Source: an uncultured Methanosarcinales archaeon
GTDB lineage: Archaea > Nanobdellota > Nanobdellia > Woesearchaeales > JAGLXL01
DNA length: 64,000 nucleotides
Direction of reading: 5' to 3'
Assembly: GCA_964384425.1 (NCBI GenBank)
Contig: CAYLKE010000006.1
Location: 15,174-79,173, forward strand
Below are positions 1 to 64,000 of the stretch, one piece after another. The stretch's first letter is position 1, and every line of letters begins with the position of its first letter. Made by a program: the position numbers and the translations under genes. Under the pieces are notes generated by a model. It made no database searches. It was not told the DNA's origin and saw only the letters and a program-made list of their open reading frames with translations.

Positions 1-2
1 TA

Positions 3-533
3 AATAAAGGAGAAATATGGAACAAAGTTGTTTCTTTATTTGGAAAAAAATATGAAGTTGAAGGTAATTATGTTGTTGCAACAGTTAGAGGAACAGCATT
101 TGGATTTAATGCTAATGGTGGTGATGAAATTTTTGTAGGAGAAGGTGAAGTTGATGCTAATGGAGAAAAAGTTGCTGAGGGCGAGCAATTTAATGCAGAT
201 AGTAAAGGGAGTAAGAAATCTCCTATGAGTGAGAAAAATAAAGAAAAAGTTAAAAAATACCTTACTGAACAATTTAAATCATATAATCAAATAATAAACA
301 AAAGACTTACAAGAAATACAATTATGAAAGCACTTGTTGATTCAAATGTTGATGAATCCCAAAGAAAACAAAGTGTAAAAGATTTTTTAGTTGGGGATCT
401 TGATGAATCTAAACTTAAGAAATATAACTATTTGCTTTCAAGTAAAGATGAAAAATTAATTGATGAAATAAAATCAGATAGAGAAAGAGCATTAAAATAT
501 TATTCAAAAGAGGAATTAAAAGATATAATCTAA
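3..533 (+). CDS. hypothetical protein, 5'-truncated by the window edge (track ORF 225..533 is only its C-terminal part)
   Basis: The frame of ORF 225..533 has no stop codon back to nt 3. The upstream translation (..YEVEGNYVVATVRGTAFGFNANGGDEIFVGEGEVDANGEKVAEGEQFNADSKGSKKSP-MSEKNK..) looks coding. No domain recognised. Confidence 0.45.
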   Translation, partial: NKGEIWNKVVSLFGKKYEVEGNYVVATVRGTAFGFNANGGDEIFVGEGEVDANGEKVAEGEQFNADSKGSKKSPMSEKNKEKVKKYLTEQFKSYNQIINKRLTRNTIMKALVDSNVDESQRKQSVKDFLVGDLDESKLKKYNYLLSSKDEKLIDEIKSDRERALKYYSKEELKDII

Positions 534-584
534 TCTGATAAAATATTTTTTTATATTTATATAATTTCTTTAAAAGGACACATT

Positions 585-1400
585 ATGACAGAACAAAAAA
601 ATAATCAACAAAATCCAGAACAACAGTGTATTTTTTGTCAGATAGTTAATAAGAAAATCCCTTCAAAAATACTATATGAAGATGATATTTGTATGGCTTT
701 TATGGATATAAAACCTGCATCTAAAGGACATGTTATTCTTATACCTAAAAAACATTCTGTTGTTGTAGATCACCTTTCTGATAAAGAGTTTAGAAATATG
801 TTTATTGTTGCAAAAAAAATATCTAATTCAATGCTAAAAGGGTTAAATTGTAAGGGAACAACTTTATTTTTAGCAAATGGTGCAATTGCAGGACAGAAAG
901 CACCACATACAATATTACACATAATTCCTCGTTATGATAAGGATGGGTTGGGTGTTATGAATTTAACTTACCAAGATCTTCCAGAAGAACAATGGAAAAC
1001 AATAAAAGACCTTATTGAATCAAAAGTTTTAGGAGATGGAACAAAACAGAAAAAATTAGAAGGTCCTAAAAAAGAAGATAAAGAAGATTCTGAAGAAGAT
1101 AAAAAACAAACAAATAAAACAAAACAAATAAAACAAACAAAAGAAAAAAAGAAACAAGAAAAACAAGTAAAACATTCTACAAAAAATAAAAATCAATCAA
1201 AAAATAAAAAAATAAATTCTTTGGAAAATATAGCTGAAGAAGATAACAATGAAAGAGAAGACAATGATTCAGAAGATAACAAAGTAAATAATAACAAAAT
1301 TGAAGATAATACAAATCAAGAAAATGAAGATGAGGGCGATAATACAACAAACCCAAAAGAAAATATTGATTTGGATGATATTGCTAATTTATTTAAATAA
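585..1400 (+). CDS. HIT-family (histidine triad) fold protein with a degenerate triad and a ~130-aa K/E/N-rich acidic-basic tail
   Basis: N-terminal CIFCQI motif, ..GHVILIPKKH.., ..ANGAIAGQKAPHTILHIIPR.. (HIT position reads H-x-I-x-H). Residues ~140-271 are low-complexity K/E/D/N. Confidence 0.7.
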   Translation: MTEQKNNQQNPEQQCIFCQIVNKKIPSKILYEDDICMAFMDIKPASKGHVILIPKKHSVVVDHLSDKEFRNMFIVAKKISNSMLKGLNCKGTTLFLANGAIAGQKAPHTILHIIPRYDKDGLGVMNLTYQDLPEEQWKTIKDLIESKVLGDGTKQKKLEGPKKEDKEDSEEDKKQTNKTKQIKQTKEKKKQEKQVKHSTKNKNQSKNKKINSLENIAEEDNNEREDNDSEDNKVNNNKIEDNTNQENEDEGDNTTNPKENIDLDDIANLFK

Positions 1401-1421
1401 AATGATCATGGGAGATAAAAT

Positions 1422-1904
1422 ATGAAATGTGTTTTTTGTAAACCAAAAAAAGATGAAGTGATAGTACATAATAAAGATTGCCTTGTTTTAGTACCTAGAA
1501 AGGCATTTTTACCTGGACACATAGTAATTTCTCCTATAAAACATTTTCATATATTGGAAAGAATAGACAATAATGTGTTGGAAGAATGTGCAGATCAAAC
1601 ATTGAAAATTTTTAAAAAATTACATTCTTTGGGTGTTCCTGGAACAAATTTACTTATTCAAAATGGTATTCCTGCAGGACAGACAATTGCACATTTTTCT
1701 ATAAATATTCTTATGCGTTCTCAAGATGATGGATTAAATATGGATTGGCAACCAAAAGATATACCTCCTGATGAAATAGAAGTTTCTTACCAATTAATAA
1801 AACAAGAACTTGAGAATATAAAAGATGATGAACCTTTGCCAGATGTTGAAGAGGAAAAGACTGAAAGTAAGGTGCTGAAAGATCAACTTAGAAGAATTCC
1901 TTGA
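1422..1904 (+). CDS. HIT-like fold protein, second tandem paralogue with a strongly degenerate triad
   Basis: CVFCKP.., ..GHIVISPIKH.., ..QNGIPAGQTIAHFSINILMR.. aligns to the HIT motif but reads H-x-S-x-N. Confidence 0.6.
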   Translation: MKCVFCKPKKDEVIVHNKDCLVLVPRKAFLPGHIVISPIKHFHILERIDNNVLEECADQTLKIFKKLHSLGVPGTNLLIQNGIPAGQTIAHFSINILMRSQDDGLNMDWQPKDIPPDEIEVSYQLIKQELENIKDDEPLPDVEEEKTESKVLKDQLRRIP

Positions 1905-1938
1905 TTTTATCTATTTAATTTAATTATTTTTATTATAC

Positions 1939-2772
1939 TTAGAAAAATACTATTCTACCAATTATAATAATATAAACAATAAATGCAATAAAAAATGCAG
2001 GTGCAAGAGCGATACCTTCTTTTATTGTTGTTTTTAAATTATATTTCTTTTTTCTTTTGACGACTTTTTTTATTTTATCTATGTCTTTTTGATCTATTCC
2101 ATCATATTTTGGAGTGTAGTATGTTTTTCTTCCAATTTTTATTTTATTTATTACCCAATCTCCTTCTCTAAGATCTAATAATCTTATTTTTTTAAAGAAA
2201 ATATCTTTTATTTGTGTTATTTCATATACAAATATTGCAACTGAACTTATCATGATTAATGATGCAAAAACAAATACTATATTGTTTTTTAATACAAAAG
2301 ACATTATCAAAAAAATAAGAGCTGTTAATATTAATATAATAAAATATGTTTTTTTTGTTTTTTTTATAGAATAATATAACAAAACACTAAACCCATATGC
2401 TCCAGAAGCTAATATTAATAATATTACAAAAATAAATGAAGAAGGAAAACTAAATATTTTTTCCCATATCCCTAGTCCTGTAAAACATCCTATTGCTCCA
2501 AGAAGCTTAACATCTCCTCCGCCCCATTGAGATAATCTGTAAAGAAAATATCCTGCTCCAAAAAGTACTAATCCACCTAAAACCCCTTCAATAAAAAGCA
2601 TACACCCAAATTCTAGAGAAAATATTGCTCTTAATAATAATGCAGAAAACGCTATTATTATATTAACTGTATCAGGTATTTCTTTTTTCTTCATATCCAC
2701 ATACACAGCAATACCAATTAATATCAATATAACTATGCTTGTGAAAAAATAAAAAGTATCATAATTAATCAT
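1939..2772 (-). CDS. A24-family prepilin/preflagellin peptidase-like membrane aspartyl protease
   Basis: Polytopic membrane protein. First Asp context ..KKKEIPD.., second Asp motif ..GGGDVKLLGAIG.. (GxGDxKL). The start was moved to the ATG at 2772 (MINYDTF..) because the longer track ORF overlaps the upstream gene. Confidence 0.7.
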   Translation of the reverse strand: MINYDTFYFFTSIVILILIGIAVYVDMKKKEIPDTVNIIIAFSALLLRAIFSLEFGCMLFIEGVLGGLVLFGAGYFLYRLSQWGGGDVKLLGAIGCFTGLGIWEKIFSFPSSFIFVILLILASGAYGFSVLLYYSIKKTKKTYFIILILTALIFLIMSFVLKNNIVFVFASLIMISSVAIFVYEITQIKDIFFKKIRLLDLREGDWVINKIKIGRKTYYTPKYDGIDQKDIDKIKKVVKRKKKYNLKTTIKEGIALAPAFFIAFIVYIIIIGRIVFF

Positions 2773-2803
2773 TTTATATTTTATTTTGTTTTTTATTATA
2801 CAA

Positions 2804-5800
2804 TTAAATAAATAATAACATTGAAATAACTTTTCCAATCCATGAAGATAAAAATTCCCACACCCATGCAAATGGTCTTTTAGGTATTTCTTGTTTATCA
2901 GATAAAGGCACTTCTGGTCCTTCTATTGGAGGAGAGGTTTCTTGTGCAATCTCTCCAAATTTTTTTGCTTTACTTGGATCCAAATGAACAAATTCTGATC
3001 TTTTCAGTTCAATATAATTATCTTGTGCTCTTTTTAATTCAAAAAATATGTCATAATAACCATCTTCATCTATATCTATAAAACTTCTTTTTCCTGGATT
3101 TATTTTCCAGTACCCTACAATACCCCTATTAAATTTATCTATTATTTTAATTGTAATCTTTTCCTTAATCTCAACTACACTTATCAAGTAAACTTTTTCG
3201 GGCATATCTATCTGTATGATATTTGAAAAATAAAAATTAATATTTTCGATATAATCTCCTATTCCAATAAGATAAAATATACTTCCTGATTTTGAAGTTG
3301 AACTTATCGTTTCTGTTGGTGTTGGAAATGCACCTAAAGTTGTTGTATTTGTATCAGTTGTTGTTTCATTAGTTATTTTTATATTTACTTTGTTTGTTTC
3401 TGCATAACTTCCATTAAAAAAAGCAAAGAACTCCCAAGTTGTTTCTGGTGTTCCATTTACTTTAACTTCCCAAGTTATATCACATGATTCTCCACCAGGA
3501 AGATTTTCTAAACATGAAATATCTGTTCCATTTACAGGATTTTGGGAAGTAGTATAAAAAGGACTTCCACTATTCATAGGAATAACACCTGGGTCACCAA
3601 CAACAAAGTCAAGACTTTTTGTATCTGTATTTGATTCATTATCTAAAGCAACTGCAGTGCATGTATGGGTTCCTGAAACTGTTGTATTATATGGTTTATA
3701 CCATATATCTCCATTTTGATTTCCATTTCCAAGAACCACTTCTGTTGAATCAGGTAATGTAATAGTGAAGTTGACTCCTGCAATATTATTTTCAGATGTC
3801 ACATTCACAGAACAATTCATTGTTTCGTCTTTACCTATTCTTGAAGGAGAAGTGGTTATTGAATTTATGGTTACATCAGAAGATGAACTACACGAATTGT
3901 TAAAAATAAGAATCGAACCATTTGTATAAGAATGAGCTATAGTTGCAACATAAAGATAATCTTCATTACAATAAATATCTTGAATGTTATTTTCTGTAAA
4001 ATTTATTTGATCTATAATAGACCAATCACTTTTATTAACCTGAGCAATAAAACCAGCTCCGCTCCAAGAAGTATCAAAACCTCCAAAATACATAAATTCA
4101 TTATCACCTTCATTTACAGTAAAACCAGTATAACTTAAAGTAGTATCATTATAATCATGAACAACTGAATAATCAGTTTTATTCCAAACTCTCAAGAAAA
4201 CTTCACACCAATTATTACAAAGTTGTCCAACACCATAAATATAATTATCATCTACATCAACATCCATTAAATTAGCTGAGCTAAATGTGCTGAGTGTGAT
4301 TGCACTTTGACCCCAATTACTCTTATTGAAAATGTATAAATTACCACTACTATGGCCTGAAGCATAAAGATAATTTTCATCATTAGCAAGGTTTCTTATT
4401 TTTCCAGAAGCAACTGTAAGATTAAAATCATTATTGAAATTATTGCTTTTATTTAAAACAACTATTGTTGTTTGAGTTCCAAAATAAACATAATTTTCAT
4501 CAGAATATGCTGCTTGAACATTATTACTTGAATTACTTGCACTAAATATATGTTTAAAGGGTGTTGAAAAATCAGTTCTATTCCAAACAGACATAGTTCC
4601 ATCTCTCCCACCAGAATATAGATATTTTGAATCACCATATACTGTCATCATACCCCCAGTCCATTGACCATTTGATTCTTTTCCAAATTTATTAAAAAAA
4701 GAAAGATCAGTTTTATTAAAAGCAAATACATAATTTTCTGCATCATACCAATTGGAATCATCTGAAGTAGCAAATATAAAATTATCATCTGCATAAACTG
4801 AATGAGCATAAGCAGGAACAGAAATATTCTTATCGGGAAGAAATTCTAAAGGATCTAATGTTGCAATAATATCTGTGCAATTAAATCTTGAAGGAGAATT
4901 ACAAGTAACTCTTGCTGTAATATTAAAAGCACCTCCATTTTTGACATTTGTTGTGCCTTGATGAGAGGTTATTGTAGCAAGACCAATATCTCCTTTTATT
5001 ATAAACTGGCCAGATTGATATGAAGAACAACCATATTCATTACATATTTTTGCATACCAATAAAATGGATTAGCAGAAGAACTACTAACAGTGTGGGAGT
5101 TTGTCGTAATTTCTTGATTACTCTCGTAGTCTGAATAAGCTAAACATCCTGTTCTAGAATTAAAATTACAATTGGTGAATGAAGTTGAATCAGAGATTAA
5201 TAAAGTTAAATTGTTGTTGCAATTATCAGAACTCCAATTAGCAGTCCAAGTAATATTATCTCCAAATCTTGCAGGAAAGTTTCCATTTGTTTGAATGTTT
5301 GTCATAGAAGGAGAACCTCCAACAATACTAACTTTATTTGATTCTTTGTAATCCGAATAATTTTCTCCATCAAAAGCTTTTACATTAATATGCCATGTTT
5401 CTTCTTCACATGTTTCAGAATAATTTATTTCATCTAAAAATGTCATAGAAGAAGGAGTTTGGTTTTTTACTTTAAAACCCCCTAATTTTAATAAAAGTGC
5501 TTTATCAATACTTAACGAAGTATTTTCCCAGGCTCCAGTAATAATTGTTTCATCTTTATTGTTTATATCTATGTCATTAGCCCCATCATAATCAGTTACA
5601 TTAAGTATATTTGAATAAAACACCGTAGAATTAGGATATATTTTATAATAATAAATTTTATTTGAATCTGAACCAGCACTAGTATTCTGATTATTTCCTA
5701 TTACAAAAATATTGCCATCTTCATTTATTTTTAAAGATTCTATACCCACCAATGAATAAGATGGCCCAAATGTATTACCCCAAATAAGAGATATATTCCA

Positions 5801-6811
5801 AAGTTCATCTCCCGAAGAATTAAACTTAACAATACCTCCATCTGTAGTACCTGAACCACCACCAAAAAAGAAAGAACTACGAGCACAATAAATATTATTT
5901 TCATTATCTATGTCTAGTTTATTTGGAACATAAGTATCATCCCCCCATATTCTTGACCATATCAGATTTCCTGTAGAATTAAATTTTAAAATTTTGATAC
6001 CTAAACTAGTTTTATTTCTTGCAATTACTACGATGTCATCATCATTATCTATTTTTATATCTTCTAGGCTATACGAATCTATTGAAACATTCCAAATTCC
6101 ATTTCCATTAGAATCTAATTTGATAACTCTATTTGAAGTTCCAGAACTCGAAGCAATGAAAATATTTCCTTGTGAATCCAAATCAATCCCTCTTCCTGAA
6201 CTTGAAAAAGAAAAAGTTCTATTCCATTGTTTTGTACCATTAGGATAAAATTTTCCCAACCATACATGATATGCACTCAAATTAATACTTCCTGTAGCAT
6301 AAATATTGTCATTTTTATCAATAACAATATCTTCTATCCGATCTCTTCCATTTGCAGGACCATCTTCAATATAACTCCAAAGTAAATTTCCTTCATCATT
6401 ATATTTAATTAAATATAAATCTTCATTTACTGTTTTATAATTGCCTCCAATAATAACATTATCATCACTATCATGAGCTATTGCATTTCCATTTGAAATA
6501 AGTGGACTTACATTTCTAAAAATATTATATTTTTTTACATCATCCTTATACCAGAATCCTGAATAACTAACATTATCTCCATCACTATCTGTTGCTAATG
6601 CCCATGCTAATAAATTTTCATTAATCAAATTATTTCCAGAACTAGTATTAACAATTGCTTGAGATATAGAGGGCAAAGCTCCTGCAATTGATGCGCCTGT
6701 TAAATCTTTTCCTTGTATCAAGAAAAACGCAGTTATAGAAAATCCAATGAATAATAATATGAAAACAGTTGCAGCTGCTTGTGATAAATACTTATCCTCT
6801 TTTTTAGCCAT
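2804..6811 (-). CDS. giant (1335 aa) membrane-anchored surface protein with beta-propeller-type repeats
   Basis: N-terminal hydrophobic anchor (AAATVFILLFIGFSITAFFLI). Many recurring ..D..GNIY/IFxxGS.. units typical of SBBP/beta-propeller repeats. N/S/T-rich Ig-like middle regions and a C-terminal hydrophobic segment. Confidence 0.65.
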   Translation of the reverse strand: MAKKEDKYLSQAAATVFILLFIGFSITAFFLIQGKDLTGASIAGALPSISQAIVNTSSGNNLINENLLAWALATDSDGDNVSYSGFWYKDDVKKYNIFRNVSPLISNGNAIAHDSDDNVIIGGNYKTVNEDLYLIKYNDEGNLLWSYIEDGPANGRDRIEDIVIDKNDNIYATGSINLSAYHVWLGKFYPNGTKQWNRTFSFSSSGRGIDLDSQGNIFIASSSGTSNRVIKLDSNGNGIWNVSIDSYSLEDIKIDNDDDIVVIARNKTSLGIKILKFNSTGNLIWSRIWGDDTYVPNKLDIDNENNIYCARSSFFFGGGSGTTDGGIVKFNSSGDELWNISLIWGNTFGPSYSLVGIESLKINEDGNIFVIGNNQNTSAGSDSNKIYYYKIYPNSTVFYSNILNVTDYDGANDIDINNKDETIITGAWENTSLSIDKALLLKLGGFKVKNQTPSSMTFLDEINYSETCEEETWHINVKAFDGENYSDYKESNKVSIVGGSPSMTNIQTNGNFPARFGDNITWTANWSSDNCNNNLTLLISDSTSFTNCNFNSRTGCLAYSDYESNQEITTNSHTVSSSSANPFYWYAKICNEYGCSSYQSGQFIIKGDIGLATITSHQGTTNVKNGGAFNITARVTCNSPSRFNCTDIIATLDPLEFLPDKNISVPAYAHSVYADDNFIFATSDDSNWYDAENYVFAFNKTDLSFFNKFGKESNGQWTGGMMTVYGDSKYLYSGGRDGTMSVWNRTDFSTPFKHIFSASNSSNNVQAAYSDENYVYFGTQTTIVVLNKSNNFNNDFNLTVASGKIRNLANDENYLYASGHSSGNLYIFNKSNWGQSAITLSTFSSANLMDVDVDDNYIYGVGQLCNNWCEVFLRVWNKTDYSVVHDYNDTTLSYTGFTVNEGDNEFMYFGGFDTSWSGAGFIAQVNKSDWSIIDQINFTENNIQDIYCNEDYLYVATIAHSYTNGSILIFNNSCSSSSDVTINSITTSPSRIGKDETMNCSVNVTSENNIAGVNFTITLPDSTEVVLGNGNQNGDIWYKPYNTTVSGTHTCTAVALDNESNTDTKSLDFVVGDPGVIPMNSGSPFYTTSQNPVNGTDISCLENLPGGESCDITWEVKVNGTPETTWEFFAFFNGSYAETNKVNIKITNETTTDTNTTTLGAFPTPTETISSTSKSGSIFYLIGIGDYIENINFYFSNIIQIDMPEKVYLISVVEIKEKITIKIIDKFNRGIVGYWKINPGKRSFIDIDEDGYYDIFFELKRAQDNYIELKRSEFVHLDPSKAKKFGEIAQETSPPIEGPEVPLSDKQEIPKRPFAWVWEFLSSWIGKVISMLLFI

Positions 6812-6990
6812 AAAACTATTAATATTAAATTATTTATAAATATTACTGAAACATTATGGTTTCAGTTGTATTTATGCTTGAAAACACTTAAAAATTGTTT
6901 TACAATTTTTGGTGTGCCAAAAACTTAGTTTTTGTGTATTTTTTATTTTCATGGTATAAATATTTCTAACAAAAATAAAAGAAATAAATA

Positions 6991-7614
6991 TTATTCTTCC
7001 TTTTTCTTAAGTTTATAATTCTCTCCATCAAGTTCAATAAATCCCTTATCAATCATTTCATCTAATGTGTCTTCAAGTGCATCAAGTTTAATACCTGTTA
7101 TTTTGCTTAAGACTTCAGAAGAAAGATTATTTCTGCTTAATAAGAAAGTTACAAAATTAATCAATATTGCCTTTGCATTGTTATTGAGGATTTTTATCTT
7201 CATAGATGCATTTTTAATTTTTGCATCATTCTCATGCATCTTAGCTTGGAAATCATTAATATAGTCGCTAAATTCTTTTGAATTTATCTGAAATCTATCT
7301 GGTTCAATTATTTCTAAATTACTTGGTTGGTATTCAAATGCAAGATAACTTAATGTATTCATGTCTTTACAAAGTAGTTCACATTCTGCAAATGCAATAA
7401 AGATTTCTTGATCTTTTACTTTCTCTGGTTTTGATAATTTAGCTTTCAATAAATAAATATCTTCTTCATCTGTTTTTATCTTTTCAATCATTTTTTTAAG
7501 AACTTCATCTATAAAAGATTCCTCATTACCACCAACTTCGATAATAGTTCTTAATCTAATTCCACCTTCTTTGATTGTTTGATCAATCTGTTTAGGATCT
7601 GTTATTTCTGCCAT
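6991..7614 (-). CDS. hypothetical protein with a C-terminal winged-helix-like segment, immediately downstream of smc
   Basis: 207-aa ORF, same strand, 68 nt after the smc stop. The C-terminus LSSEVLSKITGIKLDALEDTLDEMIDKGFIELDGENYKL looks wHTH-like. Confidence 0.55.
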   Translation of the reverse strand: MAEITDPKQIDQTIKEGGIRLRTIIEVGGNEESFIDEVLKKMIEKIKTDEEDIYLLKAKLSKPEKVKDQEIFIAFAECELLCKDMNTLSYLAFEYQPSNLEIIEPDRFQINSKEFSDYINDFQAKMHENDAKIKNASMKIKILNNNAKAILINFVTFLLSRNNLSSEVLSKITGIKLDALEDTLDEMIDKGFIELDGENYKLKKKEE

Positions 7615-7682
7615 TTTATATTTATTTATTATTAGGGTGTTTTAAAGTTTTTCTCTTATATTATATAAATGATAGAAAAAGA

Positions 7683-10600
7683 TTATAATTTCAAACTAAC
7701 AACTTTACTCTTTTCTTCGCCTGTAACACTAACTCCAAAGATTGTGTCTGATAAAGATAAAACAGCATCATTGTGTGTTACAACTAAGTATTGTGCTCTG
7801 TCAGAATATTCTTTTATCATCTTAGCAAGTATTTCTGAGTTTCTTTTATCAAGAGCTGCATCAACTTCATCCAAAATATAGAAAGGATGTGGTTCGTGTT
7901 CTTGAATAGAGAATATGAATGCAAGTGCTGTAAGGGATTTTTCTCCTCCAGAAAGAGATTTAATATCAACATATCCATTTTTCTTTTTAACTTTTATCTC
8001 AACTCCACCTTCAAATGGATTTTTCTCATTTTCTACTTTTATAATTGCTTTTCTTTCTTTCTTATTATTTAACAAACTGAAAAATTTTCCAAATTGTTCA
8101 TTAAGTTCATTAAACTTAACAAAGAATTTTTCCTTTTTCCTTTCTTCTAGTTCTGCCATTAATTTTTCAACATCAATTTTTTCTTTTTCAAGAACTTTTT
8201 TCTTATCAAGAAATAGATTATACTCATTTTCTACTTGTTCATATATTTCAAGTGCTTTTAGATTAACTGCATCCATATTAGAAAGAACTGCTTCAAATTT
8301 ATTTACATCTCTTTTCAGCTCATCTACATTCTTGTTTTTCATTATTTTATGTTCTTTATATTGTTCAAATTCACTTTCAAGACCATTTAAACGAGCTTTA
8401 ATCTCAGCTCTTTTTAATGAATATTTGTTTCCTTCTATCTCTATTTTTCTATTTTTTTCTTTAATATCATTTATTAAATTATTTCTTGCTTTTATTTCAT
8501 CTTGTAATTTATTTCTTTTTTCAAATAATCCTTTATATTGAGAATGGAATTTTTTACTTGCTTTTTCTTTGTTTTCAAGATTATTTTCAAGACCTTTTAA
8601 TCTAGAATGTATTTCTTTAAGTTCTTTTTTGAAAAGTTCATAATCTTTTTCTTGAGATTTGATAATTTTTTCAATTTTATTCATTTCAGGTTTATGTATT
8701 GTAGATATTTGCATATCTATGTTTTCTTTATCTTTCTTAAGTGCAATCAATCTTCTAGATATATTCTCTCTTGCTTCTCTTAAAGAAGTTATTTCAGCAA
8801 TAAGTCTTGGATTTCTAAGTTCACTTACTTCATCTCTTAATTGATTTTTCTTAGTTTTAAGATTGGCAATATTCATATTTATCTTTCTTAATTCATCTCT
8901 TGTCTTTTCAATCTTATTCTCTACAAAAGTTGCCTGTTTTTGAAGGTCCTGTTTTTTGGACATAGAAAGTTCAAGCTCTCCTTTGTCAAGATGAAGTGAT
9001 TTTTCTTTTTTGATAATCTCTCCTTCTAATTCATGTTTATTTATTCTTAAATCATTTATCTTTTTTTCATTATCTTCTCTATCTCTTATTAGTTTTGAAA
9101 GCTGAGATGTTATATTTGCAATATCTGATTCAATTTGTGATAATTCTTTTGAATAATCTTCTTTAAGGAGTCTTACTTTTCTGTTTCTGTGTATGTGTCC
9201 TCCTCTCATAGCACCACTTGTATCCATAAGATCGCCAGTAAGTGTTATCATTCTATGCCTACCTATACCTACATTTCTTGCTGTATCAACATCATCTACA
9301 ACAAGTGTATTTCCAAAAACATTTGAAAATGCATTCTTGTATCTATGATTAAAATTAATAAGGTCAATTGCCTTTCCATGTACTCCTTCTTTTTTACATG
9401 TGTTTCTAATAGAGGTATCTTCTCTTGCACCTTTTACTTTATTCAAAGGAAGAAATGTAACAACACCTAATTTATTTTTTTTAAGATATTTTATAAGTTC
9501 AGAAGCAACTCTGTCATTTTCAACAACAACACTTTTTATTTTTGCTCCAGCACATGTTTCCAATGCTAAAGAATATCTTTCTTTTGTTTTTCCTAGTTGA
9601 AATATTGTTCCATGAATATCTTTATTGCTTTTTTTAAGTTCAAGTATTCTTTTTAATGCCATATCTTTAGAAAACATTTCCATTGCAGCACTGCTCTTAG
9701 CATCTATTATGTTTCTATCTTTTTCTTTTTCATTAAGCTCATCTCTTAAACTTTTTATTTTTCTACTAAAATCTCCATCATTATCAAGAACTCTATTTAG
9801 CTCTTCTGTAGTTGCTTTTAATCTTTTTTGCATACTACTTATCTCATCTAATTGTGCAGAATGCTGTTTTTTTATTTCATTAACTTTATTTATAGCTTCT
9901 TTTAATGAATTTATATTGAAATCAATTTTATCTTTTTCTCTGAAAAGTTCTTGTTGTTCATTTCTTAATTTATGGATGTTATCATTTTGGTTTTCAATTT
10001 CTTCATCAATATTTTTTAATTCTTCATCAATATTTCCTGCATCAGCAATCTTGTTTTTTTTATTGAATTTTTCAATTTTTTCAGTTATTTGTTTTTCTGA
10101 TTGTGTTTTTTCATTTATTTCATTTTCAAATTCAATTTTTGCTTCATCAAGTTGTTTTATTTTTTCTTTTATACCTTCAAAATCTTTTAACAATTGTTCT
10201 TTTCTCTGTTCAATTTTAGAAATTTCATCTTTTACAGTATTTAATCTGGAATTTGAATTTGCAATATCAACCCTTAAATCTGATATTTGTTGATTAAGTT
10301 CTATTTGTTCTTTTTCACCTTTTTCTTCTATTTCTTTATTCAACAAAGACACTCTTTCTTCTTTTTCTTCAATATCCTTTTCATATTTCCCTACTTTTGT
10401 TTTGTTTTTTTCACCTTTTTCTTCTAAGTCAGAAATATTTTTCTCAAGTTTTTCATTTGTTGATCTTGCTTCTTTTATGAGTTTGTCAAGATATGTTGCC
10501 TTATAACTACCTATTTTATCTTTTATCTCTTTATATCTTAATGCATAATCTCTATCACTTTTAAGTTCTTTAAGATGTTGTTTTCTTTCTCCTATAACAA

Positions 10601-11186
10601 TATCTGCTTCTTTTAGTTTATCATGGACTTTATTTAGTTCATTTGTAGCTTTTCTTTTCTTTTCTTCATACACTCCAATATCAGAAAGCCCTTCAACTAA
10701 TAATCTTCTTTCTGTTGTTGACATTTCTGTAAATTTAGCAACATCTCCTTGAGATACAATATTAAATCCATCAGGATTTATTTTTGCCATATCAAGAAGT
10801 TCAAGAATCTGTGTACGAGTGGAGGTTTTTCCATTTATTTTGTATTTACTCTGTCCTTTTCTATTTAATATTCTACCTATTATAATTTCATCTCCTTCAA
10901 CTGGAAAAATCTTACTAGTATTATCAAAATGAATATTAACTTCAGCTTTTGATGCTGGTTTTCCTTTTTTACCTCCATCAAATATAAGGTGGGAGGTTTT
11001 TTCAGCCCTAAGACTTTTTGAACCTAATTTTCCAAGAACAAAACAAATTGCATCAGGAACATTACTTTTACCACTCCCATTAGGACCTACAACACAATTA
11101 AATCTTTCATTTAGAACAACTTCTGTTTTGTCTGCAAAACTTTTAAATCCTCTCATAGAAAGCTTATTTATTTTTGTTCCTGCCAT
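7683..11186 (-). CDS. smc: SMC chromosome segregation ATPase
   Basis: Walker A GPNGSGKSN at the N-terminus, two long coiled-coil arms, a central hinge, and C-terminal signature LSGGEKSLTALAFIFS plus Walker B FYILDEVDAALD. 1167 aa. Confidence 0.95.
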   Translation of the reverse strand: MAGTKINKLSMRGFKSFADKTEVVLNERFNCVVGPNGSGKSNVPDAICFVLGKLGSKSLRAEKTSHLIFDGGKKGKPASKAEVNIHFDNTSKIFPVEGDEIIIGRILNRKGQSKYKINGKTSTRTQILELLDMAKINPDGFNIVSQGDVAKFTEMSTTERRLLVEGLSDIGVYEEKKRKATNELNKVHDKLKEADIVIGERKQHLKELKSDRDYALRYKEIKDKIGSYKATYLDKLIKEARSTNEKLEKNISDLEEKGEKNKTKVGKYEKDIEEKEERVSLLNKEIEEKGEKEQIELNQQISDLRVDIANSNSRLNTVKDEISKIEQRKEQLLKDFEGIKEKIKQLDEAKIEFENEINEKTQSEKQITEKIEKFNKKNKIADAGNIDEELKNIDEEIENQNDNIHKLRNEQQELFREKDKIDFNINSLKEAINKVNEIKKQHSAQLDEISSMQKRLKATTEELNRVLDNDGDFSRKIKSLRDELNEKEKDRNIIDAKSSAAMEMFSKDMALKRILELKKSNKDIHGTIFQLGKTKERYSLALETCAGAKIKSVVVENDRVASELIKYLKKNKLGVVTFLPLNKVKGAREDTSIRNTCKKEGVHGKAIDLINFNHRYKNAFSNVFGNTLVVDDVDTARNVGIGRHRMITLTGDLMDTSGAMRGGHIHRNRKVRLLKEDYSKELSQIESDIANITSQLSKLIRDREDNEKKINDLRINKHELEGEIIKKEKSLHLDKGELELSMSKKQDLQKQATFVENKIEKTRDELRKINMNIANLKTKKNQLRDEVSELRNPRLIAEITSLREARENISRRLIALKKDKENIDMQISTIHKPEMNKIEKIIKSQEKDYELFKKELKEIHSRLKGLENNLENKEKASKKFHSQYKGLFEKRNKLQDEIKARNNLINDIKEKNRKIEIEGNKYSLKRAEIKARLNGLESEFEQYKEHKIMKNKNVDELKRDVNKFEAVLSNMDAVNLKALEIYEQVENEYNLFLDKKKVLEKEKIDVEKLMAELEERKKEKFFVKFNELNEQFGKFFSLLNNKKERKAIIKVENEKNPFEGGVEIKVKKKNGYVDIKSLSGGEKSLTALAFIFSIQEHEPHPFYILDEVDAALDKRNSEILAKMIKEYSDRAQYLVVTHNDAVLSLSDTIFGVSVTGEEKSKVVSLKL

Positions 11187-11300
11187 TGTCTTTTAATATA
11201 GTATATTATTTATAAATATTACTAATTATTTGATAGTAATATTTATTGCTAAAAAGTTGTTATTGTATTGTTTTTAAATTATATTTTTTAGGAAATAAAA

Positions 11301-11861
11301 TTAACATATTCCAAGAATATTATACATAATACTTTCACCATACATTAATCTTTCTTTTTCATCATCTGAATGTATTTTAATACAATTTGCTTGTTGTACA
11401 AAAGAATTATTTCCTTTTTCAAACACAACAAAAGGAATATCTGTTGTTGCATTATCACAAGTTAATATTGGAAATTCTAAAAGATTGCTATTTTTTGTAA
11501 TGCCTGTACCTAAATAGAAATCTTCCATATTATCTATCCTAAATCTAATTAAGCTTATTGCTTCTGATTTAATATCTGGATTAAACACTAAAACACCCAT
11601 TGGTTTTTCTTTAAACATAGATGTTTTTTTACAATAGTCTTCTAATTCTGTAGGAAAAAAGTAAAATGCATATTCCTCTCCATCAACTTCTGTAATCCAT
11701 TTATTATCTATTGTCATAAATTCAAATCTATTATATTTCTCAACTTTTGTATTTGAAACATTATCTCCAATAAACATCCCTATTGCACTACCTACCATTA
11801 AAAACACAACTATTAAAACTGAATATTTGCTTAATATCTTACCTATTCCTTTTTTTGCCAT
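11301..11861 (-). CDS. hypothetical membrane-anchored extracytoplasmic protein (paralogue of 30210..31082)
   Basis: One N-terminal TM helix. The C-terminal block ..PILTCDNATTDIPFVVFEKG..ANCIKIHSDDEKERL.. parallels ..PIFNCSNNKENHIISFETT..GNCIHLRGREKEII.. in the other ORF. Confidence 0.6.
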   Translation of the reverse strand: MAKKGIGKILSKYSVLIVVFLMVGSAIGMFIGDNVSNTKVEKYNRFEFMTIDNKWITEVDGEEYAFYFFPTELEDYCKKTSMFKEKPMGVLVFNPDIKSEAISLIRFRIDNMEDFYLGTGITKNSNLLEFPILTCDNATTDIPFVVFEKGNNSFVQQANCIKIHSDDEKERLMYGESIMYNILGIC

Positions 11862-11908
11862 CTTTTTAATAATTATTTCATTTAATTTATATAATTTATG
11901 TTTTGGAT

Positions 11909-12769
11909 TTATTTATTATTTTTTACTTTTGGCATATTATTTTTTCTTTTAAAATAAGTTATTATAAAGAAAAGACAGAACCCACTCATTGCAAAACTTC
12001 CAACAAGTATTGGTCCATAAAGTTTCATCACAATACCTATAAATGAAAAACAAACCATCATCAAGAAGTAAGGAATAAATGGAGCAAATTCATATATTGT
12101 TTCTTTATCAACAAATGGTTTTTCTAAAAACATCTTAAATATGAATATTGATAGTGTTGATAAAAAAATCCATCCAATAAAATTAACTGCAGGAACTCCT
12201 GCAGATATATTTGGAAAATAATTGCCTCCTCCTTTCCATACCCACCATCCCATCTTTACAGCAATAGGATCTAAAATAAGATCTATTGAAGTTGTTGCGA
12301 GGCCTGTAAGAAGAGCTATTGATAGTGAAAATGCAAATTTTTTTATCCAAGAAAAATGTTTTTTTATTCTTGCATTGACAATATTTGTTACAAGTATATA
12401 AGAAATATATACATATGTATCCCATACAAAAATAACAATTAATGGAATACCAAACAATTTTAACCCTAACATATCTGAATAAAAATAAGATCCAAAAATC
12501 CATCCATAATTAACTCCAATAAATTCTCCAAGATAAGTTATTCCCATAACAATTATTTTAAGAGATAATATGTTTCTTAATCCCATTACTGAATAACCAT
12601 GAAAAAGAGAGAATACAAAATAACCCATAACTACAATCACAATAAAAGCTAAAGGTAAGGTCTTATTGCTTTTTTGATATAAAATAAATAGAAATATAGC
12701 TGAAACTACTGCAAGAACCAAAACAAAGAAAAAACTCTTTTTTTCTATATTACTATCTCCTCTTATCAT
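11909..12769 (-). CDS. polytopic membrane protein, DUF422 / carotenoid-biosynthesis-associated membrane protein-like
   Basis: ..GEFIGVNYGWIFGSYFYSDMLGLKLFGIPLIVIFVW.. and ..DLILDPIAVKMGWWVWKGGGNYFPNISAGVPAVNFIGW.. resemble the two conserved blocks of that family. Confidence 0.5.
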   Translation of the reverse strand: MIRGDSNIEKKSFFFVLVLAVVSAIFLFILYQKSNKTLPLAFIVIVVMGYFVFSLFHGYSVMGLRNILSLKIIVMGITYLGEFIGVNYGWIFGSYFYSDMLGLKLFGIPLIVIFVWDTYVYISYILVTNIVNARIKKHFSWIKKFAFSLSIALLTGLATTSIDLILDPIAVKMGWWVWKGGGNYFPNISAGVPAVNFIGWIFLSTLSIFIFKMFLEKPFVDKETIYEFAPFIPYFLMMVCFSFIGIVMKLYGPILVGSFAMSGFCLFFIITYFKRKNNMPKVKNNK

Positions 12770-12823
12770 TATCTATGCTAAAAAGTAAAAAGTTTAAATA
12801 TGTTTCTTATATTTTATTAATTA

Positions 12824-13174
12824 ATGGCAGTTATAAAACCAACATTAAAAGAAAATAAGAGGTATTTGCTTTATGAAGTTGAATCTGAGGATATTAATAA
12901 TATTAATCATAAAAAGATATATAATCTCATAAAAGAGACATTTCAACATTATTTTGGATTTATAGAGCTTGAAAAAGCAGGACTTATGCCTGTTGCAAAC
13001 ATATCTCAAGGAAAATATGGTGTTTTAAGAATAGAAAGAAGTTATGCAGATAAGTTAAGAACATGTTTTGTTTTTATAAAAAAAACAGGTGATAAGAAAA
13101 TATCAATAAAATCTTTGTTGCTTTCAGGTGTCCTAAATAAGATAAAAGAAAAAATAAAGGAGAAAAATGACTAA
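12824..13174 (+). CDS. rnp2: RNase P protein component 2 (Pop5/Rpp14 homologue)
   Basis: N-terminus MAVIKPTLKENKRYLLYEVES matches the KPxLRExxRYxxFE signature of archaeal Pop5. Size is 116 aa. It overlaps the cca start by 8 nt. Confidence 0.7.
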   Translation: MAVIKPTLKENKRYLLYEVESEDINNINHKKIYNLIKETFQHYFGFIELEKAGLMPVANISQGKYGVLRIERSYADKLRTCFVFIKKTGDKKISIKSLLLSGVLNKIKEKIKEKND

Positions 13175-14438
13175 TGTTAATCAAGTTTTAAGCAAAGTTT
13201 TGAAAAAGATAAAACCTTCAAAAGAAGAACAAGAACTTATAGATTCTCTTAAAGAAGGGTTAGAAAATTTAAGAATACCTGGTGCAAAAGTTTTTGTTGG
13301 TGGAAGCGTGGGTAAAGGCACATGGCTGAAAGATAATCACGATATAGATGTTTTTGTAAGATTTAATTACAGAAAATACAATAAAAAAAATATCTCAAAA
13401 GAACTTGAAAATTTTCTTAAAAAATATAGAATAAAATATGATAAATTATATGGAAGCAGATATTACTTTAGGGTTCAACTAAAAAATATATTTAAAAGAA
13501 AATTACCTAAAGATTATGTTTGTGAGTTTGTTCCAATAATTGAGATAAAAAAACCTTCTCAAGCACTTAATCTTACTGATATAAGTCCTTTTCATACTGA
13601 ATGGGTAAATAAATTACCTAAAAAATTATTAGATGAAATAAGATTAGCTAAGCATTTCTTTAAAGCAAATAGATTGTATGGTGCAGAAAGCTATATTAGG
13701 GGTTTTAGTGGGTATGTATTGGAGATACTTGTTGCACAGTATAAAGGTTTTGTCAATCTATTGGAAGCATGTCAAAAATGGAAAAATAAAGATGTTATTG
13801 ATATAAGTAAATATTATTCATCTGCTGAAAAAGCATATGAAAATCTTAATCCATCTAAAAGAACTTCTCCAATAATTGTGATAGATCCTGTTGATAAAAA
13901 AAGAAATGCTTCTGCAGCATTAGTTAAAGAAAAAGTAAAAAAATTACAGGACATTGCTAAAAGATTTTTAGAAAAACCTTCTGATAAATTTTTCAAAAAA
14001 ACAAAAACTAGTTTTGATAAATTAAAAGGAAATATTTTGTGGATAGAAGCTAAAGTTCTTAATAAAAAAGAAGATGTTGCTGGAGCTAAGCTTGTTAAGT
14101 TTATTAGATTATTAAAAAAAGAATTTAAACTATTTGGTGTAAAAGAGAATGGTTGGCAATGGGATAAAAAAAATGCACAGATTTGGCTTATTTTAGATAA
14201 GAAAAAAATCTCTTCTGAATTTGAAATGGAAGGTCCTTTAAAAGATGATAAGGAAAATGTAAAAAGATTCTGTGAAAAACATGAAAACTATTGTATAAAA
14301 AAAGATAGATATTATACAACTAAAAAAAGACCTCATATAACAATAAAACAAGTTTATGATAATTTCATAGAAAACACAGATATAAAGCAATATATTAATT
14401 CTATAGAAAAAGTCGATGTAAAGACTGAGAAAAAATAA
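13167..14438 (+). CDS. cca: CCA-adding enzyme (archaeal class I tRNA nucleotidyltransferase)
   Basis: GGSVGKGTWLKDNHDIDVFV nucleotidyltransferase motif and ..YGAESYIRGFSGYVLEILV.. block. 423 aa, the typical archaeal size. Confidence 0.9.
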   Translation: MTNVNQVLSKVLKKIKPSKEEQELIDSLKEGLENLRIPGAKVFVGGSVGKGTWLKDNHDIDVFVRFNYRKYNKKNISKELENFLKKYRIKYDKLYGSRYYFRVQLKNIFKRKLPKDYVCEFVPIIEIKKPSQALNLTDISPFHTEWVNKLPKKLLDEIRLAKHFFKANRLYGAESYIRGFSGYVLEILVAQYKGFVNLLEACQKWKNKDVIDISKYYSSAEKAYENLNPSKRTSPIIVIDPVDKKRNASAALVKEKVKKLQDIAKRFLEKPSDKFFKKTKTSFDKLKGNILWIEAKVLNKKEDVAGAKLVKFIRLLKKEFKLFGVKENGWQWDKKNAQIWLILDKKKISSEFEMEGPLKDDKENVKRFCEKHENYCIKKDRYYTTKKRPHITIKQVYDNFIENTDIKQYINSIEKVDVKTEKK

Positions 14439-14502
14439 TTTATTTTTTTAATTAATATTTAGATATTTAAAATTAAAATTTTAAAAAAAGAAAAAATAGT
14501 TC

Positions 14503-16623
14503 TTATAATAAGAACTTAAATACTACAACGATTGCTCCGATAACCAATATTGCGTTTACACCAATTAACAATCCTATTTTCAAATTTTCTGAATCAAATA
14601 TACTTGATTCATCTTCAAATTCAGATTCATCTATAGGTGTTATATCACTTGTATCTTCAGTATCATCTTCACTTTCTGTTTCAGTGTCGTCTCCTGTAAT
14701 AACTTCAACTTCTTCACTATCTTCTTCTGTTTCACATTTTTTAACTTCAAGTGTAAGATCTTTTCTGTCGGTTTCACTTCCATCTTCATCAAAAGTTCTG
14801 ATTGTTATTGTGTAATCATCTTCTTCAACATCTGTTGCATCTATTGGCAATCTGAAAGTTCTCATATTGTCATCATCATCATAATCACTTGGCATATCTA
14901 GGTTTAATTTTTCCCAATCTATATTTAATTCATCACTATCAACTGAAATTGAAGCTTCGTCTTGGTCATTTGAACCTGTATTTGCTATCTGTATTATAAG
15001 ATCTGTTTCTCTGTCACAGTCTACTGTTGTATCGTCAAGTTCTGCTTTTAATATTGTTATTGCATCTTCTTCTAATTCAACAGAAATACTAAACTCATAA
15101 TCAAATTCATGTGTAATTCCACTGTCTTTTTCATCTGCTTCTGCATGAATAATAACTTTGTATGTTCCGTCTTCTATTTTTCTTGGAATATCTGCTTCAA
15201 ACTTGACTCTTTCTTCGTCACCTGCGTCAAGATCACCAATATCTTCTTCAAATTCCATATCTCCACCATCATCAATACCTTCTATTGTAACTTCTAGATT
15301 GGTATATTCGAAATCAATATCGTCTGAACTTGAGAATTTGTTTTTTACTTCGAATTCCATTTCAATGTCTTCTCCGTAATCAACATCATCTGCAGTTTGT
15401 GTGTCTCCTTCATTATCTGGTTCTACATTATCTCCTGCAAATTTGAATTTTGTTATTTCAACTTCAAGATTGGTTTCAACTTGTACATATACATCTTTTG
15501 TAACAATTGTGTCTCCACCATTGTCATTTGAGTATTTTATATCTAATGTACCTATTTTTGTTTTTCCACTTGAGAAATCTTGTGCAATATCATATGTAAG
15601 GTCAAGATCAGTATATCCATTTGGACTTAATGTTGCAAGAGTCATTTCTGTTGAAACTTTTTGACCTTCAATTGTATAATTGCTATTTGAATTAACTGGA
15701 GTATATTTAACCCTTACACTTTCAGTATAATCTCCATTGTTTGTTATTCTGAATGCTTTAGTTGCAGTTGTTCCTCTATCTTGTGTTGAACTTCCTAACA
15801 CAATTTCTGAAGGAATACTCAATGAATGTTGTCTTGCTTGAACATTTATACTTAATGGTATTTCAAGTTCTTCATCATTATCTCCATAAGTAACAACAAT
15901 ATTTCCTGTATATGTTCCGAATTTAGCTGTGTCTGATATTGGGTCTATGTTAAATGATAATTTCACATCATCAATATCTTCTGTCCAATCAATTGAAGAT
16001 TCTCTATTTTCCCATTCAATATTACTTACATCCAGTTCTTCGCTTCCTTTTTCAAGATCATCTAATTCATATTTTATCCCACTTAAGTCTGAATTTCCAT
16101 CATTATCAAGATCAAATTCGAAACTAACTGATGTCCCTTCTTTAGCTGATATTGAATCTATTGTTGATGCTGTTAATATTTCTTTTTTAGCTAAATTAAG
16201 TATAACAGAAATTTCTTCAAATTGACTTGTGTTATCTTTATTGTATATTTTAAAACTTCCAGTATATGTTCCTGTTTTGTAGTCATTATATGTGTCTAGA
16301 TTATTTCCACTTATATCTAAATCATCTGATGAATCATTCATAACTTTTGATGGGCCGTCAATTGTTAATTCAACTTTGTCTGCTTCTCCATCTGATATAT
16401 GTTCTAATTCTAATTCATCATATGTTAAATTTATGTCTGTATTTGTTGCACCTGTATTTGTTATGTTTAATTCTTTATCTATATTATCTGTTGTTTCAAC
16501 ACTTATTGTGAAACTTGTTTCATTAACTGTTATTCCAGGAATTCCAGGAATAGCTGCATTTACAACTCCTGCACACAAAACCATTGCTAAAACAGATAAC
16601 ATAAAAATTAATGTTTTTTTCAT
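14503..16623 (-). CDS. secreted, highly acidic cell-surface protein with a C-terminal membrane anchor (S-layer/envelope candidate)
   Basis: Sec-type signal MKKTLIFMLSVLAMVLCAGVVNA. D/E/T-rich beta-rich body. C-terminal TM IGLLIGVNAILVIGAIVVVF. GGAGGT Shine-Dalgarno upstream of the ATG. Confidence 0.7.
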   Translation of the reverse strand: MKKTLIFMLSVLAMVLCAGVVNAAIPGIPGITVNETSFTISVETTDNIDKELNITNTGATNTDINLTYDELELEHISDGEADKVELTIDGPSKVMNDSSDDLDISGNNLDTYNDYKTGTYTGSFKIYNKDNTSQFEEISVILNLAKKEILTASTIDSISAKEGTSVSFEFDLDNDGNSDLSGIKYELDDLEKGSEELDVSNIEWENRESSIDWTEDIDDVKLSFNIDPISDTAKFGTYTGNIVVTYGDNDEELEIPLSINVQARQHSLSIPSEIVLGSSTQDRGTTATKAFRITNNGDYTESVRVKYTPVNSNSNYTIEGQKVSTEMTLATLSPNGYTDLDLTYDIAQDFSSGKTKIGTLDIKYSNDNGGDTIVTKDVYVQVETNLEVEITKFKFAGDNVEPDNEGDTQTADDVDYGEDIEMEFEVKNKFSSSDDIDFEYTNLEVTIEGIDDGGDMEFEEDIGDLDAGDEERVKFEADIPRKIEDGTYKVIIHAEADEKDSGITHEFDYEFSISVELEEDAITILKAELDDTTVDCDRETDLIIQIANTGSNDQDEASISVDSDELNIDWEKLNLDMPSDYDDDDNMRTFRLPIDATDVEEDDYTITIRTFDEDGSETDRKDLTLEVKKCETEEDSEEVEVITGDDTETESEDDTEDTSDITPIDESEFEDESSIFDSENLKIGLLIGVNAILVIGAIVVVFKFLL

Positions 16624-16833
16624 TTTTGGATAACCTCCGGTTTGTTATTATAATTTTTTGTTGTTTTTTACTTATCTTATCTTGTTAGTAGTAAAACGTA
16701 GTAACTATTTAATAGAAACAAATTTTATTTATAAAGTTTTCGGCGTATTTAACCTAAATGTATCTTTATAATATATTTACTATAATATATTATAGGGTAT
16801 AATAATTAGTAATTAATGTATTTTGATTCGAAA

Positions 16834-16843
16834 TATTTAAATA
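16834..16843 (+). promoter_or_regulatory. TATA-box-like element for leaderless rps17e
   Basis: TATTTAAATA ends 24 nt upstream of the ATG at 16867 and there is no SD motif. That spacing is typical of archaeal leaderless transcripts. Confidence 0.45.
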
Positions 16844-16866
16844 CAGATGCTTTTCATCAATGTTGT

Positions 16867-17064
16867 ATGGGAAGAATAAAGACTACATTTATTAAAAGTA
16901 AAACAAAAGAACTGATGAAAAAGCATGAAGACAAGTTTAATGAGAATTTTCAAGAAAATAAATCTCAGGTTTCAAAGTACACAACAGTCTCAAGCAAAAA
17001 AATCAGGAACATAATTGCAGGATATATTACTCGGTTAAAGAGAAAAAACACAAAATTTTACTGA
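16867..17064 (+). CDS. rps17e: 30S ribosomal protein S17e
   Basis: MGRIKTTFIKSKTKELMKKHEDKF.. is the characteristic S17e N-terminus. The internal ATG was chosen; the track ORF starts 51 nt earlier. Confidence 0.85.
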   Translation: MGRIKTTFIKSKTKELMKKHEDKFNENFQENKSQVSKYTTVSSKKIRNIIAGYITRLKRKNTKFY

Positions 17065-17125
17065 TTTTTTATCCTTTGTTTTAGTAATAAAGAAATATTT
17101 AGTAGAAAAGTAAGGAGGTCCTAAA

Positions 17126-17428
17126 ATGGAAAATCAACAACAAAACCCAAAAGACGACAATATAATTTTTGTCGGAGCTAAAGCATTTATGAACTATGTA
17201 ACTGCTGTTGTAATGCAGTTCACAACAAAAAACGTACCCGAAGTTATTGTAAAAGCAAGGGGAAAATACATTTCTAAAGCTGTTGATGTTTCAGAAGTTG
17301 CAAAACATAGATTTTTAGACAACACAGTTGAAACAGGAAATGTAAATATTGGTAGTGAGGAATTTGAAAATAAAGAAGGCAAAAAAGTAAGAGTAAGTAT
17401 TATTGAAATTCCTTTAAAGAAAAAATAA
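17126..17428 (+). CDS. albA: Alba DNA/RNA-binding chromatin protein
   Basis: ..NIIFVGAKAFMNYVTAVVMQF..VIVKARGKYISKAVDVSEV.. matches the Alba fold signature. AGGAGGT SD 6 nt upstream. Confidence 0.85.
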   Translation: MENQQQNPKDDNIIFVGAKAFMNYVTAVVMQFTTKNVPEVIVKARGKYISKAVDVSEVAKHRFLDNTVETGNVNIGSEEFENKEGKKVRVSIIEIPLKKK

Positions 17429-17449
17429 TTTTATTTTTATTTTATATTT

Positions 17450-17538
17450 GCACTGGTAGTCTAATGGTTAGGATAGAGGCCTTCCACACTTTTTAGTGAA
17501 GAAAGCCTTTGATCCGGGTTCAAATCCCGGCCAGTGCA
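17450..17538 (+). tRNA. tRNA-Gly(UCC) with a 17-nt intron at the canonical 37/38 position (17487..17503)
   Basis: Hand-folded cloverleaf: acceptor GCACTGG/CCAGTGC, D arm GTCT-AATGGTTA-GGAT, anticodon stem GAGGC/GCCTT, loop CT-TCC-A[intron]A, T arm CCGGG-TTCAAAT-CCCGG. Confidence 0.85.
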
Positions 17539-17632
17539 TTTAGTGGGTTTTTATAACTTGCTTAAAAATTTCCAAAATTTTTAGTAGAATTTTTTGGTGT
17601 ATTATTAATTCAGTGGCAATTTGCAATATTAT

Positions 17633-17704
17633 GCAACGGTAGTCTAATGGTTAGGATATAACCCTGCCACGGTTGTGATCCGGGTTCAAATCCCGGCCGT
17701 TGCA
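17633..17704 (+). tRNA. tRNA-Gly(GCC), intron-less
   Basis: Acceptor GCAACGG/CCGTTGC, anticodon stem TAACC/GGTTG, loop CT-GCC-AC, T arm CCGGG-TTCAAAT-CCCGG. 72 nt. Confidence 0.9.
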
Positions 17705-17802
17705 TATTATCTTAATAGCAAGAAAGTAACTAAAATTAATTGGTGAGTTAAGCATTAACTCGCCCTAGGTCGTAAGGGCGTAGCTTTTACGTGGAAATCA
17801 CA

Positions 17803-17815
17803 GCCGTTGCATATT
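17803..17815 (+). repeat. direct repeat of the tRNA-Gly(GCC) 3' end (att-like scar)
   Basis: GCCGTTGCATATT at 17696..17708 (tRNA 3' end plus 4 nt) recurs exactly at 17803..17815. The preceding AAATC is also shared (AAATCccgGCCG vs AAATCacaGCCG). Confidence 0.6.
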
Positions 17816-17830
17816 TAATCTCTTTTCAAG

Positions 17831-18076
17831 ATGACATATAAAAAAGATGTTTTGTTTATGAATATTTTAGATAAAGTTGAAATTTCTAATTGTAAATTCT
17901 GCCCCCCTCATTATCTTCCACATAAATTGCCTTTTGGAAAGAAAATAGATGACGAACCCTGCCATTATCATAAAGCTAGATGGAGAATGATGCACCACAA
18001 ATTCTTTTGCAAATTATTGAAATGTCCTCATTATAAATATATGATTAAAAGATATAAAAAATATATTAAAAAATAA
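17831..18076 (+). CDS. hypothetical small Cys/His-rich protein (orphan)
   Basis: 81-aa ORF with CKFCPPH..CHYH..CKLLKCPH spacing suggestive of metal binding. No family recognised. Confidence 0.4.
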   Translation: MTYKKDVLFMNILDKVEISNCKFCPPHYLPHKLPFGKKIDDEPCHYHKARWRMMHHKFFCKLLKCPHYKYMIKRYKKYIKK

Positions 18077-18102
18077 TAAAACTTATAATCTCTTTTAATT
18101 AT

Positions 18103-18330
18103 TTGAAGTTTATGATTAAATATAAAAGACAATATAAAAAACCAGAAGCTAAGGATATTAATTATTCTAATTTTGTAGACATACATTCTCTTGAAATTAT
18201 GTTAGATAAACTAAATCAGAAAGATAATATGTATTTAAATAAACATTCTGAAGAAAAAAAGTATCAAAAAGAAATTCAAGAGCAAGATAAGAAATATGTT
18301 TTTGATATTGAAGGATTAGTTGATTTATGA
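18103..18330 (+). CDS. hypothetical small protein (orphan; TTG start in the track, ATG 9 nt downstream)
   Basis: 75-aa ORF only. No recognisable motif. Confidence 0.3.
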   Translation: MKFMIKYKRQYKKPEAKDINYSNFVDIHSLEIMLDKLNQKDNMYLNKHSEEKKYQKEIQEQDKKYVFDIEGLVDL

Positions 18331-18354
18331 ATAGAAATTAAAAATAAAAAATAA

Positions 18355-19284
18355 TTATTTTTTCTTGACTTTCTCAATCTTTTTCTCAAGACCTAGTTTT
18401 CTAATAAGTTCCTTGTATCTGTTTCTTATTGTTACTTCTGTAACACCTGCTACATCTGCAACCTCTCGTTGTGTTCGCTTTTCACCATTAATCAAAGCAG
18501 CTACATATAGTGCAGCAGCTGCAATTCCAGTTGGGCCTCTTCCAGATGTAAGTTCAGCATTTCTTGCCATTTCAAGTATTTCAACTGATTTTGTCTGTGT
18601 GTCTGGTCCGAGATTTAATGAAGATGCAAATCTTGCAATATAATCAACAGGATTACTTGGCATAATATTAATTTCTAGTTCTCTTGTTATGAACCTATAT
18701 GTTCTTCCAATTTCTTTTTTATCTATTCCACTTACTTCACTCATTTCTTCCAATGTTCGAGGAACTTCATGTCTCCTACATGCTGCATAAATTGCTCCTG
18801 CAACAACACTTTCCATACTTCTTCCTCTCACTAGGCCTTTTTGAACAGCCATAGTATACAAACGAGATGCTTCTTCTTCAACAGATTTTGGAAGTTTTAG
18901 ATAAGAACCTACTCTTTTTAGTTCAGCCAAAGCAACTTTTAAATTTCTTTCAATAGCTGTACTGATTCTATATTGCCATTTTCTCAATCTAAAGAATTTA
19001 TTCTTTTCTTTTTTACTAGATAACTTATAAATATCTGATTTTTGACCTATTTCTGTACCTAATCCTTGATCGAATTGTGTATAAGTCATAGGAGCTCCTG
19101 CTCTTCTCTTCTTTTGTCCATCATCTGAATCAAATTCTCTCCATTCCTGATCTGGATCAATTATTTGGTCTTCTACAACGTTTTGACAAGATCTACATAT
19201 GATTTCTCCTTTTTCATAATCATATTGAAAATCTTTGCTACCACAATATTGGCAGACTTTCTTTTTAGCTCGCATTTTTCTCAC
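18355..19284 (-). CDS. tfb: transcription initiation factor IIB (TFB)
   Basis: N-terminal Zn ribbon CQYCGS..CRSCQ, B-finger region, two cyclin-like repeats, and C-terminal HTH ..TQREVADVAGVTEVTIRNRYKEL.. Confidence 0.95.
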   Translation of the reverse strand: MRKMRAKKKVCQYCGSKDFQYDYEKGEIICRSCQNVVEDQIIDPDQEWREFDSDDGQKKRRAGAPMTYTQFDQGLGTEIGQKSDIYKLSSKKEKNKFFRLRKWQYRISTAIERNLKVALAELKRVGSYLKLPKSVEEEASRLYTMAVQKGLVRGRSMESVVAGAIYAACRRHEVPRTLEEMSEVSGIDKKEIGRTYRFITRELEINIMPSNPVDYIARFASSLNLGPDTQTKSVEILEMARNAELTSGRGPTGIAAAALYVAALINGEKRTQREVADVAGVTEVTIRNRYKELIRKLGLEKKIEKVKKK

Positions 19285-19409
19285 CTTCTAGGTAATAGTT
19301 AATTTTATATATTGATAATAGTTTTTATTTATAAATCTTTCTATTTTTTTATAAGTGTTTCGCAATCTTTTTAAAGAAAAAAGACTTTTTACTTAAAAAG
19401 GTGTTATAA

Positions 19410-20342
19410 ATGAAAATAAGTGTGATTGGAGCAGGACCCTGGGGAACAACTGTTACAAATCTAATAAAAAGAAATAATGAAAAAAATAGTGTGTATTTAT
19501 GGGCTTATCAAAAGATCCTTGACAAAAACATTATTTTAGATGAAGATATTGCTGTTTCAGAAAATATTAATTCTGTGATTTCGCATGGAGATGTTGTATT
19601 TGTTGTAGTGAATTCTAATTTTCTTGTTCAAACAATGAAAGATATTAAAGAAGATATTTCTGAAAAGAAATTTGTATTTTTAACAAAAGGATTTGTGCAT
19701 TATAATGATGAAATAATGTTGCCTAAAGATTATATCATGAAAGAATTTAATGTCAAACAAGAAAATATTGCTGTTATTTCTGGACCAAACATTGCAAACG
19801 AGATTAATGAAAAAAAGAGAACATATACTACAATTGCTTCTTATGATAAGGAATTTGCAAATAAAACAAAACAAATACTTGAAAATATTTATTTTATTCC
19901 TTTTATATCAGATGATGTTTTTGGTGTTGAGGTTGCAGGTATTGTAAAAAATCCTTATGCAATAGCATTTGGAATAGTGGATGAGATGAATATAGGAAAT
20001 AATTTTAAGTCAGCATTTATGTCACACTGTTTAAATGAGATTGAACTCATAATAAAAAAATTTAATGGAAAAGAAGAAACTGCAAAAGGAATTAGTGGGT
20101 ATGGTGATTTCTTTACAACTTGTTTTAGTGGAAGAAATAAACTTGTTGGAGAGATGATTGCAAAAGGAAAAAGCATGAAAGACATATATGAACACTTTTC
20201 TCCTCAAAAACCAGAAGGTGTTGAACAAGTGAAGATACTGGATAAGTTGATTAAAAATAAAACTAATTTACCTATATTTAGAACACTTTATTCAATCTTG
20301 TTTCATAATAAGAAGATTGAGAGTTTGTTTGATGTTATTTGA
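19410..20342 (+). CDS. gpsA: NAD(P)H-dependent sn-glycerol-3-phosphate dehydrogenase (bacterial GpsA type)
   Basis: Rossmann start MKISVIGAGPWGT, ..ISGPNIANEI.., ..GIVKNPYAIAFGI.. blocks in GpsA order. 310 aa. Confidence 0.75.
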   Translation: MKISVIGAGPWGTTVTNLIKRNNEKNSVYLWAYQKILDKNIILDEDIAVSENINSVISHGDVVFVVVNSNFLVQTMKDIKEDISEKKFVFLTKGFVHYNDEIMLPKDYIMKEFNVKQENIAVISGPNIANEINEKKRTYTTIASYDKEFANKTKQILENIYFIPFISDDVFGVEVAGIVKNPYAIAFGIVDEMNIGNNFKSAFMSHCLNEIELIIKKFNGKEETAKGISGYGDFFTTCFSGRNKLVGEMIAKGKSMKDIYEHFSPQKPEGVEQVKILDKLIKNKTNLPIFRTLYSILFHNKKIESLFDVI

Positions 20343-20367
20343 TTGTAAGATTTATATTCTTTACAGG

Positions 20368-20391
20368 AATTACCTAAATATATTTAAATAA
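20368..20391 (+). repeat. left copy of the 24-bp direct repeat AATTACCTAAATATATTTAAATAA
   Basis: Exact match to 21702..21725. Flanking similarity extends it (CAGgAATT.. vs CAGaAATT..; ..AAATAATAAA on both). Confidence 0.85.
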
Positions 20392-20443
20392 ATAATAAAA
20401 AAGCCATATTGTAATAATATTTATTAGAGCATTAAAATAAAAC

Positions 20444-20570
20444 TGCGCAAATTGAATTTTTTTATCTTAAATTTAGGATTTTAAGTATAAATAAGACTGC
20501 GCAAAGCAACACATTAATATTTGCGCAAATTGAATTTTTTTATCTTAAATTTAGGATTTTAAGTATAAAT
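20444..20570 (+). repeat. two perfect 49-bp direct repeats (20444..20492 and 20522..20570) separated by 29 bp
   Basis: TGCGCAAATTGAATTTTTTTATCTTAAATTTAGGATTTTAAGTATAAAT occurs twice without mismatch. TGCGCAAA also occurs at 20498 and 20576. Confidence 0.9.
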
Positions 20571-20590
20571 TACAATGCGCAAAACATAAA

Positions 20591-20598
20591 TTTATATA
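20591..20598 (+). promoter_or_regulatory. TATA-like box for the RelA/SpoT-domain gene (leaderless spacing)
   Basis: TTTATATA ends 21 nt before the ATG at 20620. The fourth TGCGCAAA motif lies 7 nt upstream of it (BRE-proximal position). Confidence 0.4.
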
Positions 20599-20619
20599 TT
20601 TTTAGGTTATTTATATGTT

Positions 20620-21690
20620 ATGAATTGGGCAAAAGTAAAATTTAGTAAATCAAAAGTAGATAAAGCAGGTAAAATTTTAATAGATAAAAATAGTTCTGAA
20701 AGAAATATTAATCTGGCACTCGAGGTATTAAATAATTGGAGGGCTAGTCATTCATACCCTATGCATATATTTAAAAAAAGATTAAAAAGCGTTTCTCAAA
20801 AAATTGATAAAAAATCTTTGTCTGTACAACGACTTAAAAGAGTCCCCTCTATAATTAAAAAACTTAAGAGAGTATATAAAGGTAATAAACCCACAATGAA
20901 ACTTTCTCAAATGCAAGATATAGCTGGTTGTAGAGCAGTTATTTCTAATGTTAGATTAGTTAATAAATTATATAATAATTACTATCTTAAGGGAGATATA
21001 AAACATAAAAGAATAAAAGAAAATAATTATATTATTTCCCCAAAAAAAGATGGATATAGGAGTATTCATCTTATTTATAAATACAATACTGATAGAAAAG
21101 GAAAAGAAATATATAATGGTTTGCTAGTAGAAATTCAGATAAGATCAAAATTACAACATATTTGGGCAACTGCTGTAGAAATTGTTGATTTTTTTACAAG
21201 ACAAGGAATTAAATTTAACAAAGGAAAAAAAGAATGGGTCTATTTTTTTAAATTAGTTAGTTCTGCATTTGCAAAAATAGAAAAATGCCCTCCTGTTCCA
21301 GATACACCAAATGATGATAAAATTCTTTACTTACAAATAAAAGAAGCAGAAAAAAAATTACAGGTTATAAAAAAAATGGAACAATGGACAAAATCGATAA
21401 GACTTTTTGAAACTGCAAAGAAACCAAATAGTCATTTTTTTCTTTTGGAACTAGATTATCTGCAAGAAAAATTAAGTATTTCTTCTTATCCAAAAAATGA
21501 GGAAGAAAAAGCTATTTCAGATTATAATCGTGCTGAAAAAGTATATCGGGGAATGAAAGAGTATGATGTTGTTCTTGTTGGTGCTGATGATACAGGAGAT
21601 TTAAGAAAAGCTTATCCTAATTATTTTGTTGATACTAAAGAATTTTTAGATTACTTGAAAAAGATATTAAAGAAATTAGATAAATTTTGA
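20620..21690 (+). CDS. RelA/SpoT-homologue synthetase-fold protein (small alarmone synthetase / toxSAS-like) with a ~165-aa C-terminal extension; CapRel-like fused architecture
   Basis: Ordered RSH synthetase motifs: RLKRVPSIIKKLKR, MQDIAGCRAVI, KKDGYRSIHLIY, LLVEIQIRSKLQHIWATAVE. No HD hydrolase, TGS or ACT regions. The C-terminus ends ..DVVLVGADDTGDLRKAYPNYFVDTKEFL.. Confidence 0.8.
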   Translation: MNWAKVKFSKSKVDKAGKILIDKNSSERNINLALEVLNNWRASHSYPMHIFKKRLKSVSQKIDKKSLSVQRLKRVPSIIKKLKRVYKGNKPTMKLSQMQDIAGCRAVISNVRLVNKLYNNYYLKGDIKHKRIKENNYIISPKKDGYRSIHLIYKYNTDRKGKEIYNGLLVEIQIRSKLQHIWATAVEIVDFFTRQGIKFNKGKKEWVYFFKLVSSAFAKIEKCPPVPDTPNDDKILYLQIKEAEKKLQVIKKMEQWTKSIRLFETAKKPNSHFFLLELDYLQEKLSISSYPKNEEEKAISDYNRAEKVYRGMKEYDVVLVGADDTGDLRKAYPNYFVDTKEFLDYLKKILKKLDKF

Positions 21691-21701
21691 TACTTGGCAG
21701 A

Positions 21702-21725
21702 AATTACCTAAATATATTTAAATAA
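21702..21725 (+). repeat. right copy of the 24-bp direct repeat; also provides the TATA-like element 21 nt upstream of metG
   Basis: Exact match to 20368..20391. Confidence 0.85.
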
Positions 21726-21746
21726 TAAATTTTATTTTCTAATACT

Positions 21747-23828
21747 ATGGAAAAAGACGAACTCATAACAACAAAAAAACCAATATTAGTGACATCAGCA
21801 TTAATCTATTCAAATGGAGATATGCATGTAGGTCATTTAGTGGAATATATACAGACAGATGTATTTGTAAGAGCATTAAGAATGATGAATAAAGATGTTG
21901 TTTATATGGGTGCGTCAGATATGCATGGAACTCCTATTGAGGTAAAAGCTCATGAAAAAGGCATTCCTCCATATGAATTTGCATTAAAATATCACAAAAA
22001 GAATCAAGAAGTTTATAATAAATATGACATAAGTTTTGACAATTATCATAGTACTCATTCAGATGAAAATAGGCAGTTGGCTGAAAATTTCTTTAAAATA
22101 ATGAAAGAAAAAGGTCTTATTTACAAAAAAGAAATTCAAACAGTTTATTGTCCTCATTGTGAAAGAAACTTACCTGACAGATTTGTGAAAGGAACATGTA
22201 ATAATTGTGGAACAGATGATCAATATAGTGATATTTGTGAAAGCTGTCATAAAGCACTTACTTTTAAGGATTTATTACATCCTAGATGTGTATTGTGTGG
22301 AAAAACACCAATTACAAAAATGACAGAACATTATTTCTTTAAGCTAAGTGAATTCGGAGATAAATTAAAAAAATGGATAACAGAACATCCTAAACTTCAA
22401 CCTGAGATGAAAAATAGTGTAATGGGTTGGATAGATAAAGGATTAGAAGATTGGTGTATAAGTAGAGAAGGACCTTATTTTGGATTTAAGATTCCTGGAG
22501 AAGATAATCTTTATTTTTATGTCTGGATGGATGCACCAATAGGATATATTTCATCTACTGTAAATTATTGTAATAAAAAAGGATGTAATTGGGAAGATTA
22601 TTGGAAAGGAGATAAAGCACATATTATACATGACATTGGAAAGGATATTACTTATTTTCATTTCTTATTTTGGCCAGCTATGTTAATGGCAACAGGACAT
22701 AATGTTCCTTATGAAATGTTAGTGCATGGATTTTTGACTGTGAATGGAAAGAAAATGAGTAAGAGTAGAGGGACTTTTATAACTGCTGATGAATTTGCAT
22801 CAATGTATGATCCAGAGTACATTAGGTATTATTATACAAAAATTCTAAGTAAAAAACTTGCAGACATTAATCTTGATTTTAAAGATTTTGTTGACACAAT
22901 AAACAATGAACTTATTGGGAATATTGCTAATTTTAATTACAGGATAATGAACTTTACAAAATCTAAATATGATTCAAAGATAGATGTTGAAACTGATTTT
23001 AAATCATTTAAAGAATATGTTGACAAAATAGATAGTCTTAAAGAAGAGATAATGAATAATTATGCAAATTGGAATTTTAAAGATGTTATGAAAAAAATAA
23101 ATGAAATGTCTTCTATTGGAAATAAATTATTTCAAGAAAATGAACCTTGGAAAGATGTTGAAGGAAAGAAAGAAGTTGTATTGTTGTGTTTGAATATTAT
23201 GAGAAATTTAAATATTTTAATTAAACCAGTAATGCCAAAATACTCTGCTAGGGTAGAGAAACAATTTAATGAAAAAGATTTAACAATAAAAGATTGGAAT
23301 TGGAATTTCAAAGGAGAAATTAATTTTACAAAAGAAATTCTTGATAAAATTGAAACACCCGATATATTTAATTTTCCAGCAAATATTAAAGTTGCACAGA
23401 TTGAATCTGTAGAAGATCACCCTAATGCTGATAAACTTTATGTGATAAAAGTAGATATTGGTGGAGAAAAGAGACAGATTGTTGCAGGAATGAAACCTTA
23501 TTATCCTAAGGAAGCATTAATTGGAAAGAAAATAGTTGTTGTTACAAATCTTAAACCTGCTAAATTAAGAGGAGAGAAAAGTGAAGGGATGTTACTTGCA
23601 GCAGAGGATGTGGATGGAAAAGTTTTGATAATAGAAGCTCCAAAGTCTCCTTCTGGAGAACAAGTAATGATTTCTGGATATAAGATTAATGAAGAGCAGA
23701 TTGATTTCAAGGAATTTAGCAATATTGGAATAAAAGTAGATAATAAAAAAGTAAATTGGCAGAATATAACTTTGAGAACAAATCAAGAAGATCTTGAAGT
23801 TGATATGGTTAAAGGGGATGTTAGATAA
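21747..23828 (+). CDS. metG: methionyl-tRNA synthetase with a C-terminal Trbp111/EMAPII-like tRNA-binding domain
   Basis: HVGH (HIGH) motif, KMSKSRG motif, Zn knuckles CPHCER..CNNCG..CESC..CVLCG, and C-terminal ..HPNADKLYVIKVDIGGEKRQIVAG.. Confidence 0.95.
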   Translation: MEKDELITTKKPILVTSALIYSNGDMHVGHLVEYIQTDVFVRALRMMNKDVVYMGASDMHGTPIEVKAHEKGIPPYEFALKYHKKNQEVYNKYDISFDNYHSTHSDENRQLAENFFKIMKEKGLIYKKEIQTVYCPHCERNLPDRFVKGTCNNCGTDDQYSDICESCHKALTFKDLLHPRCVLCGKTPITKMTEHYFFKLSEFGDKLKKWITEHPKLQPEMKNSVMGWIDKGLEDWCISREGPYFGFKIPGEDNLYFYVWMDAPIGYISSTVNYCNKKGCNWEDYWKGDKAHIIHDIGKDITYFHFLFWPAMLMATGHNVPYEMLVHGFLTVNGKKMSKSRGTFITADEFASMYDPEYIRYYYTKILSKKLADINLDFKDFVDTINNELIGNIANFNYRIMNFTKSKYDSKIDVETDFKSFKEYVDKIDSLKEEIMNNYANWNFKDVMKKINEMSSIGNKLFQENEPWKDVEGKKEVVLLCLNIMRNLNILIKPVMPKYSARVEKQFNEKDLTIKDWNWNFKGEINFTKEILDKIETPDIFNFPANIKVAQIESVEDHPNADKLYVIKVDIGGEKRQIVAGMKPYYPKEALIGKKIVVVTNLKPAKLRGEKSEGMLLAAEDVDGKVLIIEAPKSPSGEQVMISGYKINEEQIDFKEFSNIGIKVDNKKVNWQNITLRTNQEDLEVDMVKGDVR

Positions 23829-23909
23829 TTTATTATTTCTTTAATTTTATTCACTAAGTAGTAGTTATAAAACGAAATATTTAAATATAAACGGCTTTTT
23901 CTTTTATTT

Positions 23910-25142
23910 ATGGATCCAAAAACAATCAATGGTAGAAAGTTAGATTTGAAGTATTTTGATGATATTAAAAAGAAGATAGAATTTGATAGTATGACTTCTA
24001 AGGATCAAAAAAAAGTTGAAAGAACAATAAATTATATCCTAAATAATGATCAGACAAGAAATAGTTTTAATAAATCATTCGATAAACTTGAAGATAAAAT
24101 GCTTACTGTTAAAGGAGCAGAGGTTCTAGAAAAAAATGAAGCATATGAATGTTTTGAAAAAGCAGCAAAAAGAGCAAAATCAGAAAATAAAATTATTGTA
24201 AATAATTCTATATACGATAAAGAAACCAAAAAACCTATATCTAATATTGTTGTTGCAGATATTTTTGATGCAGGTGGAATGGGATCAGTCTATAAGGCAA
24301 AAATTGACTTTTCAAAAACTAAAACAACACTTGATGATTTTATTCAACCTATGGTGGATGATATGAAAAATAATCATTCTTGTACAGAATATGTTGCTAG
24401 GGAAAGCATAAAAAAGAATTTACATAATATGAAAGCATTATGGGGAGAAAAACTGGATCTTGCAATTAAGATAATTCACGATACTACTGAAAGAGCAAAA
24501 AGAGAAAGAGATCTTGAAGGAGAATATCATTCCAAACTCATTACACCTTTTAAGGCAGGTCTTACTGTTGGGGGGAGGACATATCTTGTAATGCCTTTAG
24601 TAAAAAATAAAATATCTTTATCAGGTATTAGATCTTTATCATATAAATCTAAAATGAAAATTGTTTTAGATGTTTTAGAAGGATTAGAATATTTAAAAAA
24701 TGAAGGTATGATACATCGTGACATTAAACCAGATAATATTCTTGTAACAAAGCATTATGAAGATAAAAAAATAAGTTTTTTAGGAAAATTATTTGGAAAA
24801 GATTCTAAAAAAGAAAAAGCAAATGCTTATCTTATTGATTTTTCTCTTATAAAAAGTGAAGGTAGTCAACTAACATCCAAAAGAGATATAATGGGTTCTC
24901 CAGATTATATATCTCCAGAACAAATAAGGTCAACAAAAGATGCTGATGAAAGAGATGATATCTATTCACTAACCGCAACTCTTTATAACTATTTAACTGG
25001 CTTAAACCCAAATCATAATTGTCCAAGAAATGATGCAACTTCACACATGGCAAACACTCTTTCACGTATAGAAAATTCAGATGTAAGACCAGCCTTATCA
25101 ATGTCGATAAATACACAGCAATGGTTCTTGCAAAAGGTATGA
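23910..25142 (+). CDS. Hanks-type Ser/Thr protein kinase, N-terminal region plus catalytic core (reading frame ends prematurely)
   Basis: Gly loop DAGGMGSVYKA, catalytic lysine LAIKII, HRDIKPDNIL, DFS (DFG variant), GSPDYISPE, DIYSLTATLY. The ORF stops before subdomain XI. Confidence 0.8.
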   Translation: MDPKTINGRKLDLKYFDDIKKKIEFDSMTSKDQKKVERTINYILNNDQTRNSFNKSFDKLEDKMLTVKGAEVLEKNEAYECFEKAAKRAKSENKIIVNNSIYDKETKKPISNIVVADIFDAGGMGSVYKAKIDFSKTKTTLDDFIQPMVDDMKNNHSCTEYVARESIKKNLHNMKALWGEKLDLAIKIIHDTTERAKRERDLEGEYHSKLITPFKAGLTVGGRTYLVMPLVKNKISLSGIRSLSYKSKMKIVLDVLEGLEYLKNEGMIHRDIKPDNILVTKHYEDKKISFLGKLFGKDSKKEKANAYLIDFSLIKSEGSQLTSKRDIMGSPDYISPEQIRSTKDADERDDIYSLTATLYNYLTGLNPNHNCPRNDATSHMANTLSRIENSDVRPALSMSINTQQWFLQKV

Positions 25143-25489
25143 GAATAAAAGAAAATGGAAATAAAAATAATTCTCGTTATCAATCACTTAAAGAATTAAG
25201 AGAAGACATATGTGATTTAATGAATCATGAAAAACCAGAACATGCATATTCTTCTGCAAAAAATTCACCTGGTTCTACTGATAGATTTATATTGGATGTT
25301 TTTAGACAATATGAAAAACCCCAATCAGGATGTATGGGTTGTTTAAAAGGATGTGCTGTAGCTTCTGTTTTAGGATTAGCAATTGGTTATGGAGCATATA
25401 AGTTACCTAATATCAAAAAAGAAGTTGATAAAGCATATAAATTAATCAAACCTTATGTTGAAGAAGTTAAAAAAATAATATCTGAATAA
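25121..25489 (+). CDS. continuation of the kinase in the -1 frame (subdomain XI-like ..NSRYQSLKELREDI..) plus a C-terminal TM anchor
   Basis: MVLAKGMRIKENGNKNNSRYQSLKELREDICDL resembles the ..vl.kal.kdP..Ry.s..el..dl end of Hanks kinases. TM segment AVASVLGLAIGYGAY. This frame is open from 25034 and overlaps the previous ORF. Confidence 0.5.
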   Translation: MVLAKGMRIKENGNKNNSRYQSLKELREDICDLMNHEKPEHAYSSAKNSPGSTDRFILDVFRQYEKPQSGCMGCLKGCAVASVLGLAIGYGAYKLPNIKKEVDKAYKLIKPYVEEVKKIISE

Positions 25490-25491
25490 AT

Positions 25492-25818
25492 TTAATACAT
25501 TTTTTTAAGTTTTTTAATACTGTTCTCGACGTATTTTATAGTTTCACAAATATCTGTAATCTTTTCATCATCTTTTAATTTTCCAGCTATTCTATAAACC
25601 TCATCTCTGTATCTTTCAAAACCTTCAGAAAGTTTTTGTGCATTTAAATAATCGCAATTTTTTGTTATTATTTCCCATGCATTCTTGTCAGAATATTCTA
25701 GTTTTTTTGCGACTTTAATTATTTTTGGAGCATCCAATACCTCACTACCATAATGAAAACCAACCTCACTTATTTCATTACACATATCATAATCATCTAT
25801 TTTTTCATTTAAACTCAT
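25492..25818 (-). CDS. hypothetical protein
   Basis: 108-aa ORF, helical-looking, co-oriented with and 5 nt downstream of 25824..26306. Confidence 0.5.
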   Translation of the reverse strand: MSLNEKIDDYDMCNEISEVGFHYGSEVLDAPKIIKVAKKLEYSDKNAWEIITKNCDYLNAQKLSEGFERYRDEVYRIAGKLKDDEKITDICETIKYVENSIKKLKKMY

Positions 25819-25823
25819 TTAGA

Positions 25824-26306
25824 TCATCTCCTTTTTTTGGATTTTTTCTTAGTACTTGTCTTTTTACTTTTCTTTTTTCCAGTAGTTTTTTTACTTTTCT
25901 TTTTACTTTTCTTTTTAGAAGATTTATTTGATTTCTTAGTACTTGTCTTTTTACTTTTCTTTTTTCCAGTAGTTTTTTTACTCTTCTTTTTACTCTTCTT
26001 TTTAGAAGATTTATCGTCTGTGTTGTCTTTTGTTTCAGGAACAACTATTTCAACATAATCTTCAGGAGTGACTTTTTCATCATCTGTCTTAATAACTGAT
26101 TTATTTAGTTCAATGTTCTTTTTTGATTGTTTAATTGCTATATTTAACAATGATTTATTTTTCTCTCTTAATTCATCAATAATCTGATTTTTTCTGTCAA
26201 TATGTTCTCTAAGAACTTTTCTCATTTTTTTGTATTTTCTTCTAGATACTTGTTTTCCATAAAATAGTTCAAATATTGTTTTTAACATTTTAATATTTTG
26301 AATCAT
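25824..26306 (-). CDS. hypothetical protein with coiled-coil N-terminus and a tandemly duplicated lysine/serine-rich tail
   Basis: The tail KSSKKKSKKKSKKTTGKKKSKKTSTKK occurs twice, encoded by an 87-bp tandem duplication. Confidence 0.55.
   Translation of the reverse strand: MIQNIKMLKTIFELFYGKQVSRRKYKKMRKVLREHIDRKNQIIDELREKNKSLLNIAIKQSKKNIELNKSVIKTDDEKVTPEDYVEIVVPETKDNTDDKSSKKKSKKKSKKTTGKKKSKKTSTKKSNKSSKKKSKKKSKKTTGKKKSKKTSTKKKSKKRR
25845..26014. repeat. 87-bp tandem duplication (2 copies, 2 mismatches) inside CDS 25824..26306
   Basis: TTTCTTAGTACTTGTCTTTTTACTTTTCTTTTTTCCAGTAG.. restarts exactly 87 nt later (25845 vs 25932). Confidence 0.85.
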
Positions 26307-26397
26307 TGGGGTTTATTAATATCTTCTCTTTAATAAAATATATTTTATAGTATATTTGATAATAAGTTTTATATAGTCTTTTAATTTATAATGTTTT

Positions 26398-27393
26398 ATG
26401 CTATGGGTGATAGTCTTTTGGGTTGTAGTGTTTGTTTTATCTCTTTTTGTTCTATTAAAAGCAGCAGATTTTTTCACAAATGCAGCTGAGAAAATAGGTA
26501 TAAGTTTAGGAATTCCTCCTTTTATTGTTGGAGTCACCATAGTTAGTATAGGAACATCTCTTCCAGAATTAATTTCTTCTATTTTTGCAGTTATAAATGG
26601 GGCTTCTGAGATGGTGACAGCAAATGTATTTGGTTCAAATATAGCAAATGTGTTTTTAGTTTTAGGTATTGCTGCAATTGTTGGAAAAAAACTTCCAATA
26701 GGATATGAGCTTAAGCATGTTGATCTCCCTTATTTAGTGGGATCTAGTCTTTTACTGGTATTTTTTTGTTGGGATGGAGTTTTTAATTTTTATGAAGGAA
26801 TAGTAAGTTTATTTTTATTGGTGGTATATATTATTTATACTATAAATGTTGAAAAGAAATCTTCTAGTGATGATAGTTTAAAAAAGAAAGTTGAAAAAAG
26901 TGTAAAAGAGGATGTTGCTAAGGGATTAAGAAGACAAAAGATAAAAAAGAGATTAATAAATATTATTATATTGGGAGTAAGTGCAATTTTTATCTATTTT
27001 GGAGCAAAATACACTGTTGAATCAGTTATAAGAATATCTGATTTAACTAATTTTTCAAAAGAAATTATATCTGCATCAGCAATTGCATTTGGAACATCTT
27101 TACCAGAATTAGTTGTTAGTGTTAAGGCAGCTATGAAAGGAAACGCAGGTATAGCAGTAGGAAATGTTTTGGGATCAAATATATTTAATGCATTTGCTGT
27201 AATGGGAATACCTTCTTTTATATCTTCTTTAACAATATCTGACAAAATGATAAATTTAGGTATTCCATTTGTTGTTTTTTCAGCAGTTCTTTATTTCTTT
27301 GCAACTCAAGATAAGAGAATAACTAGATGGGAAGGATGGTTGTTAGTTGTTTTTTATGTGGTATTTATTGCAAAAATGTTTAATATGTTCTAA
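26398..27393 (+). CDS. Ca2+/cation antiporter (CaCA family, Na+/Ca2+ exchanger-like)
   Basis: Two alpha-repeats, GTSLPELISSI and GTSLPELVVSV. About 10 TM helices with a central charged loop. Confidence 0.85.
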   Translation: MLWVIVFWVVVFVLSLFVLLKAADFFTNAAEKIGISLGIPPFIVGVTIVSIGTSLPELISSIFAVINGASEMVTANVFGSNIANVFLVLGIAAIVGKKLPIGYELKHVDLPYLVGSSLLLVFFCWDGVFNFYEGIVSLFLLVVYIIYTINVEKKSSSDDSLKKKVEKSVKEDVAKGLRRQKIKKRLINIIILGVSAIFIYFGAKYTVESVIRISDLTNFSKEIISASAIAFGTSLPELVVSVKAAMKGNAGIAVGNVLGSNIFNAFAVMGIPSFISSLTISDKMINLGIPFVVFSAVLYFFATQDKRITRWEGWLLVVFYVVFIAKMFNMF

Positions 27394-27432
27394 AATAACA
27401 AAATATATAATGTTAATTCACTTACTTCTATT

Positions 27433-28059
27433 ATGAAATTGATATCAATTGGTGCAGAAGCAAAGATTTTCTCAGAAGATGATATGATTATCAAAGAAAG
27501 AGTTAGTAAGGGATATAGGGTGGAAAAAGTTGATATAATGATACGTAAGAGAAGAACTAAAAGAGAGGCAAAAGTTATTGGGAAGTTAAATGATTTAAAA
27601 ATACCTTGTCCTAAATTAATTTCTGTTGAAAAGTTTTCTATTAAGATGAGCAATATCAATGGGTCTCGACTGCTGGATTATTTTTCTAAGAATCCTAAGA
27701 AGATTATTCCAATTTGTAAGGAAATTGGAGAACATGTTAGAGAAATGCATAAAGCAAGTATTATTCATGGAGATTTAACATTAAATAATCTAATATTTAC
27801 AGATAAAGTTAATTTTATAGATTTTGGATTAAGTTATTTTTCAGATAAGATAGAAGATAAGGCAACAGATCTTTATCTTTTAGGAAAATCATTAGAAATA
27901 TTTGATCCAAAAGGATTCAAAGAAGCTTTTAAGGCAGTTGTAATAGAATACATTGTTAGTAACAAGGAAGGAAAAAAGATTGTTAAAAGATTACATGAAA
28001 TTATGAAAAGAGGTAGACATAAACAAAAAAATGATTTGGATTTTTTGGAGGTATATTGA
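27433..28059 (+). CDS. bud32: Kae1-associated kinase Bud32 (KEOPS subunit)
   Basis: ..ISIGAEAKIF.., ..RKRRTKREAKVIGKL.., ..IIHGDLTLNNLIF..FIDFGLS..EDKATDLYLL.. RIO-like small kinase, 208 aa. Confidence 0.85.
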   Translation: MKLISIGAEAKIFSEDDMIIKERVSKGYRVEKVDIMIRKRRTKREAKVIGKLNDLKIPCPKLISVEKFSIKMSNINGSRLLDYFSKNPKKIIPICKEIGEHVREMHKASIIHGDLTLNNLIFTDKVNFIDFGLSYFSDKIEDKATDLYLLGKSLEIFDPKGFKEAFKAVVIEYIVSNKEGKKIVKRLHEIMKRGRHKQKNDLDFLEVY

Positions 28060-28550
28060 TGGAAATAAAAAATGTTGATACTGTAAAATATTATAATATT
28101 ACTCATGAATCTTACTTGATGTTATATAAACAAGAACAATTAGATAAGTTTTCTTATTTCGAACATTACATAATTGAGAAAGGAAAATTATTAGATGTTG
28201 GTGCTGGTCCAGGATTTTTTCAATATCCAAAGGAAGTTGATGTGTATGCAATTGATCCTTCTATGAACCTTTTGCAGTACAATCCTGCACTTAACAAGAA
28301 GGTAGCATATGCAGAAAAGATTCCTTATGAAGATAATATATTTGATCAAGTTGTTTCCGTAACCGCATGCCATCACTTTAAGCCAGAAGCGTTTGATGAA
28401 ATTAAAAGAGTGGGAAAAGGAAATTACATAATTACCGTTCTGAAAAGAGATCCAAATAGGAAAAAGTTCGTTGATATTATTGAGAAAAAGTTTAGAGTTA
28501 TTAAGAAGATAGATCATGACAAGGACGATATATTTGTGTTAGGGGATTGA
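28059..28550 (+). CDS. class I SAM-dependent methyltransferase
   Basis: Motif I LLDVGAGPGFF. The ATG overlaps the bud32 stop (TGATG). The track start at 28056 is TTG. Confidence 0.65.
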   Translation: MEIKNVDTVKYYNITHESYLMLYKQEQLDKFSYFEHYIIEKGKLLDVGAGPGFFQYPKEVDVYAIDPSMNLLQYNPALNKKVAYAEKIPYEDNIFDQVVSVTACHHFKPEAFDEIKRVGKGNYIITVLKRDPNRKKFVDIIEKKFRVIKKIDHDKDDIFVLGD

Positions 28551-28565
28551 ATTAAAAAAAGAAAA

Positions 28566-30026
28566 TCAATAACTCTTCCCAAAATACATCCAATACTTAG
28601 CTTCTTTTCCACATGCAACACATTTTCCATCAAGTTGTGGTTGCTGAAGAGGCCTATTAAGTGTCTTAACACCAGATGACTTATCTTTGATATTGTCTTC
28701 GCATTCTGGATTTCCACAACTTCTTGCTAAAACAATTTTTTTATTTTCAATTGCTTTAACTAATTCATCCCATGTATCTGCCTTTACAATATTTTTATGT
28801 AAATTATCATAAGCTTTTTCATATAGGGATTTATGTATATCCTTTAAAACTTCTTCTGCTTTTTCTTTTACTTCAGATATCTTTACAGGAATTTTCTCTC
28901 CATTATCTCTTCTAACTAAAACAACATTTCCAACACCTAAGTCACGAGGACCGATTTCAATCCTCAAAGGAACACCTTTTAACTCCCATTCATAATATTT
29001 GCTTCCTGGCCTTACATAATCCCTATCATCTAAAACCACTCTAAAATCATTTAATATCTCTTTTACTTCTTTTGCTTTTTCTAAAATTTCTGGATTTTTT
29101 TCAAATAATATTGGTGTTATAACAATTTGTTCAGGTGCTATCCATGGAGGGTTAACTAATCCTTTATCATCCCCATGCATTAAAAACATTACTCCCAACA
29201 TTCTAGTTGTGATTGCCCAAGTATTTTGCCATGCGTATTTTTCTTTTTCATCTTTGTCTAAGAATTTAATATCATATGCTTTTGCAAAGTTTTGCCCATC
29301 AAAATGTGCATCAGGACCTTGAATTGCTTTTCCATTAGGTAATAAACATTCTGTTGACATTGTATATTCTGCACCAGCAAACTTTTCTTTTTCACTTTTA
29401 TACCCTATCAAACAAGGCAATGCCATAACATCTTTCATAACTTTTTCATACATTTCAATTATATCATGCGTCTCAGCAATTGCTTCTTCTTTTGTTGCAA
29501 AAACAGTGTGTCCTTCATTCCATAAAAATTCTCTTCCTCTTAAAAATGGGACAGCATGTTTAAATTCCCATCTAACAACATTGTTCCATTGATTTAATTT
29601 TAAAGGCAAATCTCTCCAACTTCTTATCCATTTACTATATGAATCATACATAATTGCTTCAGATGTAGGACGAACAGCTAATCTTTCATTTAATTTACTA
29701 TCGCCTGTTTCTGTGACCCATGCAACTTCTGGAGTAAAGCCTTCAACATGATCTGCTTCTTTGGATAATAATTTTTCAGGTATAAACAATGGAAAATATG
29801 CATTTTTAACTCCTAGTTTTTTTATTTCTTTATCAACTGCACATCTTAACATTTCCCACATTTCATAAGATCTGGGCCTATAAACAATACAACCTGATAC
29901 TGCTGTGTAATCTGCTAATTCTGCCCGTAACATTACTTCCTGATACCATTCACTAGTATTTTCTTTTTTTGGCAATGTTTTTACATCATCTTTCTTTTTT
30001 CTTATTGTATTGTTTTTTTCTTCCAT
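28566..30026 (-). CDS. proS: prolyl-tRNA synthetase (archaeal/eukaryotic type)
   Basis: Class II motifs (..AVRPTSE.., ..FLRGREFLWNEGHT.., ..GAEYTMS..), anticodon-binding domain, and a C-terminal Zn-binding domain ending ..CVACGKEAKYWMYFGKSY. ATG at 30026 preferred over the GTG at 30035. Confidence 0.92.
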   Translation of the reverse strand: MEEKNNTIRKKKDDVKTLPKKENTSEWYQEVMLRAELADYTAVSGCIVYRPRSYEMWEMLRCAVDKEIKKLGVKNAYFPLFIPEKLLSKEADHVEGFTPEVAWVTETGDSKLNERLAVRPTSEAIMYDSYSKWIRSWRDLPLKLNQWNNVVRWEFKHAVPFLRGREFLWNEGHTVFATKEEAIAETHDIIEMYEKVMKDVMALPCLIGYKSEKEKFAGAEYTMSTECLLPNGKAIQGPDAHFDGQNFAKAYDIKFLDKDEKEKYAWQNTWAITTRMLGVMFLMHGDDKGLVNPPWIAPEQIVITPILFEKNPEILEKAKEVKEILNDFRVVLDDRDYVRPGSKYYEWELKGVPLRIEIGPRDLGVGNVVLVRRDNGEKIPVKISEVKEKAEEVLKDIHKSLYEKAYDNLHKNIVKADTWDELVKAIENKKIVLARSCGNPECEDNIKDKSSGVKTLNRPLQQPQLDGKCVACGKEAKYWMYFGKSY

Positions 30027-30209
30027 ATTTAACACCTTATTATCTAATATATTGTTTGATAAAGCAAAAACTTATTAAAATTTTGTGGAATTTAAGTATA
30101 AAAGAGGTTGTGGAGCCCTTTACAGGGCTTCACTAGACTTACTTATTATGATAGACAAAAGATTTATTTAATATAGTAAATTTATTTGGTCTTAAAAGGT
30201 ATTTATAAG

Positions 30210-31082
30210 ATGGAAGATATATTTAATAAAAAAAAGAGTGAAATAAAAAAAGAAGAAAAACTTCATGAAAAAAATATTTCTGAAAAACAATCTGAAGAAA
30301 AATTAAAAGAAGTTGAAAAAAATATTCAGATTGAGGATGTTGTAAGTACTGGTTCTTTAGAAAGTATAAGTAATATGGATGAAGAAGATGAACATCCTGA
30401 AGCACATGAAATTGATGACAATCAGAAAAAATCTCAAGCAAAAACAATTATTTATTTTTTAATAGGGATAATTGCAATAATTGGCATACTTGTCGCATTT
30501 AATTATTTAGCTGATTCTTTTTATGATGATGAACCTCTTACTATAGATGAGATGCATGAAGCCAATATAAATGGAGAACTTTCTTCTGAAATAGGGTATT
30601 TTTATAATGGACTTTCATTTGTTTTTTCAAATACCTTATGGAATACAAAAATACAGCATAATAATAAAATATATGATATTGGGATGCATTATGGGCCTAG
30701 GGAAGTTGAAAATGTAACTTTATATGGGGAAGTGAATGATAGTTTTATATCTCAAAAAGAACTTTATCTTGTTTACAATCCTTATGATGATAATTTGCAA
30801 AATCTTAATGTTGGATTTTCTGAAATGTCATTTAATCTTGTAAATACTTTCAAGAAACTTCCAAAAGCAGTATGCTCACAAAATCATTCTGCATGCGAAG
30901 GAGTCCCTATATTTAACTGTTCTAATAATAAAGAAAACCATATAATATCTTTTGAAACTACTGATGAAGATGCAGAAGTTTTCTTAGATGGAAATTGTAT
31001 ACATTTAAGGGGAAGAGAAAAAGAAATTATCCGTGCCACAAATCGTTTATTGTGGTGGTGGTATGATGTTATGGAAAATTAA
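30210..31082 (+). CDS. hypothetical membrane-anchored extracytoplasmic protein (paralogue of 11301..11861)
   Basis: Acidic N-terminus, one TM (IIYFLIGIIAIIGILVAF), and a Cys-containing C-terminal block shared with 11301..11861. Confidence 0.6.
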   Translation: MEDIFNKKKSEIKKEEKLHEKNISEKQSEEKLKEVEKNIQIEDVVSTGSLESISNMDEEDEHPEAHEIDDNQKKSQAKTIIYFLIGIIAIIGILVAFNYLADSFYDDEPLTIDEMHEANINGELSSEIGYFYNGLSFVFSNTLWNTKIQHNNKIYDIGMHYGPREVENVTLYGEVNDSFISQKELYLVYNPYDDNLQNLNVGFSEMSFNLVNTFKKLPKAVCSQNHSACEGVPIFNCSNNKENHIISFETTDEDAEVFLDGNCIHLRGREKEIIRATNRLLWWWYDVMEN

Positions 31083-31083
31083 A

Positions 31084-31539
31084 ATGTTTAAATATATTTT
31101 TTATACTATTTTATTAACAATAGCTCCTTTTAGTGAATTAAGAGGGGGCATGACTTATGGATTACTGATGGGTTTACAGCCCCAATGGGTTTTTGTGTTA
31201 TGTTTTTTTGCAAATATAATTATAGTTCCTATTGTCTATCTTTTTTATCATAAATTGATACATTATTTTTTATTTGTACCTTTTGTAAAAAGACTTTATG
31301 ATCGTGTTGTCATAAAAACACAAAAAAAAGTTCAGAAATATGTTGATAAATGGGGAGTAATAGGATTAACATTATTTATCGCAATACCTCTTCCAGGAAG
31401 TGGAATTTATAGCGGTATTTTAGGAGGATACCTATTAGGGATGAGAAAAAGAGATATTTTTCCAGCAGCATTTTTTGGAACATTATTAGCAGCTGTTGCT
31501 GTTTACATAATTGTAACAAGTTCTATGAGTGTTTTTTAA
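31084..31539 (+). CDS. small multidrug-export-like membrane protein (COG2426 family)
   Basis: ..IAPFSELRGGMTYGLLMGL.. near the N-terminus and 4 TM helices. The ATG lies 2 nt after the previous stop. Confidence 0.5.
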   Translation: MFKYIFYTILLTIAPFSELRGGMTYGLLMGLQPQWVFVLCFFANIIIVPIVYLFYHKLIHYFLFVPFVKRLYDRVVIKTQKKVQKYVDKWGVIGLTLFIAIPLPGSGIYSGILGGYLLGMRKRDIFPAAFFGTLLAAVAVYIIVTSSMSVF

Positions 31540-31604
31540 GAAAGTTTTATTAATATGCTTTCTTAGTTTATCATATTATTACAAAAATTAATGAGGTGAT
31601 ATAA

Positions 31605-31805
31605 ATGGTAGAAAAAAAAGCATTAGATTGGATAGCTATTGTCCTAGTTATTATCGGTGGTTTAAACTGGGGATTAGTTGGAATCAATAGAGGATGGGAC
31701 TTAGTAAACTTAATTCTTGGAGGTATTCCTTGGTTAGCAAGTATTGTTTACATATTAGTGGGTCTTTCAGCAGCATATCTAATCTATTATGTATCTAAAG
31801 AATAA
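31605..31805 (+). CDS. DUF378-family small membrane protein
   Basis: ..ALDWIAIVLVIIGGLNWGLVGI..IVYILVGLSAAYL.. is the characteristic DUF378 pattern. 66 aa. Confidence 0.7.
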   Translation: MVEKKALDWIAIVLVIIGGLNWGLVGINRGWDLVNLILGGIPWLASIVYILVGLSAAYLIYYVSKE

Positions 31806-31940
31806 ACAATTTAATTTATTTTTTTATTTTTATTTTTTTATTAATCTAAACAAATTTTTTGATTCTATAATTTTTCCAAACATATCAGCAAATACTGTTG
31901 GCTTTCTTAGTTTTTATTATATAAAAGTTGCTTAAATCAC

Positions 31941-31981
31941 CACTGGACACACTGGACAGGTCCCTGTGCGGCATTTAAATA
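31941..31981 (+). promoter_or_regulatory. candidate operator plus TATA box of the 32065-radA transcription unit
   Basis: Tandem 9-mers CACTGGACA-CACTGGACA (31941..31958), inverted repeat ACAGG-TC-CCTGT (31956..31967), then TTTAAATA (31974..31981). Confidence 0.4.
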
Positions 31982-32064
31982 CCCTTTCTGTTTAATATAC
32001 CTTACCCCATTGGCAAAAACATCGCCAAATGAAATAAAATGCGAAAGCAAGGAGGTGCATAAAA

Positions 32065-32325
32065 ATGCAACAAAATAAAATAAATAAAACACAAGTACAC
32101 AACACACCTGAAATGAAATTCAGGGCAGGGCCAGTAAGTGCCACAGTCTGGAATAATCCAGGAAAAGAAGACACTACATTCCAAACAATTACTTTGGAAA
32201 GAAGTTACAAAGACAAAGAAGGAAACTGGCAAAACACAGGAGTTCTAAGAGTAGGAGATTTGCCAAAAGCAAGAGTGTTATTAGAAAAAGCATATGAACA
32301 TATTGTTCTAAAACAAAATAATTAA
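32065..32325 (+). CDS. small protein, possible PC4/YdbC-like single-stranded-DNA-binding fold
   Basis: ..RAGPVSATVWNN..FQTITLERSYKDKEGNWQNTGVLRVGDLPKARVLLEKAYEHI.. has a beta-sheet-then-helix pattern like PC4-type proteins. GGAGGTG SD 7 nt upstream. radA follows after 26 nt. Confidence 0.35.
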   Translation: MQQNKINKTQVHNTPEMKFRAGPVSATVWNNPGKEDTTFQTITLERSYKDKEGNWQNTGVLRVGDLPKARVLLEKAYEHIVLKQNN

Positions 32326-32351
32326 ATATATTAAAAAGGAGGTATATTAAA

Positions 32352-33281
32352 ATGACTGAACAATTATTAAACTTACCTGGTGTTGGAGCTGCAACAGCAG
32401 ACAAATTATCCTCTAATGGATATGACGATTTAATGTCAATAGCTGTGGCATCGCCTGGCGAAATTACAGACTCTACAGGTGTTACAGAAGCAGCTGCTAG
32501 AAAAATAATAAATGCTGCACGAGATTCACTTGATATGGGATTTGAAACTGGTGATAAAGTTCTTGAAAGAAGAAAATCTGTTAAAAAAGTAACATTAACT
32601 GCAGAAAGCATAAACCAACTTTTAGGTGGTGGATTCGAATCTGGGGCTATAACTGAATGTTTTGGAGAATTTGGTAGTTCTAAAACACAGATTGCTCATG
32701 CATTAGCTGTATCTGTACAAAAAGATGATCCTGAAGCAAAAGTAGTATATATTGATACAGAAAATACATTTCGTCCTGAAAGAATAGGTCAATTTGCTGA
32801 AGGAATGGGATTAGAAACTTCCAGAGTACTTAACAATATAATGGTTGCAAGAGCATACAATAGCGACCATCAAATGTTATTAGCAGATAAAGTTAATGAT
32901 ATTGTTAAAGAAGGAAATAACATAAAAGTTGTTATTGTTGATTCTTTAACTGCTCATTTTAGGGCTGAATTTATTGGAAGAGGAACTCTAGCTGAAAGAC
33001 AGCAAAAGCTAAATAAACACATGCATACATTACTTAGATTGGCAGATGCACATAATATCTGTGTATATGTAACAAACCAAGTAATGTCCAAACCAGATAT
33101 GTTTTTTGGAGATCCAACAGCAGCAATTGGAGGACACGTTGTAGCACACGCATCAACTTTCAGAATCTATCTTAGAAAAGGTAAGAAAGGAACAAGAGTT
33201 GCAAAACTTGTTGATTCTCCTAACTTACCTGAAGGTGAAGCAGTGTTTATTGTTAAAGAAGATGGTATCTTTGATAACTAA
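32352..33281 (+). CDS. radA: DNA repair and recombination protein RadA
   Basis: N-terminal HhH domain LPGVGAATADKL, Walker A GEFGSSKTQ, Walker B VVIVDSLTAHFR, and ..GGHVVAHAST.. Confidence 0.95.
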   Translation: MTEQLLNLPGVGAATADKLSSNGYDDLMSIAVASPGEITDSTGVTEAAARKIINAARDSLDMGFETGDKVLERRKSVKKVTLTAESINQLLGGGFESGAITECFGEFGSSKTQIAHALAVSVQKDDPEAKVVYIDTENTFRPERIGQFAEGMGLETSRVLNNIMVARAYNSDHQMLLADKVNDIVKEGNNIKVVIVDSLTAHFRAEFIGRGTLAERQQKLNKHMHTLLRLADAHNICVYVTNQVMSKPDMFFGDPTAAIGGHVVAHASTFRIYLRKGKKGTRVAKLVDSPNLPEGEAVFIVKEDGIFDN

Positions 33282-33303
33282 TTCTTTTTTTCTTTTATTT
33301 TTT
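33282..33303 (+). terminator. oligo-T tract after radA (archaeal intrinsic termination candidate)
   Basis: TTCTTTTTTTCTTTTATTTTTT lies directly after the radA stop codon. Confidence 0.35.
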
Positions 33304-33314
33304 AGAAATATTTA

Positions 33315-33332
33315 TATATAACTGGTTATATA
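33315..33332. promoter_or_regulatory. 18-bp palindrome overlapping the TATA region of the toxin-antitoxin operon (candidate antitoxin operator)
   Basis: TATATAAC-TG-GTTATATA is a perfect inverted repeat, 21 nt upstream of the antitoxin ATG. Confidence 0.45.
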
Positions 33333-33352
33333 TTAACTATAGGTGACATATA

Positions 33353-33577
33353 ATGCCAGTTACAACAATACAATTAGATAAATCAACAGTAAATAGTTTA
33401 AAATCAATAAGAAATTATCCTAGACAAACTTACAATGATTTAATTAATAGACTAATAAAAATCTATAAAAAATTAAAAATGAAAAATCAATATGATGAAT
33501 TTTTACATAAAATACAACAATCTAAAATGAAAGAACTTTGGAATAATGAGGAAGACGATGCTTGGGAAAACGCTTAA
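33353..33577 (+). CDS. type II antitoxin candidate (ribbon-helix-helix-like N-terminus)
   Basis: 74 aa. MPVTTIQLDKSTVNSLKSIRNYPRQTYNDLINRLIK has an RHH-like strand-helix-helix pattern. The tail is acidic. It overlaps the downstream toxin ORF. Confidence 0.5.
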   Translation: MPVTTIQLDKSTVNSLKSIRNYPRQTYNDLINRLIKIYKKLKMKNQYDEFLHKIQQSKMKELWNNEEDDAWENA

Positions 33578-33884
33578 ATCAGGAGATGTAATATTAACAA
33601 AAATTCAATTTATTGATACTTTTGAAGTTAAAGTAAGACCTGCTTTAATTCTTTTTGAAGAATTTGACAATATTGTTGTTGCAGGAATAACTAGCAATAA
33701 AAATATGCAAGGAATACCTTTGACAAAAAAAGAAGGTGCAATTAAAGACAGTATTATTAAACTGAATTATATTTTTACAATATCTAAATTAATGATTTCT
33801 AAGAAATTATTTTCTTTAAAGAAAGATAAAAAGAAACTGGTCTTTGATGAGTTTACTAAAAGAATTAATCGTTTAAATAATTAA
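33546..33884 (+). CDS. PemK/MazF-family toxin (endoribonuclease) candidate
   Basis: ..KSGDVILTKIQFIDTFEVKVRPALILFEE..NIVVAGITSN.. follows the MazF/PemK pattern GDI..v.f......K.RPa.vl......v.piTs. An alternative ATG lies at 33558. Confidence 0.55.
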   Translation: MRKTMLGKTLKSGDVILTKIQFIDTFEVKVRPALILFEEFDNIVVAGITSNKNMQGIPLTKKEGAIKDSIIKLNYIFTISKLMISKKLFSLKKDKKKLVFDEFTKRINRLNN

Positions 33885-33893
33885 AAAAAAGAA

Positions 33894-34484
33894 TTATTTC
33901 TCTTTAACTTCCACAGAATTAAATCCTAAATCTTTCATGTGTTTTTCTAAGAAAGGTTTAGCAGCAGAAATTAATTTCTTATCTGCTTTGAAAACAATTT
34001 TATCTCCTTCTAAATCATCTAATTCCACAGATTGAATCTTATAATGTTCTAGATATTTTTGAACAATTTCTTTTTTATCATCAATAACTTTTGTTATTTT
34101 AACTTTATAATTTACTTTATGTCCAGAAAAAGGATGATTAAAATCAACTACAACTCTTCCCCCACTTGCTCTTTGAACTCTTCCAACCATTCCATCAACA
34201 TTTACTTCTAATCCTGGAATCGGATTTATATTGAATTTTTTAAATTGTGACATGGGAATTAGTTTAGTTAATTTTGGGTTTCTATCTCCAAAAGCTTCTT
34301 TTGGAAGAAGATCAACTGAATATTCTTCTCCTATTTTCTTTCCAACAAATGAATCATCTAAACCTTGAATCATCCAATTCTTACCAACTAAAGTATATGC
34401 TTTCTCTGTTTTTCTATTGATCATTAGACCATTATCTAATTTTCCATCTAATTCAAGCTCAATAAAATCTCCTTGTTTTATCAT
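33894..34484 (-). CDS. FKBP-type peptidyl-prolyl cis-trans isomerase (SlyD-like, with IF insert)
   Basis: ..GKKIGEEYSVDLLPKEAFG.. and ..GGRVVVDFNHPFSGHKVNYKVKITKV.. are typical archaeal short-FKBP blocks. Confidence 0.75.
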   Translation of the reverse strand: MIKQGDFIELELDGKLDNGLMINRKTEKAYTLVGKNWMIQGLDDSFVGKKIGEEYSVDLLPKEAFGDRNPKLTKLIPMSQFKKFNINPIPGLEVNVDGMVGRVQRASGGRVVVDFNHPFSGHKVNYKVKITKVIDDKKEIVQKYLEHYKIQSVELDDLEGDKIVFKADKKLISAAKPFLEKHMKDLGFNSVEVKEK

Positions 34485-34939
34485 TTTTTATTTGGTTCTT
34501 TTTCAGATTTTCTCTCAGTTTTATTATCTGATTCATTTTTTACAAATCTTGGCATTCTCACAGGAGGAGGTAGTCCAAGATCATCTGCAACTTTTATAGC
34601 AAAAATATTTCCTTTACTTAATGCTGCATTAAGAACTTTTTCCATTAATTCATAATTAATCTTTTTCTCTTTATCCCATTGGTTTTTTACTTTTTCAATT
34701 TCTTCTTTTTTGTCAATATGTATTACAACACCATTTAACTTTATGAAACTTTCATTTGGCATATATTTACAATTATATTCGTAATGAAATGCAATTCCTT
34801 TACTATCATCATTACCCAAACTGACATCTTTTATTTCTAAGTCTTTTAAGGAAATATTGTTGTTTATGTTCTGAATTCCTTTTTTATTAGTACTTTTTTC
34901 TATATTTATTTTATCAATACTTACACCTATTATTGCCAT
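34481..34939 (-). CDS. hypothetical protein (translationally coupled to the FKBP gene, 4-nt overlap)
   Basis: ORF only. ATG at 34939 preferred over the GTG at 34948. Confidence 0.5.
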   Translation of the reverse strand: MAIIGVSIDKINIEKSTNKKGIQNINNNISLKDLEIKDVSLGNDDSKGIAFHYEYNCKYMPNESFIKLNGVVIHIDKKEEIEKVKNQWDKEKKINYELMEKVLNAALSKGNIFAIKVADDLGLPPPVRMPRFVKNESDNKTERKSEKEPNKK

Positions 34940-35016
34940 TGTATGCACCTCATATTTATATGTTATACATATTATTAAAAAAACGTTTATAAATTTTTAT
35001 GTATTTTACATATAAT

Positions 35017-35805
35017 ATGTTAATAGATATACATGCACACCTCACACATGAGGTTTATAAAGAAAAGCTAGATTTTGTTATTTCTAATGCTAAGAACAAT
35101 AATATTGGTATAATTGTATGTTCTGGAGTAAACCATGCGACTAATGTAGAATCTTTAAGATTGGCTAAGAAATATGATATTGTAAAATGTTCACTTGGAC
35201 TCTATCCAATTGATTTATTAGGATTAGGATCTGATGAAAGTGGATTGAGTAGGGATACAGAAAAACTTGATCTTGAAAAAGAATTGGAATTTATAAAACA
35301 ACATCTTGATGAAATTATAGCAATTGGAGAAATTGGAATGGACTTTAAGATGGATGCTGAACATCATGAACAACAGAGGAAAAATTTTAAGAAAATTGTT
35401 GAATTTTGTAAATTTGTTGGAAAACCCATGATTTTACATACTAGAAAGGCAGAAAGAGATGTTTTAGAAGTTTTGGAAGAATGTGATGTTGAACCAGATA
35501 AGGTTGTGTTACATTGTTTTTCAGGAAAGAAAAAACTTGTGCAAAAAGCAATTGATAAAGGATATAATTTTTCTATCCCTGTTTCAGTATTAAAAACAGA
35601 ACATTTTCAAATGATGGTTAAGATGATTCCCTTAAAACAGATTTTAACTGAAACAGATTCTCCTTGGTTAGGGCTGAGGAATGAAGAGTATAACCAATCA
35701 GCAAATGTTAAGTTTACTGTAGAGAAGATTGCAGAGATACTTGAGTTAAGTGTCGAAGAGATTGAGAAACAAGTAGAAGAGAATTATAAGAGGGTGTTTG
35801 ATTAA
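35017..35805 (+). CDS. tatD: TatD-family metal-dependent hydrolase/DNase
   Basis: MLIDIHAHL.. start, ..AIGEIGMDF.., ..PMILHTRKA.., ..VLHCFSG.., ..ILTETDSPW.. motifs in TatD order. Confidence 0.85.
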   Translation: MLIDIHAHLTHEVYKEKLDFVISNAKNNNIGIIVCSGVNHATNVESLRLAKKYDIVKCSLGLYPIDLLGLGSDESGLSRDTEKLDLEKELEFIKQHLDEIIAIGEIGMDFKMDAEHHEQQRKNFKKIVEFCKFVGKPMILHTRKAERDVLEVLEECDVEPDKVVLHCFSGKKKLVQKAIDKGYNFSIPVSVLKTEHFQMMVKMIPLKQILTETDSPWLGLRNEEYNQSANVKFTVEKIAEILELSVEEIEKQVEENYKRVFD

Positions 35806-35937
35806 ATATTTTACTCAGTTTATATATTCTTTCTCTTCACTGAAATGTAACACAAAATTATTTTCTCATAAATTATTTTCTCATTCACTCAGCAATTGTC
35901 ATAAATGTTTTTTAATAACATTGTCTTACTTAATTGC

Positions 35938-36696
35938 ATGTTAATCAAAACTTTTCTACATCTTGCAGGATTTACTAAAAAGAGAGAAAAAGAACTATGG
36001 GACAAAGGTGTGAGAAACTGGACATTATTTAATAGATTAAAAGAAAGACATATTCATTCATTAGGATTTAAGCCACAAATATATAACAAATATAGGGATT
36101 TCATAAAAAAATCCCAATCTAATCTAAGAGTTAAAAATCATCTTTTCTTTTCAAATTTTCTTCCAAAGGAAGAGACATGGAGATTGTATCCTGAATTTTC
36201 AAAAGACACTTGTTTTATGAATGTTTTAACATCAGGAAGATGTGCTTCTCAACATGATATTGGGATGATAACAGTTTCTTCAAATAAAAAAGTTACAAAT
36301 TTTGTTCAAGGGCAGAATCTTGATGAAAAACATCTTAAAAAGGAATTAAGTAAATACAAAGTTGTTGTTACTTTTGATGGAAGCAAATTTGATATGCCTT
36401 TTATCCAAAATAAGTTTCCAAAAATAAAGATAGACCACATACAATTAGAATTAAGAAAACTTTATTCAAAAATACACAAAGAAAACATCTATCAGATAAA
36501 ACATCAAATTAATTCACAATTAGGTATGGAAATAAATGATCATAAAGCTATGCAAATGGTATCTAAATGGAAAAAGAATGACGACAACATATTACTAAAC
36601 AAATTAAAAAATTATTCCAGAATAAATAATCTTTCTATGAATTATTTATTAAATAATATTTATAAGACTCTTTCAAGAAGAGCATTGGCTAATTAA
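35938..36696 (+). CDS. RNase H-like / YprB (COG3359)-type predicted exonuclease homologue with a degenerate first acidic motif
   Basis: N-terminus ..FLHLAGFTKKREKELWDKGVRNW.. and ..VVTFDGSKFDMPFIQ.. match the family. Where family members have D-I-E-T-T-G this protein reads FMNVLTSG. Confidence 0.45.
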   Translation: MLIKTFLHLAGFTKKREKELWDKGVRNWTLFNRLKERHIHSLGFKPQIYNKYRDFIKKSQSNLRVKNHLFFSNFLPKEETWRLYPEFSKDTCFMNVLTSGRCASQHDIGMITVSSNKKVTNFVQGQNLDEKHLKKELSKYKVVVTFDGSKFDMPFIQNKFPKIKIDHIQLELRKLYSKIHKENIYQIKHQINSQLGMEINDHKAMQMVSKWKKNDDNILLNKLKNYSRINNLSMNYLLNNIYKTLSRRALAN

Positions 36697-37346
36697 AAGT
36701 TATCCTCTATTGTTTTCTTGGCTTCTTCTTTTATATCTTCTTTCTTATCAGAAGGTCCCATTGGAATATCTTCTTTTCTTTCTCTAAGAAAGTTAGTAAT
36801 TCTTCCTAACTCCCTAACACTGGATGTAAATTCAGTCATTACTTCTTTAAATACTCTTTCAATTGCTTTTAATGTTGAAGAAACAGATTTCATATTTTCA
36901 TCACTTTCATTTATCTTTCCGACGACAGCAGAATGTAAGTTTTCAAAATTTTCTTTTAAATGAGAAACATTATCTTCCATTTTTGTCATTTCAGTTTCAA
37001 CTTTTGTTTTCCATTTAACAATTTTTCCAACTTCTTTCAAAAGCTCTTCCCATTTTTCATTAATAACAGCTTCAACAATATCATTTAATTCATTGAAATC
37101 AACAGAACGTATGTTATTTGATGTTGATTGAGAGGGAGATTCTGATTGAGGAGTAGATTCCCTCATTTTATTATATTGGGTTGGTTGTTGGGGTTGTTGT
37201 GGGGAAGGTGTTGAAACATTATCTAGTTCATTAAATGCTTTTTCTATTTCTTCTATAGAATTACCTTTTTGCTGTAATTCTTGTTTTATATTATTGTCTG
37301 ATTTACCTTCATGTCTTAAATTGATTATATTGTCTATTAATGTCAT
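36693..37346 (-). CDS. hypothetical coiled-coil protein with a Q/P/S-rich linker
   Basis: 217-aa ORF, last gene of a three-gene minus-strand unit. Confidence 0.55.
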   Translation of the reverse strand: MTLIDNIINLRHEGKSDNNIKQELQQKGNSIEEIEKAFNELDNVSTPSPQQPQQPTQYNKMRESTPQSESPSQSTSNNIRSVDFNELNDIVEAVINEKWEELLKEVGKIVKWKTKVETEMTKMEDNVSHLKENFENLHSAVVGKINESDENMKSVSSTLKAIERVFKEVMTEFTSSVRELGRITNFLRERKEDIPMGPSDKKEDIKEEAKKTIEDNF

Positions 37347-37350
37347 ATAT

Positions 37351-37740
37351 TCACCTCATTGTTTCTTTTTCTTCAATAAGCTTTTCAGCTTCTTTGTAAG
37401 TAATAAAATTCACAGGATTCCAAAAATCAAGATATTTCTGTACTGTTTGTAATTCTTCTTTTCCTGCAGTTAGTTTAAGTTCTTTTATTATTAATTCTAT
37501 TTTTTGAGATAGTATCTCTACTTGATGTTTAACATCCATGATATCTTTTCCAAGATCAGCAATATCTTTTTTTGTACTCTGATCTATTCTAATAAGATTG
37601 GATTCACTTGTCTCAATCTTTCTATCCATATTAGTTATTCTATTTTCAATATACTTAACTCTATCAACAACATCTCCAAATCCATTAATTTTGGGAGCTG
37701 GAGCTGGTTTTTGTTGTTTAGAACCAAAAGTAAACTCCAT
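37351..37740 (-). CDS. hypothetical coiled-coil protein
   Basis: 129-aa ORF, 4 nt upstream of 36693..37346 on the same strand. Confidence 0.55.
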   Translation of the reverse strand: MEFTFGSKQQKPAPAPKINGFGDVVDRVKYIENRITNMDRKIETSESNLIRIDQSTKKDIADLGKDIMDVKHQVEILSQKIELIIKELKLTAGKEELQTVQKYLDFWNPVNFITYKEAEKLIEEKETMR

Positions 37741-37790
37741 TTACTCCTTTAATATATTATAAGTAATAAAGTTATTTAACTACTATAGAA

Positions 37791-38705
37791 TTAAAATAAT
37801 GTTCTTTGGTTATGTTTTTTACTACTTATTTTCTTTTTTGTTTCTTTTTTCCCTGAAATATCTTCTTTTTTAGGAAGGTCTGTAAGTAATTTATTGTTAT
37901 AATTATTACAATAAGAAAATTTTATTGAATTTGTTCTTTTTTTAGGATATTTGTTTTCTTTTTTATCTTTTTGTTTTTTCTTTTTTACTTTATTTTTAAT
38001 AATTAATTCATTTTTTTGCTCATATAAACTAGGAAATTGTGGAAAATATCTGTTTTCCATTATTGTTGCTTCATATAATCTTTTTTCAAATATTTCAAAA
38101 AAATACAAAGGATCTGTTTTTCTAATATCTTCTGTTAATTCTAAACCCATTCCTTTTTCTGCAATTATTCTTATTAGTTTATTTGTGTCTTTTTTTACTT
38201 TCTGAAAAATTTTCCAATTTTTATTTTTAATAGCATCTTGCATGATATTTTTGTATTCAATAGGATCATAAAGTGTACTTTCAAACGACATTCCAATTAA
38301 TTTTATTTTTTCAGTATCCTTAAAGCAAGAATGAGAACAATAAATATGGTATTTTTCTGAATTTCTATAAGTATACGTCTTTTCATTAACTTTGTTTTGA
38401 TTTTTATTGTTGTTTAAATATTCTTTTTTCTTTCCTTTTGCAATTGTAATTCCAAATCCTAGAGAGCCACATTTTTCACATTTTGTTTTTGGAACAAAAG
38501 AATTTCCTATTGTCATTATCTTATAACATCTGTCTTTAATTTTTTCAGATAGGTCTTTTATTTCAATATAAAAATCCCTAAAATATTGATAATCATAAAG
38601 TGCTAATTGTTCTAAACTGAGCCCCATTTTTCTTTCATTTCTTTTTCTTAAATTATCATTAGGGTAATCAACATAGATTATGTCTTTTTTTGAATAAGTA
38701 TACAT
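37791..38705 (-). CDS. hypothetical protein with a putative Zn-ribbon (CEKCGS..CSHSC) and a lysine-rich tail
   Basis: 304-aa ORF. No family recognised. Confidence 0.55.
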   Translation of the reverse strand: MYTYSKKDIIYVDYPNDNLRKRNERKMGLSLEQLALYDYQYFRDFYIEIKDLSEKIKDRCYKIMTIGNSFVPKTKCEKCGSLGFGITIAKGKKKEYLNNNKNQNKVNEKTYTYRNSEKYHIYCSHSCFKDTEKIKLIGMSFESTLYDPIEYKNIMQDAIKNKNWKIFQKVKKDTNKLIRIIAEKGMGLELTEDIRKTDPLYFFEIFEKRLYEATIMENRYFPQFPSLYEQKNELIIKNKVKKKKQKDKKENKYPKKRTNSIKFSYCNNYNNKLLTDLPKKEDISGKKETKKKISSKKHNQRTLF

Positions 38706-38814
38706 AGTAAAAATGATATTTAATTAATATATAAATATTTCTAAGTTTAATCACTATAAAATAGTCACATAAGATATATTAACAATGATTTTAGTGTTTT
38801 AGATAGGTGATAAT

Positions 38815-39372
38815 ATGTCAACAGAACAAAATAAAACTGAAAAAAATCTAAAAGCTGCTTTTGCTGGTGAATCTCAAGCAAGAAATAAATATGATTATTT
38901 TGCAAAAGTTGCAAGAAAAGAAGGATTTCACTATATTGCTAAAATTTTTGAAGAAACTGCTATAAATGAAATGCAACATGCAAAAGATGAATTAAAGCTA
39001 CTGAAAGGTATTTCAAATACAAAAGATAATCTTAAAGAAGCTATTAGTGGAGAAAATTATGAAACTGTAAGTATGTATCCTCAATTTGCTAAAGAAGCAG
39101 AAGAAGAAGGTAATATGGAAGCTGCTAAATTATTTAAGGAAATTGCAAAAGTTGAAAAACATCATGAAAAAAGATATAAAAAACTTCTTTTAATGGTTGA
39201 AGAAGGCAAATTATACAAACGTTCTAAATCAATTTCTTGGAAATGTAGTAAATGTGGATATATTCATCAAGGTACAGAACCTCCTGAAGAATGTCCTTCA
39301 TGTAAACATCCAAAAGAGTATTATGAGCCAGAATGTATGTGTTTTTCAGAAGATTGTGAAAAGTGCAATTAA
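38815..39372 (+). CDS. rbr: rubrerythrin
   Basis: Ferritin-like di-iron domain (..[10 protein letters not shown].., ..EMQHAK.., ..VEKHHEKRY..) followed by a rubredoxin-like CSKCGY..CPSCKHP. Confidence 0.9.
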
Positions 39373-39468
39373 TTTTATTTTTTTAATTTTTAAAACAGAT
39401 GTTATTATCAAATGATTTATTCATCACAAAACCAAAACATATAAAAGAAATAACTGATTAATACTTTT

Positions 39469-41085
39469 ATGGATGATTTTCAAATTCTTATTGGTGGTCC
39501 AGCAGGACATGGTATAATGAGTGCAGGAGAGGTTCTTGGAAAAGCATTTGTTAAGAATGGTGCTTATGTGTTTTTGTCAAATAATTATCCTTCTTTGATA
39601 AGAGGAGGACATAATATAATAAAATTAAGAGTTAGTGATAACTACATAAGTTCATCAAATAAAAAAATTGATTTTCTTATAGCCTTGGATAAGAGAACAT
39701 GTGATATACACAATAATGATTTAAGTGAAAATGCAGTTATTTTAACAAAAAAAGGATATTGTGATGATAAAAGATGCATTTACATACCTGATAAACTTAC
39801 AGAAGACAAATACATTAATCTTCCATTAATATCTCTTTTATATTTTTTGTTTTTTGACAATATTGAAATATTAAGAAAATCTATTGAAAAAAGATATAAG
39901 AACAAAAACATAAAGGTCAATCTTAAAAAGATAAAAAAATTTGCTGAATCATTTATCTTTAAATTTAATGTATCAACAAAAGAAAAAAAATATGCTTTTT
40001 TATCAGGAAATCATACAATTGCTTTGGGTGCATTACAAGCAGGAATGAATTATGCTGCAATATACCCTATGACTCCAATAAATGCAATGTTGTCTTATTT
40101 AAGAGATAGGGTGGATGTTTTTCAACCAGAAGATGAAATTGCAGGAATTAATTCAGCTATTGGTGCATCTTTTGCAGGAAAAAGAGCAATGGTTGCAACA
40201 AGTGGAGGAGGATTTTGTTTAATGACAGAAGGATTGGGACTAAGTGCTATGACTGAAACTCCTCTTGTGATTGTTGAAGGTCAGAGAACTGGTCCAGCTA
40301 CGGGAATGCCTACTCGTACAGAACAAGGAGATCTTTTATTTATGATAAATGCATCTCATGGTGAATTTCCAAGAGTTGTTTTTACTCCAGGAAGTGCTAA
40401 AGAAGCATATCTTTTTACAATAAAAGCATTTTATCTTGCTGAAAAATACCAATTACCTGTTATTATTTTAGTAGATAAATATCTTTCAGAATCATATTAT
40501 TCAGTTAATTTAAAAAAATTTAAAGAAGAAAAAATCACTAGGCAGTCTATTACTAAAAACATTATTACTAATTATAAGAGATATAAGAAAACTAAAAATG
40601 GAATTTCTCCACGTTCATTACCTGGAACAAAAAGAGGAGAGCATAATTGTAATAGTGATGAGCATGATGAATATGGTTTTTCAACAGAAAATTCTTCTGT
40701 AAGAAAAGACATGGTGAATAAAAGGATGTCAAAATTCACAGAACTTTTGAAGGAGATACCCAAACCTACTGTGTTAAACAATGATTCTAAAATTATGTTA
40801 GTTTGTTGGGGTTCAAGCAAGGGATTAGTAAAAGAAATAGCACTAAAATTGAATGTGGGATTTTTGCATTTCAATACATTGCATCCTTTTGATAGAACAA
40901 TTAAACATGTGTTGAAAAATAAAAAAATAATTATTATTGAAAATAATAAAACATCTCAATTATACAAATTACTAAGGCAAGAGATAATGATTAAAGTAGA
41001 TAAAACTATTAATAAATATGATGGTGATCAGTTTACACAAGATACTTTATTTGACGAGATAAAGAAAATAAAAGATAAATTATAA
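39469..41085 (+). CDS. 2-oxoacid:ferredoxin oxidoreductase, fused gamma-alpha subunit
   Basis: Gamma-like start ..ILIGGPAGHGIMSAGEVLGKAF.., then alpha-domain blocks ..GNHTIALGALQAG..IYPMTPIN..GGGFCLMTEGLGLS.. Confidence 0.85.
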   Translation: MDDFQILIGGPAGHGIMSAGEVLGKAFVKNGAYVFLSNNYPSLIRGGHNIIKLRVSDNYISSSNKKIDFLIALDKRTCDIHNNDLSENAVILTKKGYCDDKRCIYIPDKLTEDKYINLPLISLLYFLFFDNIEILRKSIEKRYKNKNIKVNLKKIKKFAESFIFKFNVSTKEKKYAFLSGNHTIALGALQAGMNYAAIYPMTPINAMLSYLRDRVDVFQPEDEIAGINSAIGASFAGKRAMVATSGGGFCLMTEGLGLSAMTETPLVIVEGQRTGPATGMPTRTEQGDLLFMINASHGEFPRVVFTPGSAKEAYLFTIKAFYLAEKYQLPVIILVDKYLSESYYSVNLKKFKEEKITRQSITKNIITNYKRYKKTKNGISPRSLPGTKRGEHNCNSDEHDEYGFSTENSSVRKDMVNKRMSKFTELLKEIPKPTVLNNDSKIMLVCWGSSKGLVKEIALKLNVGFLHFNTLHPFDRTIKHVLKNKKIIIIENNKTSQLYKLLRQEIMIKVDKTINKYDGDQFTQDTLFDEIKKIKDKL

Positions 41086-41096
41086 AACTTATAAAA

Positions 41097-41870
41097 ATGA
41101 AAACTTACAGTACAAATAAAAAAATAACTTGGTGTCCAGGTTGTGGTAATTTTGGATTATTGAATTCATTAAAAAGTGCTCTGAAAGATCTTGAGATAGA
41201 AACTCATGAATTTGTTCTTGTTACAGGTATTGGATGTAGTGGAAACATGAATAATTGGATTAAAGGATATGTATTTCATGCATTACATGGAAGAACATTA
41301 CCTGTTGCTTATGGTGTTAGGAGAGCTCTTCCCAAAATACCCATTATTGTTACTGCAGGAGATGGTGATGCATATGGGGAAGGTGGAAATCATTTTACAC
41401 ATGCATGCAGAAGAAATGATGATGTAGTATTTATAGTTCATAATAATCAAAGATATTCTTTAACAACAGGTCAGCCAACTCCTACAACGTCCCCTCTGTC
41501 TGAATTTAATCCAATTGTAAATGCAATAATTAATGGAGCTACATTTGTTGCAAGAGGATATAGTATGAGACCTAAACAACTTAAGGAACTGATAAAAAAA
41601 GCAATTAAACATAAAGGTTTTGCATTTATAGATGTTATAACTCCTTGTATTACATTGAATAAATTAAATACTTATGATTATTTTAATAAAAGAGTTTTTG
41701 AAATAAATTCTAAAATGAGTAAGAATGAATCCATACAACTTGCAATGGAATCAACATTGTCTTCTGATAAAATTGCATTGGGTGTGTTTTATGAAGAGAA
41801 AAAACCTATTGAAAAATTTAAGAAATTTCCTAACTTTAATTTGAAAAAAAGTTTAAAAGAATTTATGTAA
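41097..41870 (+). CDS. 2-oxoacid:ferredoxin oxidoreductase, beta (TPP-binding) subunit
   Basis: ..TWCPGCGNFG.., ..GIGCSG.., ..TAGDGDAYGEGGNH.. motifs. Confidence 0.88.
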   Translation: MKTYSTNKKITWCPGCGNFGLLNSLKSALKDLEIETHEFVLVTGIGCSGNMNNWIKGYVFHALHGRTLPVAYGVRRALPKIPIIVTAGDGDAYGEGGNHFTHACRRNDDVVFIVHNNQRYSLTTGQPTPTTSPLSEFNPIVNAIINGATFVARGYSMRPKQLKELIKKAIKHKGFAFIDVITPCITLNKLNTYDYFNKRVFEINSKMSKNESIQLAMESTLSSDKIALGVFYEEKKPIEKFKKFPNFNLKKSLKEFM

Positions 41871-41883
41871 TTAAAAAACAAAA

Positions 41884-42435
41884 TCAATTTTTACTTTGTT
41901 CTTTATCTTTAAAGAAATTATCGCATTGTTCAATCTTACATCCACAAGGTAATCTGTAAGTTGCTCTTCTCAATGCATTTTTAGCGACCTTAACATTTCT
42001 TTTAAATACTCTTACTTCATATATTGGTTGATTTTCTTTAACTTGAGCAGCAATACTTATTGCCTTTCCAAAAGATTTTTTCATACCTGTACTTAACCTA
42101 TCTGCTCCAGCACCTGAAGCTAAAGGATTTTCCCTTAAAATATGAAATGGATATACTCTTAATCTAAAATAATAATTTCCTTTACCTAGTTTTTTTTCTA
42201 AAAATCTATTTGCTGCAATTCTTGCACTTTCAATTGCATTTTGTCTTATTTGAACTGCATTTGTTGATTTAAGAAAGAATACTTTTTCATAATCTTTATT
42301 TTTATTACCTGATTCAAATCTTGCAATTACACAATTAGGTCTTCCTCTTACAAAATTAGCTCTTTTATATTTACTATATCTTGTATAGGGTCTTTCTAAT
42401 CTTCTATATGCTACGAATTTTCTTAGTCTTGCCAT
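41884..42435 (-). CDS. rpl10e: 50S ribosomal protein L10e (uL16)
   Basis: MARLRKFVAYRRLERPYTRYSKYK.. N-terminus and ..RLRVYPFHILRENPLASGAGADRLSTGM.. block. Confidence 0.9.
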   Translation of the reverse strand: MARLRKFVAYRRLERPYTRYSKYKRANFVRGRPNCVIARFESGNKNKDYEKVFFLKSTNAVQIRQNAIESARIAANRFLEKKLGKGNYYFRLRVYPFHILRENPLASGAGADRLSTGMKKSFGKAISIAAQVKENQPIYEVRVFKRNVKVAKNALRRATYRLPCGCKIEQCDNFFKDKEQSKN

Positions 42436-42447
42436 TTTATTATTATC

Positions 42448-42549
42448 CTATTTGTTTCTTCTCTCTCTCTTAGCTTTCTTAATTCTCTTTCTTTGCCATT
42501 TCCATCTCATCTGGCCTTTTTTCTTCCATCTTCTTGAACTTCTTTTCAT
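42448..42549 (-). CDS. rpl41e: 50S ribosomal protein L41e (33 aa; below the ORF-track length cut-off)
   Basis: Manual translation gives MKRSSRRWKKKGQMRWKWQRKRIKKAKRERRNK*. The KRSSRRWKKKG-MRWKW core is the archaeal L41e signature. It lies 12 nt upstream of rpl10e on the same strand. Confidence 0.7.
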   Translation of the reverse strand: MKRSSRRWKKKGQMRWKWQRKRIKKAKRERRNK

Positions 42550-42643
42550 CTTAATATTCTCCCAAAGTAAGTATATATAAACTTTATTATAATATAAACA
42601 TGTCTCAAATCGAATCCATGCGTGTCATTCAATTAATATTGAA

Positions 42644-42718
42644 TGCCCCGGCCGGGATTCGAACCCGGGTCTTAGCATCGAAAGTGCTAAATGATTGGCC
42701 GGACTACACCACCGGGGC
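42644..42718 (-). tRNA. tRNA-Glu(UUC)
   Basis: Reverse complement folds as acceptor GCCCCGG/CCGGGGC, D arm GTGTAGTCCGGCCAATCAT, anticodon stem TAGCA/TGCTA, loop CT-TTC-GA, T arm CCGGG-TTCGAAT-CCCGG. Confidence 0.9.
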
Positions 42719-42844
42719 ATAACACTATTGTATGCAGAAAATCTCATACTATTTAAAAAGCTTTCGTTAATATTATATAACATAAACCATAAAGGACAAA
42801 AACCTTTATAAACAAAACACAACCATACAAATAATTATTAGTAT

Positions 42845-42968
42845 CCCTCCTTAGTTTAGCGGCTAGAACGCTCGGCTGTAGAGTGGTTTGACAGGACATA
42901 ATGTCTAGAATGATTAACCATCAGTCGCGGTCACCGAGATATCCCCGGTTCGAGTCCGGGAGGGGGGA
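42845..42968 (+). tRNA. tRNA-Tyr(GUA) with a 51-nt intron (42882..42932); genomically encoded CCA follows (42969..42971)
   Basis: Acceptor CCCTCCT/AGGGGGG (C1:G72, the archaeal/eukaryal Tyr identity pair), anticodon stem CTCGG/CCGAG, loop CT-GTA-G[intron]A, T arm CCCGG-TTCGAGT-CCGGG. Confidence 0.85.
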
Positions 42969-43017
42969 CCATTTTTCTTATAGTAATATTAATAAATAAA
43001 GGAATTATTCAAAAAAT

Positions 43018-45771
43018 ATGAAAAAAGAGCTGGACAATATAAAATTTTATACTCAAGAAAAAAAAGATGTACTAAAGAATTTAGAATCTTCTGAAAATGG
43101 ACTTTCTCGTAATGAAGTAAATAAAAGACAAGAATATTATGGTTTAAATAAGATTTCAAAAGGTAGTCATATACATCCCCTTAAAATATTGGCACAGCAA
43201 TTCATAAGTCCCTTAATAATTATTTTACTTTTCGCTATTATAATATCTTTTGCAATAGGTGAATGGATTGATGCAATTGTAATATCTGTAATTGTATTGA
43301 TAAATGCTTTTTTAGGATTTTTTCAAGAATATAAGGCAGAAAGATCTATTGAAGCATTACAAAAAATGGTTTCTGAAACAGCAAGGGTAATAAGATCTGG
43401 AAAAAAGCAAGTAATAGACACTAAATTTCTTGTTCCAGGAGATATAATTATTCTTGAAGAAGGAGATAAAGTTCCTGCAGATGCAAGATTATTGGAAGAA
43501 CACATGCTTCAAACACAAGAAGCATCTCTTACTGGTGAATCACTTCCTCAAACAAAAGAAGTAAAAAAATTACCTAGTGATACTTTGTTGGGTGATAGAG
43601 AAAATATGGTTTATTATGGGACAGATATTGTAAAGGGTAGAAGTAAAGCAATAGTAACTGCAACAGCTATGAAAACAGAATTTGGAAAAATCGCTAAGAT
43701 GATAAGTGGAACTGAAAAGGAATTAACTCCTTTACAAAAAAAACTTTCTTCTTTAGGTAAATCAATCTCTATTATTGTAATAATCATAGCAATTGCAATA
43801 ACTATTATTGGATTATTAAAGCAGTTCATATTATTTGGTAATTTAACATTAGTATCATTTGAAAGTATTTTTATTTTAGCTGTAGCATTGGCTGTAGCTG
43901 CAATACCTGAAGGTTTGCCTGCTGTTGTGACAATAGGTCTTTCATTAGGCATACAAAGAATGGCAAAAAGAAATGCTCTGATGAGAAAATTACCTAGTGT
44001 TGAAACATTGGGTTCTGTAACTGTTATTTGTACTGATAAAACAGGAACTTTAACACACAATGAAATGACAACAAGACGTATATTCACTGATAATAATATA
44101 TATTCTGTTACTGGATCAGGGTATTCTCTTGAAGGAGATATTTTTCAAGATAAAACAAAAATTACTGCTAATAAAAACCTAAGGACATTAGGTATAATAG
44201 GAGATGTATGTAATAATTCAGAATTACAATCAAATGAAACAAAAGTAGATAAAAATGTTGTTGATACGAAGGCAATAGGTGATCCTACAGAAGTTGCATT
44301 AAAAGTTTTTGCTAAAAAAATAGATTTAGACACTAGTACTTTTAAAAGACTAGATGAAATACCTTTTACTTCTGAAAGAAAGATGATGTCTGTTGTTGTT
44401 AAAGGACAGAAAGGCAATTTTATTTTTACAAAAGGTGCTTCAGATATATTATTGAAAAAATGTGATAGAATTATGCTTGATGGAAAAGAACAGATGCTGA
44501 CCAGAGGACATATAAGGAGAATAGAAGAGATAACCGAAAGATTTGCAAATAGTGCTTTACGTGTTCTTGGATTTGCTTACAAAAAAATAAATTCTGTTAA
44601 TCATTCAGATGTAGTAGATGATAAATCCGCTAAATTAGAAGAAAATCTAGTATTTGTGGGATTGCAAGGTATGATTGATCCTCCTAGAGATGATGTTAAA
44701 TCTTCTATAAAAAAAGCTAATAGGGCAGGAATAAAAGTTATGATGGTTACTGGTGATCACCCTATAACTGCAAAAGCAATTGCAAAAGAAGTAGGTATAA
44801 TTGGGAAAATAATGGGTGGAAGTCAAATTAATGAATTATCTGATAAAGAATTAGATGGAGTAATAAATAACATAGGTATATTTGCAAGAGTAAGTCCAAA
44901 AGATAAATTAAGAATTGTTGAATCATTAAAAAGAAAAGGCCATATTGTTTCTATGACTGGAGATGGTGTTAACGATGCACCTGCATTAAAAAGAGCCGAT
45001 ATAGGTGTTGCAATGGGGATTACAGGTACGGATGTAAGTAGAGAAGCAAGTGATATGGTTTTATTAGATGATCATTTCCGTTCAATTACAAATGCTGTTG
45101 AAGAAGGTAGGAATATATTCGACAACATAAGAAAATTTGTTTATTATCTTCTTTCATCAAATATGGGAGAAGTATTAACTATATTTTTAGCAATGATATT
45201 AAATCTTCCCTTGCCATTATTTGCTGTTCAATTACTTTGGATAAATCTTATAACTGATGGAGCTCCTGCAACAGCACTTAGTGTTGAGCCAATAGATAAA
45301 GATATTATGATACATAAACCTCGTCCAGTAGATTATAATTTTGTAAATAAAAAAGCAAAATGGTGGATATTTTTTATAGGTGTAATAATGACTTTAGGAA
45401 CATTAGCAGTTTTTATTTTTGCATTAATGAGAAGTGGATGGATGTATGGATTAGAAATATCTGGAAATTCTTATGTTCATGCAACAACTATGGCATTTAC
45501 AACATTAGTGTTGTTTCAATTATTTAATGTATTTAATTGCAGACATCTTGAAAAATCTATTTTTAAATATCCTTTTTTTAAAAACAAATGGTTGTTTATG
45601 GCAATAGGTTTTTCACTGATACTTCAATTTATTGTAGTTTATTTACCTTTTTTTAATAATATATTTGATACAACGCCTTTAACTTTTTTTGAATGGATTG
45701 TATGCTTTTTAATAGCATCATCAGTATTATGGTTTAATGAGATTTATAAATTAATATTTAATAATAATTAA
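43018..45771 (+). CDS. P-type cation-transporting ATPase (type II, Ca2+-ATPase-like)
   Basis: LTGES, ICTDKTGTLT, AIPEGLP, MVTGDH, TGDGVNDAPALKRADIG. 917 aa with 10 predicted TM helices. Confidence 0.92.
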   Translation: MKKELDNIKFYTQEKKDVLKNLESSENGLSRNEVNKRQEYYGLNKISKGSHIHPLKILAQQFISPLIIILLFAIIISFAIGEWIDAIVISVIVLINAFLGFFQEYKAERSIEALQKMVSETARVIRSGKKQVIDTKFLVPGDIIILEEGDKVPADARLLEEHMLQTQEASLTGESLPQTKEVKKLPSDTLLGDRENMVYYGTDIVKGRSKAIVTATAMKTEFGKIAKMISGTEKELTPLQKKLSSLGKSISIIVIIIAIAITIIGLLKQFILFGNLTLVSFESIFILAVALAVAAIPEGLPAVVTIGLSLGIQRMAKRNALMRKLPSVETLGSVTVICTDKTGTLTHNEMTTRRIFTDNNIYSVTGSGYSLEGDIFQDKTKITANKNLRTLGIIGDVCNNSELQSNETKVDKNVVDTKAIGDPTEVALKVFAKKIDLDTSTFKRLDEIPFTSERKMMSVVVKGQKGNFIFTKGASDILLKKCDRIMLDGKEQMLTRGHIRRIEEITERFANSALRVLGFAYKKINSVNHSDVVDDKSAKLEENLVFVGLQGMIDPPRDDVKSSIKKANRAGIKVMMVTGDHPITAKAIAKEVGIIGKIMGGSQINELSDKELDGVINNIGIFARVSPKDKLRIVESLKRKGHIVSMTGDGVNDAPALKRADIGVAMGITGTDVSREASDMVLLDDHFRSITNAVEEGRNIFDNIRKFVYYLLSSNMGEVLTIFLAMILNLPLPLFAVQLLWINLITDGAPATALSVEPIDKDIMIHKPRPVDYNFVNKKAKWWIFFIGVIMTLGTLAVFIFALMRSGWMYGLEISGNSYVHATTMAFTTLVLFQLFNVFNCRHLEKSIFKYPFFKNKWLFMAIGFSLILQFIVVYLPFFNNIFDTTPLTFFEWIVCFLIASSVLWFNEIYKLIFNNN

Positions 45772-45788
45772 TTGAGTGTGATAGACAG

Positions 45789-46775
45789 ATGAATTACATA
45801 ACTATGTTTACAAATTACATAACTACATTTGCAAGAATGCATCCTAATATTTATTTAGGGTTAATTGCTTTAGTTTGTTTAATATTTATTGTTATCAGTG
45901 CAGATTATTTGTTATTAGGGATATCTAATTGGGCTAAAAAATTTGGAATAAGTGATTATCTAATTGGGCTTATAGCTGTTGCATTAGGTGCATCAATGCC
46001 TGAATTTGTTTCATCTCTTACAGGGGGGTCAGTTGGAGAAGGAGGAATTATATTTGGGACAATTCTTGGTTCAAATCTTTTTGGTTCAACAATAATTCTT
46101 GGATTAGGGGGTGTGTTGAATAAAGGAGGTATTAAACTTTCTAGCAAGTTGCTAAATTCAATAAAATATCTTATCCCTATTCTTTTACTTACTCCTGTTT
46201 TATTTGCAATAGATGGAGTTATAGGGAGAACAGATGCAGTAATCATGTTAGTTGTATATTTAGCATATCTTATTTATATCTGGAAAAAAGAAGGAGAATT
46301 AGGAACTCTTAAAGAAGCTAAATTAAAACATATCTGGCAGTTTGGATTGGTTTTTGTTTTTGCATTAGTGGCAATATTGTTGTTTGGAAGATGGTTGGTT
46401 TTTTCATCTTTAGGTATTGCAAATAATTTTGGAATATCTCCTTATATTATTTCTTTATTTATTTTAGGTGTTGGTGCTCAAATACCTGATTTAATTATGG
46501 TAATTAGATCTGTTCTAAAGAAAAAAGAAGGTGTTGGAATTGGAGAATTGTTTGGTAGTGCAATTGCAAAATGTAATCTTTTTTTTGGAATACTTGCTTT
46601 GATAAATCCTATAAAGATTCCATTTGAAACAATTTGGTTGATAGGTTTATTTATTTTAATAAATTCTCTAATAATTGTTTATAATATAAAAAAAGGTTTT
46701 GTTGGAAAATTTACTTCAGTTATTCATCTTTCATTATACGTTATATTTATAACTATTCAATTGTTTTTTATATAA
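45789..46775 (+). CDS. Ca2+/cation antiporter (CaCA family), second copy
   Basis: Alpha-repeat GASMPEFVSSL and a second repeat region GVGAQIPDLIM. Located 17 nt after the P-type ATPase. Confidence 0.75.
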   Translation: MNYITMFTNYITTFARMHPNIYLGLIALVCLIFIVISADYLLLGISNWAKKFGISDYLIGLIAVALGASMPEFVSSLTGGSVGEGGIIFGTILGSNLFGSTIILGLGGVLNKGGIKLSSKLLNSIKYLIPILLLTPVLFAIDGVIGRTDAVIMLVVYLAYLIYIWKKEGELGTLKEAKLKHIWQFGLVFVFALVAILLFGRWLVFSSLGIANNFGISPYIISLFILGVGAQIPDLIMVIRSVLKKKEGVGIGELFGSAIAKCNLFFGILALINPIKIPFETIWLIGLFILINSLIIVYNIKKGFVGKFTSVIHLSLYVIFITIQLFFI

Positions 46776-48458
46776 ATGGAAGTTTTCAAAGAAATTGTTG
46801 AATTATTAGAAAAAAGAAAATCAACAAATACTAAAGAACTAAATAAAATAAAAAATATTCTTTCTAAAAAATACTCTTTAAGAAAACCACCTACAAATTT
46901 TGAAATCTTATTACATCAACCTCATGTTTCATCAAAAGTAAGAAAAGTTCTTTTGACAAAACCTGTCCGAACAATTTCAGGAGTTTCTCCAGTAGCTATA
47001 ATGTGCATACCTCATAAATGTCCTCATGGAAAATGTATTTATTGTCCGGGTGGTGTAGATAGTTTTTTTGGAGATGTTCCTCAATCTTATACTGGACATG
47101 AGCCAGCTACAATGCGTGCTATAAGAAATAACTATGATCCTTATCTACAAGTTTTTAATCGTTTAGAACAATATGTTTTATTGGGTCATAATGCAAATAA
47201 GATTGAATTAATAGTCATGGGTGGGACCTTTCCAAGTTTAGATATAAAATATCAAGAAGAATTTGTTATGTATGCTTACAAAGCAATGAATGATTTTTCT
47301 AAAATGTTTTTTATGGGCGGAAAATTAAAAATAAAAAAATATAAAGAATTTTTTGAACTTCCTCATGATAAAGATGATCCAAAACTTATGAAGAAAATAC
47401 AAAAAAAGATTCTTGAACTTAAGAAAAAAAATATTAAAGATCTTGATTATGAAAAAAAGAAAAATGAAACTACTTTAGTGAGATGTGTAGCTTTATGTAT
47501 TGAGACTCGTCCAGATTATTGTAATAAAAAAATAATTAATGAGTTGTTGAGATTAGGAACAACAAGAGTAGAATTAGGAGTTCAACATATTGATGATGAA
47601 ATTCTTAAAAAGATTAAAAGAGGACATGATGTTTCAGATACTATAAAATCAACAAAACTTTTGAAAGATTCTTTTCTTAAGGTAGGATACCATATGATGA
47701 TAGGGTTGCCAGGCAGTAATAGAAAAAAAGATATTACTATGATTAAGACGATATTTTCAGATGAGAGATTTAAACCCGATACTCTTAAAATATACCCTAC
47801 ACTTGTTCTTGAAGGAACAGAACTATATGAAATATACAAAACTAACAAATATAAATCTCTAAGTATTCCAAAAGCAGTTGACTTGATAAAAGAAGCAAAA
47901 AAATTCATTCCAAAATATTGTAGGGTTATGAGGGTTCAAAGAGATATTTCAACAAAACAATTAGTGGCAGGCCCTATGATAAGTAATTTAAGACAGATGA
48001 TACATCAAAAAGAAGATTATTCTTGTAAGTGTATTAGGTGTCATGAGCCAAGAAAAAAGGAAATTGATTTTAGTTCTATCGAATTGCTCCGTATGGATTA
48101 TGATGCTTCTGATGGAAAGGAAGTATTTTTGTTTTTTGAAGATGTCAAGAACAAGATATTGATTGGATTTTTACGTCTTAGAATTCCTTCAGAACCTTTT
48201 AGAAAAGAAATAACTCCAACTAGTGCTGGTGTTAGACAATTACATGTTTATGGAACTCAAACAAAATTAGGTGAGAAAGGTAAAACACAACATAAAGGTT
48301 TTGGAATAAAATTAATGAAAGAAGCAGAAAAGATTGCAAAAGAGATTGGGTGTGATAAAATGGTTGTTATTTCTGGAGTAGGTGTTAGAGAATATTATGT
48401 TAAGAAATTAGGATATAGGCGAGAAGGATATTATGTTGTTAAGACAATAAAAAATTAG
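46776..48458 (+). CDS. elp3: Elp3-type radical-SAM/GNAT tRNA uridine(34) modification enzyme
   Basis: ..KPVRTISGVSPVAIMCIPHKCPHGKCIYCPGG.. radical-SAM cluster region and C-terminal GNAT block ..QHKGFGIKLMKEAEKIA.. The start abuts the previous stop (TAAATG). Confidence 0.92.
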   Translation: MEVFKEIVELLEKRKSTNTKELNKIKNILSKKYSLRKPPTNFEILLHQPHVSSKVRKVLLTKPVRTISGVSPVAIMCIPHKCPHGKCIYCPGGVDSFFGDVPQSYTGHEPATMRAIRNNYDPYLQVFNRLEQYVLLGHNANKIELIVMGGTFPSLDIKYQEEFVMYAYKAMNDFSKMFFMGGKLKIKKYKEFFELPHDKDDPKLMKKIQKKILELKKKNIKDLDYEKKKNETTLVRCVALCIETRPDYCNKKIINELLRLGTTRVELGVQHIDDEILKKIKRGHDVSDTIKSTKLLKDSFLKVGYHMMIGLPGSNRKKDITMIKTIFSDERFKPDTLKIYPTLVLEGTELYEIYKTNKYKSLSIPKAVDLIKEAKKFIPKYCRVMRVQRDISTKQLVAGPMISNLRQMIHQKEDYSCKCIRCHEPRKKEIDFSSIELLRMDYDASDGKEVFLFFEDVKNKILIGFLRLRIPSEPFRKEITPTSAGVRQLHVYGTQTKLGEKGKTQHKGFGIKLMKEAEKIAKEIGCDKMVVISGVGVREYYVKKLGYRREGYYVVKTIKN

Positions 48459-48506
48459 TTTTTAATATTATTAAAATTATAAAAAAATAAAATAAATATT
48501 TGTGGT

Positions 48507-49562
48507 TTATTTCTTTTTAGTACTTTTTTTCTTTGTCCCTTTCTTCGTTGCTTTCTTTTTCTTTGTAGGTTTTTTTGCTTTCTTAGAACTCTTCTTACTT
48601 GATGTTTCTTTATCTTTCTTTGTTTTCTTTTTAGTTGCTTTCTTCTTCTTTGTCGCTTTCTTCACTGATTTTTTCTTTGTTGTTTCTTTTTTTACATTAC
48701 TTGATTTTTTATCTGTATTCTTTTTAGTACTTTTTTTCTTTGTCCCTTTCTTCGTTGCTTTCTTTTTCTTTGTAGGTTTTTTTGCTTTCTTAGAACTCTT
48801 CTTACTTGATGTTTCTTTATCTTTTTTTGTTTTCTTTTTAGTACTTTTTTTCTTTGTCGCTTTCTTCACTGCTTTCTTTTTCTTTGTAGGTTTTTTTGTC
48901 CCTTTCTTCTTACTTGTTTTCTTTTTAGTTGCTTTCTTCTTCTTTGTCCCTTTCTTCTTACTTGTTTTCTTTTTTACTACTTTTTTCTTACCTGGTTTTT
49001 TACCTGGTTTTTTCTTAGGTACTATTTCTTTTCTCTTTATTTTTCTCAGTTTACTTGCTTGCTTAAGTTCTTTTTCAGTATTCTTTATCCTTTTCTCAAG
49101 TTCTTTTACCATTGCTCTATTATCTGTCTCTTCTAAAAGTTCACCACATTCATAACATTTAAAATTATAATTTATTGCTTCTTCAAATGTAAGCCTTAAA
49201 CACTTTTCTTTACATGTAAAATAAGTTTCACTTAATTCTCTATTTAGCATCTCATTTAATGCCTCTAATTTTTGTTTTAGATGTTTTTTATATGCATATA
49301 TTAGTTGATCTTTTCTCAATGACCAATAATAAATATACCATCCTTTTTCTTTATCTTTCTTTCTTGTAAATTCAACAAGATTTTGTTCATGTAATTTATA
49401 CAAAAGAAATCTTGCTCTTTTAACATCGGCATTTATCTTTTCAGCAATCTCTAATTCTGAGATGTTATCTTTTTTCTTAAGAATTTCCACTACTTCTATA
49501 ACATCAGAACCGATGCTTTTATGTATTATTTCATTTAGTTTTTCAGAAGTTATTTTTATCAT
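48507..49562 (-). CDS. tfe: transcription factor E alpha (TFE) fused to a ~190-aa lysine-rich histone-H1-like tail
   Basis: Winged helix (..ISELEIAEKINADVKRARFLLYKLHEQNLVEF..KGWYIYYW..), Zn-ribbon-like CKEKC..CYECG, then KKPGKKPGKKKVVKKKTSKKKGTKKKKATKK.. to the C-terminus. ATG at 49562 chosen. Confidence 0.8.
   Translation of the reverse strand: MIKITSEKLNEIIHKSIGSDVIEVVEILKKKDNISELEIAEKINADVKRARFLLYKLHEQNLVEFTRKKDKEKGWYIYYWSLRKDQLIYAYKKHLKQKLEALNEMLNRELSETYFTCKEKCLRLTFEEAINYNFKCYECGELLEETDNRAMVKELEKRIKNTEKELKQASKLRKIKRKEIVPKKKPGKKPGKKKVVKKKTSKKKGTKKKKATKKKTSKKKGTKKPTKKKKAVKKATKKKSTKKKTKKDKETSSKKSSKKAKKPTKKKKATKKGTKKKSTKKNTDKKSSNVKKETTKKKSVKKATKKKKATKKKTKKDKETSSKKSSKKAKKPTKKKKATKKGTKKKSTKKK
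48511..48842. repeat. 125-bp near-perfect direct repeat (48511..48635 and 48718..48842, 207-bp period, 1 mismatch) within the TFE tail
   Basis: TTCTTTTTAGTACTTTTTTTCTTTGTCCCTTTCTTCGTTGC.. restarts exactly 207 nt (69 codons) later. Confidence 0.85.
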
Positions 49563-49633
49563 TTTGTATTTCCTCTTCTTTTTATTTATATATTTTATGT
49601 TAATTATCAATTAATCATTAATATTTTTGTTGT

Positions 49634-51514
49634 TTAAGCTACATTTTGCTTTTGCTGTGTTTCTATTGGTTTTACTAATTTATCTATTTGTTGTGATTTT
49701 TTACTTATTTTATTTTCCTGTTCTTTCATTTTACTATCTAAATCTTTTTTGAAAATTTCTACTTGACTTCTTATATAACTTACTTTTGGAAGTTTTGGTC
49801 TTTGGTTCATCAATCCTTGTATTTTAGCAAGATAAATATTCATTGGTCTTTTTACTATCTTTACTTTATTCAGTTTGTTATCATTTATAAAATTTTTAAT
49901 TAACTGTAACAATGTTTCTATTTCCTTATTCTCTTTTGATGAAAGCACATATTTTTCCATATCTAGATTAACTAGGAAATTATTTCTTTGATCTTCAAGC
50001 TTTCCAATCACATCTATTCTATTTTGTATTAAATCAGATATATTTTTTTGATTTTTTCTCATGTCATCAATAAAATTTGAATAAGTGGATTTTCTTCTTT
50101 TACTTCTCATATAAGTCATTGCTTCGTGCTTTCTTTTGATTTCTTCATTCATTGCAGATATTGCTGATCGTAATCTACTATCCTTGTTTGGAATCATTTT
50201 TTGAAGACCAAGAAGCTCGTCTAAAAGTTGTTTAAAATAAGCACTTGTCTCATTTGAAAATTTTTGTTTTGCTTTACCTATATTGTTATTAAATGAAATT
50301 TCAACAGATTTAATTTTTTCTGATATATCTTTATCAATTAAATTCTTAAGTGCTATATAATCATTTTTTGAAGATATTAATTTTTCTATTCTCTTATATA
50401 AAAAGTTTAAAACATTGTTTAAATCTTGTTTAAATTTCTTAACTTTATTTATTGCATTTGAATCTACCATTGATTTCATCTTCAACATAAACTTTTTGCA
50501 CAAATCATAGATTATATTTCCTTTTCCTAATTGACTTATTTTTGCCCTAAAATATTGGGTCATTTCAATAACATAAGTTCTTATTAAGTTTACATCATTA
50601 GAATCAATTTCTTGATTTTCATTATCATTACCTTTTTTGTTTGAAAGAAATCTTTTTTCGAAATTGTTTGTTTTATTAATAACATCTTTTTTTATTGATT
50701 CTAAGAAATTTATCTGTGCTGTAGAAATTTTGCCTGGAAGAACTTTAAATCTTCTCTCTAACATACCATAATCATTTTTAATATCTAAAGATTTTTTATA
50801 CATATTATCAATTGCAATTACAAATTCTTCTTCAATAAACTTTTTCTCTTTGAAAATATTTAATTGTTTATCTGCATTATTTAGATTTTCTTCTAATTCA
50901 AAAAGTTTACTTCTTAATCTATTTTCAAAATCAGTGTTTGTGTTAATATTAAGATTTTCTTTTTCAGTTTCTTCTATTAATTTTTTCTTATCTTTTATTA
51001 ATTTGAATATTTTTCTTCTTGAAATCTTTATTTCTTTTTTTACATTTTCTATTTGTTTTCTTAATTCTTTTATTAATATTGCTTTTTCAGTTAATTCTAT
51101 GCCCAATTTTCCACCAACTTTAGTAACTTTCCAAGTAAGTCCTACTGTTTTTTTACCTAAATATTTTGCTACATTTCCTGTCCCTTTTATTATTCCCCAT
51201 AATCCTTTGCTGATATTTCCTAATGTTTTTGTTGAATTATTTATTCTCGGAGTAGTATCTTCATAATCATCTAAATAATCTCTTTCATATCCATAACTTG
51301 AAGAAAAACTATCATCTCGGGTACTGAATTTTCCAATTAATCTCAAAATAAAAAAAATAGCTAATATGATTATAAAAATAGGTGTAAGAACATTTAATTT
51401 TGCTAAAGAGTTTACTCTTATAAAGACAAAACTTCCAATAATAATTACTAGAATTAATAGCCATATTTTGGTATTTCTTGTTATGAAATTATCTGTATCA
51501 TTCCATGAACTCAT
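49634..51514 (-). CDS. hypothetical membrane-anchored coiled-coil protein (626 aa)
   Basis: Two N-terminal TM helices, then about 500 aa of K/E/N-rich helical sequence. The start overlaps the enolase stop by 4 nt. Confidence 0.6.
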   Translation of the reverse strand: MSSWNDTDNFITRNTKIWLLILVIIIGSFVFIRVNSLAKLNVLTPIFIIILAIFFILRLIGKFSTRDDSFSSSYGYERDYLDDYEDTTPRINNSTKTLGNISKGLWGIIKGTGNVAKYLGKKTVGLTWKVTKVGGKLGIELTEKAILIKELRKQIENVKKEIKISRRKIFKLIKDKKKLIEETEKENLNINTNTDFENRLRSKLFELEENLNNADKQLNIFKEKKFIEEEFVIAIDNMYKKSLDIKNDYGMLERRFKVLPGKISTAQINFLESIKKDVINKTNNFEKRFLSNKKGNDNENQEIDSNDVNLIRTYVIEMTQYFRAKISQLGKGNIIYDLCKKFMLKMKSMVDSNAINKVKKFKQDLNNVLNFLYKRIEKLISSKNDYIALKNLIDKDISEKIKSVEISFNNNIGKAKQKFSNETSAYFKQLLDELLGLQKMIPNKDSRLRSAISAMNEEIKRKHEAMTYMRSKRRKSTYSNFIDDMRKNQKNISDLIQNRIDVIGKLEDQRNNFLVNLDMEKYVLSSKENKEIETLLQLIKNFINDNKLNKVKIVKRPMNIYLAKIQGLMNQRPKLPKVSYIRSQVEIFKKDLDSKMKEQENKISKKSQQIDKLVKPIETQQKQNVA

Positions 51515-52749
51515 AGTTCTTCTCCTATTACCAATATTCTGTTATATTTGCATGTTCTTTCACTTCTACATGGGGCTCCACTTTTTATGTAATCACCAAC
51601 ACCTACTGCTAAATCTGCAATAAAATCATCTTCTGTATCTCCACTTCTATGAGATACAAATATCTTCCAATTGAAATCTCTTGCAAGAGCTGCTGCTCGC
51701 AATGCTTCAGTAATTGTTCCTATTTGATTTATTTTCAATAATAATGTGTTACAAGATTTGTTTTTTTCAGCTTTCATAACTCTTTTAGGGTTTGTAACAG
51801 TAAGATCATCTCCAACAATCATTTTTCCTTTTAATTCTTTTTTTGCTATTGCAAAAGATTGAAAATCTTCTTCATTAAAAGGATCTTCAATAGAAACAAT
51901 ATTGTATTTTGAACATATTTTTTTATAATAATTTAATAATTTTTTTACAGACATTATTTTTCCATCTATATTATATTTATTGTCTTTTTTCCTGTAAAAA
52001 TAACTTGCAGCACAATCTAAAGCAATATTTGTATCTTTATAACCAGCATCATAACTTGCTTTTTTTATCAATTTAAGTGCTTCTTCAGTTTTAGCTATGT
52101 TTGGGGCAAATCCTCCTTCATCTCCCACATTTACAGAGGTTTTGCTATATTTTTTAATTAGTATTTTTTTTAATGAATGATAAATTTCACTTGCACATCT
52201 TACTCTTTCTGAAAATTTCTTTTGTTTAGGTATTATCATAAATTCTTGTATCACTAAATCATTTCCTGCATGTTCTCCACCATTCAATATGTTGAAAGAT
52301 GCATAAGGTATTCCTATTTTTTTCTTTTTAATAAGTAATTTGTTGAATTGTTTGTTTAGATATTTGTATAAGGGCATTCTTGCTCTATCAGCTTCTATAC
52401 GAGCAGATGCCATTGACACTGCTAAAATTGCATTTGCACCTAGTTTTGATTTATTATCTGTTCCATCTAATTTTATCATAAAATCATCCAGTTCTGAAAG
52501 TGAATTAAATTTTTTATCTAATATTTTTCTTTTAATTTTCATAATATTTGCAATTGCTTTTTTAACACCTTTTCCATTATATCTTTTTTCTTTATCTCTC
52601 AATTCAATTGCTTCATGTATTCCTGTACTTTTTCCACTAGGTACAATTGCAGAATAGAATTTATTATTTGATTTTATTTTAATCATAATTGTTGGAATCC
52701 CTCTAGAATCTAATACTTCATATGCTTTTATATCTTGTATTTTAATCAT
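51511..52749 (-). CDS. eno: enolase (phosphopyruvate hydratase)
   Basis: ..YEVLDSRGIPTI.., ..IQEFMIIP.., ..VGDDLTVTNP.., ..SHRSGDTEDDFIADLAVG.. Confidence 0.93.
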   Translation of the reverse strand: MIKIQDIKAYEVLDSRGIPTIMIKIKSNNKFYSAIVPSGKSTGIHEAIELRDKEKRYNGKGVKKAIANIMKIKRKILDKKFNSLSELDDFMIKLDGTDNKSKLGANAILAVSMASARIEADRARMPLYKYLNKQFNKLLIKKKKIGIPYASFNILNGGEHAGNDLVIQEFMIIPKQKKFSERVRCASEIYHSLKKILIKKYSKTSVNVGDEGGFAPNIAKTEEALKLIKKASYDAGYKDTNIALDCAASYFYRKKDNKYNIDGKIMSVKKLLNYYKKICSKYNIVSIEDPFNEEDFQSFAIAKKELKGKMIVGDDLTVTNPKRVMKAEKNKSCNTLLLKINQIGTITEALRAAALARDFNWKIFVSHRSGDTEDDFIADLAVGVGDYIKSGAPCRSERTCKYNRILVIGEEL

Positions 52750-52818
52750 AATACCTCTTTTATATTTGTTATTGATTTATACAATATGCATCATAACTAT
52801 TATTGGGTTATTGTGTAA

Positions 52819-53574
52819 TTATCCTATGTAATTAATATCTTTATGGTTTGATTTTGTTTTTTGATTAACAAATGTTATTCCTTCAATAACCTTTTCAAGT
52901 TCTTTCATATCTTTTTTTATCTCTTTAAAATTAAGCTCAAATGAATATTTTTTATCTAATAATTTTAATATTTTAACAGCTTCTTTTGATGCAAAATGAA
53001 ATAATTGAGTTTTTGTTTCAGCTAATAATATTATTGCATTCACATTAAACATTTCAGCTATTCCTGGAAGTACTCCACTCACACCATACACTGGTCCGAC
53101 AATTTTATATACATTTTTTTTCAATCTTGTTTTTTCTGAAAATTTTTTAATTGCTTTTTTATTGTTACCTGTGATGTATACTTCTTGTGATGGTTTCTTC
53201 AATCCAATACCACCTAAAGTTATTATTAATTTTAAACCTATTTTTTTTAGTTCAGTTGTAATCTTTTCACAAAAAGCATATGAACTTTCATCAGAAGGTT
53301 GAATATCTCCTGTTAATAAAAGAAAATTTCTTTTTTTCTTTTTTACATGATAAAGATCAATTGAAGGAAGTGCAACTGTATTATCATTATGCACTATAAC
53401 TGAATTGGGATAATGATGGGAATAAAATGAAGCTATTTTTTTTGCATTAAGCTCATTTATCATGGTATCAACAACAATTTTACCCACATTTCCTATTCCT
53501 GGAAGACCTGTTATCAAAACAGGATTGTCTATATTTCTCTTTTTTTTATTTCCTTTCCAAATTATTTTCCACAT
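52819..53574 (-). CDS. PAC2-family proteasome-assembly-chaperone-like protein (COG1938)
   Basis: ..PVLITGLPGIGNVGKIVVD.. N-terminal signature. About 250 aa. Confidence 0.65.
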   Translation of the reverse strand: MWKIIWKGNKKKRNIDNPVLITGLPGIGNVGKIVVDTMINELNAKKIASFYSHHYPNSVIVHNDNTVALPSIDLYHVKKKKRNFLLLTGDIQPSDESSYAFCEKITTELKKIGLKLIITLGGIGLKKPSQEVYITGNNKKAIKKFSEKTRLKKNVYKIVGPVYGVSGVLPGIAEMFNVNAIILLAETKTQLFHFASKEAVKILKLLDKKYSFELNFKEIKKDMKELEKVIEGITFVNQKTKSNHKDINYIG

Positions 53575-53701
53575 TTTTAAATAAATTAATGTATCTTTCT
53601 TTATATATCTTTTTATTTAATATATTAAATTATAATATTGTTTTATTATTATCTTTTAGTTTAACATAATGTTTAAATACGTGTTCAATAATATATTTAT
53701 T

Positions 53702-54871
53702 ATGGCAAAAACAATAAAAAAACTAATTCAAAAAAATTTCATCTTAATGGATCCAGAAACACCAGTTCAAAAATTAAGAACTAAACTAGATAGTTATATT
53801 TTGATAAACAAAGGAAAAGTGGTTACTGTTCTTGATTATTTTTCATTATTGAGCAGTAAGACAGTTGATGATAAAATGCAAATAGATGATTTTTCAACAC
53901 CTGTTCCTGTATTAGATGAGAATACAGAACCAATGGATGCTCTTTCATTTTTAATAGATTCTGGATTAAATTATGTTCCTGTAGCAAAAGGAAAAAAAAT
54001 AATTGGTGTTGTTGATCTTTTGACTTTATTTAAAGATTCATGGAAAAAATTAAACACTAAAAGTAAATTAAATATGAAAAAATTAATGTTAAAGAATGTT
54101 TATGTAAAAAATAGTGATAAATTATCTAAAGTAATTAACATTATGAGAAAAAATAAAGTTTACATAGTGCCTGTTTTAGAAGATGATAAATTTTTAGGTG
54201 TTTGTAAATTACATGAAGTATTAAAAGCAATGTTAATATCAAAAGTTTCTAAAAAAGAAAAAGGTTCAAAAACAAGAGGTTCTACAAAAAGAGCAACCAA
54301 TACAAGTGAGAGAACAAGAGGAATTTCAAATTTGCCTGTATCTAATTTTATTACTGAAGGACAATTTATAACAAATTACGATACAACTTCTGTTGTAAAG
54401 AATTTTATAAATTCAAAACTTTCTAATTTTGAAAGTAAATATGCAATAATTAAAGGAAAAACAACTTCAGTAATTCCTTTAAGACATTTTGTTTCAATGT
54501 TATTGTATTCATCAAAGAAAAATGATTGGAATTTAAGTGTTTATGGTCTTAATAGATATAAACTTAATGAATTCGAAAAACTTAATATCAAAAAGAAAAT
54601 AGAATTTTTTTGTAGTTCTATTTCAAGAGAAATAAATAAAGAGTTTACACTAAAGATATCTTTTAAACAATATGCTAAATCTGGAAAAAAACATAAATGG
54701 ACTATAACTGCTTTATTGCTTTATCCTGGTGCAAAGTTTGAAGCAAAAGAAGATGGTTGGAAGATGGATATCATTCTTGTAAAAGTCCTTAATGAACTTA
54801 AAGAACAGATAAAAACACATCATAGTAAAAAGAAAACATTATATAAAAAAAGAAGAACAAGAAAAAAATGA
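53702..54871 (+). CDS. CBS-domain protein with a C-terminal HPF/RaiA (ribosome hibernation factor)-like domain
   Basis: CBS-like units (..LNYVPVAKGKKIIGVVDLLTLF.., ..KVYIVPVLEDDKFLGVCKLHEVLKAM..). The C-terminal ~110 aa (from nt 54527) follow the HPF pattern: NLSVYGLN-YKL..KKKIE......FTLKISFKQ....KHKWTITALLLYPGAKFEAKEDGW.....LVKVLNELKEQIKTHHSKKK. Confidence 0.5.
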   Translation: MAKTIKKLIQKNFILMDPETPVQKLRTKLDSYILINKGKVVTVLDYFSLLSSKTVDDKMQIDDFSTPVPVLDENTEPMDALSFLIDSGLNYVPVAKGKKIIGVVDLLTLFKDSWKKLNTKSKLNMKKLMLKNVYVKNSDKLSKVINIMRKNKVYIVPVLEDDKFLGVCKLHEVLKAMLISKVSKKEKGSKTRGSTKRATNTSERTRGISNLPVSNFITEGQFITNYDTTSVVKNFINSKLSNFESKYAIIKGKTTSVIPLRHFVSMLLYSSKKNDWNLSVYGLNRYKLNEFEKLNIKKKIEFFCSSISREINKEFTLKISFKQYAKSGKKHKWTITALLLYPGAKFEAKEDGWKMDIILVKVLNELKEQIKTHHSKKKTLYKKRRTRKK

Positions 54872-55741
54872 TTATTTTATTTTTTTAATCATATTTTTAA
54901 AAAATTTCTCTGTACCATCACTGTTTTTTAATAAAGATTCTGGCCTTTTAAGGATTCTTATGTTTTGATCTCCTAAATAAATAGAATCTTGTATTATTTT
55001 TAAATACTTATTTTTTCTTAATCTTTCATTCAAGTTCATGCTTAATTTCTTGTTCTCAATTTTTAAATTATTGAATTCTTCAACTATTTTCGGAGATATA
55101 GATTTCATCTCCTTAAATAATTGATAAAGGTCTTTCACATCTCTTTTTATTTTTTCATTATTTATCCACTCTTCATCCACACCTTCAATAACATACCCTT
55201 CTATAAGTTCAGTAGGCACATTACCTTTTAACCAGTAAGCAGGATTTAATTTTTCCCAGAAACTTAATTTTCTTTTAACTTTTTGAGTATTTTGTCTTAT
55301 TTTAACATATTTTTTAGCTATATAATCTATCATTTCAAGAAACCTTTCAGTATATGTTAAAAAGATTTCATTAAAATCATAATTTAATTCCTCAACTTTT
55401 GCAATCTGATCAAAATATTTTACAGATTCATTATAAATTCCTTTAATATTTTTATCTTCATTTTTATCTTCATAATTTTTAAGAAAAGATAAAAGTTTGT
55501 AGAATCTCTTTACAATCATATAATCTCTTTCATAAACATATTGTTCATCTTCATAATTGTATTTTGTAAAAATTGAAGGATAAGAATATTTTATTTCTAA
55601 AGGTTTATTAAAATAAAATTTTTCTGTATTAAATATTGTTTTTGGTGCTAATTCAGGGATTAAATCAATAACTGGTTTTCTCAATTCTTTTTCAAATTCT
55701 TCCTCACTATTTACCATAAAAAAATTATTTCTTTCTTTCAT
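54872..55741 (-). CDS. hypothetical protein
   Basis: 289-aa K/E/Y-rich ORF. No family recognised. Confidence 0.5.
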   Translation of the reverse strand: MKERNNFFMVNSEEEFEKELRKPVIDLIPELAPKTIFNTEKFYFNKPLEIKYSYPSIFTKYNYEDEQYVYERDYMIVKRFYKLLSFLKNYEDKNEDKNIKGIYNESVKYFDQIAKVEELNYDFNEIFLTYTERFLEMIDYIAKKYVKIRQNTQKVKRKLSFWEKLNPAYWLKGNVPTELIEGYVIEGVDEEWINNEKIKRDVKDLYQLFKEMKSISPKIVEEFNNLKIENKKLSMNLNERLRKNKYLKIIQDSIYLGDQNIRILKRPESLLKNSDGTEKFFKNMIKKIK

Positions 55742-55980
55742 CTTTCATTATTTTTTAATTTACTTTCTTTTTATAGTTTTCTTTATTATATTATATCTTT
55801 TAGCTTATGCCTATACTAACTATCTTTTCTAATTTCTTTTTTATGTGTATCTTACTTATTTTATATAATTTATTTGCTTACATGTGCATGTAATTACAAT
55901 ATAATTGATGTTTAGTGCAATTTTCTTTTTTTAAGAAAAGATTTATAAAGTGTAATTCATCCTGAAACTCAGGTGAAAAA

Positions 55981-56295
55981 ATGTTTTGTCCAAAATGTAA
56001 ATCTTTACTTATACCTTCAAGGGAAAAAGGAAAGAAAATATTGAAATGCTCATGTGGATACAAAAAAGATTTTGAAGGTGAGACACTTCAATTCAAAGAG
56101 AAAGTAGATAATAAAAAAATTGAAATAATTGATGAAGATAGTGACACACCCATGGCTAAAGTAAAAGCAATATGTGATAAATGTGGTAATAAAGAAGCTT
56201 ATTTTTGGACAATACAAACTCGTGCAAGTGATGAACCTGAAACTAGATTTTATAAGTGCACAAAATGCAAACATACTTGGAGAGAGACTTCTTAA
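55981..56295 (+). CDS. tfs: transcription factor S (TFS; RNA polymerase subunit M-like)
   Basis: N-terminal ribbon CPKC..CSCG and C-terminal TFIIS-type ribbon CDKCG..YFWTIQTRASDEPETRFYKCTKCKHTW. Confidence 0.92.
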   Translation: MFCPKCKSLLIPSREKGKKILKCSCGYKKDFEGETLQFKEKVDNKKIEIIDEDSDTPMAKVKAICDKCGNKEAYFWTIQTRASDEPETRFYKCTKCKHTWRETS

Positions 56296-56523
56296 ATGAA
56301 TATTTTTGACGATAAAAAATTTTTGGAAATAAAAGTTAACCCTAATAAAAGTAAAACAAAAATAATTTCTTCTGAACCTTTTGTTATGGATGTGAATGCT
56401 GTACCTGAAAATAATAAAGCAAATATAGAGATAATTAAATTCTTTAAAAAGAAATTTAAATTAAATATTAAGATAAAAAAAGGTATATCTTCAAGAAAAA
56501 AACTTGTTGAAATAATAAGATAA
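56296..56523 (+). CDS. DUF167 (YggU-like) family protein
   Basis: ..LEIKVNPNKSKTKII.., ..VNAVPENNKANIEIIKFFKKKF.., ..IKKGISSRKKLVEI.. The start abuts the tfs stop. Confidence 0.6.
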   Translation: MNIFDDKKFLEIKVNPNKSKTKIISSEPFVMDVNAVPENNKANIEIIKFFKKKFKLNIKIKKGISSRKKLVEIIR

Positions 56524-56681
56524 TTAATCTTTTTTTTGATATCTTATTTGTATTTAATTTATATATTTATATCTATATTTAATATTAAATATGTTTAAGC
56601 TATTTATGCATTTAAAATTTATTAGATATATTTATGTTTTTATAACTAAATTCTATTGATTATTTATTATTTTAATTTATT

Positions 56682-57620
56682 CTATTTATAATATTTTAAT
56701 AAAACAATTCTACTTGGTTTCATTTCATTTTCCATCTTTATCTTAGGATGCTCTTCTAATTTTTTTGAAAATTCAACTATGTCTTTATGATAAGGCATAT
56801 TTTCTTTTTTTAATCTCTCTCTACTGAATCCAACAAACATATATGCCTTTGCTTCTATAAATTCTGGTTCAGCAGTTTCTATTAGTTCCCAGTATCCTTT
56901 TACGTCTTCATCAGACATATTAATGCTTTTAATCAATGTCATTCTAAGAACTGTATGAATTTTTCCTCTTAAAGAAGCCATTATTTTCAATGATTTTTGA
57001 TATTTTTCCCAATAATCTTTTTCAAGTGATCTTGATATTTTCTTGAATTTAGTTTTATTTGGTGCTGATACACTAATATATAATTGTGTTGGGAGAGAAT
57101 TTTTTTCAACAAGTTTTTGCAACATATCTGGCACTAAACCATTAGTAACAAGATAAACAGTTCTTGCTTTGTATTTTTTCTTTAAAAGATTTATCAAATC
57201 AGGAAGTTTTTCATATAAACAAGGTTCTCCAGAAAGAGATATTGCCCAATGGTTTGGTATAAGTGCATCTTTAAGTAATTCTTTATCAACATTTTTATTT
57301 CCTTTAAAGCCCATTAATAATTTCTTTCTTTCTTCAAGTATATCTGAAACTATTTTTTGAGGATCATCATCTAATTTATCATTTAATTTCATATATTCTG
57401 TAGGTCTCCAACAAAACACACACCTATTATTACACCATAGAACTGTAGGTGTTATTTCTGCACATTTATGTGAATCAACACCATAAAATTTTTCTTTATA
57501 ACAATGGCCTTTTCCTCGTAATTTTTCTTTTGTCCAATGACATATTTTTACAGCAGAATGTCTACCAGCTAATCCATATTGCTGTCTTTTTAGAACTTTT
57601 TTTGTATTTTCATTAAGCAT
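56682..57620 (-). CDS. taw1: tRNA 4-demethylwyosine synthase (Taw1/TYW1, radical SAM)
   Basis: ..HSAVKICHWTKEKLRGKGHCYKEKFYGVDSHKCAEITP..WCNNRCVFCWRP.. with both cluster regions in TYW1 order. Confidence 0.85.
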   Translation of the reverse strand: MLNENTKKVLKRQQYGLAGRHSAVKICHWTKEKLRGKGHCYKEKFYGVDSHKCAEITPTVLWCNNRCVFCWRPTEYMKLNDKLDDDPQKIVSDILEERKKLLMGFKGNKNVDKELLKDALIPNHWAISLSGEPCLYEKLPDLINLLKKKYKARTVYLVTNGLVPDMLQKLVEKNSLPTQLYISVSAPNKTKFKKISRSLEKDYWEKYQKSLKIMASLRGKIHTVLRMTLIKSINMSDEDVKGYWELIETAEPEFIEAKAYMFVGFSRERLKKENMPYHKDIVEFSKKLEEHPKIKMENEMKPSRIVLLKYYK

Positions 57621-57743
57621 ATATAAAAAATAAAAATAATTGTTTAATAATCTTTCTATAATTATTATACATTTTTATTTATATGCTACTGTATCATTAT
57701 TAAAATCTTTATCAAAACATTATTTTTGTTTATTTCTATTAAT

Positions 57744-58487
57744 TTATTCATCATTCATAACACTTTGCACTAGTGCCCAATAATCTTGAGCACCTATTGC
57801 TTTTGAAGCATGAGCATATATTGATTTTTTATATTTTGGAAGTTCTCTTAATTTTGCATTCATTCTTATAGGTCTTGATGTTAAAGTGTCATAACAATCA
57901 GATATTTGTTTAAAAGATTCTTTGCAAATTTTACTTCTCTTATCAAATAAAGTAGGTACTATTTTACTTATTTTTAAATTATTGTTGTATGTTTTATTGA
58001 TAGTTTCAATAATTCCAAACATTTTTTCAAGTGCATCTATTCCAAGAACATCTGTAGCTACTGGAACAATTGCTTCATCACAATAAACCATTGCGTTTTG
58101 GTTAAGAATCCCTAATGATGGTGGACAATCTATAATAACATAATCATAATTACTTATTGTGTCTAATAATGATTTTAAAAGCATCTTATTGTTTTGTGTT
58201 GCCATATGAAATTCTGCTTTTGTAAGTGTTTCCTTGCTTTTTATAACATCTAGATTTTTACCAAAAGGCACTTTACAATTTTGTAGTGTTACATTACCTG
58301 TAAGTGCATCATAAATATCATATTCTGATTTTATTTTTAAAGATGTATCTATATTTCCTTGTGGATCAAGATCAACTAATAGAACTCTTCTGTTTTCTCT
58401 TGCAAGTCCTGCAGCTAGATTTATTGAAGTAGTAGTCTTTCCAACACCACCTTTTTGATTAATTACGCATATCTTCCTCATTTTCAT
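57744..58487 (-). CDS. ParA/Soj/MinD-superfamily ATPase
   Basis: Deviant Walker A NQKGGVGKTTT, ..LLVDLDPQGN.., ..YVIIDCPPS.. Confidence 0.88.
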   Translation of the reverse strand: MKMRKICVINQKGGVGKTTTSINLAAGLARENRRVLLVDLDPQGNIDTSLKIKSEYDIYDALTGNVTLQNCKVPFGKNLDVIKSKETLTKAEFHMATQNNKMLLKSLLDTISNYDYVIIDCPPSLGILNQNAMVYCDEAIVPVATDVLGIDALEKMFGIIETINKTYNNNLKISKIVPTLFDKRSKICKESFKQISDCYDTLTSRPIRMNAKLRELPKYKKSIYAHASKAIGAQDYWALVQSVMNDE

Positions 58488-58563
58488 TTTTCAACTCCTA
58501 AGTATCTTTTTTATTAGAAAAATTATCTGGCAGTATTTTTTAAATATTTATGTGGTATAGTAG

Positions 58564-59049
58564 TTAATCCTTATTGATTTTTGTCTTTATTTTCCTTATA
58601 ATCTTATTTATGTTGTAATTTTTGGTTGTATCTATTTTAAGTCTTCTAAAACCTTTTTTTCTGCATTTTATTAAAATATCTTCAAATGTTTCTGATTCAA
58701 GATTGTCTTTTATTTTTTGCTTAGAATATTTTCTTTTCACAAGTCTTTTCTTAAGCTCTTTTAATTCTGTAACAGTAATAATGCATAAATCAACATCTCT
58801 TTTTTTTAGATTATATGAAAGAAAACCATCAATTATCCAATTTCCTTTGTGTGTATAAGATGTTATTTTTTCTGCAACTTTTTTTGGATTAACAATATAT
58901 TCTTTGTTTTTTTTATCATGTTTTTCATATAATTTATTGGATTTTACAAAAGAAGTCCAATTTAAGTATTGTAATTTCATTATTTTTGCAATTTTCTTTG
59001 CAAGTGTTGTTTTTCCTGTTCCAGGAGTTCCAGTTATTAGAATTCGCAT
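58564..59049 (-). CDS. adenylate kinase isoenzyme 6 / Fap7-like NTPase (small-subunit rRNA maturation)
   Basis: P-loop ILITGTPGTGKTT. ..WIIDGFLSY..DLCIITVTELKELKKRLVKRKYSKQKIKDNLESETFEDIL.. follows the Fap7/AK6 pattern. Confidence 0.7.
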   Translation of the reverse strand: MRILITGTPGTGKTTLAKKIAKIMKLQYLNWTSFVKSNKLYEKHDKKNKEYIVNPKKVAEKITSYTHKGNWIIDGFLSYNLKKRDVDLCIITVTELKELKKRLVKRKYSKQKIKDNLESETFEDILIKCRKKGFRRLKIDTTKNYNINKIIRKIKTKINKD

Positions 59050-59055
59050 TTTATC

Positions 59056-61578
59056 TTAAAGATTTTTTAGTTTATCTTCTATTTTACTAAGTTCATCTTC
59101 CCAACTATCTTTTTTGATATTTTTGATAGGTTCTTTCTTGTTAGGTTTAGGTTTTGTTTTTGGAAGATGTTTCATTTTTACAATTTCAATTTTTGCAGGT
59201 TTTCTTTTGTGTTTTGTTTCTCTCTCTTTTCTCTTGTTTTTTTCTGTTTTCTTTTTAATTTCTTTCTTGCTTAATTTCTCCTTTTTCCTTTTTTCTCTCT
59301 TTTCTTTTCTCCTTTTTTCTTTTTCTAATTCTTCTTCTTTTCTTCTCTCTTTTTCCTTTTCTTTCTTTTCTCTTTTCTCTTGCTTTTTCTTTTCCTTCAT
59401 CTCTTTTCTTTTTCTCTTTTCTCTCTCTTTCTCTCTCTTTCTATTCTGTTCATCTTTTCTTTTCTCCCTTTCCTCTTTTCTCCTTTTTTCTCTTTCTGCT
59501 TCTTCTTTTTTTCTTTTTTCTGTCTCTTCTTTCTGTCTCTTTCTTTCTTCTCTCTTAATTTTTCTTTTCTTTTCTTTTCCTATTTTCTCGTCTTTCTGTT
59601 TCATTATTTTTATAAGTTCTCTTTCTTTTTCTTTCAATACTCTTTCTTCTTCTCTTATTCTTTCTTTTAACATTTCTTTGTTTTCTTTTTGTTTCAATGT
59701 TTCTTTGTATTTCTTTTGTCTTTTTTCTGTCTTTTTATGTTTTTGTTTTCTTTTTAATCTTCTTTTGAAATGATTTAAAAATCCAATAATTAATCTTATA
59801 GGATAACTAATGATTCTGATAATTTTTGATTCAACTTTATTTTTCTTTTTTTTATGTAGTGCATATTGATACATAAGTTTGTTTATTTTAGGTGATATTA
59901 TTATAGATTCTTGTAGCCACATAATAAGGAAAAGTATTATTGCCATTATTCCTATTATTGAAAATTCTTTCCAGAATTCCATAAGATATGTGTTGTAATG
60001 AATAACTTCTCTAATCATATTTTCTAATATTATAAATGGATTATATTGGATTATGTCTTTTAATGTCTTAGGTACACTTTCAATAGGTATAATTATTCCT
60101 GAGGTAAGTAATAAAATACTTCCAAAAGAAATAGAACCTAAAACTCCTGTTGCTTCAGATTTAAACATATACCCTATTATCATACCTAATAGTGTAAAAA
60201 ATGCAACCCCTATTGAAAGAATTATTAATATTGGTGAAATAACTATGAATATTTTTGTTGAAAAGAAATATGCTGATAACAATAGTATTACTAGCATTTG
60301 AATTGAAACTATTAAAACAACTGTAAGAAATATGGATAATAATGTTGAAAATTTCTTTACAGGTGATATAGATAATCTAAAAAATGCAGGACCATGTTTT
60401 TCACTCATAACCATTGTTGTTCCTAATAACAAAGAGATAAACATTGCAACAAGCACTAACATTGAAGGAAATAAATAATTTAAATATGTTTTTTTAGAAG
60501 AGATATGTTTTATATCAACCTTTACTGGATTACTTATTGCAGCAGCATCTGTTATTTGAATAGATGATATTTCATCAATTATGCTTGATATAGATTGATT
60601 TATTGTTTTTAGTTTATCTAAGTTCTTATCAAGCTCTTCCTTATTATACGATGCTTTTTCTTTTGACTGTATAAATTTATTATTTGTACTTTCTACTTGT
60701 TCTATCAATGAATTCATTTCATTGTATATTTGATTAATCATAGAACCTAATTTAACCATACTATAATTTGAATTTGTACTTATTAATGATCTTTTAGCGT
60801 CATCTAAACTATCTAATCCTGATTCTATTAAATTATTTGTTTCATTTCTTTCTTCAAATGAAAGTCCCATTACAGCAAGTGCAGATTTTAAAGAGTTCAG
60901 ATTATTTCTTGCTGTATCTATATTTGATGAAAGATCATCTCTAACTTTTGTGATTGTATTTTTAGTTTCTCCAAGAGGTATATCTGCATAAGATATTTTA
61001 GAACTTTGAAGAATATTGATTATTTCTTGTTCTTGATTTTTTATCTGTGTATTTTTTTCAGTTATATCTTTAACATCTATAACTCTTTTTTTTAATTCTT
61101 CTTTTGAATTTGAAAGTTTTGTTAACAATACACTTGCAAGTTCTTCTCCTATTTTTGAAGATCTTGATGCAAAAACATCAGAAACACTTTCCATGATCAT
61201 CCAAACTAAATTTACCTTACTATAATCTACATAAAAAGTGACATCTTTTTGATAATTTAAATCAAAATCAAAATCTGGGGGAAAATCTATACAGGCATGA
61301 ACAATACCTTTTTTCATATCATTAATACAATAACTAGTATTATCATAATTTATTGCTCTAAAATCACGTTCGTTCATAGATGCAACAAAATCATCAACAT
61401 ACTCATTGTTTTCTGGAGTATACACTCCTACTTTTATGCCTATTGAATTAGAATGATCAAATGCCATGCCAACTAATAAAACAATAAGGAGTGGTGCTAG
61501 AATAAGAACTAATGCTGATATTTTCGATCTAAAAAACATCTTCAGGTTTTTTATTATTAATTTTAATATATTATTCAT
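59056..61578 (-). CDS. ABC-2-type transporter permease with a large extracytoplasmic helical domain and a ~260-aa K/E/R tail
   Basis: N-terminal TM, ~330-aa extracellular coiled region (YhgE/Pip-like layout), 5 C-terminal TM helices, then ..KEKRRKEEREKRKDEQNRKREKEREKRKRKEMKEKKKQEKREKKEKEKERRKEE.. Confidence 0.7.
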   Translation of the reverse strand: MNNILKLIIKNLKMFFRSKISALVLILAPLLIVLLVGMAFDHSNSIGIKVGVYTPENNEYVDDFVASMNERDFRAINYDNTSYCINDMKKGIVHACIDFPPDFDFDLNYQKDVTFYVDYSKVNLVWMIMESVSDVFASRSSKIGEELASVLLTKLSNSKEELKKRVIDVKDITEKNTQIKNQEQEIINILQSSKISYADIPLGETKNTITKVRDDLSSNIDTARNNLNSLKSALAVMGLSFEERNETNNLIESGLDSLDDAKRSLISTNSNYSMVKLGSMINQIYNEMNSLIEQVESTNNKFIQSKEKASYNKEELDKNLDKLKTINQSISSIIDEISSIQITDAAAISNPVKVDIKHISSKKTYLNYLFPSMLVLVAMFISLLLGTTMVMSEKHGPAFFRLSISPVKKFSTLLSIFLTVVLIVSIQMLVILLLSAYFFSTKIFIVISPILIILSIGVAFFTLLGMIIGYMFKSEATGVLGSISFGSILLLTSGIIIPIESVPKTLKDIIQYNPFIILENMIREVIHYNTYLMEFWKEFSIIGIMAIILFLIMWLQESIIISPKINKLMYQYALHKKKKNKVESKIIRIISYPIRLIIGFLNHFKRRLKRKQKHKKTEKRQKKYKETLKQKENKEMLKERIREEERVLKEKERELIKIMKQKDEKIGKEKKRKIKREERKRQKEETEKRKKEEAEREKRRKEEREKRKDEQNRKREKEREKRKRKEMKEKKKQEKREKKEKEKERRKEEELEKEKRRKEKREKRKKEKLSKKEIKKKTEKNKRKERETKHKRKPAKIEIVKMKHLPKTKPKPNKKEPIKNIKKDSWEDELSKIEDKLKNL

Positions 61579-61584
61579 TTTATT

Positions 61585-62538
61585 TTAACCTTCTAATTCT
61601 TGAAATATCTCTCTTAATGATATTTTCTTTAATTCAATTGAACGTATTTTATCTTTTTTATCTTTTTTAAGTTTTGAAAGTTTGTTGAGTATTTTGTATG
61701 GTTTTGGAGTAAATATCTTTACTTCATCATCATATTCTATTTTTTTTATTATTTTTGACTTACCTATGTATTTCATAATTGCTTTAGGTGTTTCTGTTAC
61801 AATCCTTATTTCATTATTTCCTTTAGCATATAATTTTTTTATTTTAACTAAGGGACCAGATTTTGCAATATGTCCATTATGTAATATTGCTATGCTAGTA
61901 CAATATTCTTCAAGTTCTTCTAAAAGATGTGATGCTACAATCACTGTTGTTCCCATTCTATTTATTTCTTTTATTAATTCCCATGTCTCTTCTCTTAATA
62001 TTGGATCAAGATCTGCTGTAGGTTCGTCAAGTAAAAGTAAATAAGGTTTATGTATCATACCGCAGATTATATTTAGACGACGTTGCATACCTCCTGATAA
62101 CTCAGAAGCTAACTTATCTTTGAATCTTTCAAGTTTTGTTAGTTTTAGTAAATGATTTATGTTTCTTTTTAGTATTGTATTATCAATATCATAGAAACTT
62201 CCAAATAAGTATAAATTTTCTTTTACAGTTAATTTAGGATAAAAAGAAGGTGTTTGTGGTGCAAATCCAAATGTTTTTTTAACTTCATTTAAATTATCTA
62301 TTATATTATTATATTCTGGTTTTGATTCATCAAGCATATAAGGGGGACAATATTTAACATATCCTTGCTCAGGATATAGGTGTCCTATTATTGTGTTAAG
62401 TAAAGTAGTCTTACCACTACCACTCATCCCTATAACTCCAAAAATATCTCCTTTTTTAACATCAAAAGAGACATTTTTAAGGACAATATTCTCTCCATAG
62501 GATTTGGACAATTCCTTTATCTTTATGATATTTACCAT
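61585..62538 (-). CDS. ABC transporter ATP-binding protein
   Basis: Walker A GMSGSGKTT, signature LSGGMQRR, Walker B LLLLDEPTADLD, H-loop ASHLLEE. Confidence 0.92.
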   Translation of the reverse strand: MVNIIKIKELSKSYGENIVLKNVSFDVKKGDIFGVIGMSGSGKTTLLNTIIGHLYPEQGYVKYCPPYMLDESKPEYNNIIDNLNEVKKTFGFAPQTPSFYPKLTVKENLYLFGSFYDIDNTILKRNINHLLKLTKLERFKDKLASELSGGMQRRLNIICGMIHKPYLLLLDEPTADLDPILREETWELIKEINRMGTTVIVASHLLEELEEYCTSIAILHNGHIAKSGPLVKIKKLYAKGNNEIRIVTETPKAIMKYIGKSKIIKKIEYDDEVKIFTPKPYKILNKLSKLKKDKKDKIRSIELKKISLREIFQELEG

Positions 62539-62572
62539 CTTATAAAATTAAAAATATAAAAAAAATAAAAAA

Positions 62573-63028
62573 TTAATCTTTTGCTTCAGTATATATGTGT
62601 TTTAGTCCTATTATTATTGCTGCTGGTGCTATAAAAATAACTATATTGGACAAAATTGCTCTTAGATAAACACCTATATATGGAACCATTCCCAAGTTTA
62701 CTAATCCTGCAAGCATTAATGCTATGAATGCAATTAGGAAAGAATTAGTTTCTTTTTCTTTAATGTTTAAAAAACCAACTATTGTTCCAAGTATTACCAA
62801 AATTGTCACAGTATATACTGTAGGGACTAATCCTGTGAATAAACCCAACAATAATGCAACAATTGCACCCAAGAAAAATACTGATTTTCCAATCATTTTC
62901 ATTTCTGTTTCTTCTTTAATTACTTTTTTAGTTGCTGTTTTTCTTTTTTTTACTGATTTACTATATGCTTTTACAGGCTTTTTGGATTTTTTAGAACTTT
63001 TTCTAGCCTTTTTCTTTTTAGCCATCAT
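62573..63028 (-). CDS. hypothetical membrane protein with a lysine-rich N-terminus
   Basis: MMAKKKKARKSSKKSKKPVKAYSKSVKKRKTATKK followed by 3-4 TM helices. Confidence 0.55.
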   Translation of the reverse strand: MMAKKKKARKSSKKSKKPVKAYSKSVKKRKTATKKVIKEETEMKMIGKSVFFLGAIVALLLGLFTGLVPTVYTVTILVILGTIVGFLNIKEKETNSFLIAFIALMLAGLVNLGMVPYIGVYLRAILSNIVIFIAPAAIIIGLKHIYTEAKD

Positions 63029-63158
63029 ATCACCTCTTGATTATAATTTATAATTATAATTGTTCTTTTGTTTTTAAATGTTATTATAATTTTTGTTGTA
63101 ATTTTTATTATTTTGAATATAGTAAATTATTTAATTACTTGCAATATTTAATTTTTAT

Positions 63159-64000
63159 ATGGACATAGGAACTAAAATAATTGATGATGTTATAGTTAAT
63201 CAATTAATACTTTCAATAAAAACCAAAAAAGAATTTATTGGAATTGAAAATTCACTTATCAAAAAAGAGATAAAAAATGTTTTAAAAAGAAATAATATTC
63301 TTTGTAATTATCTTTTATCTAAAAAAATTAGTTTCCGGTCTGATAAATTTAAAAAAATAGTAAAACTCGTAAGAGCAACACTTAGACAAAAATATAGTAT
63401 GTTTATAGTTAATTTAAATCAAAGAGATAAATTACTTGAGAAATTAAAAGATATAAATGACAAAGAACTAAGAAATAAATTATTGAAATTACATGTTTCT
63501 TCAAAAGAAAGAATACCTCTGTATGATTTTTTATTTGAAGATATATTCAAATTAACTGGAGAACCCAAAACAATATTAGATCTTGGATGTGGATTCAATC
63601 CTATTGCCTTTCCATTTGATAAATATAATGTAAAATATTATGCTTCAGATATATCAAAATCAGATTGTGATTTTTTAAATTATTATTTTAAAAAAATAGA
63701 TGTTGAGTGTAGTGCAAAATCTCTTGATTTAACATTATTAAATAAAAAAAAGAATTTATTAGAAATATTTCCTTTTGTTGATATTTGTTTTTTACTTAAA
63801 TTACTTGAATCCATTGAATTAAAAGGACATAAATTAGCTGAATTACTTCTTGAGAACATAAAAGCTAAATGGATTGTTGTAAGTTTTCCAAAGAAAAAAT
63901 TATCTGGTAAAAGAATGAATAGAATTGAGAGAAAATGGTTTGAAAAAATATGTGAAAGGAAAAAATATTCTTTTAAAAAATTAGATTATGAGAATGAGTT
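63159..64000 (+). CDS. ArmA/Rmt (FmrO)-family 16S rRNA (guanine1405-N7)-methyltransferase homologue, 3'-truncated by the window edge (not in the ORF track)
   Basis: Manual translation is open from the ATG at 63159 to nt 64000. Blocks LLKLHVSSKERIPLYDFLFEDIF, KTILDLGCGFNPIAFPF, YYASDIS, ICFLLKLL, WIVVSFPKKKLSGKRMN and RKWFE line up with ArmA blocks LLKIHSSTNER / ILDFGCGFNPLAL / YHAYDID / VVFLLKML / FVISFPIKSLSGKEKG / QLWFE (ArmA sequence recalled from memory). Confidence 0.7.
   Translation, partial: MDIGTKIIDDVIVNQLILSIKTKKEFIGIENSLIKKEIKNVLKRNNILCNYLLSKKISFRSDKFKKIVKLVRATLRQKYSMFIVNLNQRDKLLEKLKDINDKELRNKLLKLHVSSKERIPLYDFLFEDIFKLTGEPKTILDLGCGFNPIAFPFDKYNVKYYASDISKSDCDFLNYYFKKIDVECSAKSLDLTLLNKKKNLLEIFPFVDICFLLKLLESIELKGHKLAELLLENIKAKWIVVSFPKKKLSGKRMNRIERKWFEKICERKKYSFKKLDYENE

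Follow-up and report, generated by a model that had tools for sequence, protein, structure and literature searches.

A fused CapRel-type toxSAS gene on a probable inserted cassette between gpsA and metG in a DPANN-type archaeon

The window analysed here, a 64-kb stretch of DNA, carries between gpsA and metG a gene that probably (about 0.7 by our own estimate) encodes a fused CapRel antiviral sensor-effector of a DPANN-type archaeon and lies on an inserted cassette. The host is a DPANN-type archaeon, and the archaeal markers in the window include TFB, a class-I CCA-adding enzyme, ELP3 and an archaeal-type ProRS. The CapRel ORF spans 20620..21690 on the plus strand (356 aa) and contains the four RSH motifs that a sequence-only reading had quoted. 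The same reading had the protein ending in KEFL, which is incorrect, as the protein runs on (DYLKKILKKLDKF). Its naming of gpsA and metG as the neighbours agrees with the Pfam domains of both genes. The features of the locus are listed below, all on the plus strand unless stated.

19410..20342, plus strand: gpsA, host gene to the left of the cassette, for NAD-dependent glycerol-3-phosphate dehydrogenase (Pfam NAD_Gly3P_dh_N and NAD_Gly3P_dh_C)
20350..20396, plus strand: upstream repeat copy (core 20368-20391), a putative displaced duplicate of the metG promoter region with the TATA-like TTTAAATA
20397..20619, plus strand: cassette upstream regulatory region with GCGCAAA boxes at 20445, 20499, 20523 and 20577 and a minus-strand box at 20520-20526
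20444..20586, plus strand: 78-bp tandem duplication (20444-20508 versus 20522-20586, 94% identical), one box-plus-spacer module
20591-20598, plus strand: TATA-like TTTATATA, 29 nt before the CapRel ATG
21684..21730, plus strand: downstream repeat copy (core 21702-21725), the predicted working metG promoter
21747..23828, plus strand: metG, host gene to the right of the cassette, for methionyl-tRNA synthetase with tRNA_bind at its C-terminus (Pfam tRNA-synt_1g, 8.7e-144)

Membership of the ORF in the fused CapRel family, whose members are toxin and antitoxin in one protein, is well supported, and the proposal of a single-polypeptide toxSAS of the CapRel type agrees with every sequence and fold test that was run. 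A search with the Pfam RelA_SpoT HMM (PF04607), which had been suggested as a check, gave a match at 1.2e-15. This is the sole Pfam match, in line with the reported absence of HD hydrolase, TGS and ACT domains, and a long RSH enzyme (Rel/RelA/SpoT) was rejected since HD hydrolase, TGS and ACT/RRM are lacking. A phmmer search against the PDB returned a full-length match to CapRel SJ46 (7ZTB, 9ERV; E 5.7e-44) that extends over aa 5-348 of the window protein and 12-368 of CapRel SJ46, with 32% identity by BLASTP. RelQ and RelP were found at ~1e-10 over ~115-120 aa, in the synthetase domain alone. The AF2 model of the window CapRel (pLDDT 83.5, pTM 0.78) has 9ERV and 7ZTB as its best Foldseek matches, with TM scores of 0.69-0.74 over ~360 columns, and SAS domains follow with ~185 columns. 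The rmsd of the model from the open crystal forms is 5.6-6.8 A, which is compatible with another domain arrangement but is no proof of one. Additionally, the PADLOC model PDC-S33 matches the window protein at 6e-120 and CapRel SJ46 at 2.5e-86, and PHROG 4773, to which CapRel SJ46 also belongs, matches along the full length of the window protein. The only NCBIfam match is the YjbM model NF053588, at 52.4 bits versus an equivalog cut-off of 320. A RelP/RelQ housekeeping SAS was rejected on this score and on the length of the protein, which at 356 aa with a CapRel C-terminus is not a stand-alone synthetase of ~200 aa. The domains and motifs of the protein are as follows.

20620..21207, plus strand: toxSYNTH, a RelA/SpoT-type nucleotide pyrophosphokinase domain, aa 1-196 (Pfam RelA_SpoT, 1.2e-15; 7ZTB alignment)
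21055-21057, plus strand: codon of the G-loop tyrosine Y146, which aligns to SJ46 Y155
21208..21414, plus strand: linker and anchor helices, aa 197-265 (AF2 helices 203-220, 233-247 and 249-265)
21415..21585, plus strand: pseudo-zinc-finger sensor/antitoxin domain (pseudo-ZFD), aa 266-322 (AF2, and Foldseek to 7ZTB and 9ERV)
21586..21690, plus strand: C-terminal anchor with the YXXY neutralisation motif, and stop codon (KAYPNYF alignment to SJ46)
21613-21624, plus strand: YXXY motif Y332-P-N-Y335 (alignment to SJ46 Y352 and Y355)

The functional residues and domain features of CapRel SJ46 have been defined (PMC9712102), and most can be followed into the window protein. The toxSYNTH domain has the G-loop tyrosine Y146 and the two ATP/adenine-coordinating arginines R71 and R105. 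These correspond to SJ46 Y155, R79 and R116, and all three are invariant in 63 homologues. The residues that correspond to SJ46 V338, L339, A351, Y352 and Y355 (here V318, L319, A331, Y332 and Y335) are invariant or nearly so, as is G321, where glycine replaces the interface alanine A341 of SJ46. KAYPNYF is common to the window protein and SJ46, with Y332, P333, N334, Y335 and F336 invariant among the homologues. The helices of aa 197-265 align to the inter-domain helices of CapRel SJ46. In the AF2 model the pseudo-ZFD consists of strands 271-279, 284-291 and 315-321, with a helix (292-308) between strands 2 and 3, and it is cysteine-free; no cysteine is present in aa 266-356. A pseudo-ZFD topology of three antiparallel strands and a helix has been described for CapRel SJ46 (PMC9712102). 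CapRel function in this host, namely toxicity, tRNA modification, autoinhibition and virus sensing, is proposed by homology to SJ46.

Fused CapRels such as that of Salmonella phage SJ46 and CapRel Ebc (7ZTB, 9ERV; PMC9712102) are the closest known systems. The window protein is similar in length to CapRel SJ46 (356 versus 373 aa), and in both a toxSYNTH domain comes first and is followed by anchor helices, then by a pseudo-ZFD that lacks cysteines, and last by a C-terminal helix that bears YXXY. The residues for catalysis and autoinhibition are kept, and a partner antitoxin is absent in both. In contrast, identity is only 32%, and the window gene is found in an archaeal host with BRE/TATA and an apparently leaderless mRNA rather than in an enterobacterial prophage. 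It sits on a small insertion with what appears to be a long target duplication. The homologues of the window gene also have upstream GCGCAA boxes that SJ46 is without, and their sensor domain is not hypervariable. The bicistronic toxSAS proteins (CapRel/ATcapRel of Mycobacterium, PhRel, FaRel2 and PhRel2; PMC7229694) have the same toxSYNTH fold and likely the same chemistry, transfer of ATP pyrophosphate to the tRNA CCA end, but their antitoxin is a separate gene, whereas the window protein is fused and a second ORF is absent. The SAS enzymes RelQ and RelP (5DEC, 6EWZ) have the fold of the N-terminal ~185 aa, the synthetase part, in common with the window protein; they are without the C-terminal antitoxin domain, and their product and role differ from those of CapRel.

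The cassette has its own regulatory region. The TATA-like element 29 nt before the ATG implies a CapRel mRNA that is probably leaderless, as judged from the sequence. GCGCAAA has five matches in the 64-kb window, all of them inside the regulatory region. Across the clade of homologues, an upstream region of ~130 nt is conserved. Its GCGCAA(A) boxes precede the ATG by ~128, 96 and 43 nt, and about 40 homologue loci have the same architecture. The box nearest the gene abuts the archaeal BRE/TATA in archaeal hosts; in bacterial hosts a -35-like hexamer (TTGAC) comes after it. Within one locus, and within a lineage, the boxes change in concert. Sequence comparison identifies the 78-bp tandem duplication as an extra copy of the conserved upstream module; the copy number of this module is less certain because the second assembly described below breaks there. 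Both the boxes and the tandem duplication had been overlooked in the sequence-only reading. The absence of a separate small antitoxin ORF was confirmed, as no ORF of at least 20 aa was found in 20343-20619, and such an ORF elsewhere in the cassette was rejected at the same threshold. The 228-nt spacer upstream of the gene likewise has no ORF of at least 20 aa and no credible Rfam family. A structured RNA or RNA antitoxin was rejected, since RNAalifold on 24 regions gave -3.6 kcal/mol with trivial GCGC pairing only and Rfam gave nothing credible. The box is not a general host promoter motif, as its matches in the window are confined to the cassette and it is not tied to other genes at the homologue loci. 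It is not a feature of the whole CapRel family either, as it is missing upstream of SJ46 and in a GC-rich bacterial clade (38-44% identity).

The gene and its regulatory region are bounded by a direct repeat. The exact 24-mer AATTACCTAAATATATTTAAATAA is found in the window at 20368-20391 and 21702-21725 only, with up to 3 mismatches allowed, and a shuffled-sequence control gave 0/100 matches. The positions first reported for it are correct: 25 nt past the gpsA stop for the one copy, and for the other 11 nt past the stop of the ORF, with 21 nt between it and the metG ATG. The weaker similarity said to extend beyond it could be delimited as a repeat of ~47 nt at 83% identity (20350-20396 and 21684-21730). 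The mismatches lie at the edges only, a non-random distribution (P=0.014), and the final codons of CapRel fall within the weakly matching left edge of the downstream copy. The TTTAAATA of the downstream copy is at 21716-21723, 31 nt before the metG ATG. Deletion of one repeat copy and the insert in silico leaves a 70-nt gpsA-metG spacer. The 24-mer was rejected as a common promoter word because, with only two sites, it is the sole dispersed exact repeat of at least 21 nt in the window, tandem and tRNA repeats aside. Two 20-nt repeat pairs in the window are of low complexity.

Terminal inverted repeats were not found at the cassette ends, and no junction motif common to the cassettes was seen. 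TTGGCAGAAAT was considered as a recombination motif, as it is common to the repeats of the window and of locus L096, but it has no consistent position elsewhere and was taken as a coincidence. The cassette is not marked as foreign by composition (25% GC versus 27% for the window). Both of its junctions were recovered when the sample was assembled a second time and independently (Logan); contig L086 of that assembly corresponds to window positions 17765-20473 and contig L001 to 20541-25874; the break between the two falls only within the 78-bp tandem duplication.

Loci of the homologues provide indirect evidence for insertion. Eight other loci have flanking direct repeats of ~22-120 nt, the weakest of them with an exact match of 18 nt, and the repeat sequences are unlike from locus to locus. 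Exact flanking repeats of 18-61 nt were found at 7 of 71 loci (the window and six homologue loci) versus 0 of 110 control genes (Fisher p=0.0012 for exact repeats of at least 18 nt). The repeat scores are 99 (L019), 59 (L030), 41 (L046), 37 (L023), 36.5 (L028), 32.5 (L077) and 24 (L008), with a control maximum of 21.5. Clear flanking repeats are present at only about 10% of the homologue loci. At two loci, L019 and L030, the repeated sequence is that of the downstream gene's 5' end, and the displaced copy at L030 has an in-frame TGA. The closest homologue, at 71% identity, occupies L096; a syntenic relative, L099, is empty there and has the repeat of ~90 nt in a single copy. The gene moves together with a conserved regulatory region of its own (~130-220 nt, three to four phased boxes), as a unit of ~1.3 kb. 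An empty site for the insertion in the window was not found among GpsA and MetRS relatives or by exact look-ups, and only one sample carries the genome. The target duplication in the window holds by analogy, because of the repeats at the homologue loci and the empty site of the L096/L099 pair. By this analogy, insertion of the CapRel unit probably separated gpsA from metG and duplicated ~24-47 nt of the metG promoter. An insertion sequence or transposon was rejected, as CapRel is the sole ORF, there are no terminal inverted repeats and the duplications are long and variable (~18-120 nt). A site-specific integrative element was also rejected, as there is no integrase in or beside the cassette and the repeat sequence differs at every locus.

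Integrated elements that rebuild the end of their target gene are well known, as with e14 and phage 21 in icd, and single-crossover integrants of the Campbell type are comparable. As in the cassettes studied here, the direct repeats of such integrants copy host sequence; their core is identical and their edges have diverged. The target gene is intact, and what is left of the displaced copy is a pseudo-fragment (as at L030). The CapRel element differs in that it has no integrase, a different target at each locus and a single gene in 1.3 kb.

The window CapRel belongs to a large and highly conserved clade of proteins, 60-70% identical, from many assemblies of DPANN archaea and CPR bacteria, so the gene is no rarity among such archaea, a correction to the sequence-only reading. 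The homologue loci number roughly 5,000 in all. In the literature searched, CapRel in archaea is not mentioned and the DPANN/CPR clade is not discussed. The identity of CapRel across hosts is 62-71%, while the window GpsA finds nothing above 44%; CapRel identity far above that of a host gene fits horizontal spread. No close relatives of the host are present in the collections searched. The nearest non-self GpsA homologue (44% identical) is from a Woesearchaeota assembly, in which gpsA-metG synteny is absent. A scan of genome contigs with MetRS gave distant bacterial matches only (29-31%), and exact-protein look-ups of GpsA and MetRS returned no sample other than the window's own.

The protein would act as SJ46 does. 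In the resting state, the C-terminal pseudo-ZFD would fold back, by homology to SJ46, into a closed, autoinhibited form with YXXY in the ATP site. A viral protein, which for SJ46 is the major capsid protein, would bind the pseudo-ZFD and hold it open. The opened enzyme would then use ATP to pyrophosphorylate tRNAs at their 3'-CCA end, and this modification would halt aminoacylation and translation, such that the infection aborts. The essential metG would have kept its promoter because the insertion duplicated the promoter stretch. Integration may have occurred by recombination of a circular or ends-in intermediate with a short target-like stretch rather than by a transposase; this route is suggested because the repeats of the window and of the homologue loci have an identical core and diverged edges. 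A broader proposal is that a self-contained defence cassette is mobile between DPANN archaea and CPR bacteria, both of them radiations of ultra-small episymbionts, that its boxes are an operator array bound by CapRel and that it spreads without a recombinase, leaving duplications of ~20-120 bp. Here the zinc-finger-like domain of CapRel might bind the GCGCAA boxes, with autoregulation in the style of toxin-antitoxin (TA) systems, and a small circle or ends-in fragment might integrate without an element-encoded recombinase. We regard this proposal as tentative and, taken whole, doubtful.

Several other explanations have to be weighed against a CapRel defence protein. If the repeat were not an insertion scar, it could be a local duplication of the metG promoter that was recruited for the gene, or a product of chance or assembly, and the gene would be an old resident. 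The upstream copy does have a complete TATA-like element able to fire into the cassette, the GC content of the cassette is like that of the genome, the window locus has yielded no empty site and most homologue loci are without repeats. Against this, that copy is 228 nt from the ATG whereas the gene's own conserved promoter is 29 nt from it, the second assembly reproduces both junctions, repeats of unrelated sequence recur at homologue loci and at none of the 110 control genes, and the closest homologue has an occupied/empty pair. This reading of the repeat is quite unlikely. Even less probable is a housekeeping SAS of the RelP/RelQ type, which would make (p)ppGpp or (pp)pApp for signalling or growth control and whose C-terminus would be an ordinary regulatory extension. 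It would account for RelA_SpoT as the only Pfam domain, for YjbM GTP diphosphokinase as the only NCBIfam match and for the RelQ and RelP structures that match the N-terminal domain. Yet the YjbM score falls far short of its cut-off, and RelQ and RelP are ~34 orders of magnitude weaker than CapRel and match in the synthetase fold only. Moreover, the last 160 aa can be matched one by one to residues of the CapRel antitoxin domain, YXXY among them, and the cassette has an insertion signature, no hydrolase partner and a cross-host identity far above that of a housekeeping gene.

The remaining alternative concerns the role of the gene rather than its family. The cassette could be a selfish mobile TA or addiction element that has no antiviral role and whose boxes serve autoregulation or mobility; it would persist by spreading between DPANN and CPR genomes and by being hard to lose. 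Its mobility is supported by the flanking duplications and an empty site, and unrelated hosts from both domains have highly conserved versions of the gene and of its promoter region. The concerted change of the boxes within a locus is what would be expected if they were bound by a cassette-borne factor. The sensor domain bears on this as well. An arms-race signature has been reported for enterobacterial CapRel, but it is not seen in the clade because variability in the pseudo-ZFD does not exceed that of the other parts of the protein (entropy 0.89 versus 1.06-1.15 in the neighbouring regions). A fused TA protein, however, cannot carry out classical post-segregational killing by way of an unstable antitoxin, and the cassette encodes no recombinase or transposase. 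Furthermore, the fused CapRels that have been studied by experiment are all phage-triggered defence proteins (PMC9712102, PMC11578894, PMC13423816). A purely selfish element is judged improbable, and a defence role for the CapRel protein is preferred.

CapRel is among the few immune proteins for which a direct viral trigger is known, and previous work on it has dealt with enterobacterial and prophage copies only. With the DPANN/CPR clade, this design of sensor and effector in one protein reaches minimal-genome organisms, the viruses and defences of which are poorly known, and the pseudo-ZFD of the clade is a concrete bait for DPANN virus proteins. The box array, the long target duplications and the one occupied/empty pair provide a tractable case of the transfer of a single defence gene between distant hosts of both domains. 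A search of DPANN-archaeal viruses in the available collections gave no candidate trigger. The phage collection contains relatives of the SJ46 type only (32-33% identity), and IMG/VR contains one close copy, on the same contig as L019.

The sequence-only reading described the gene between gpsA and metG as a fused, single-polypeptide toxin-antitoxin of the CapRel type on a cassette bounded by direct repeats. The ORF is real and carries the motifs quoted for it. The features of the cassette are as follows.

20368 and 21702: the 24-mer direct repeat AATTACCTAAATATATTTAAATAA
20350-20396 and 21684-21730: reach of the repeat similarity, ~47 nt at 83% identity
20444-20508 and 20522-20586: 78-bp tandem duplication, 94% identical, 49 nt exact
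20620..21690, + strand: CapRel-like ORF, 356 aa

The sole Pfam domain of the protein is RelA_SpoT (aa 70-184). Its top PDB sequence matches are the two entries of the fused toxin-antitoxin CapRel SJ46, which align over the full length (aa 5-348 vs 12-368, E 5.7e-44); RelQ and RelP entries match at ~1e-10 over the synthetase domain only. When an AlphaFold2 model (63 homologues; pLDDT 83.5, pTM 0.78) was searched with Foldseek, the SJ46 structures 9ERV and 7ZTB came first (TM 0.69-0.74, ~360 columns), followed by small alarmone synthetases over ~185 columns. C-terminally, the model shows a cysteine-free fold of three strands, the second and third separated by a helix; this is the topology described for the pseudo-ZFD, the C-terminal sensor/antitoxin domain of CapRel SJ46 (PMC9712102). 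The PADLOC candidate family PDC-S33 matches the window protein over its full length (6e-120) and, because CapRel SJ46 matches the same model (2.5e-86), PDC-S33 is the CapRel family. With the NCBIfam RelQ-type equivalog, for which the cut-off is 320 bits, the protein reaches 52 bits. The residues with described roles in CapRel SJ46 have the counterparts listed below, all of which are invariant or nearly so in the 63-sequence alignment.

Residues of CapRel SJ46 and of the window protein, mapped from the PDB-sequence and BLASTP alignments, with roles from PMC9712102
SJ46 R79, window R71: ATP/adenine coordination
SJ46 R116, window R105: ATP/adenine coordination
SJ46 Y155, window Y146: G-loop tyrosine
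SJ46 V338, window V318: interface
SJ46 L339, window L319: interface
SJ46 A341, window G321: interface
SJ46 A351, window A331: interface
SJ46 Y352 and Y355, window Y332 and Y335: YXXY motif

On every feature that can be checked by sequence and predicted fold, the protein is a fused CapRel, and the CapRel-type reading holds by full-length alignment to SJ46, fold and residues. Its activity, autoinhibition and trigger are presumed by homology.

The expectation that such a gene would be a rarity in archaea was not borne out, as it belongs to a large, already sequenced DPANN/CPR clade. A protein search yielded 4,957 relatives; the top 120 all span the full length at 62-71% identity, and named sources among these 120 include Nanoarchaeota, Pacearchaeota, Aenigmarchaeota, Nanohaloarchaea and 'archaeon' assemblies as well as the bacterial Kuenenbacteria and other Patescibacteria. 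An exhaustive search gave 1,392 clusters (50% identity) at E <= 1e-30. The neighbourhood of one close homologue (P0012; 69% identical by BLASTP and 67% by MAFFT) is unmistakably bacterial, with genes for a PBP transpeptidase, DnaX and an OmpR/HisKA pair. With homologues at 62-71% identity, the gene is far better conserved across hosts than the window GpsA, for which nothing exceeds 44%, and it crosses the domain boundary. In the literature searched, CapRel is described for bacteria and phages only (PMC3153485, PMC7229694, PMC9712102) and no paper links CapRel to DPANN; the clade is undiscussed there.

The direct repeat around the gene is likewise confirmed. With 3 mismatches permitted, the 24-mer occurs in the 64-kb window at its two sites only, and it was absent from 100 shuffles. 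It had to be considered whether the 24-mer is a recurrent promoter word; this is ruled out by a whole-window exact-repeat scan, because no other dispersed exact repeat of at least 21 nt was found. The remaining exact repeats are tandem coding repeats, two tRNA-Gly genes and the 78-bp tandem duplication, and two 20-nt pairs are low-complexity. Deletion of the insert and one repeat copy would leave a spacer of 70 nt between the flanking genes, gpsA and metG. In an independent assembly of run SRR15425353, two contigs are exactly identical to the window (17765-20473 and 20541-25874) and each spans one cassette junction. The non-coding parts of the cassette hold no ORF of at least 20 aa and no Rfam family, and no transposase, integrase or terminal inverted repeats were found at the cassette.

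Flanking repeats recur at the loci of homologues. Each locus was scanned for exact matches between the 400-nt stretch before the gene and the 200-nt stretch after it, and the longest was taken.

Longest exact repeats flanking the CapRel-like gene
Window: 24 nt
L019: 61 nt
L046: 41 nt
L030: 38 nt
L028: 28 nt
L023: 22 nt
L008: 18 nt

The longest such match around 110 other genes of at least 250 aa in the same DNA was 13 nt (Fisher's test, p=0.0012), and local-alignment scores agree with the exact matches (control maximum 21.5). Two loci fetched later, L096 (~123 nt) and L094, also have repeats. The repeat sequence differs at every locus and is host sequence: in L019 (3715-3833 and 5070-5188) it is the start of the downstream RNase H-like gene, in L030 (3762-3850 and 5085-5173) the first ~90 nt of the downstream gene tag, the upstream copy of which has an in-frame TGA, and in L096 (5647-5769 and 7080-7203) the spacer together with the 3' end of the epimerase gene upstream. 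The downstream copy starts 0-44 nt past the stop codon and the upstream copy ends 100-370 nt short of the ATG. An 11-mer in the downstream repeat of the window (TTGGCAGAAAT, 21694-21704) has a counterpart, (C/T)TGGCAGAAAT, in both L096 copies (7162-7172 and 5729-5739); it has no consistent position elsewhere and is probably a coincidence. L019 and L087 are one and the same 17,722-bp contig, which IMG/VR labels as a giant-virus MAG (GVMAG-S-1041346-124); the genes around the homologue look cellular, so the viral label may result from misbinning.

The homologue closest to the window protein (71%), at L096, provides an occupied/empty pair. L099, a contig from an organism related to that of L096, has an epimerase that is 92% identical and the same order of genes. 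It is without the CapRel-like gene at 5900-6170, where the repeated segment (~90-120 nt) is single copy; the two copies in L096 are identical at 85 of 87 positions in the core. By analogy with the recurrent repeats and this pair at homologue loci, the cassette and target-duplication reading would hold for the window. The repeats could reflect duplication followed by random decay or recombination between similar sequences. In L019, L030 and the window, the core of the repeat is perfect and the mismatches are concentrated towards its ends (P = 0.02, 0.009 and 0.014, respectively), a pattern that fits recombination of similar, non-identical sequences better than clean duplication with random decay. 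Such recombination would be a Campbell-type or ends-in event.

Upstream boxes were surveyed at 80 metagenome loci. In the close clade (52-68% identical), the spacing between coding-strand GCGCAA motifs and the ATG is constant, with usual positions of -128, -96 and -43 and often an additional weaker box at about -12; motif density is 5.2 per kb upstream vs 0.26 per kb elsewhere. The window boxes are at -175, -121, -97 and -43, and the cassette upstream region accounts for all five GCGCAAA matches of the 64-kb window. The nearest box abuts AAAGATTTAAATA (L004-L050 and window) and is followed after 5-8 nt by TTTA(A/T)AT ~29 nt before the ATG (39 loci), a predicted archaeal BRE/TATA element at leaderless distance. 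The 78-bp tandem duplication is an extra copy of one box-plus-spacer promoter module, the copy number of which is uncertain because the second assembly of the same sample has its sole break exactly there. The direct repeats of the sequence-only account stand, and the conserved boxes and the duplication are additions to it.

The boxes are absent from the GC-rich bacterial clade (38-44% identical) and from phage SJ46. In L093 (bacterial, CPR context; 5780-6000) and L096 (5800-6000) a TTGAC resembling a -35 hexamer comes after the box in place of the BRE/TATA, suggesting that the promoter was refitted after between-domain transfer. Boxes of the same locus vary together: each one reads GCCCAAAA in the sister loci L020 and L028, and in another lineage none of them has the ACC prefix. 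No conserved RNA structure was found in the upstream region. We read the boxes as putative operator sites for one DNA-binding factor, and hypothesize that this factor may be the CapRel protein itself, since the boxes cross domains with the gene and vary in concert. The target duplications, which are long and variable, and the operator-like boxes merit follow-up. Two further boxes lie 3' of the CapRel-like gene in L007 (3485-3550) with no ORF beyond, and may be left over from the regulatory region of a second cassette.

The description of the host as a DPANN-type archaeon is fair. The window (27% GC) encodes TFB, a class-I (archaeal) CCA-adding enzyme, an ELP3 homologue, SMC and a ProRS with the archaeal/eukaryal C-terminal domain, and has an intron-bearing tRNA. 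The nearest GpsA relative (44% identical) is from a Woesearchaeota assembly, and no close relative of the host lineage was found in the collections searched. The gpsA gene (19410-20342) encodes a bacterial-type NAD-dependent glycerol-3-phosphate dehydrogenase, here in an archaeon; archaeal lipids normally derive from glycerol-1-phosphate. Directly 3' of metG is a eukaryotic-type Ser/Thr protein kinase gene (Pkinase, PK_Tyr_Ser-Thr; 23910-25142). Two large minus-strand ORFs, 2804-6811 (1,335 aa) and 49634-51514 (626 aa), have no Pfam match at E <= 1e-5. Tandem repeats within ORFs, both minus strand, lysine-rich and low-complexity, occur at 48507-49610 (107-nt exact repeat, 207-nt spacing, plus several shorter copies) and 25824-26306 (51-nt exact repeat, 87-nt spacing). 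The tRNA-Gly(TCC) at 17449-17539 (91 nt) and a 124-nt tRNA at 42845-42968, seen by Rfam and missed by ARAGORN, probably contain archaeal introns. The CCA-adding enzyme gene (13167-14438) lies 6 kb upstream of the cassette, and its product makes the tRNA 3' end, the expected target of a CapRel-type toxin.
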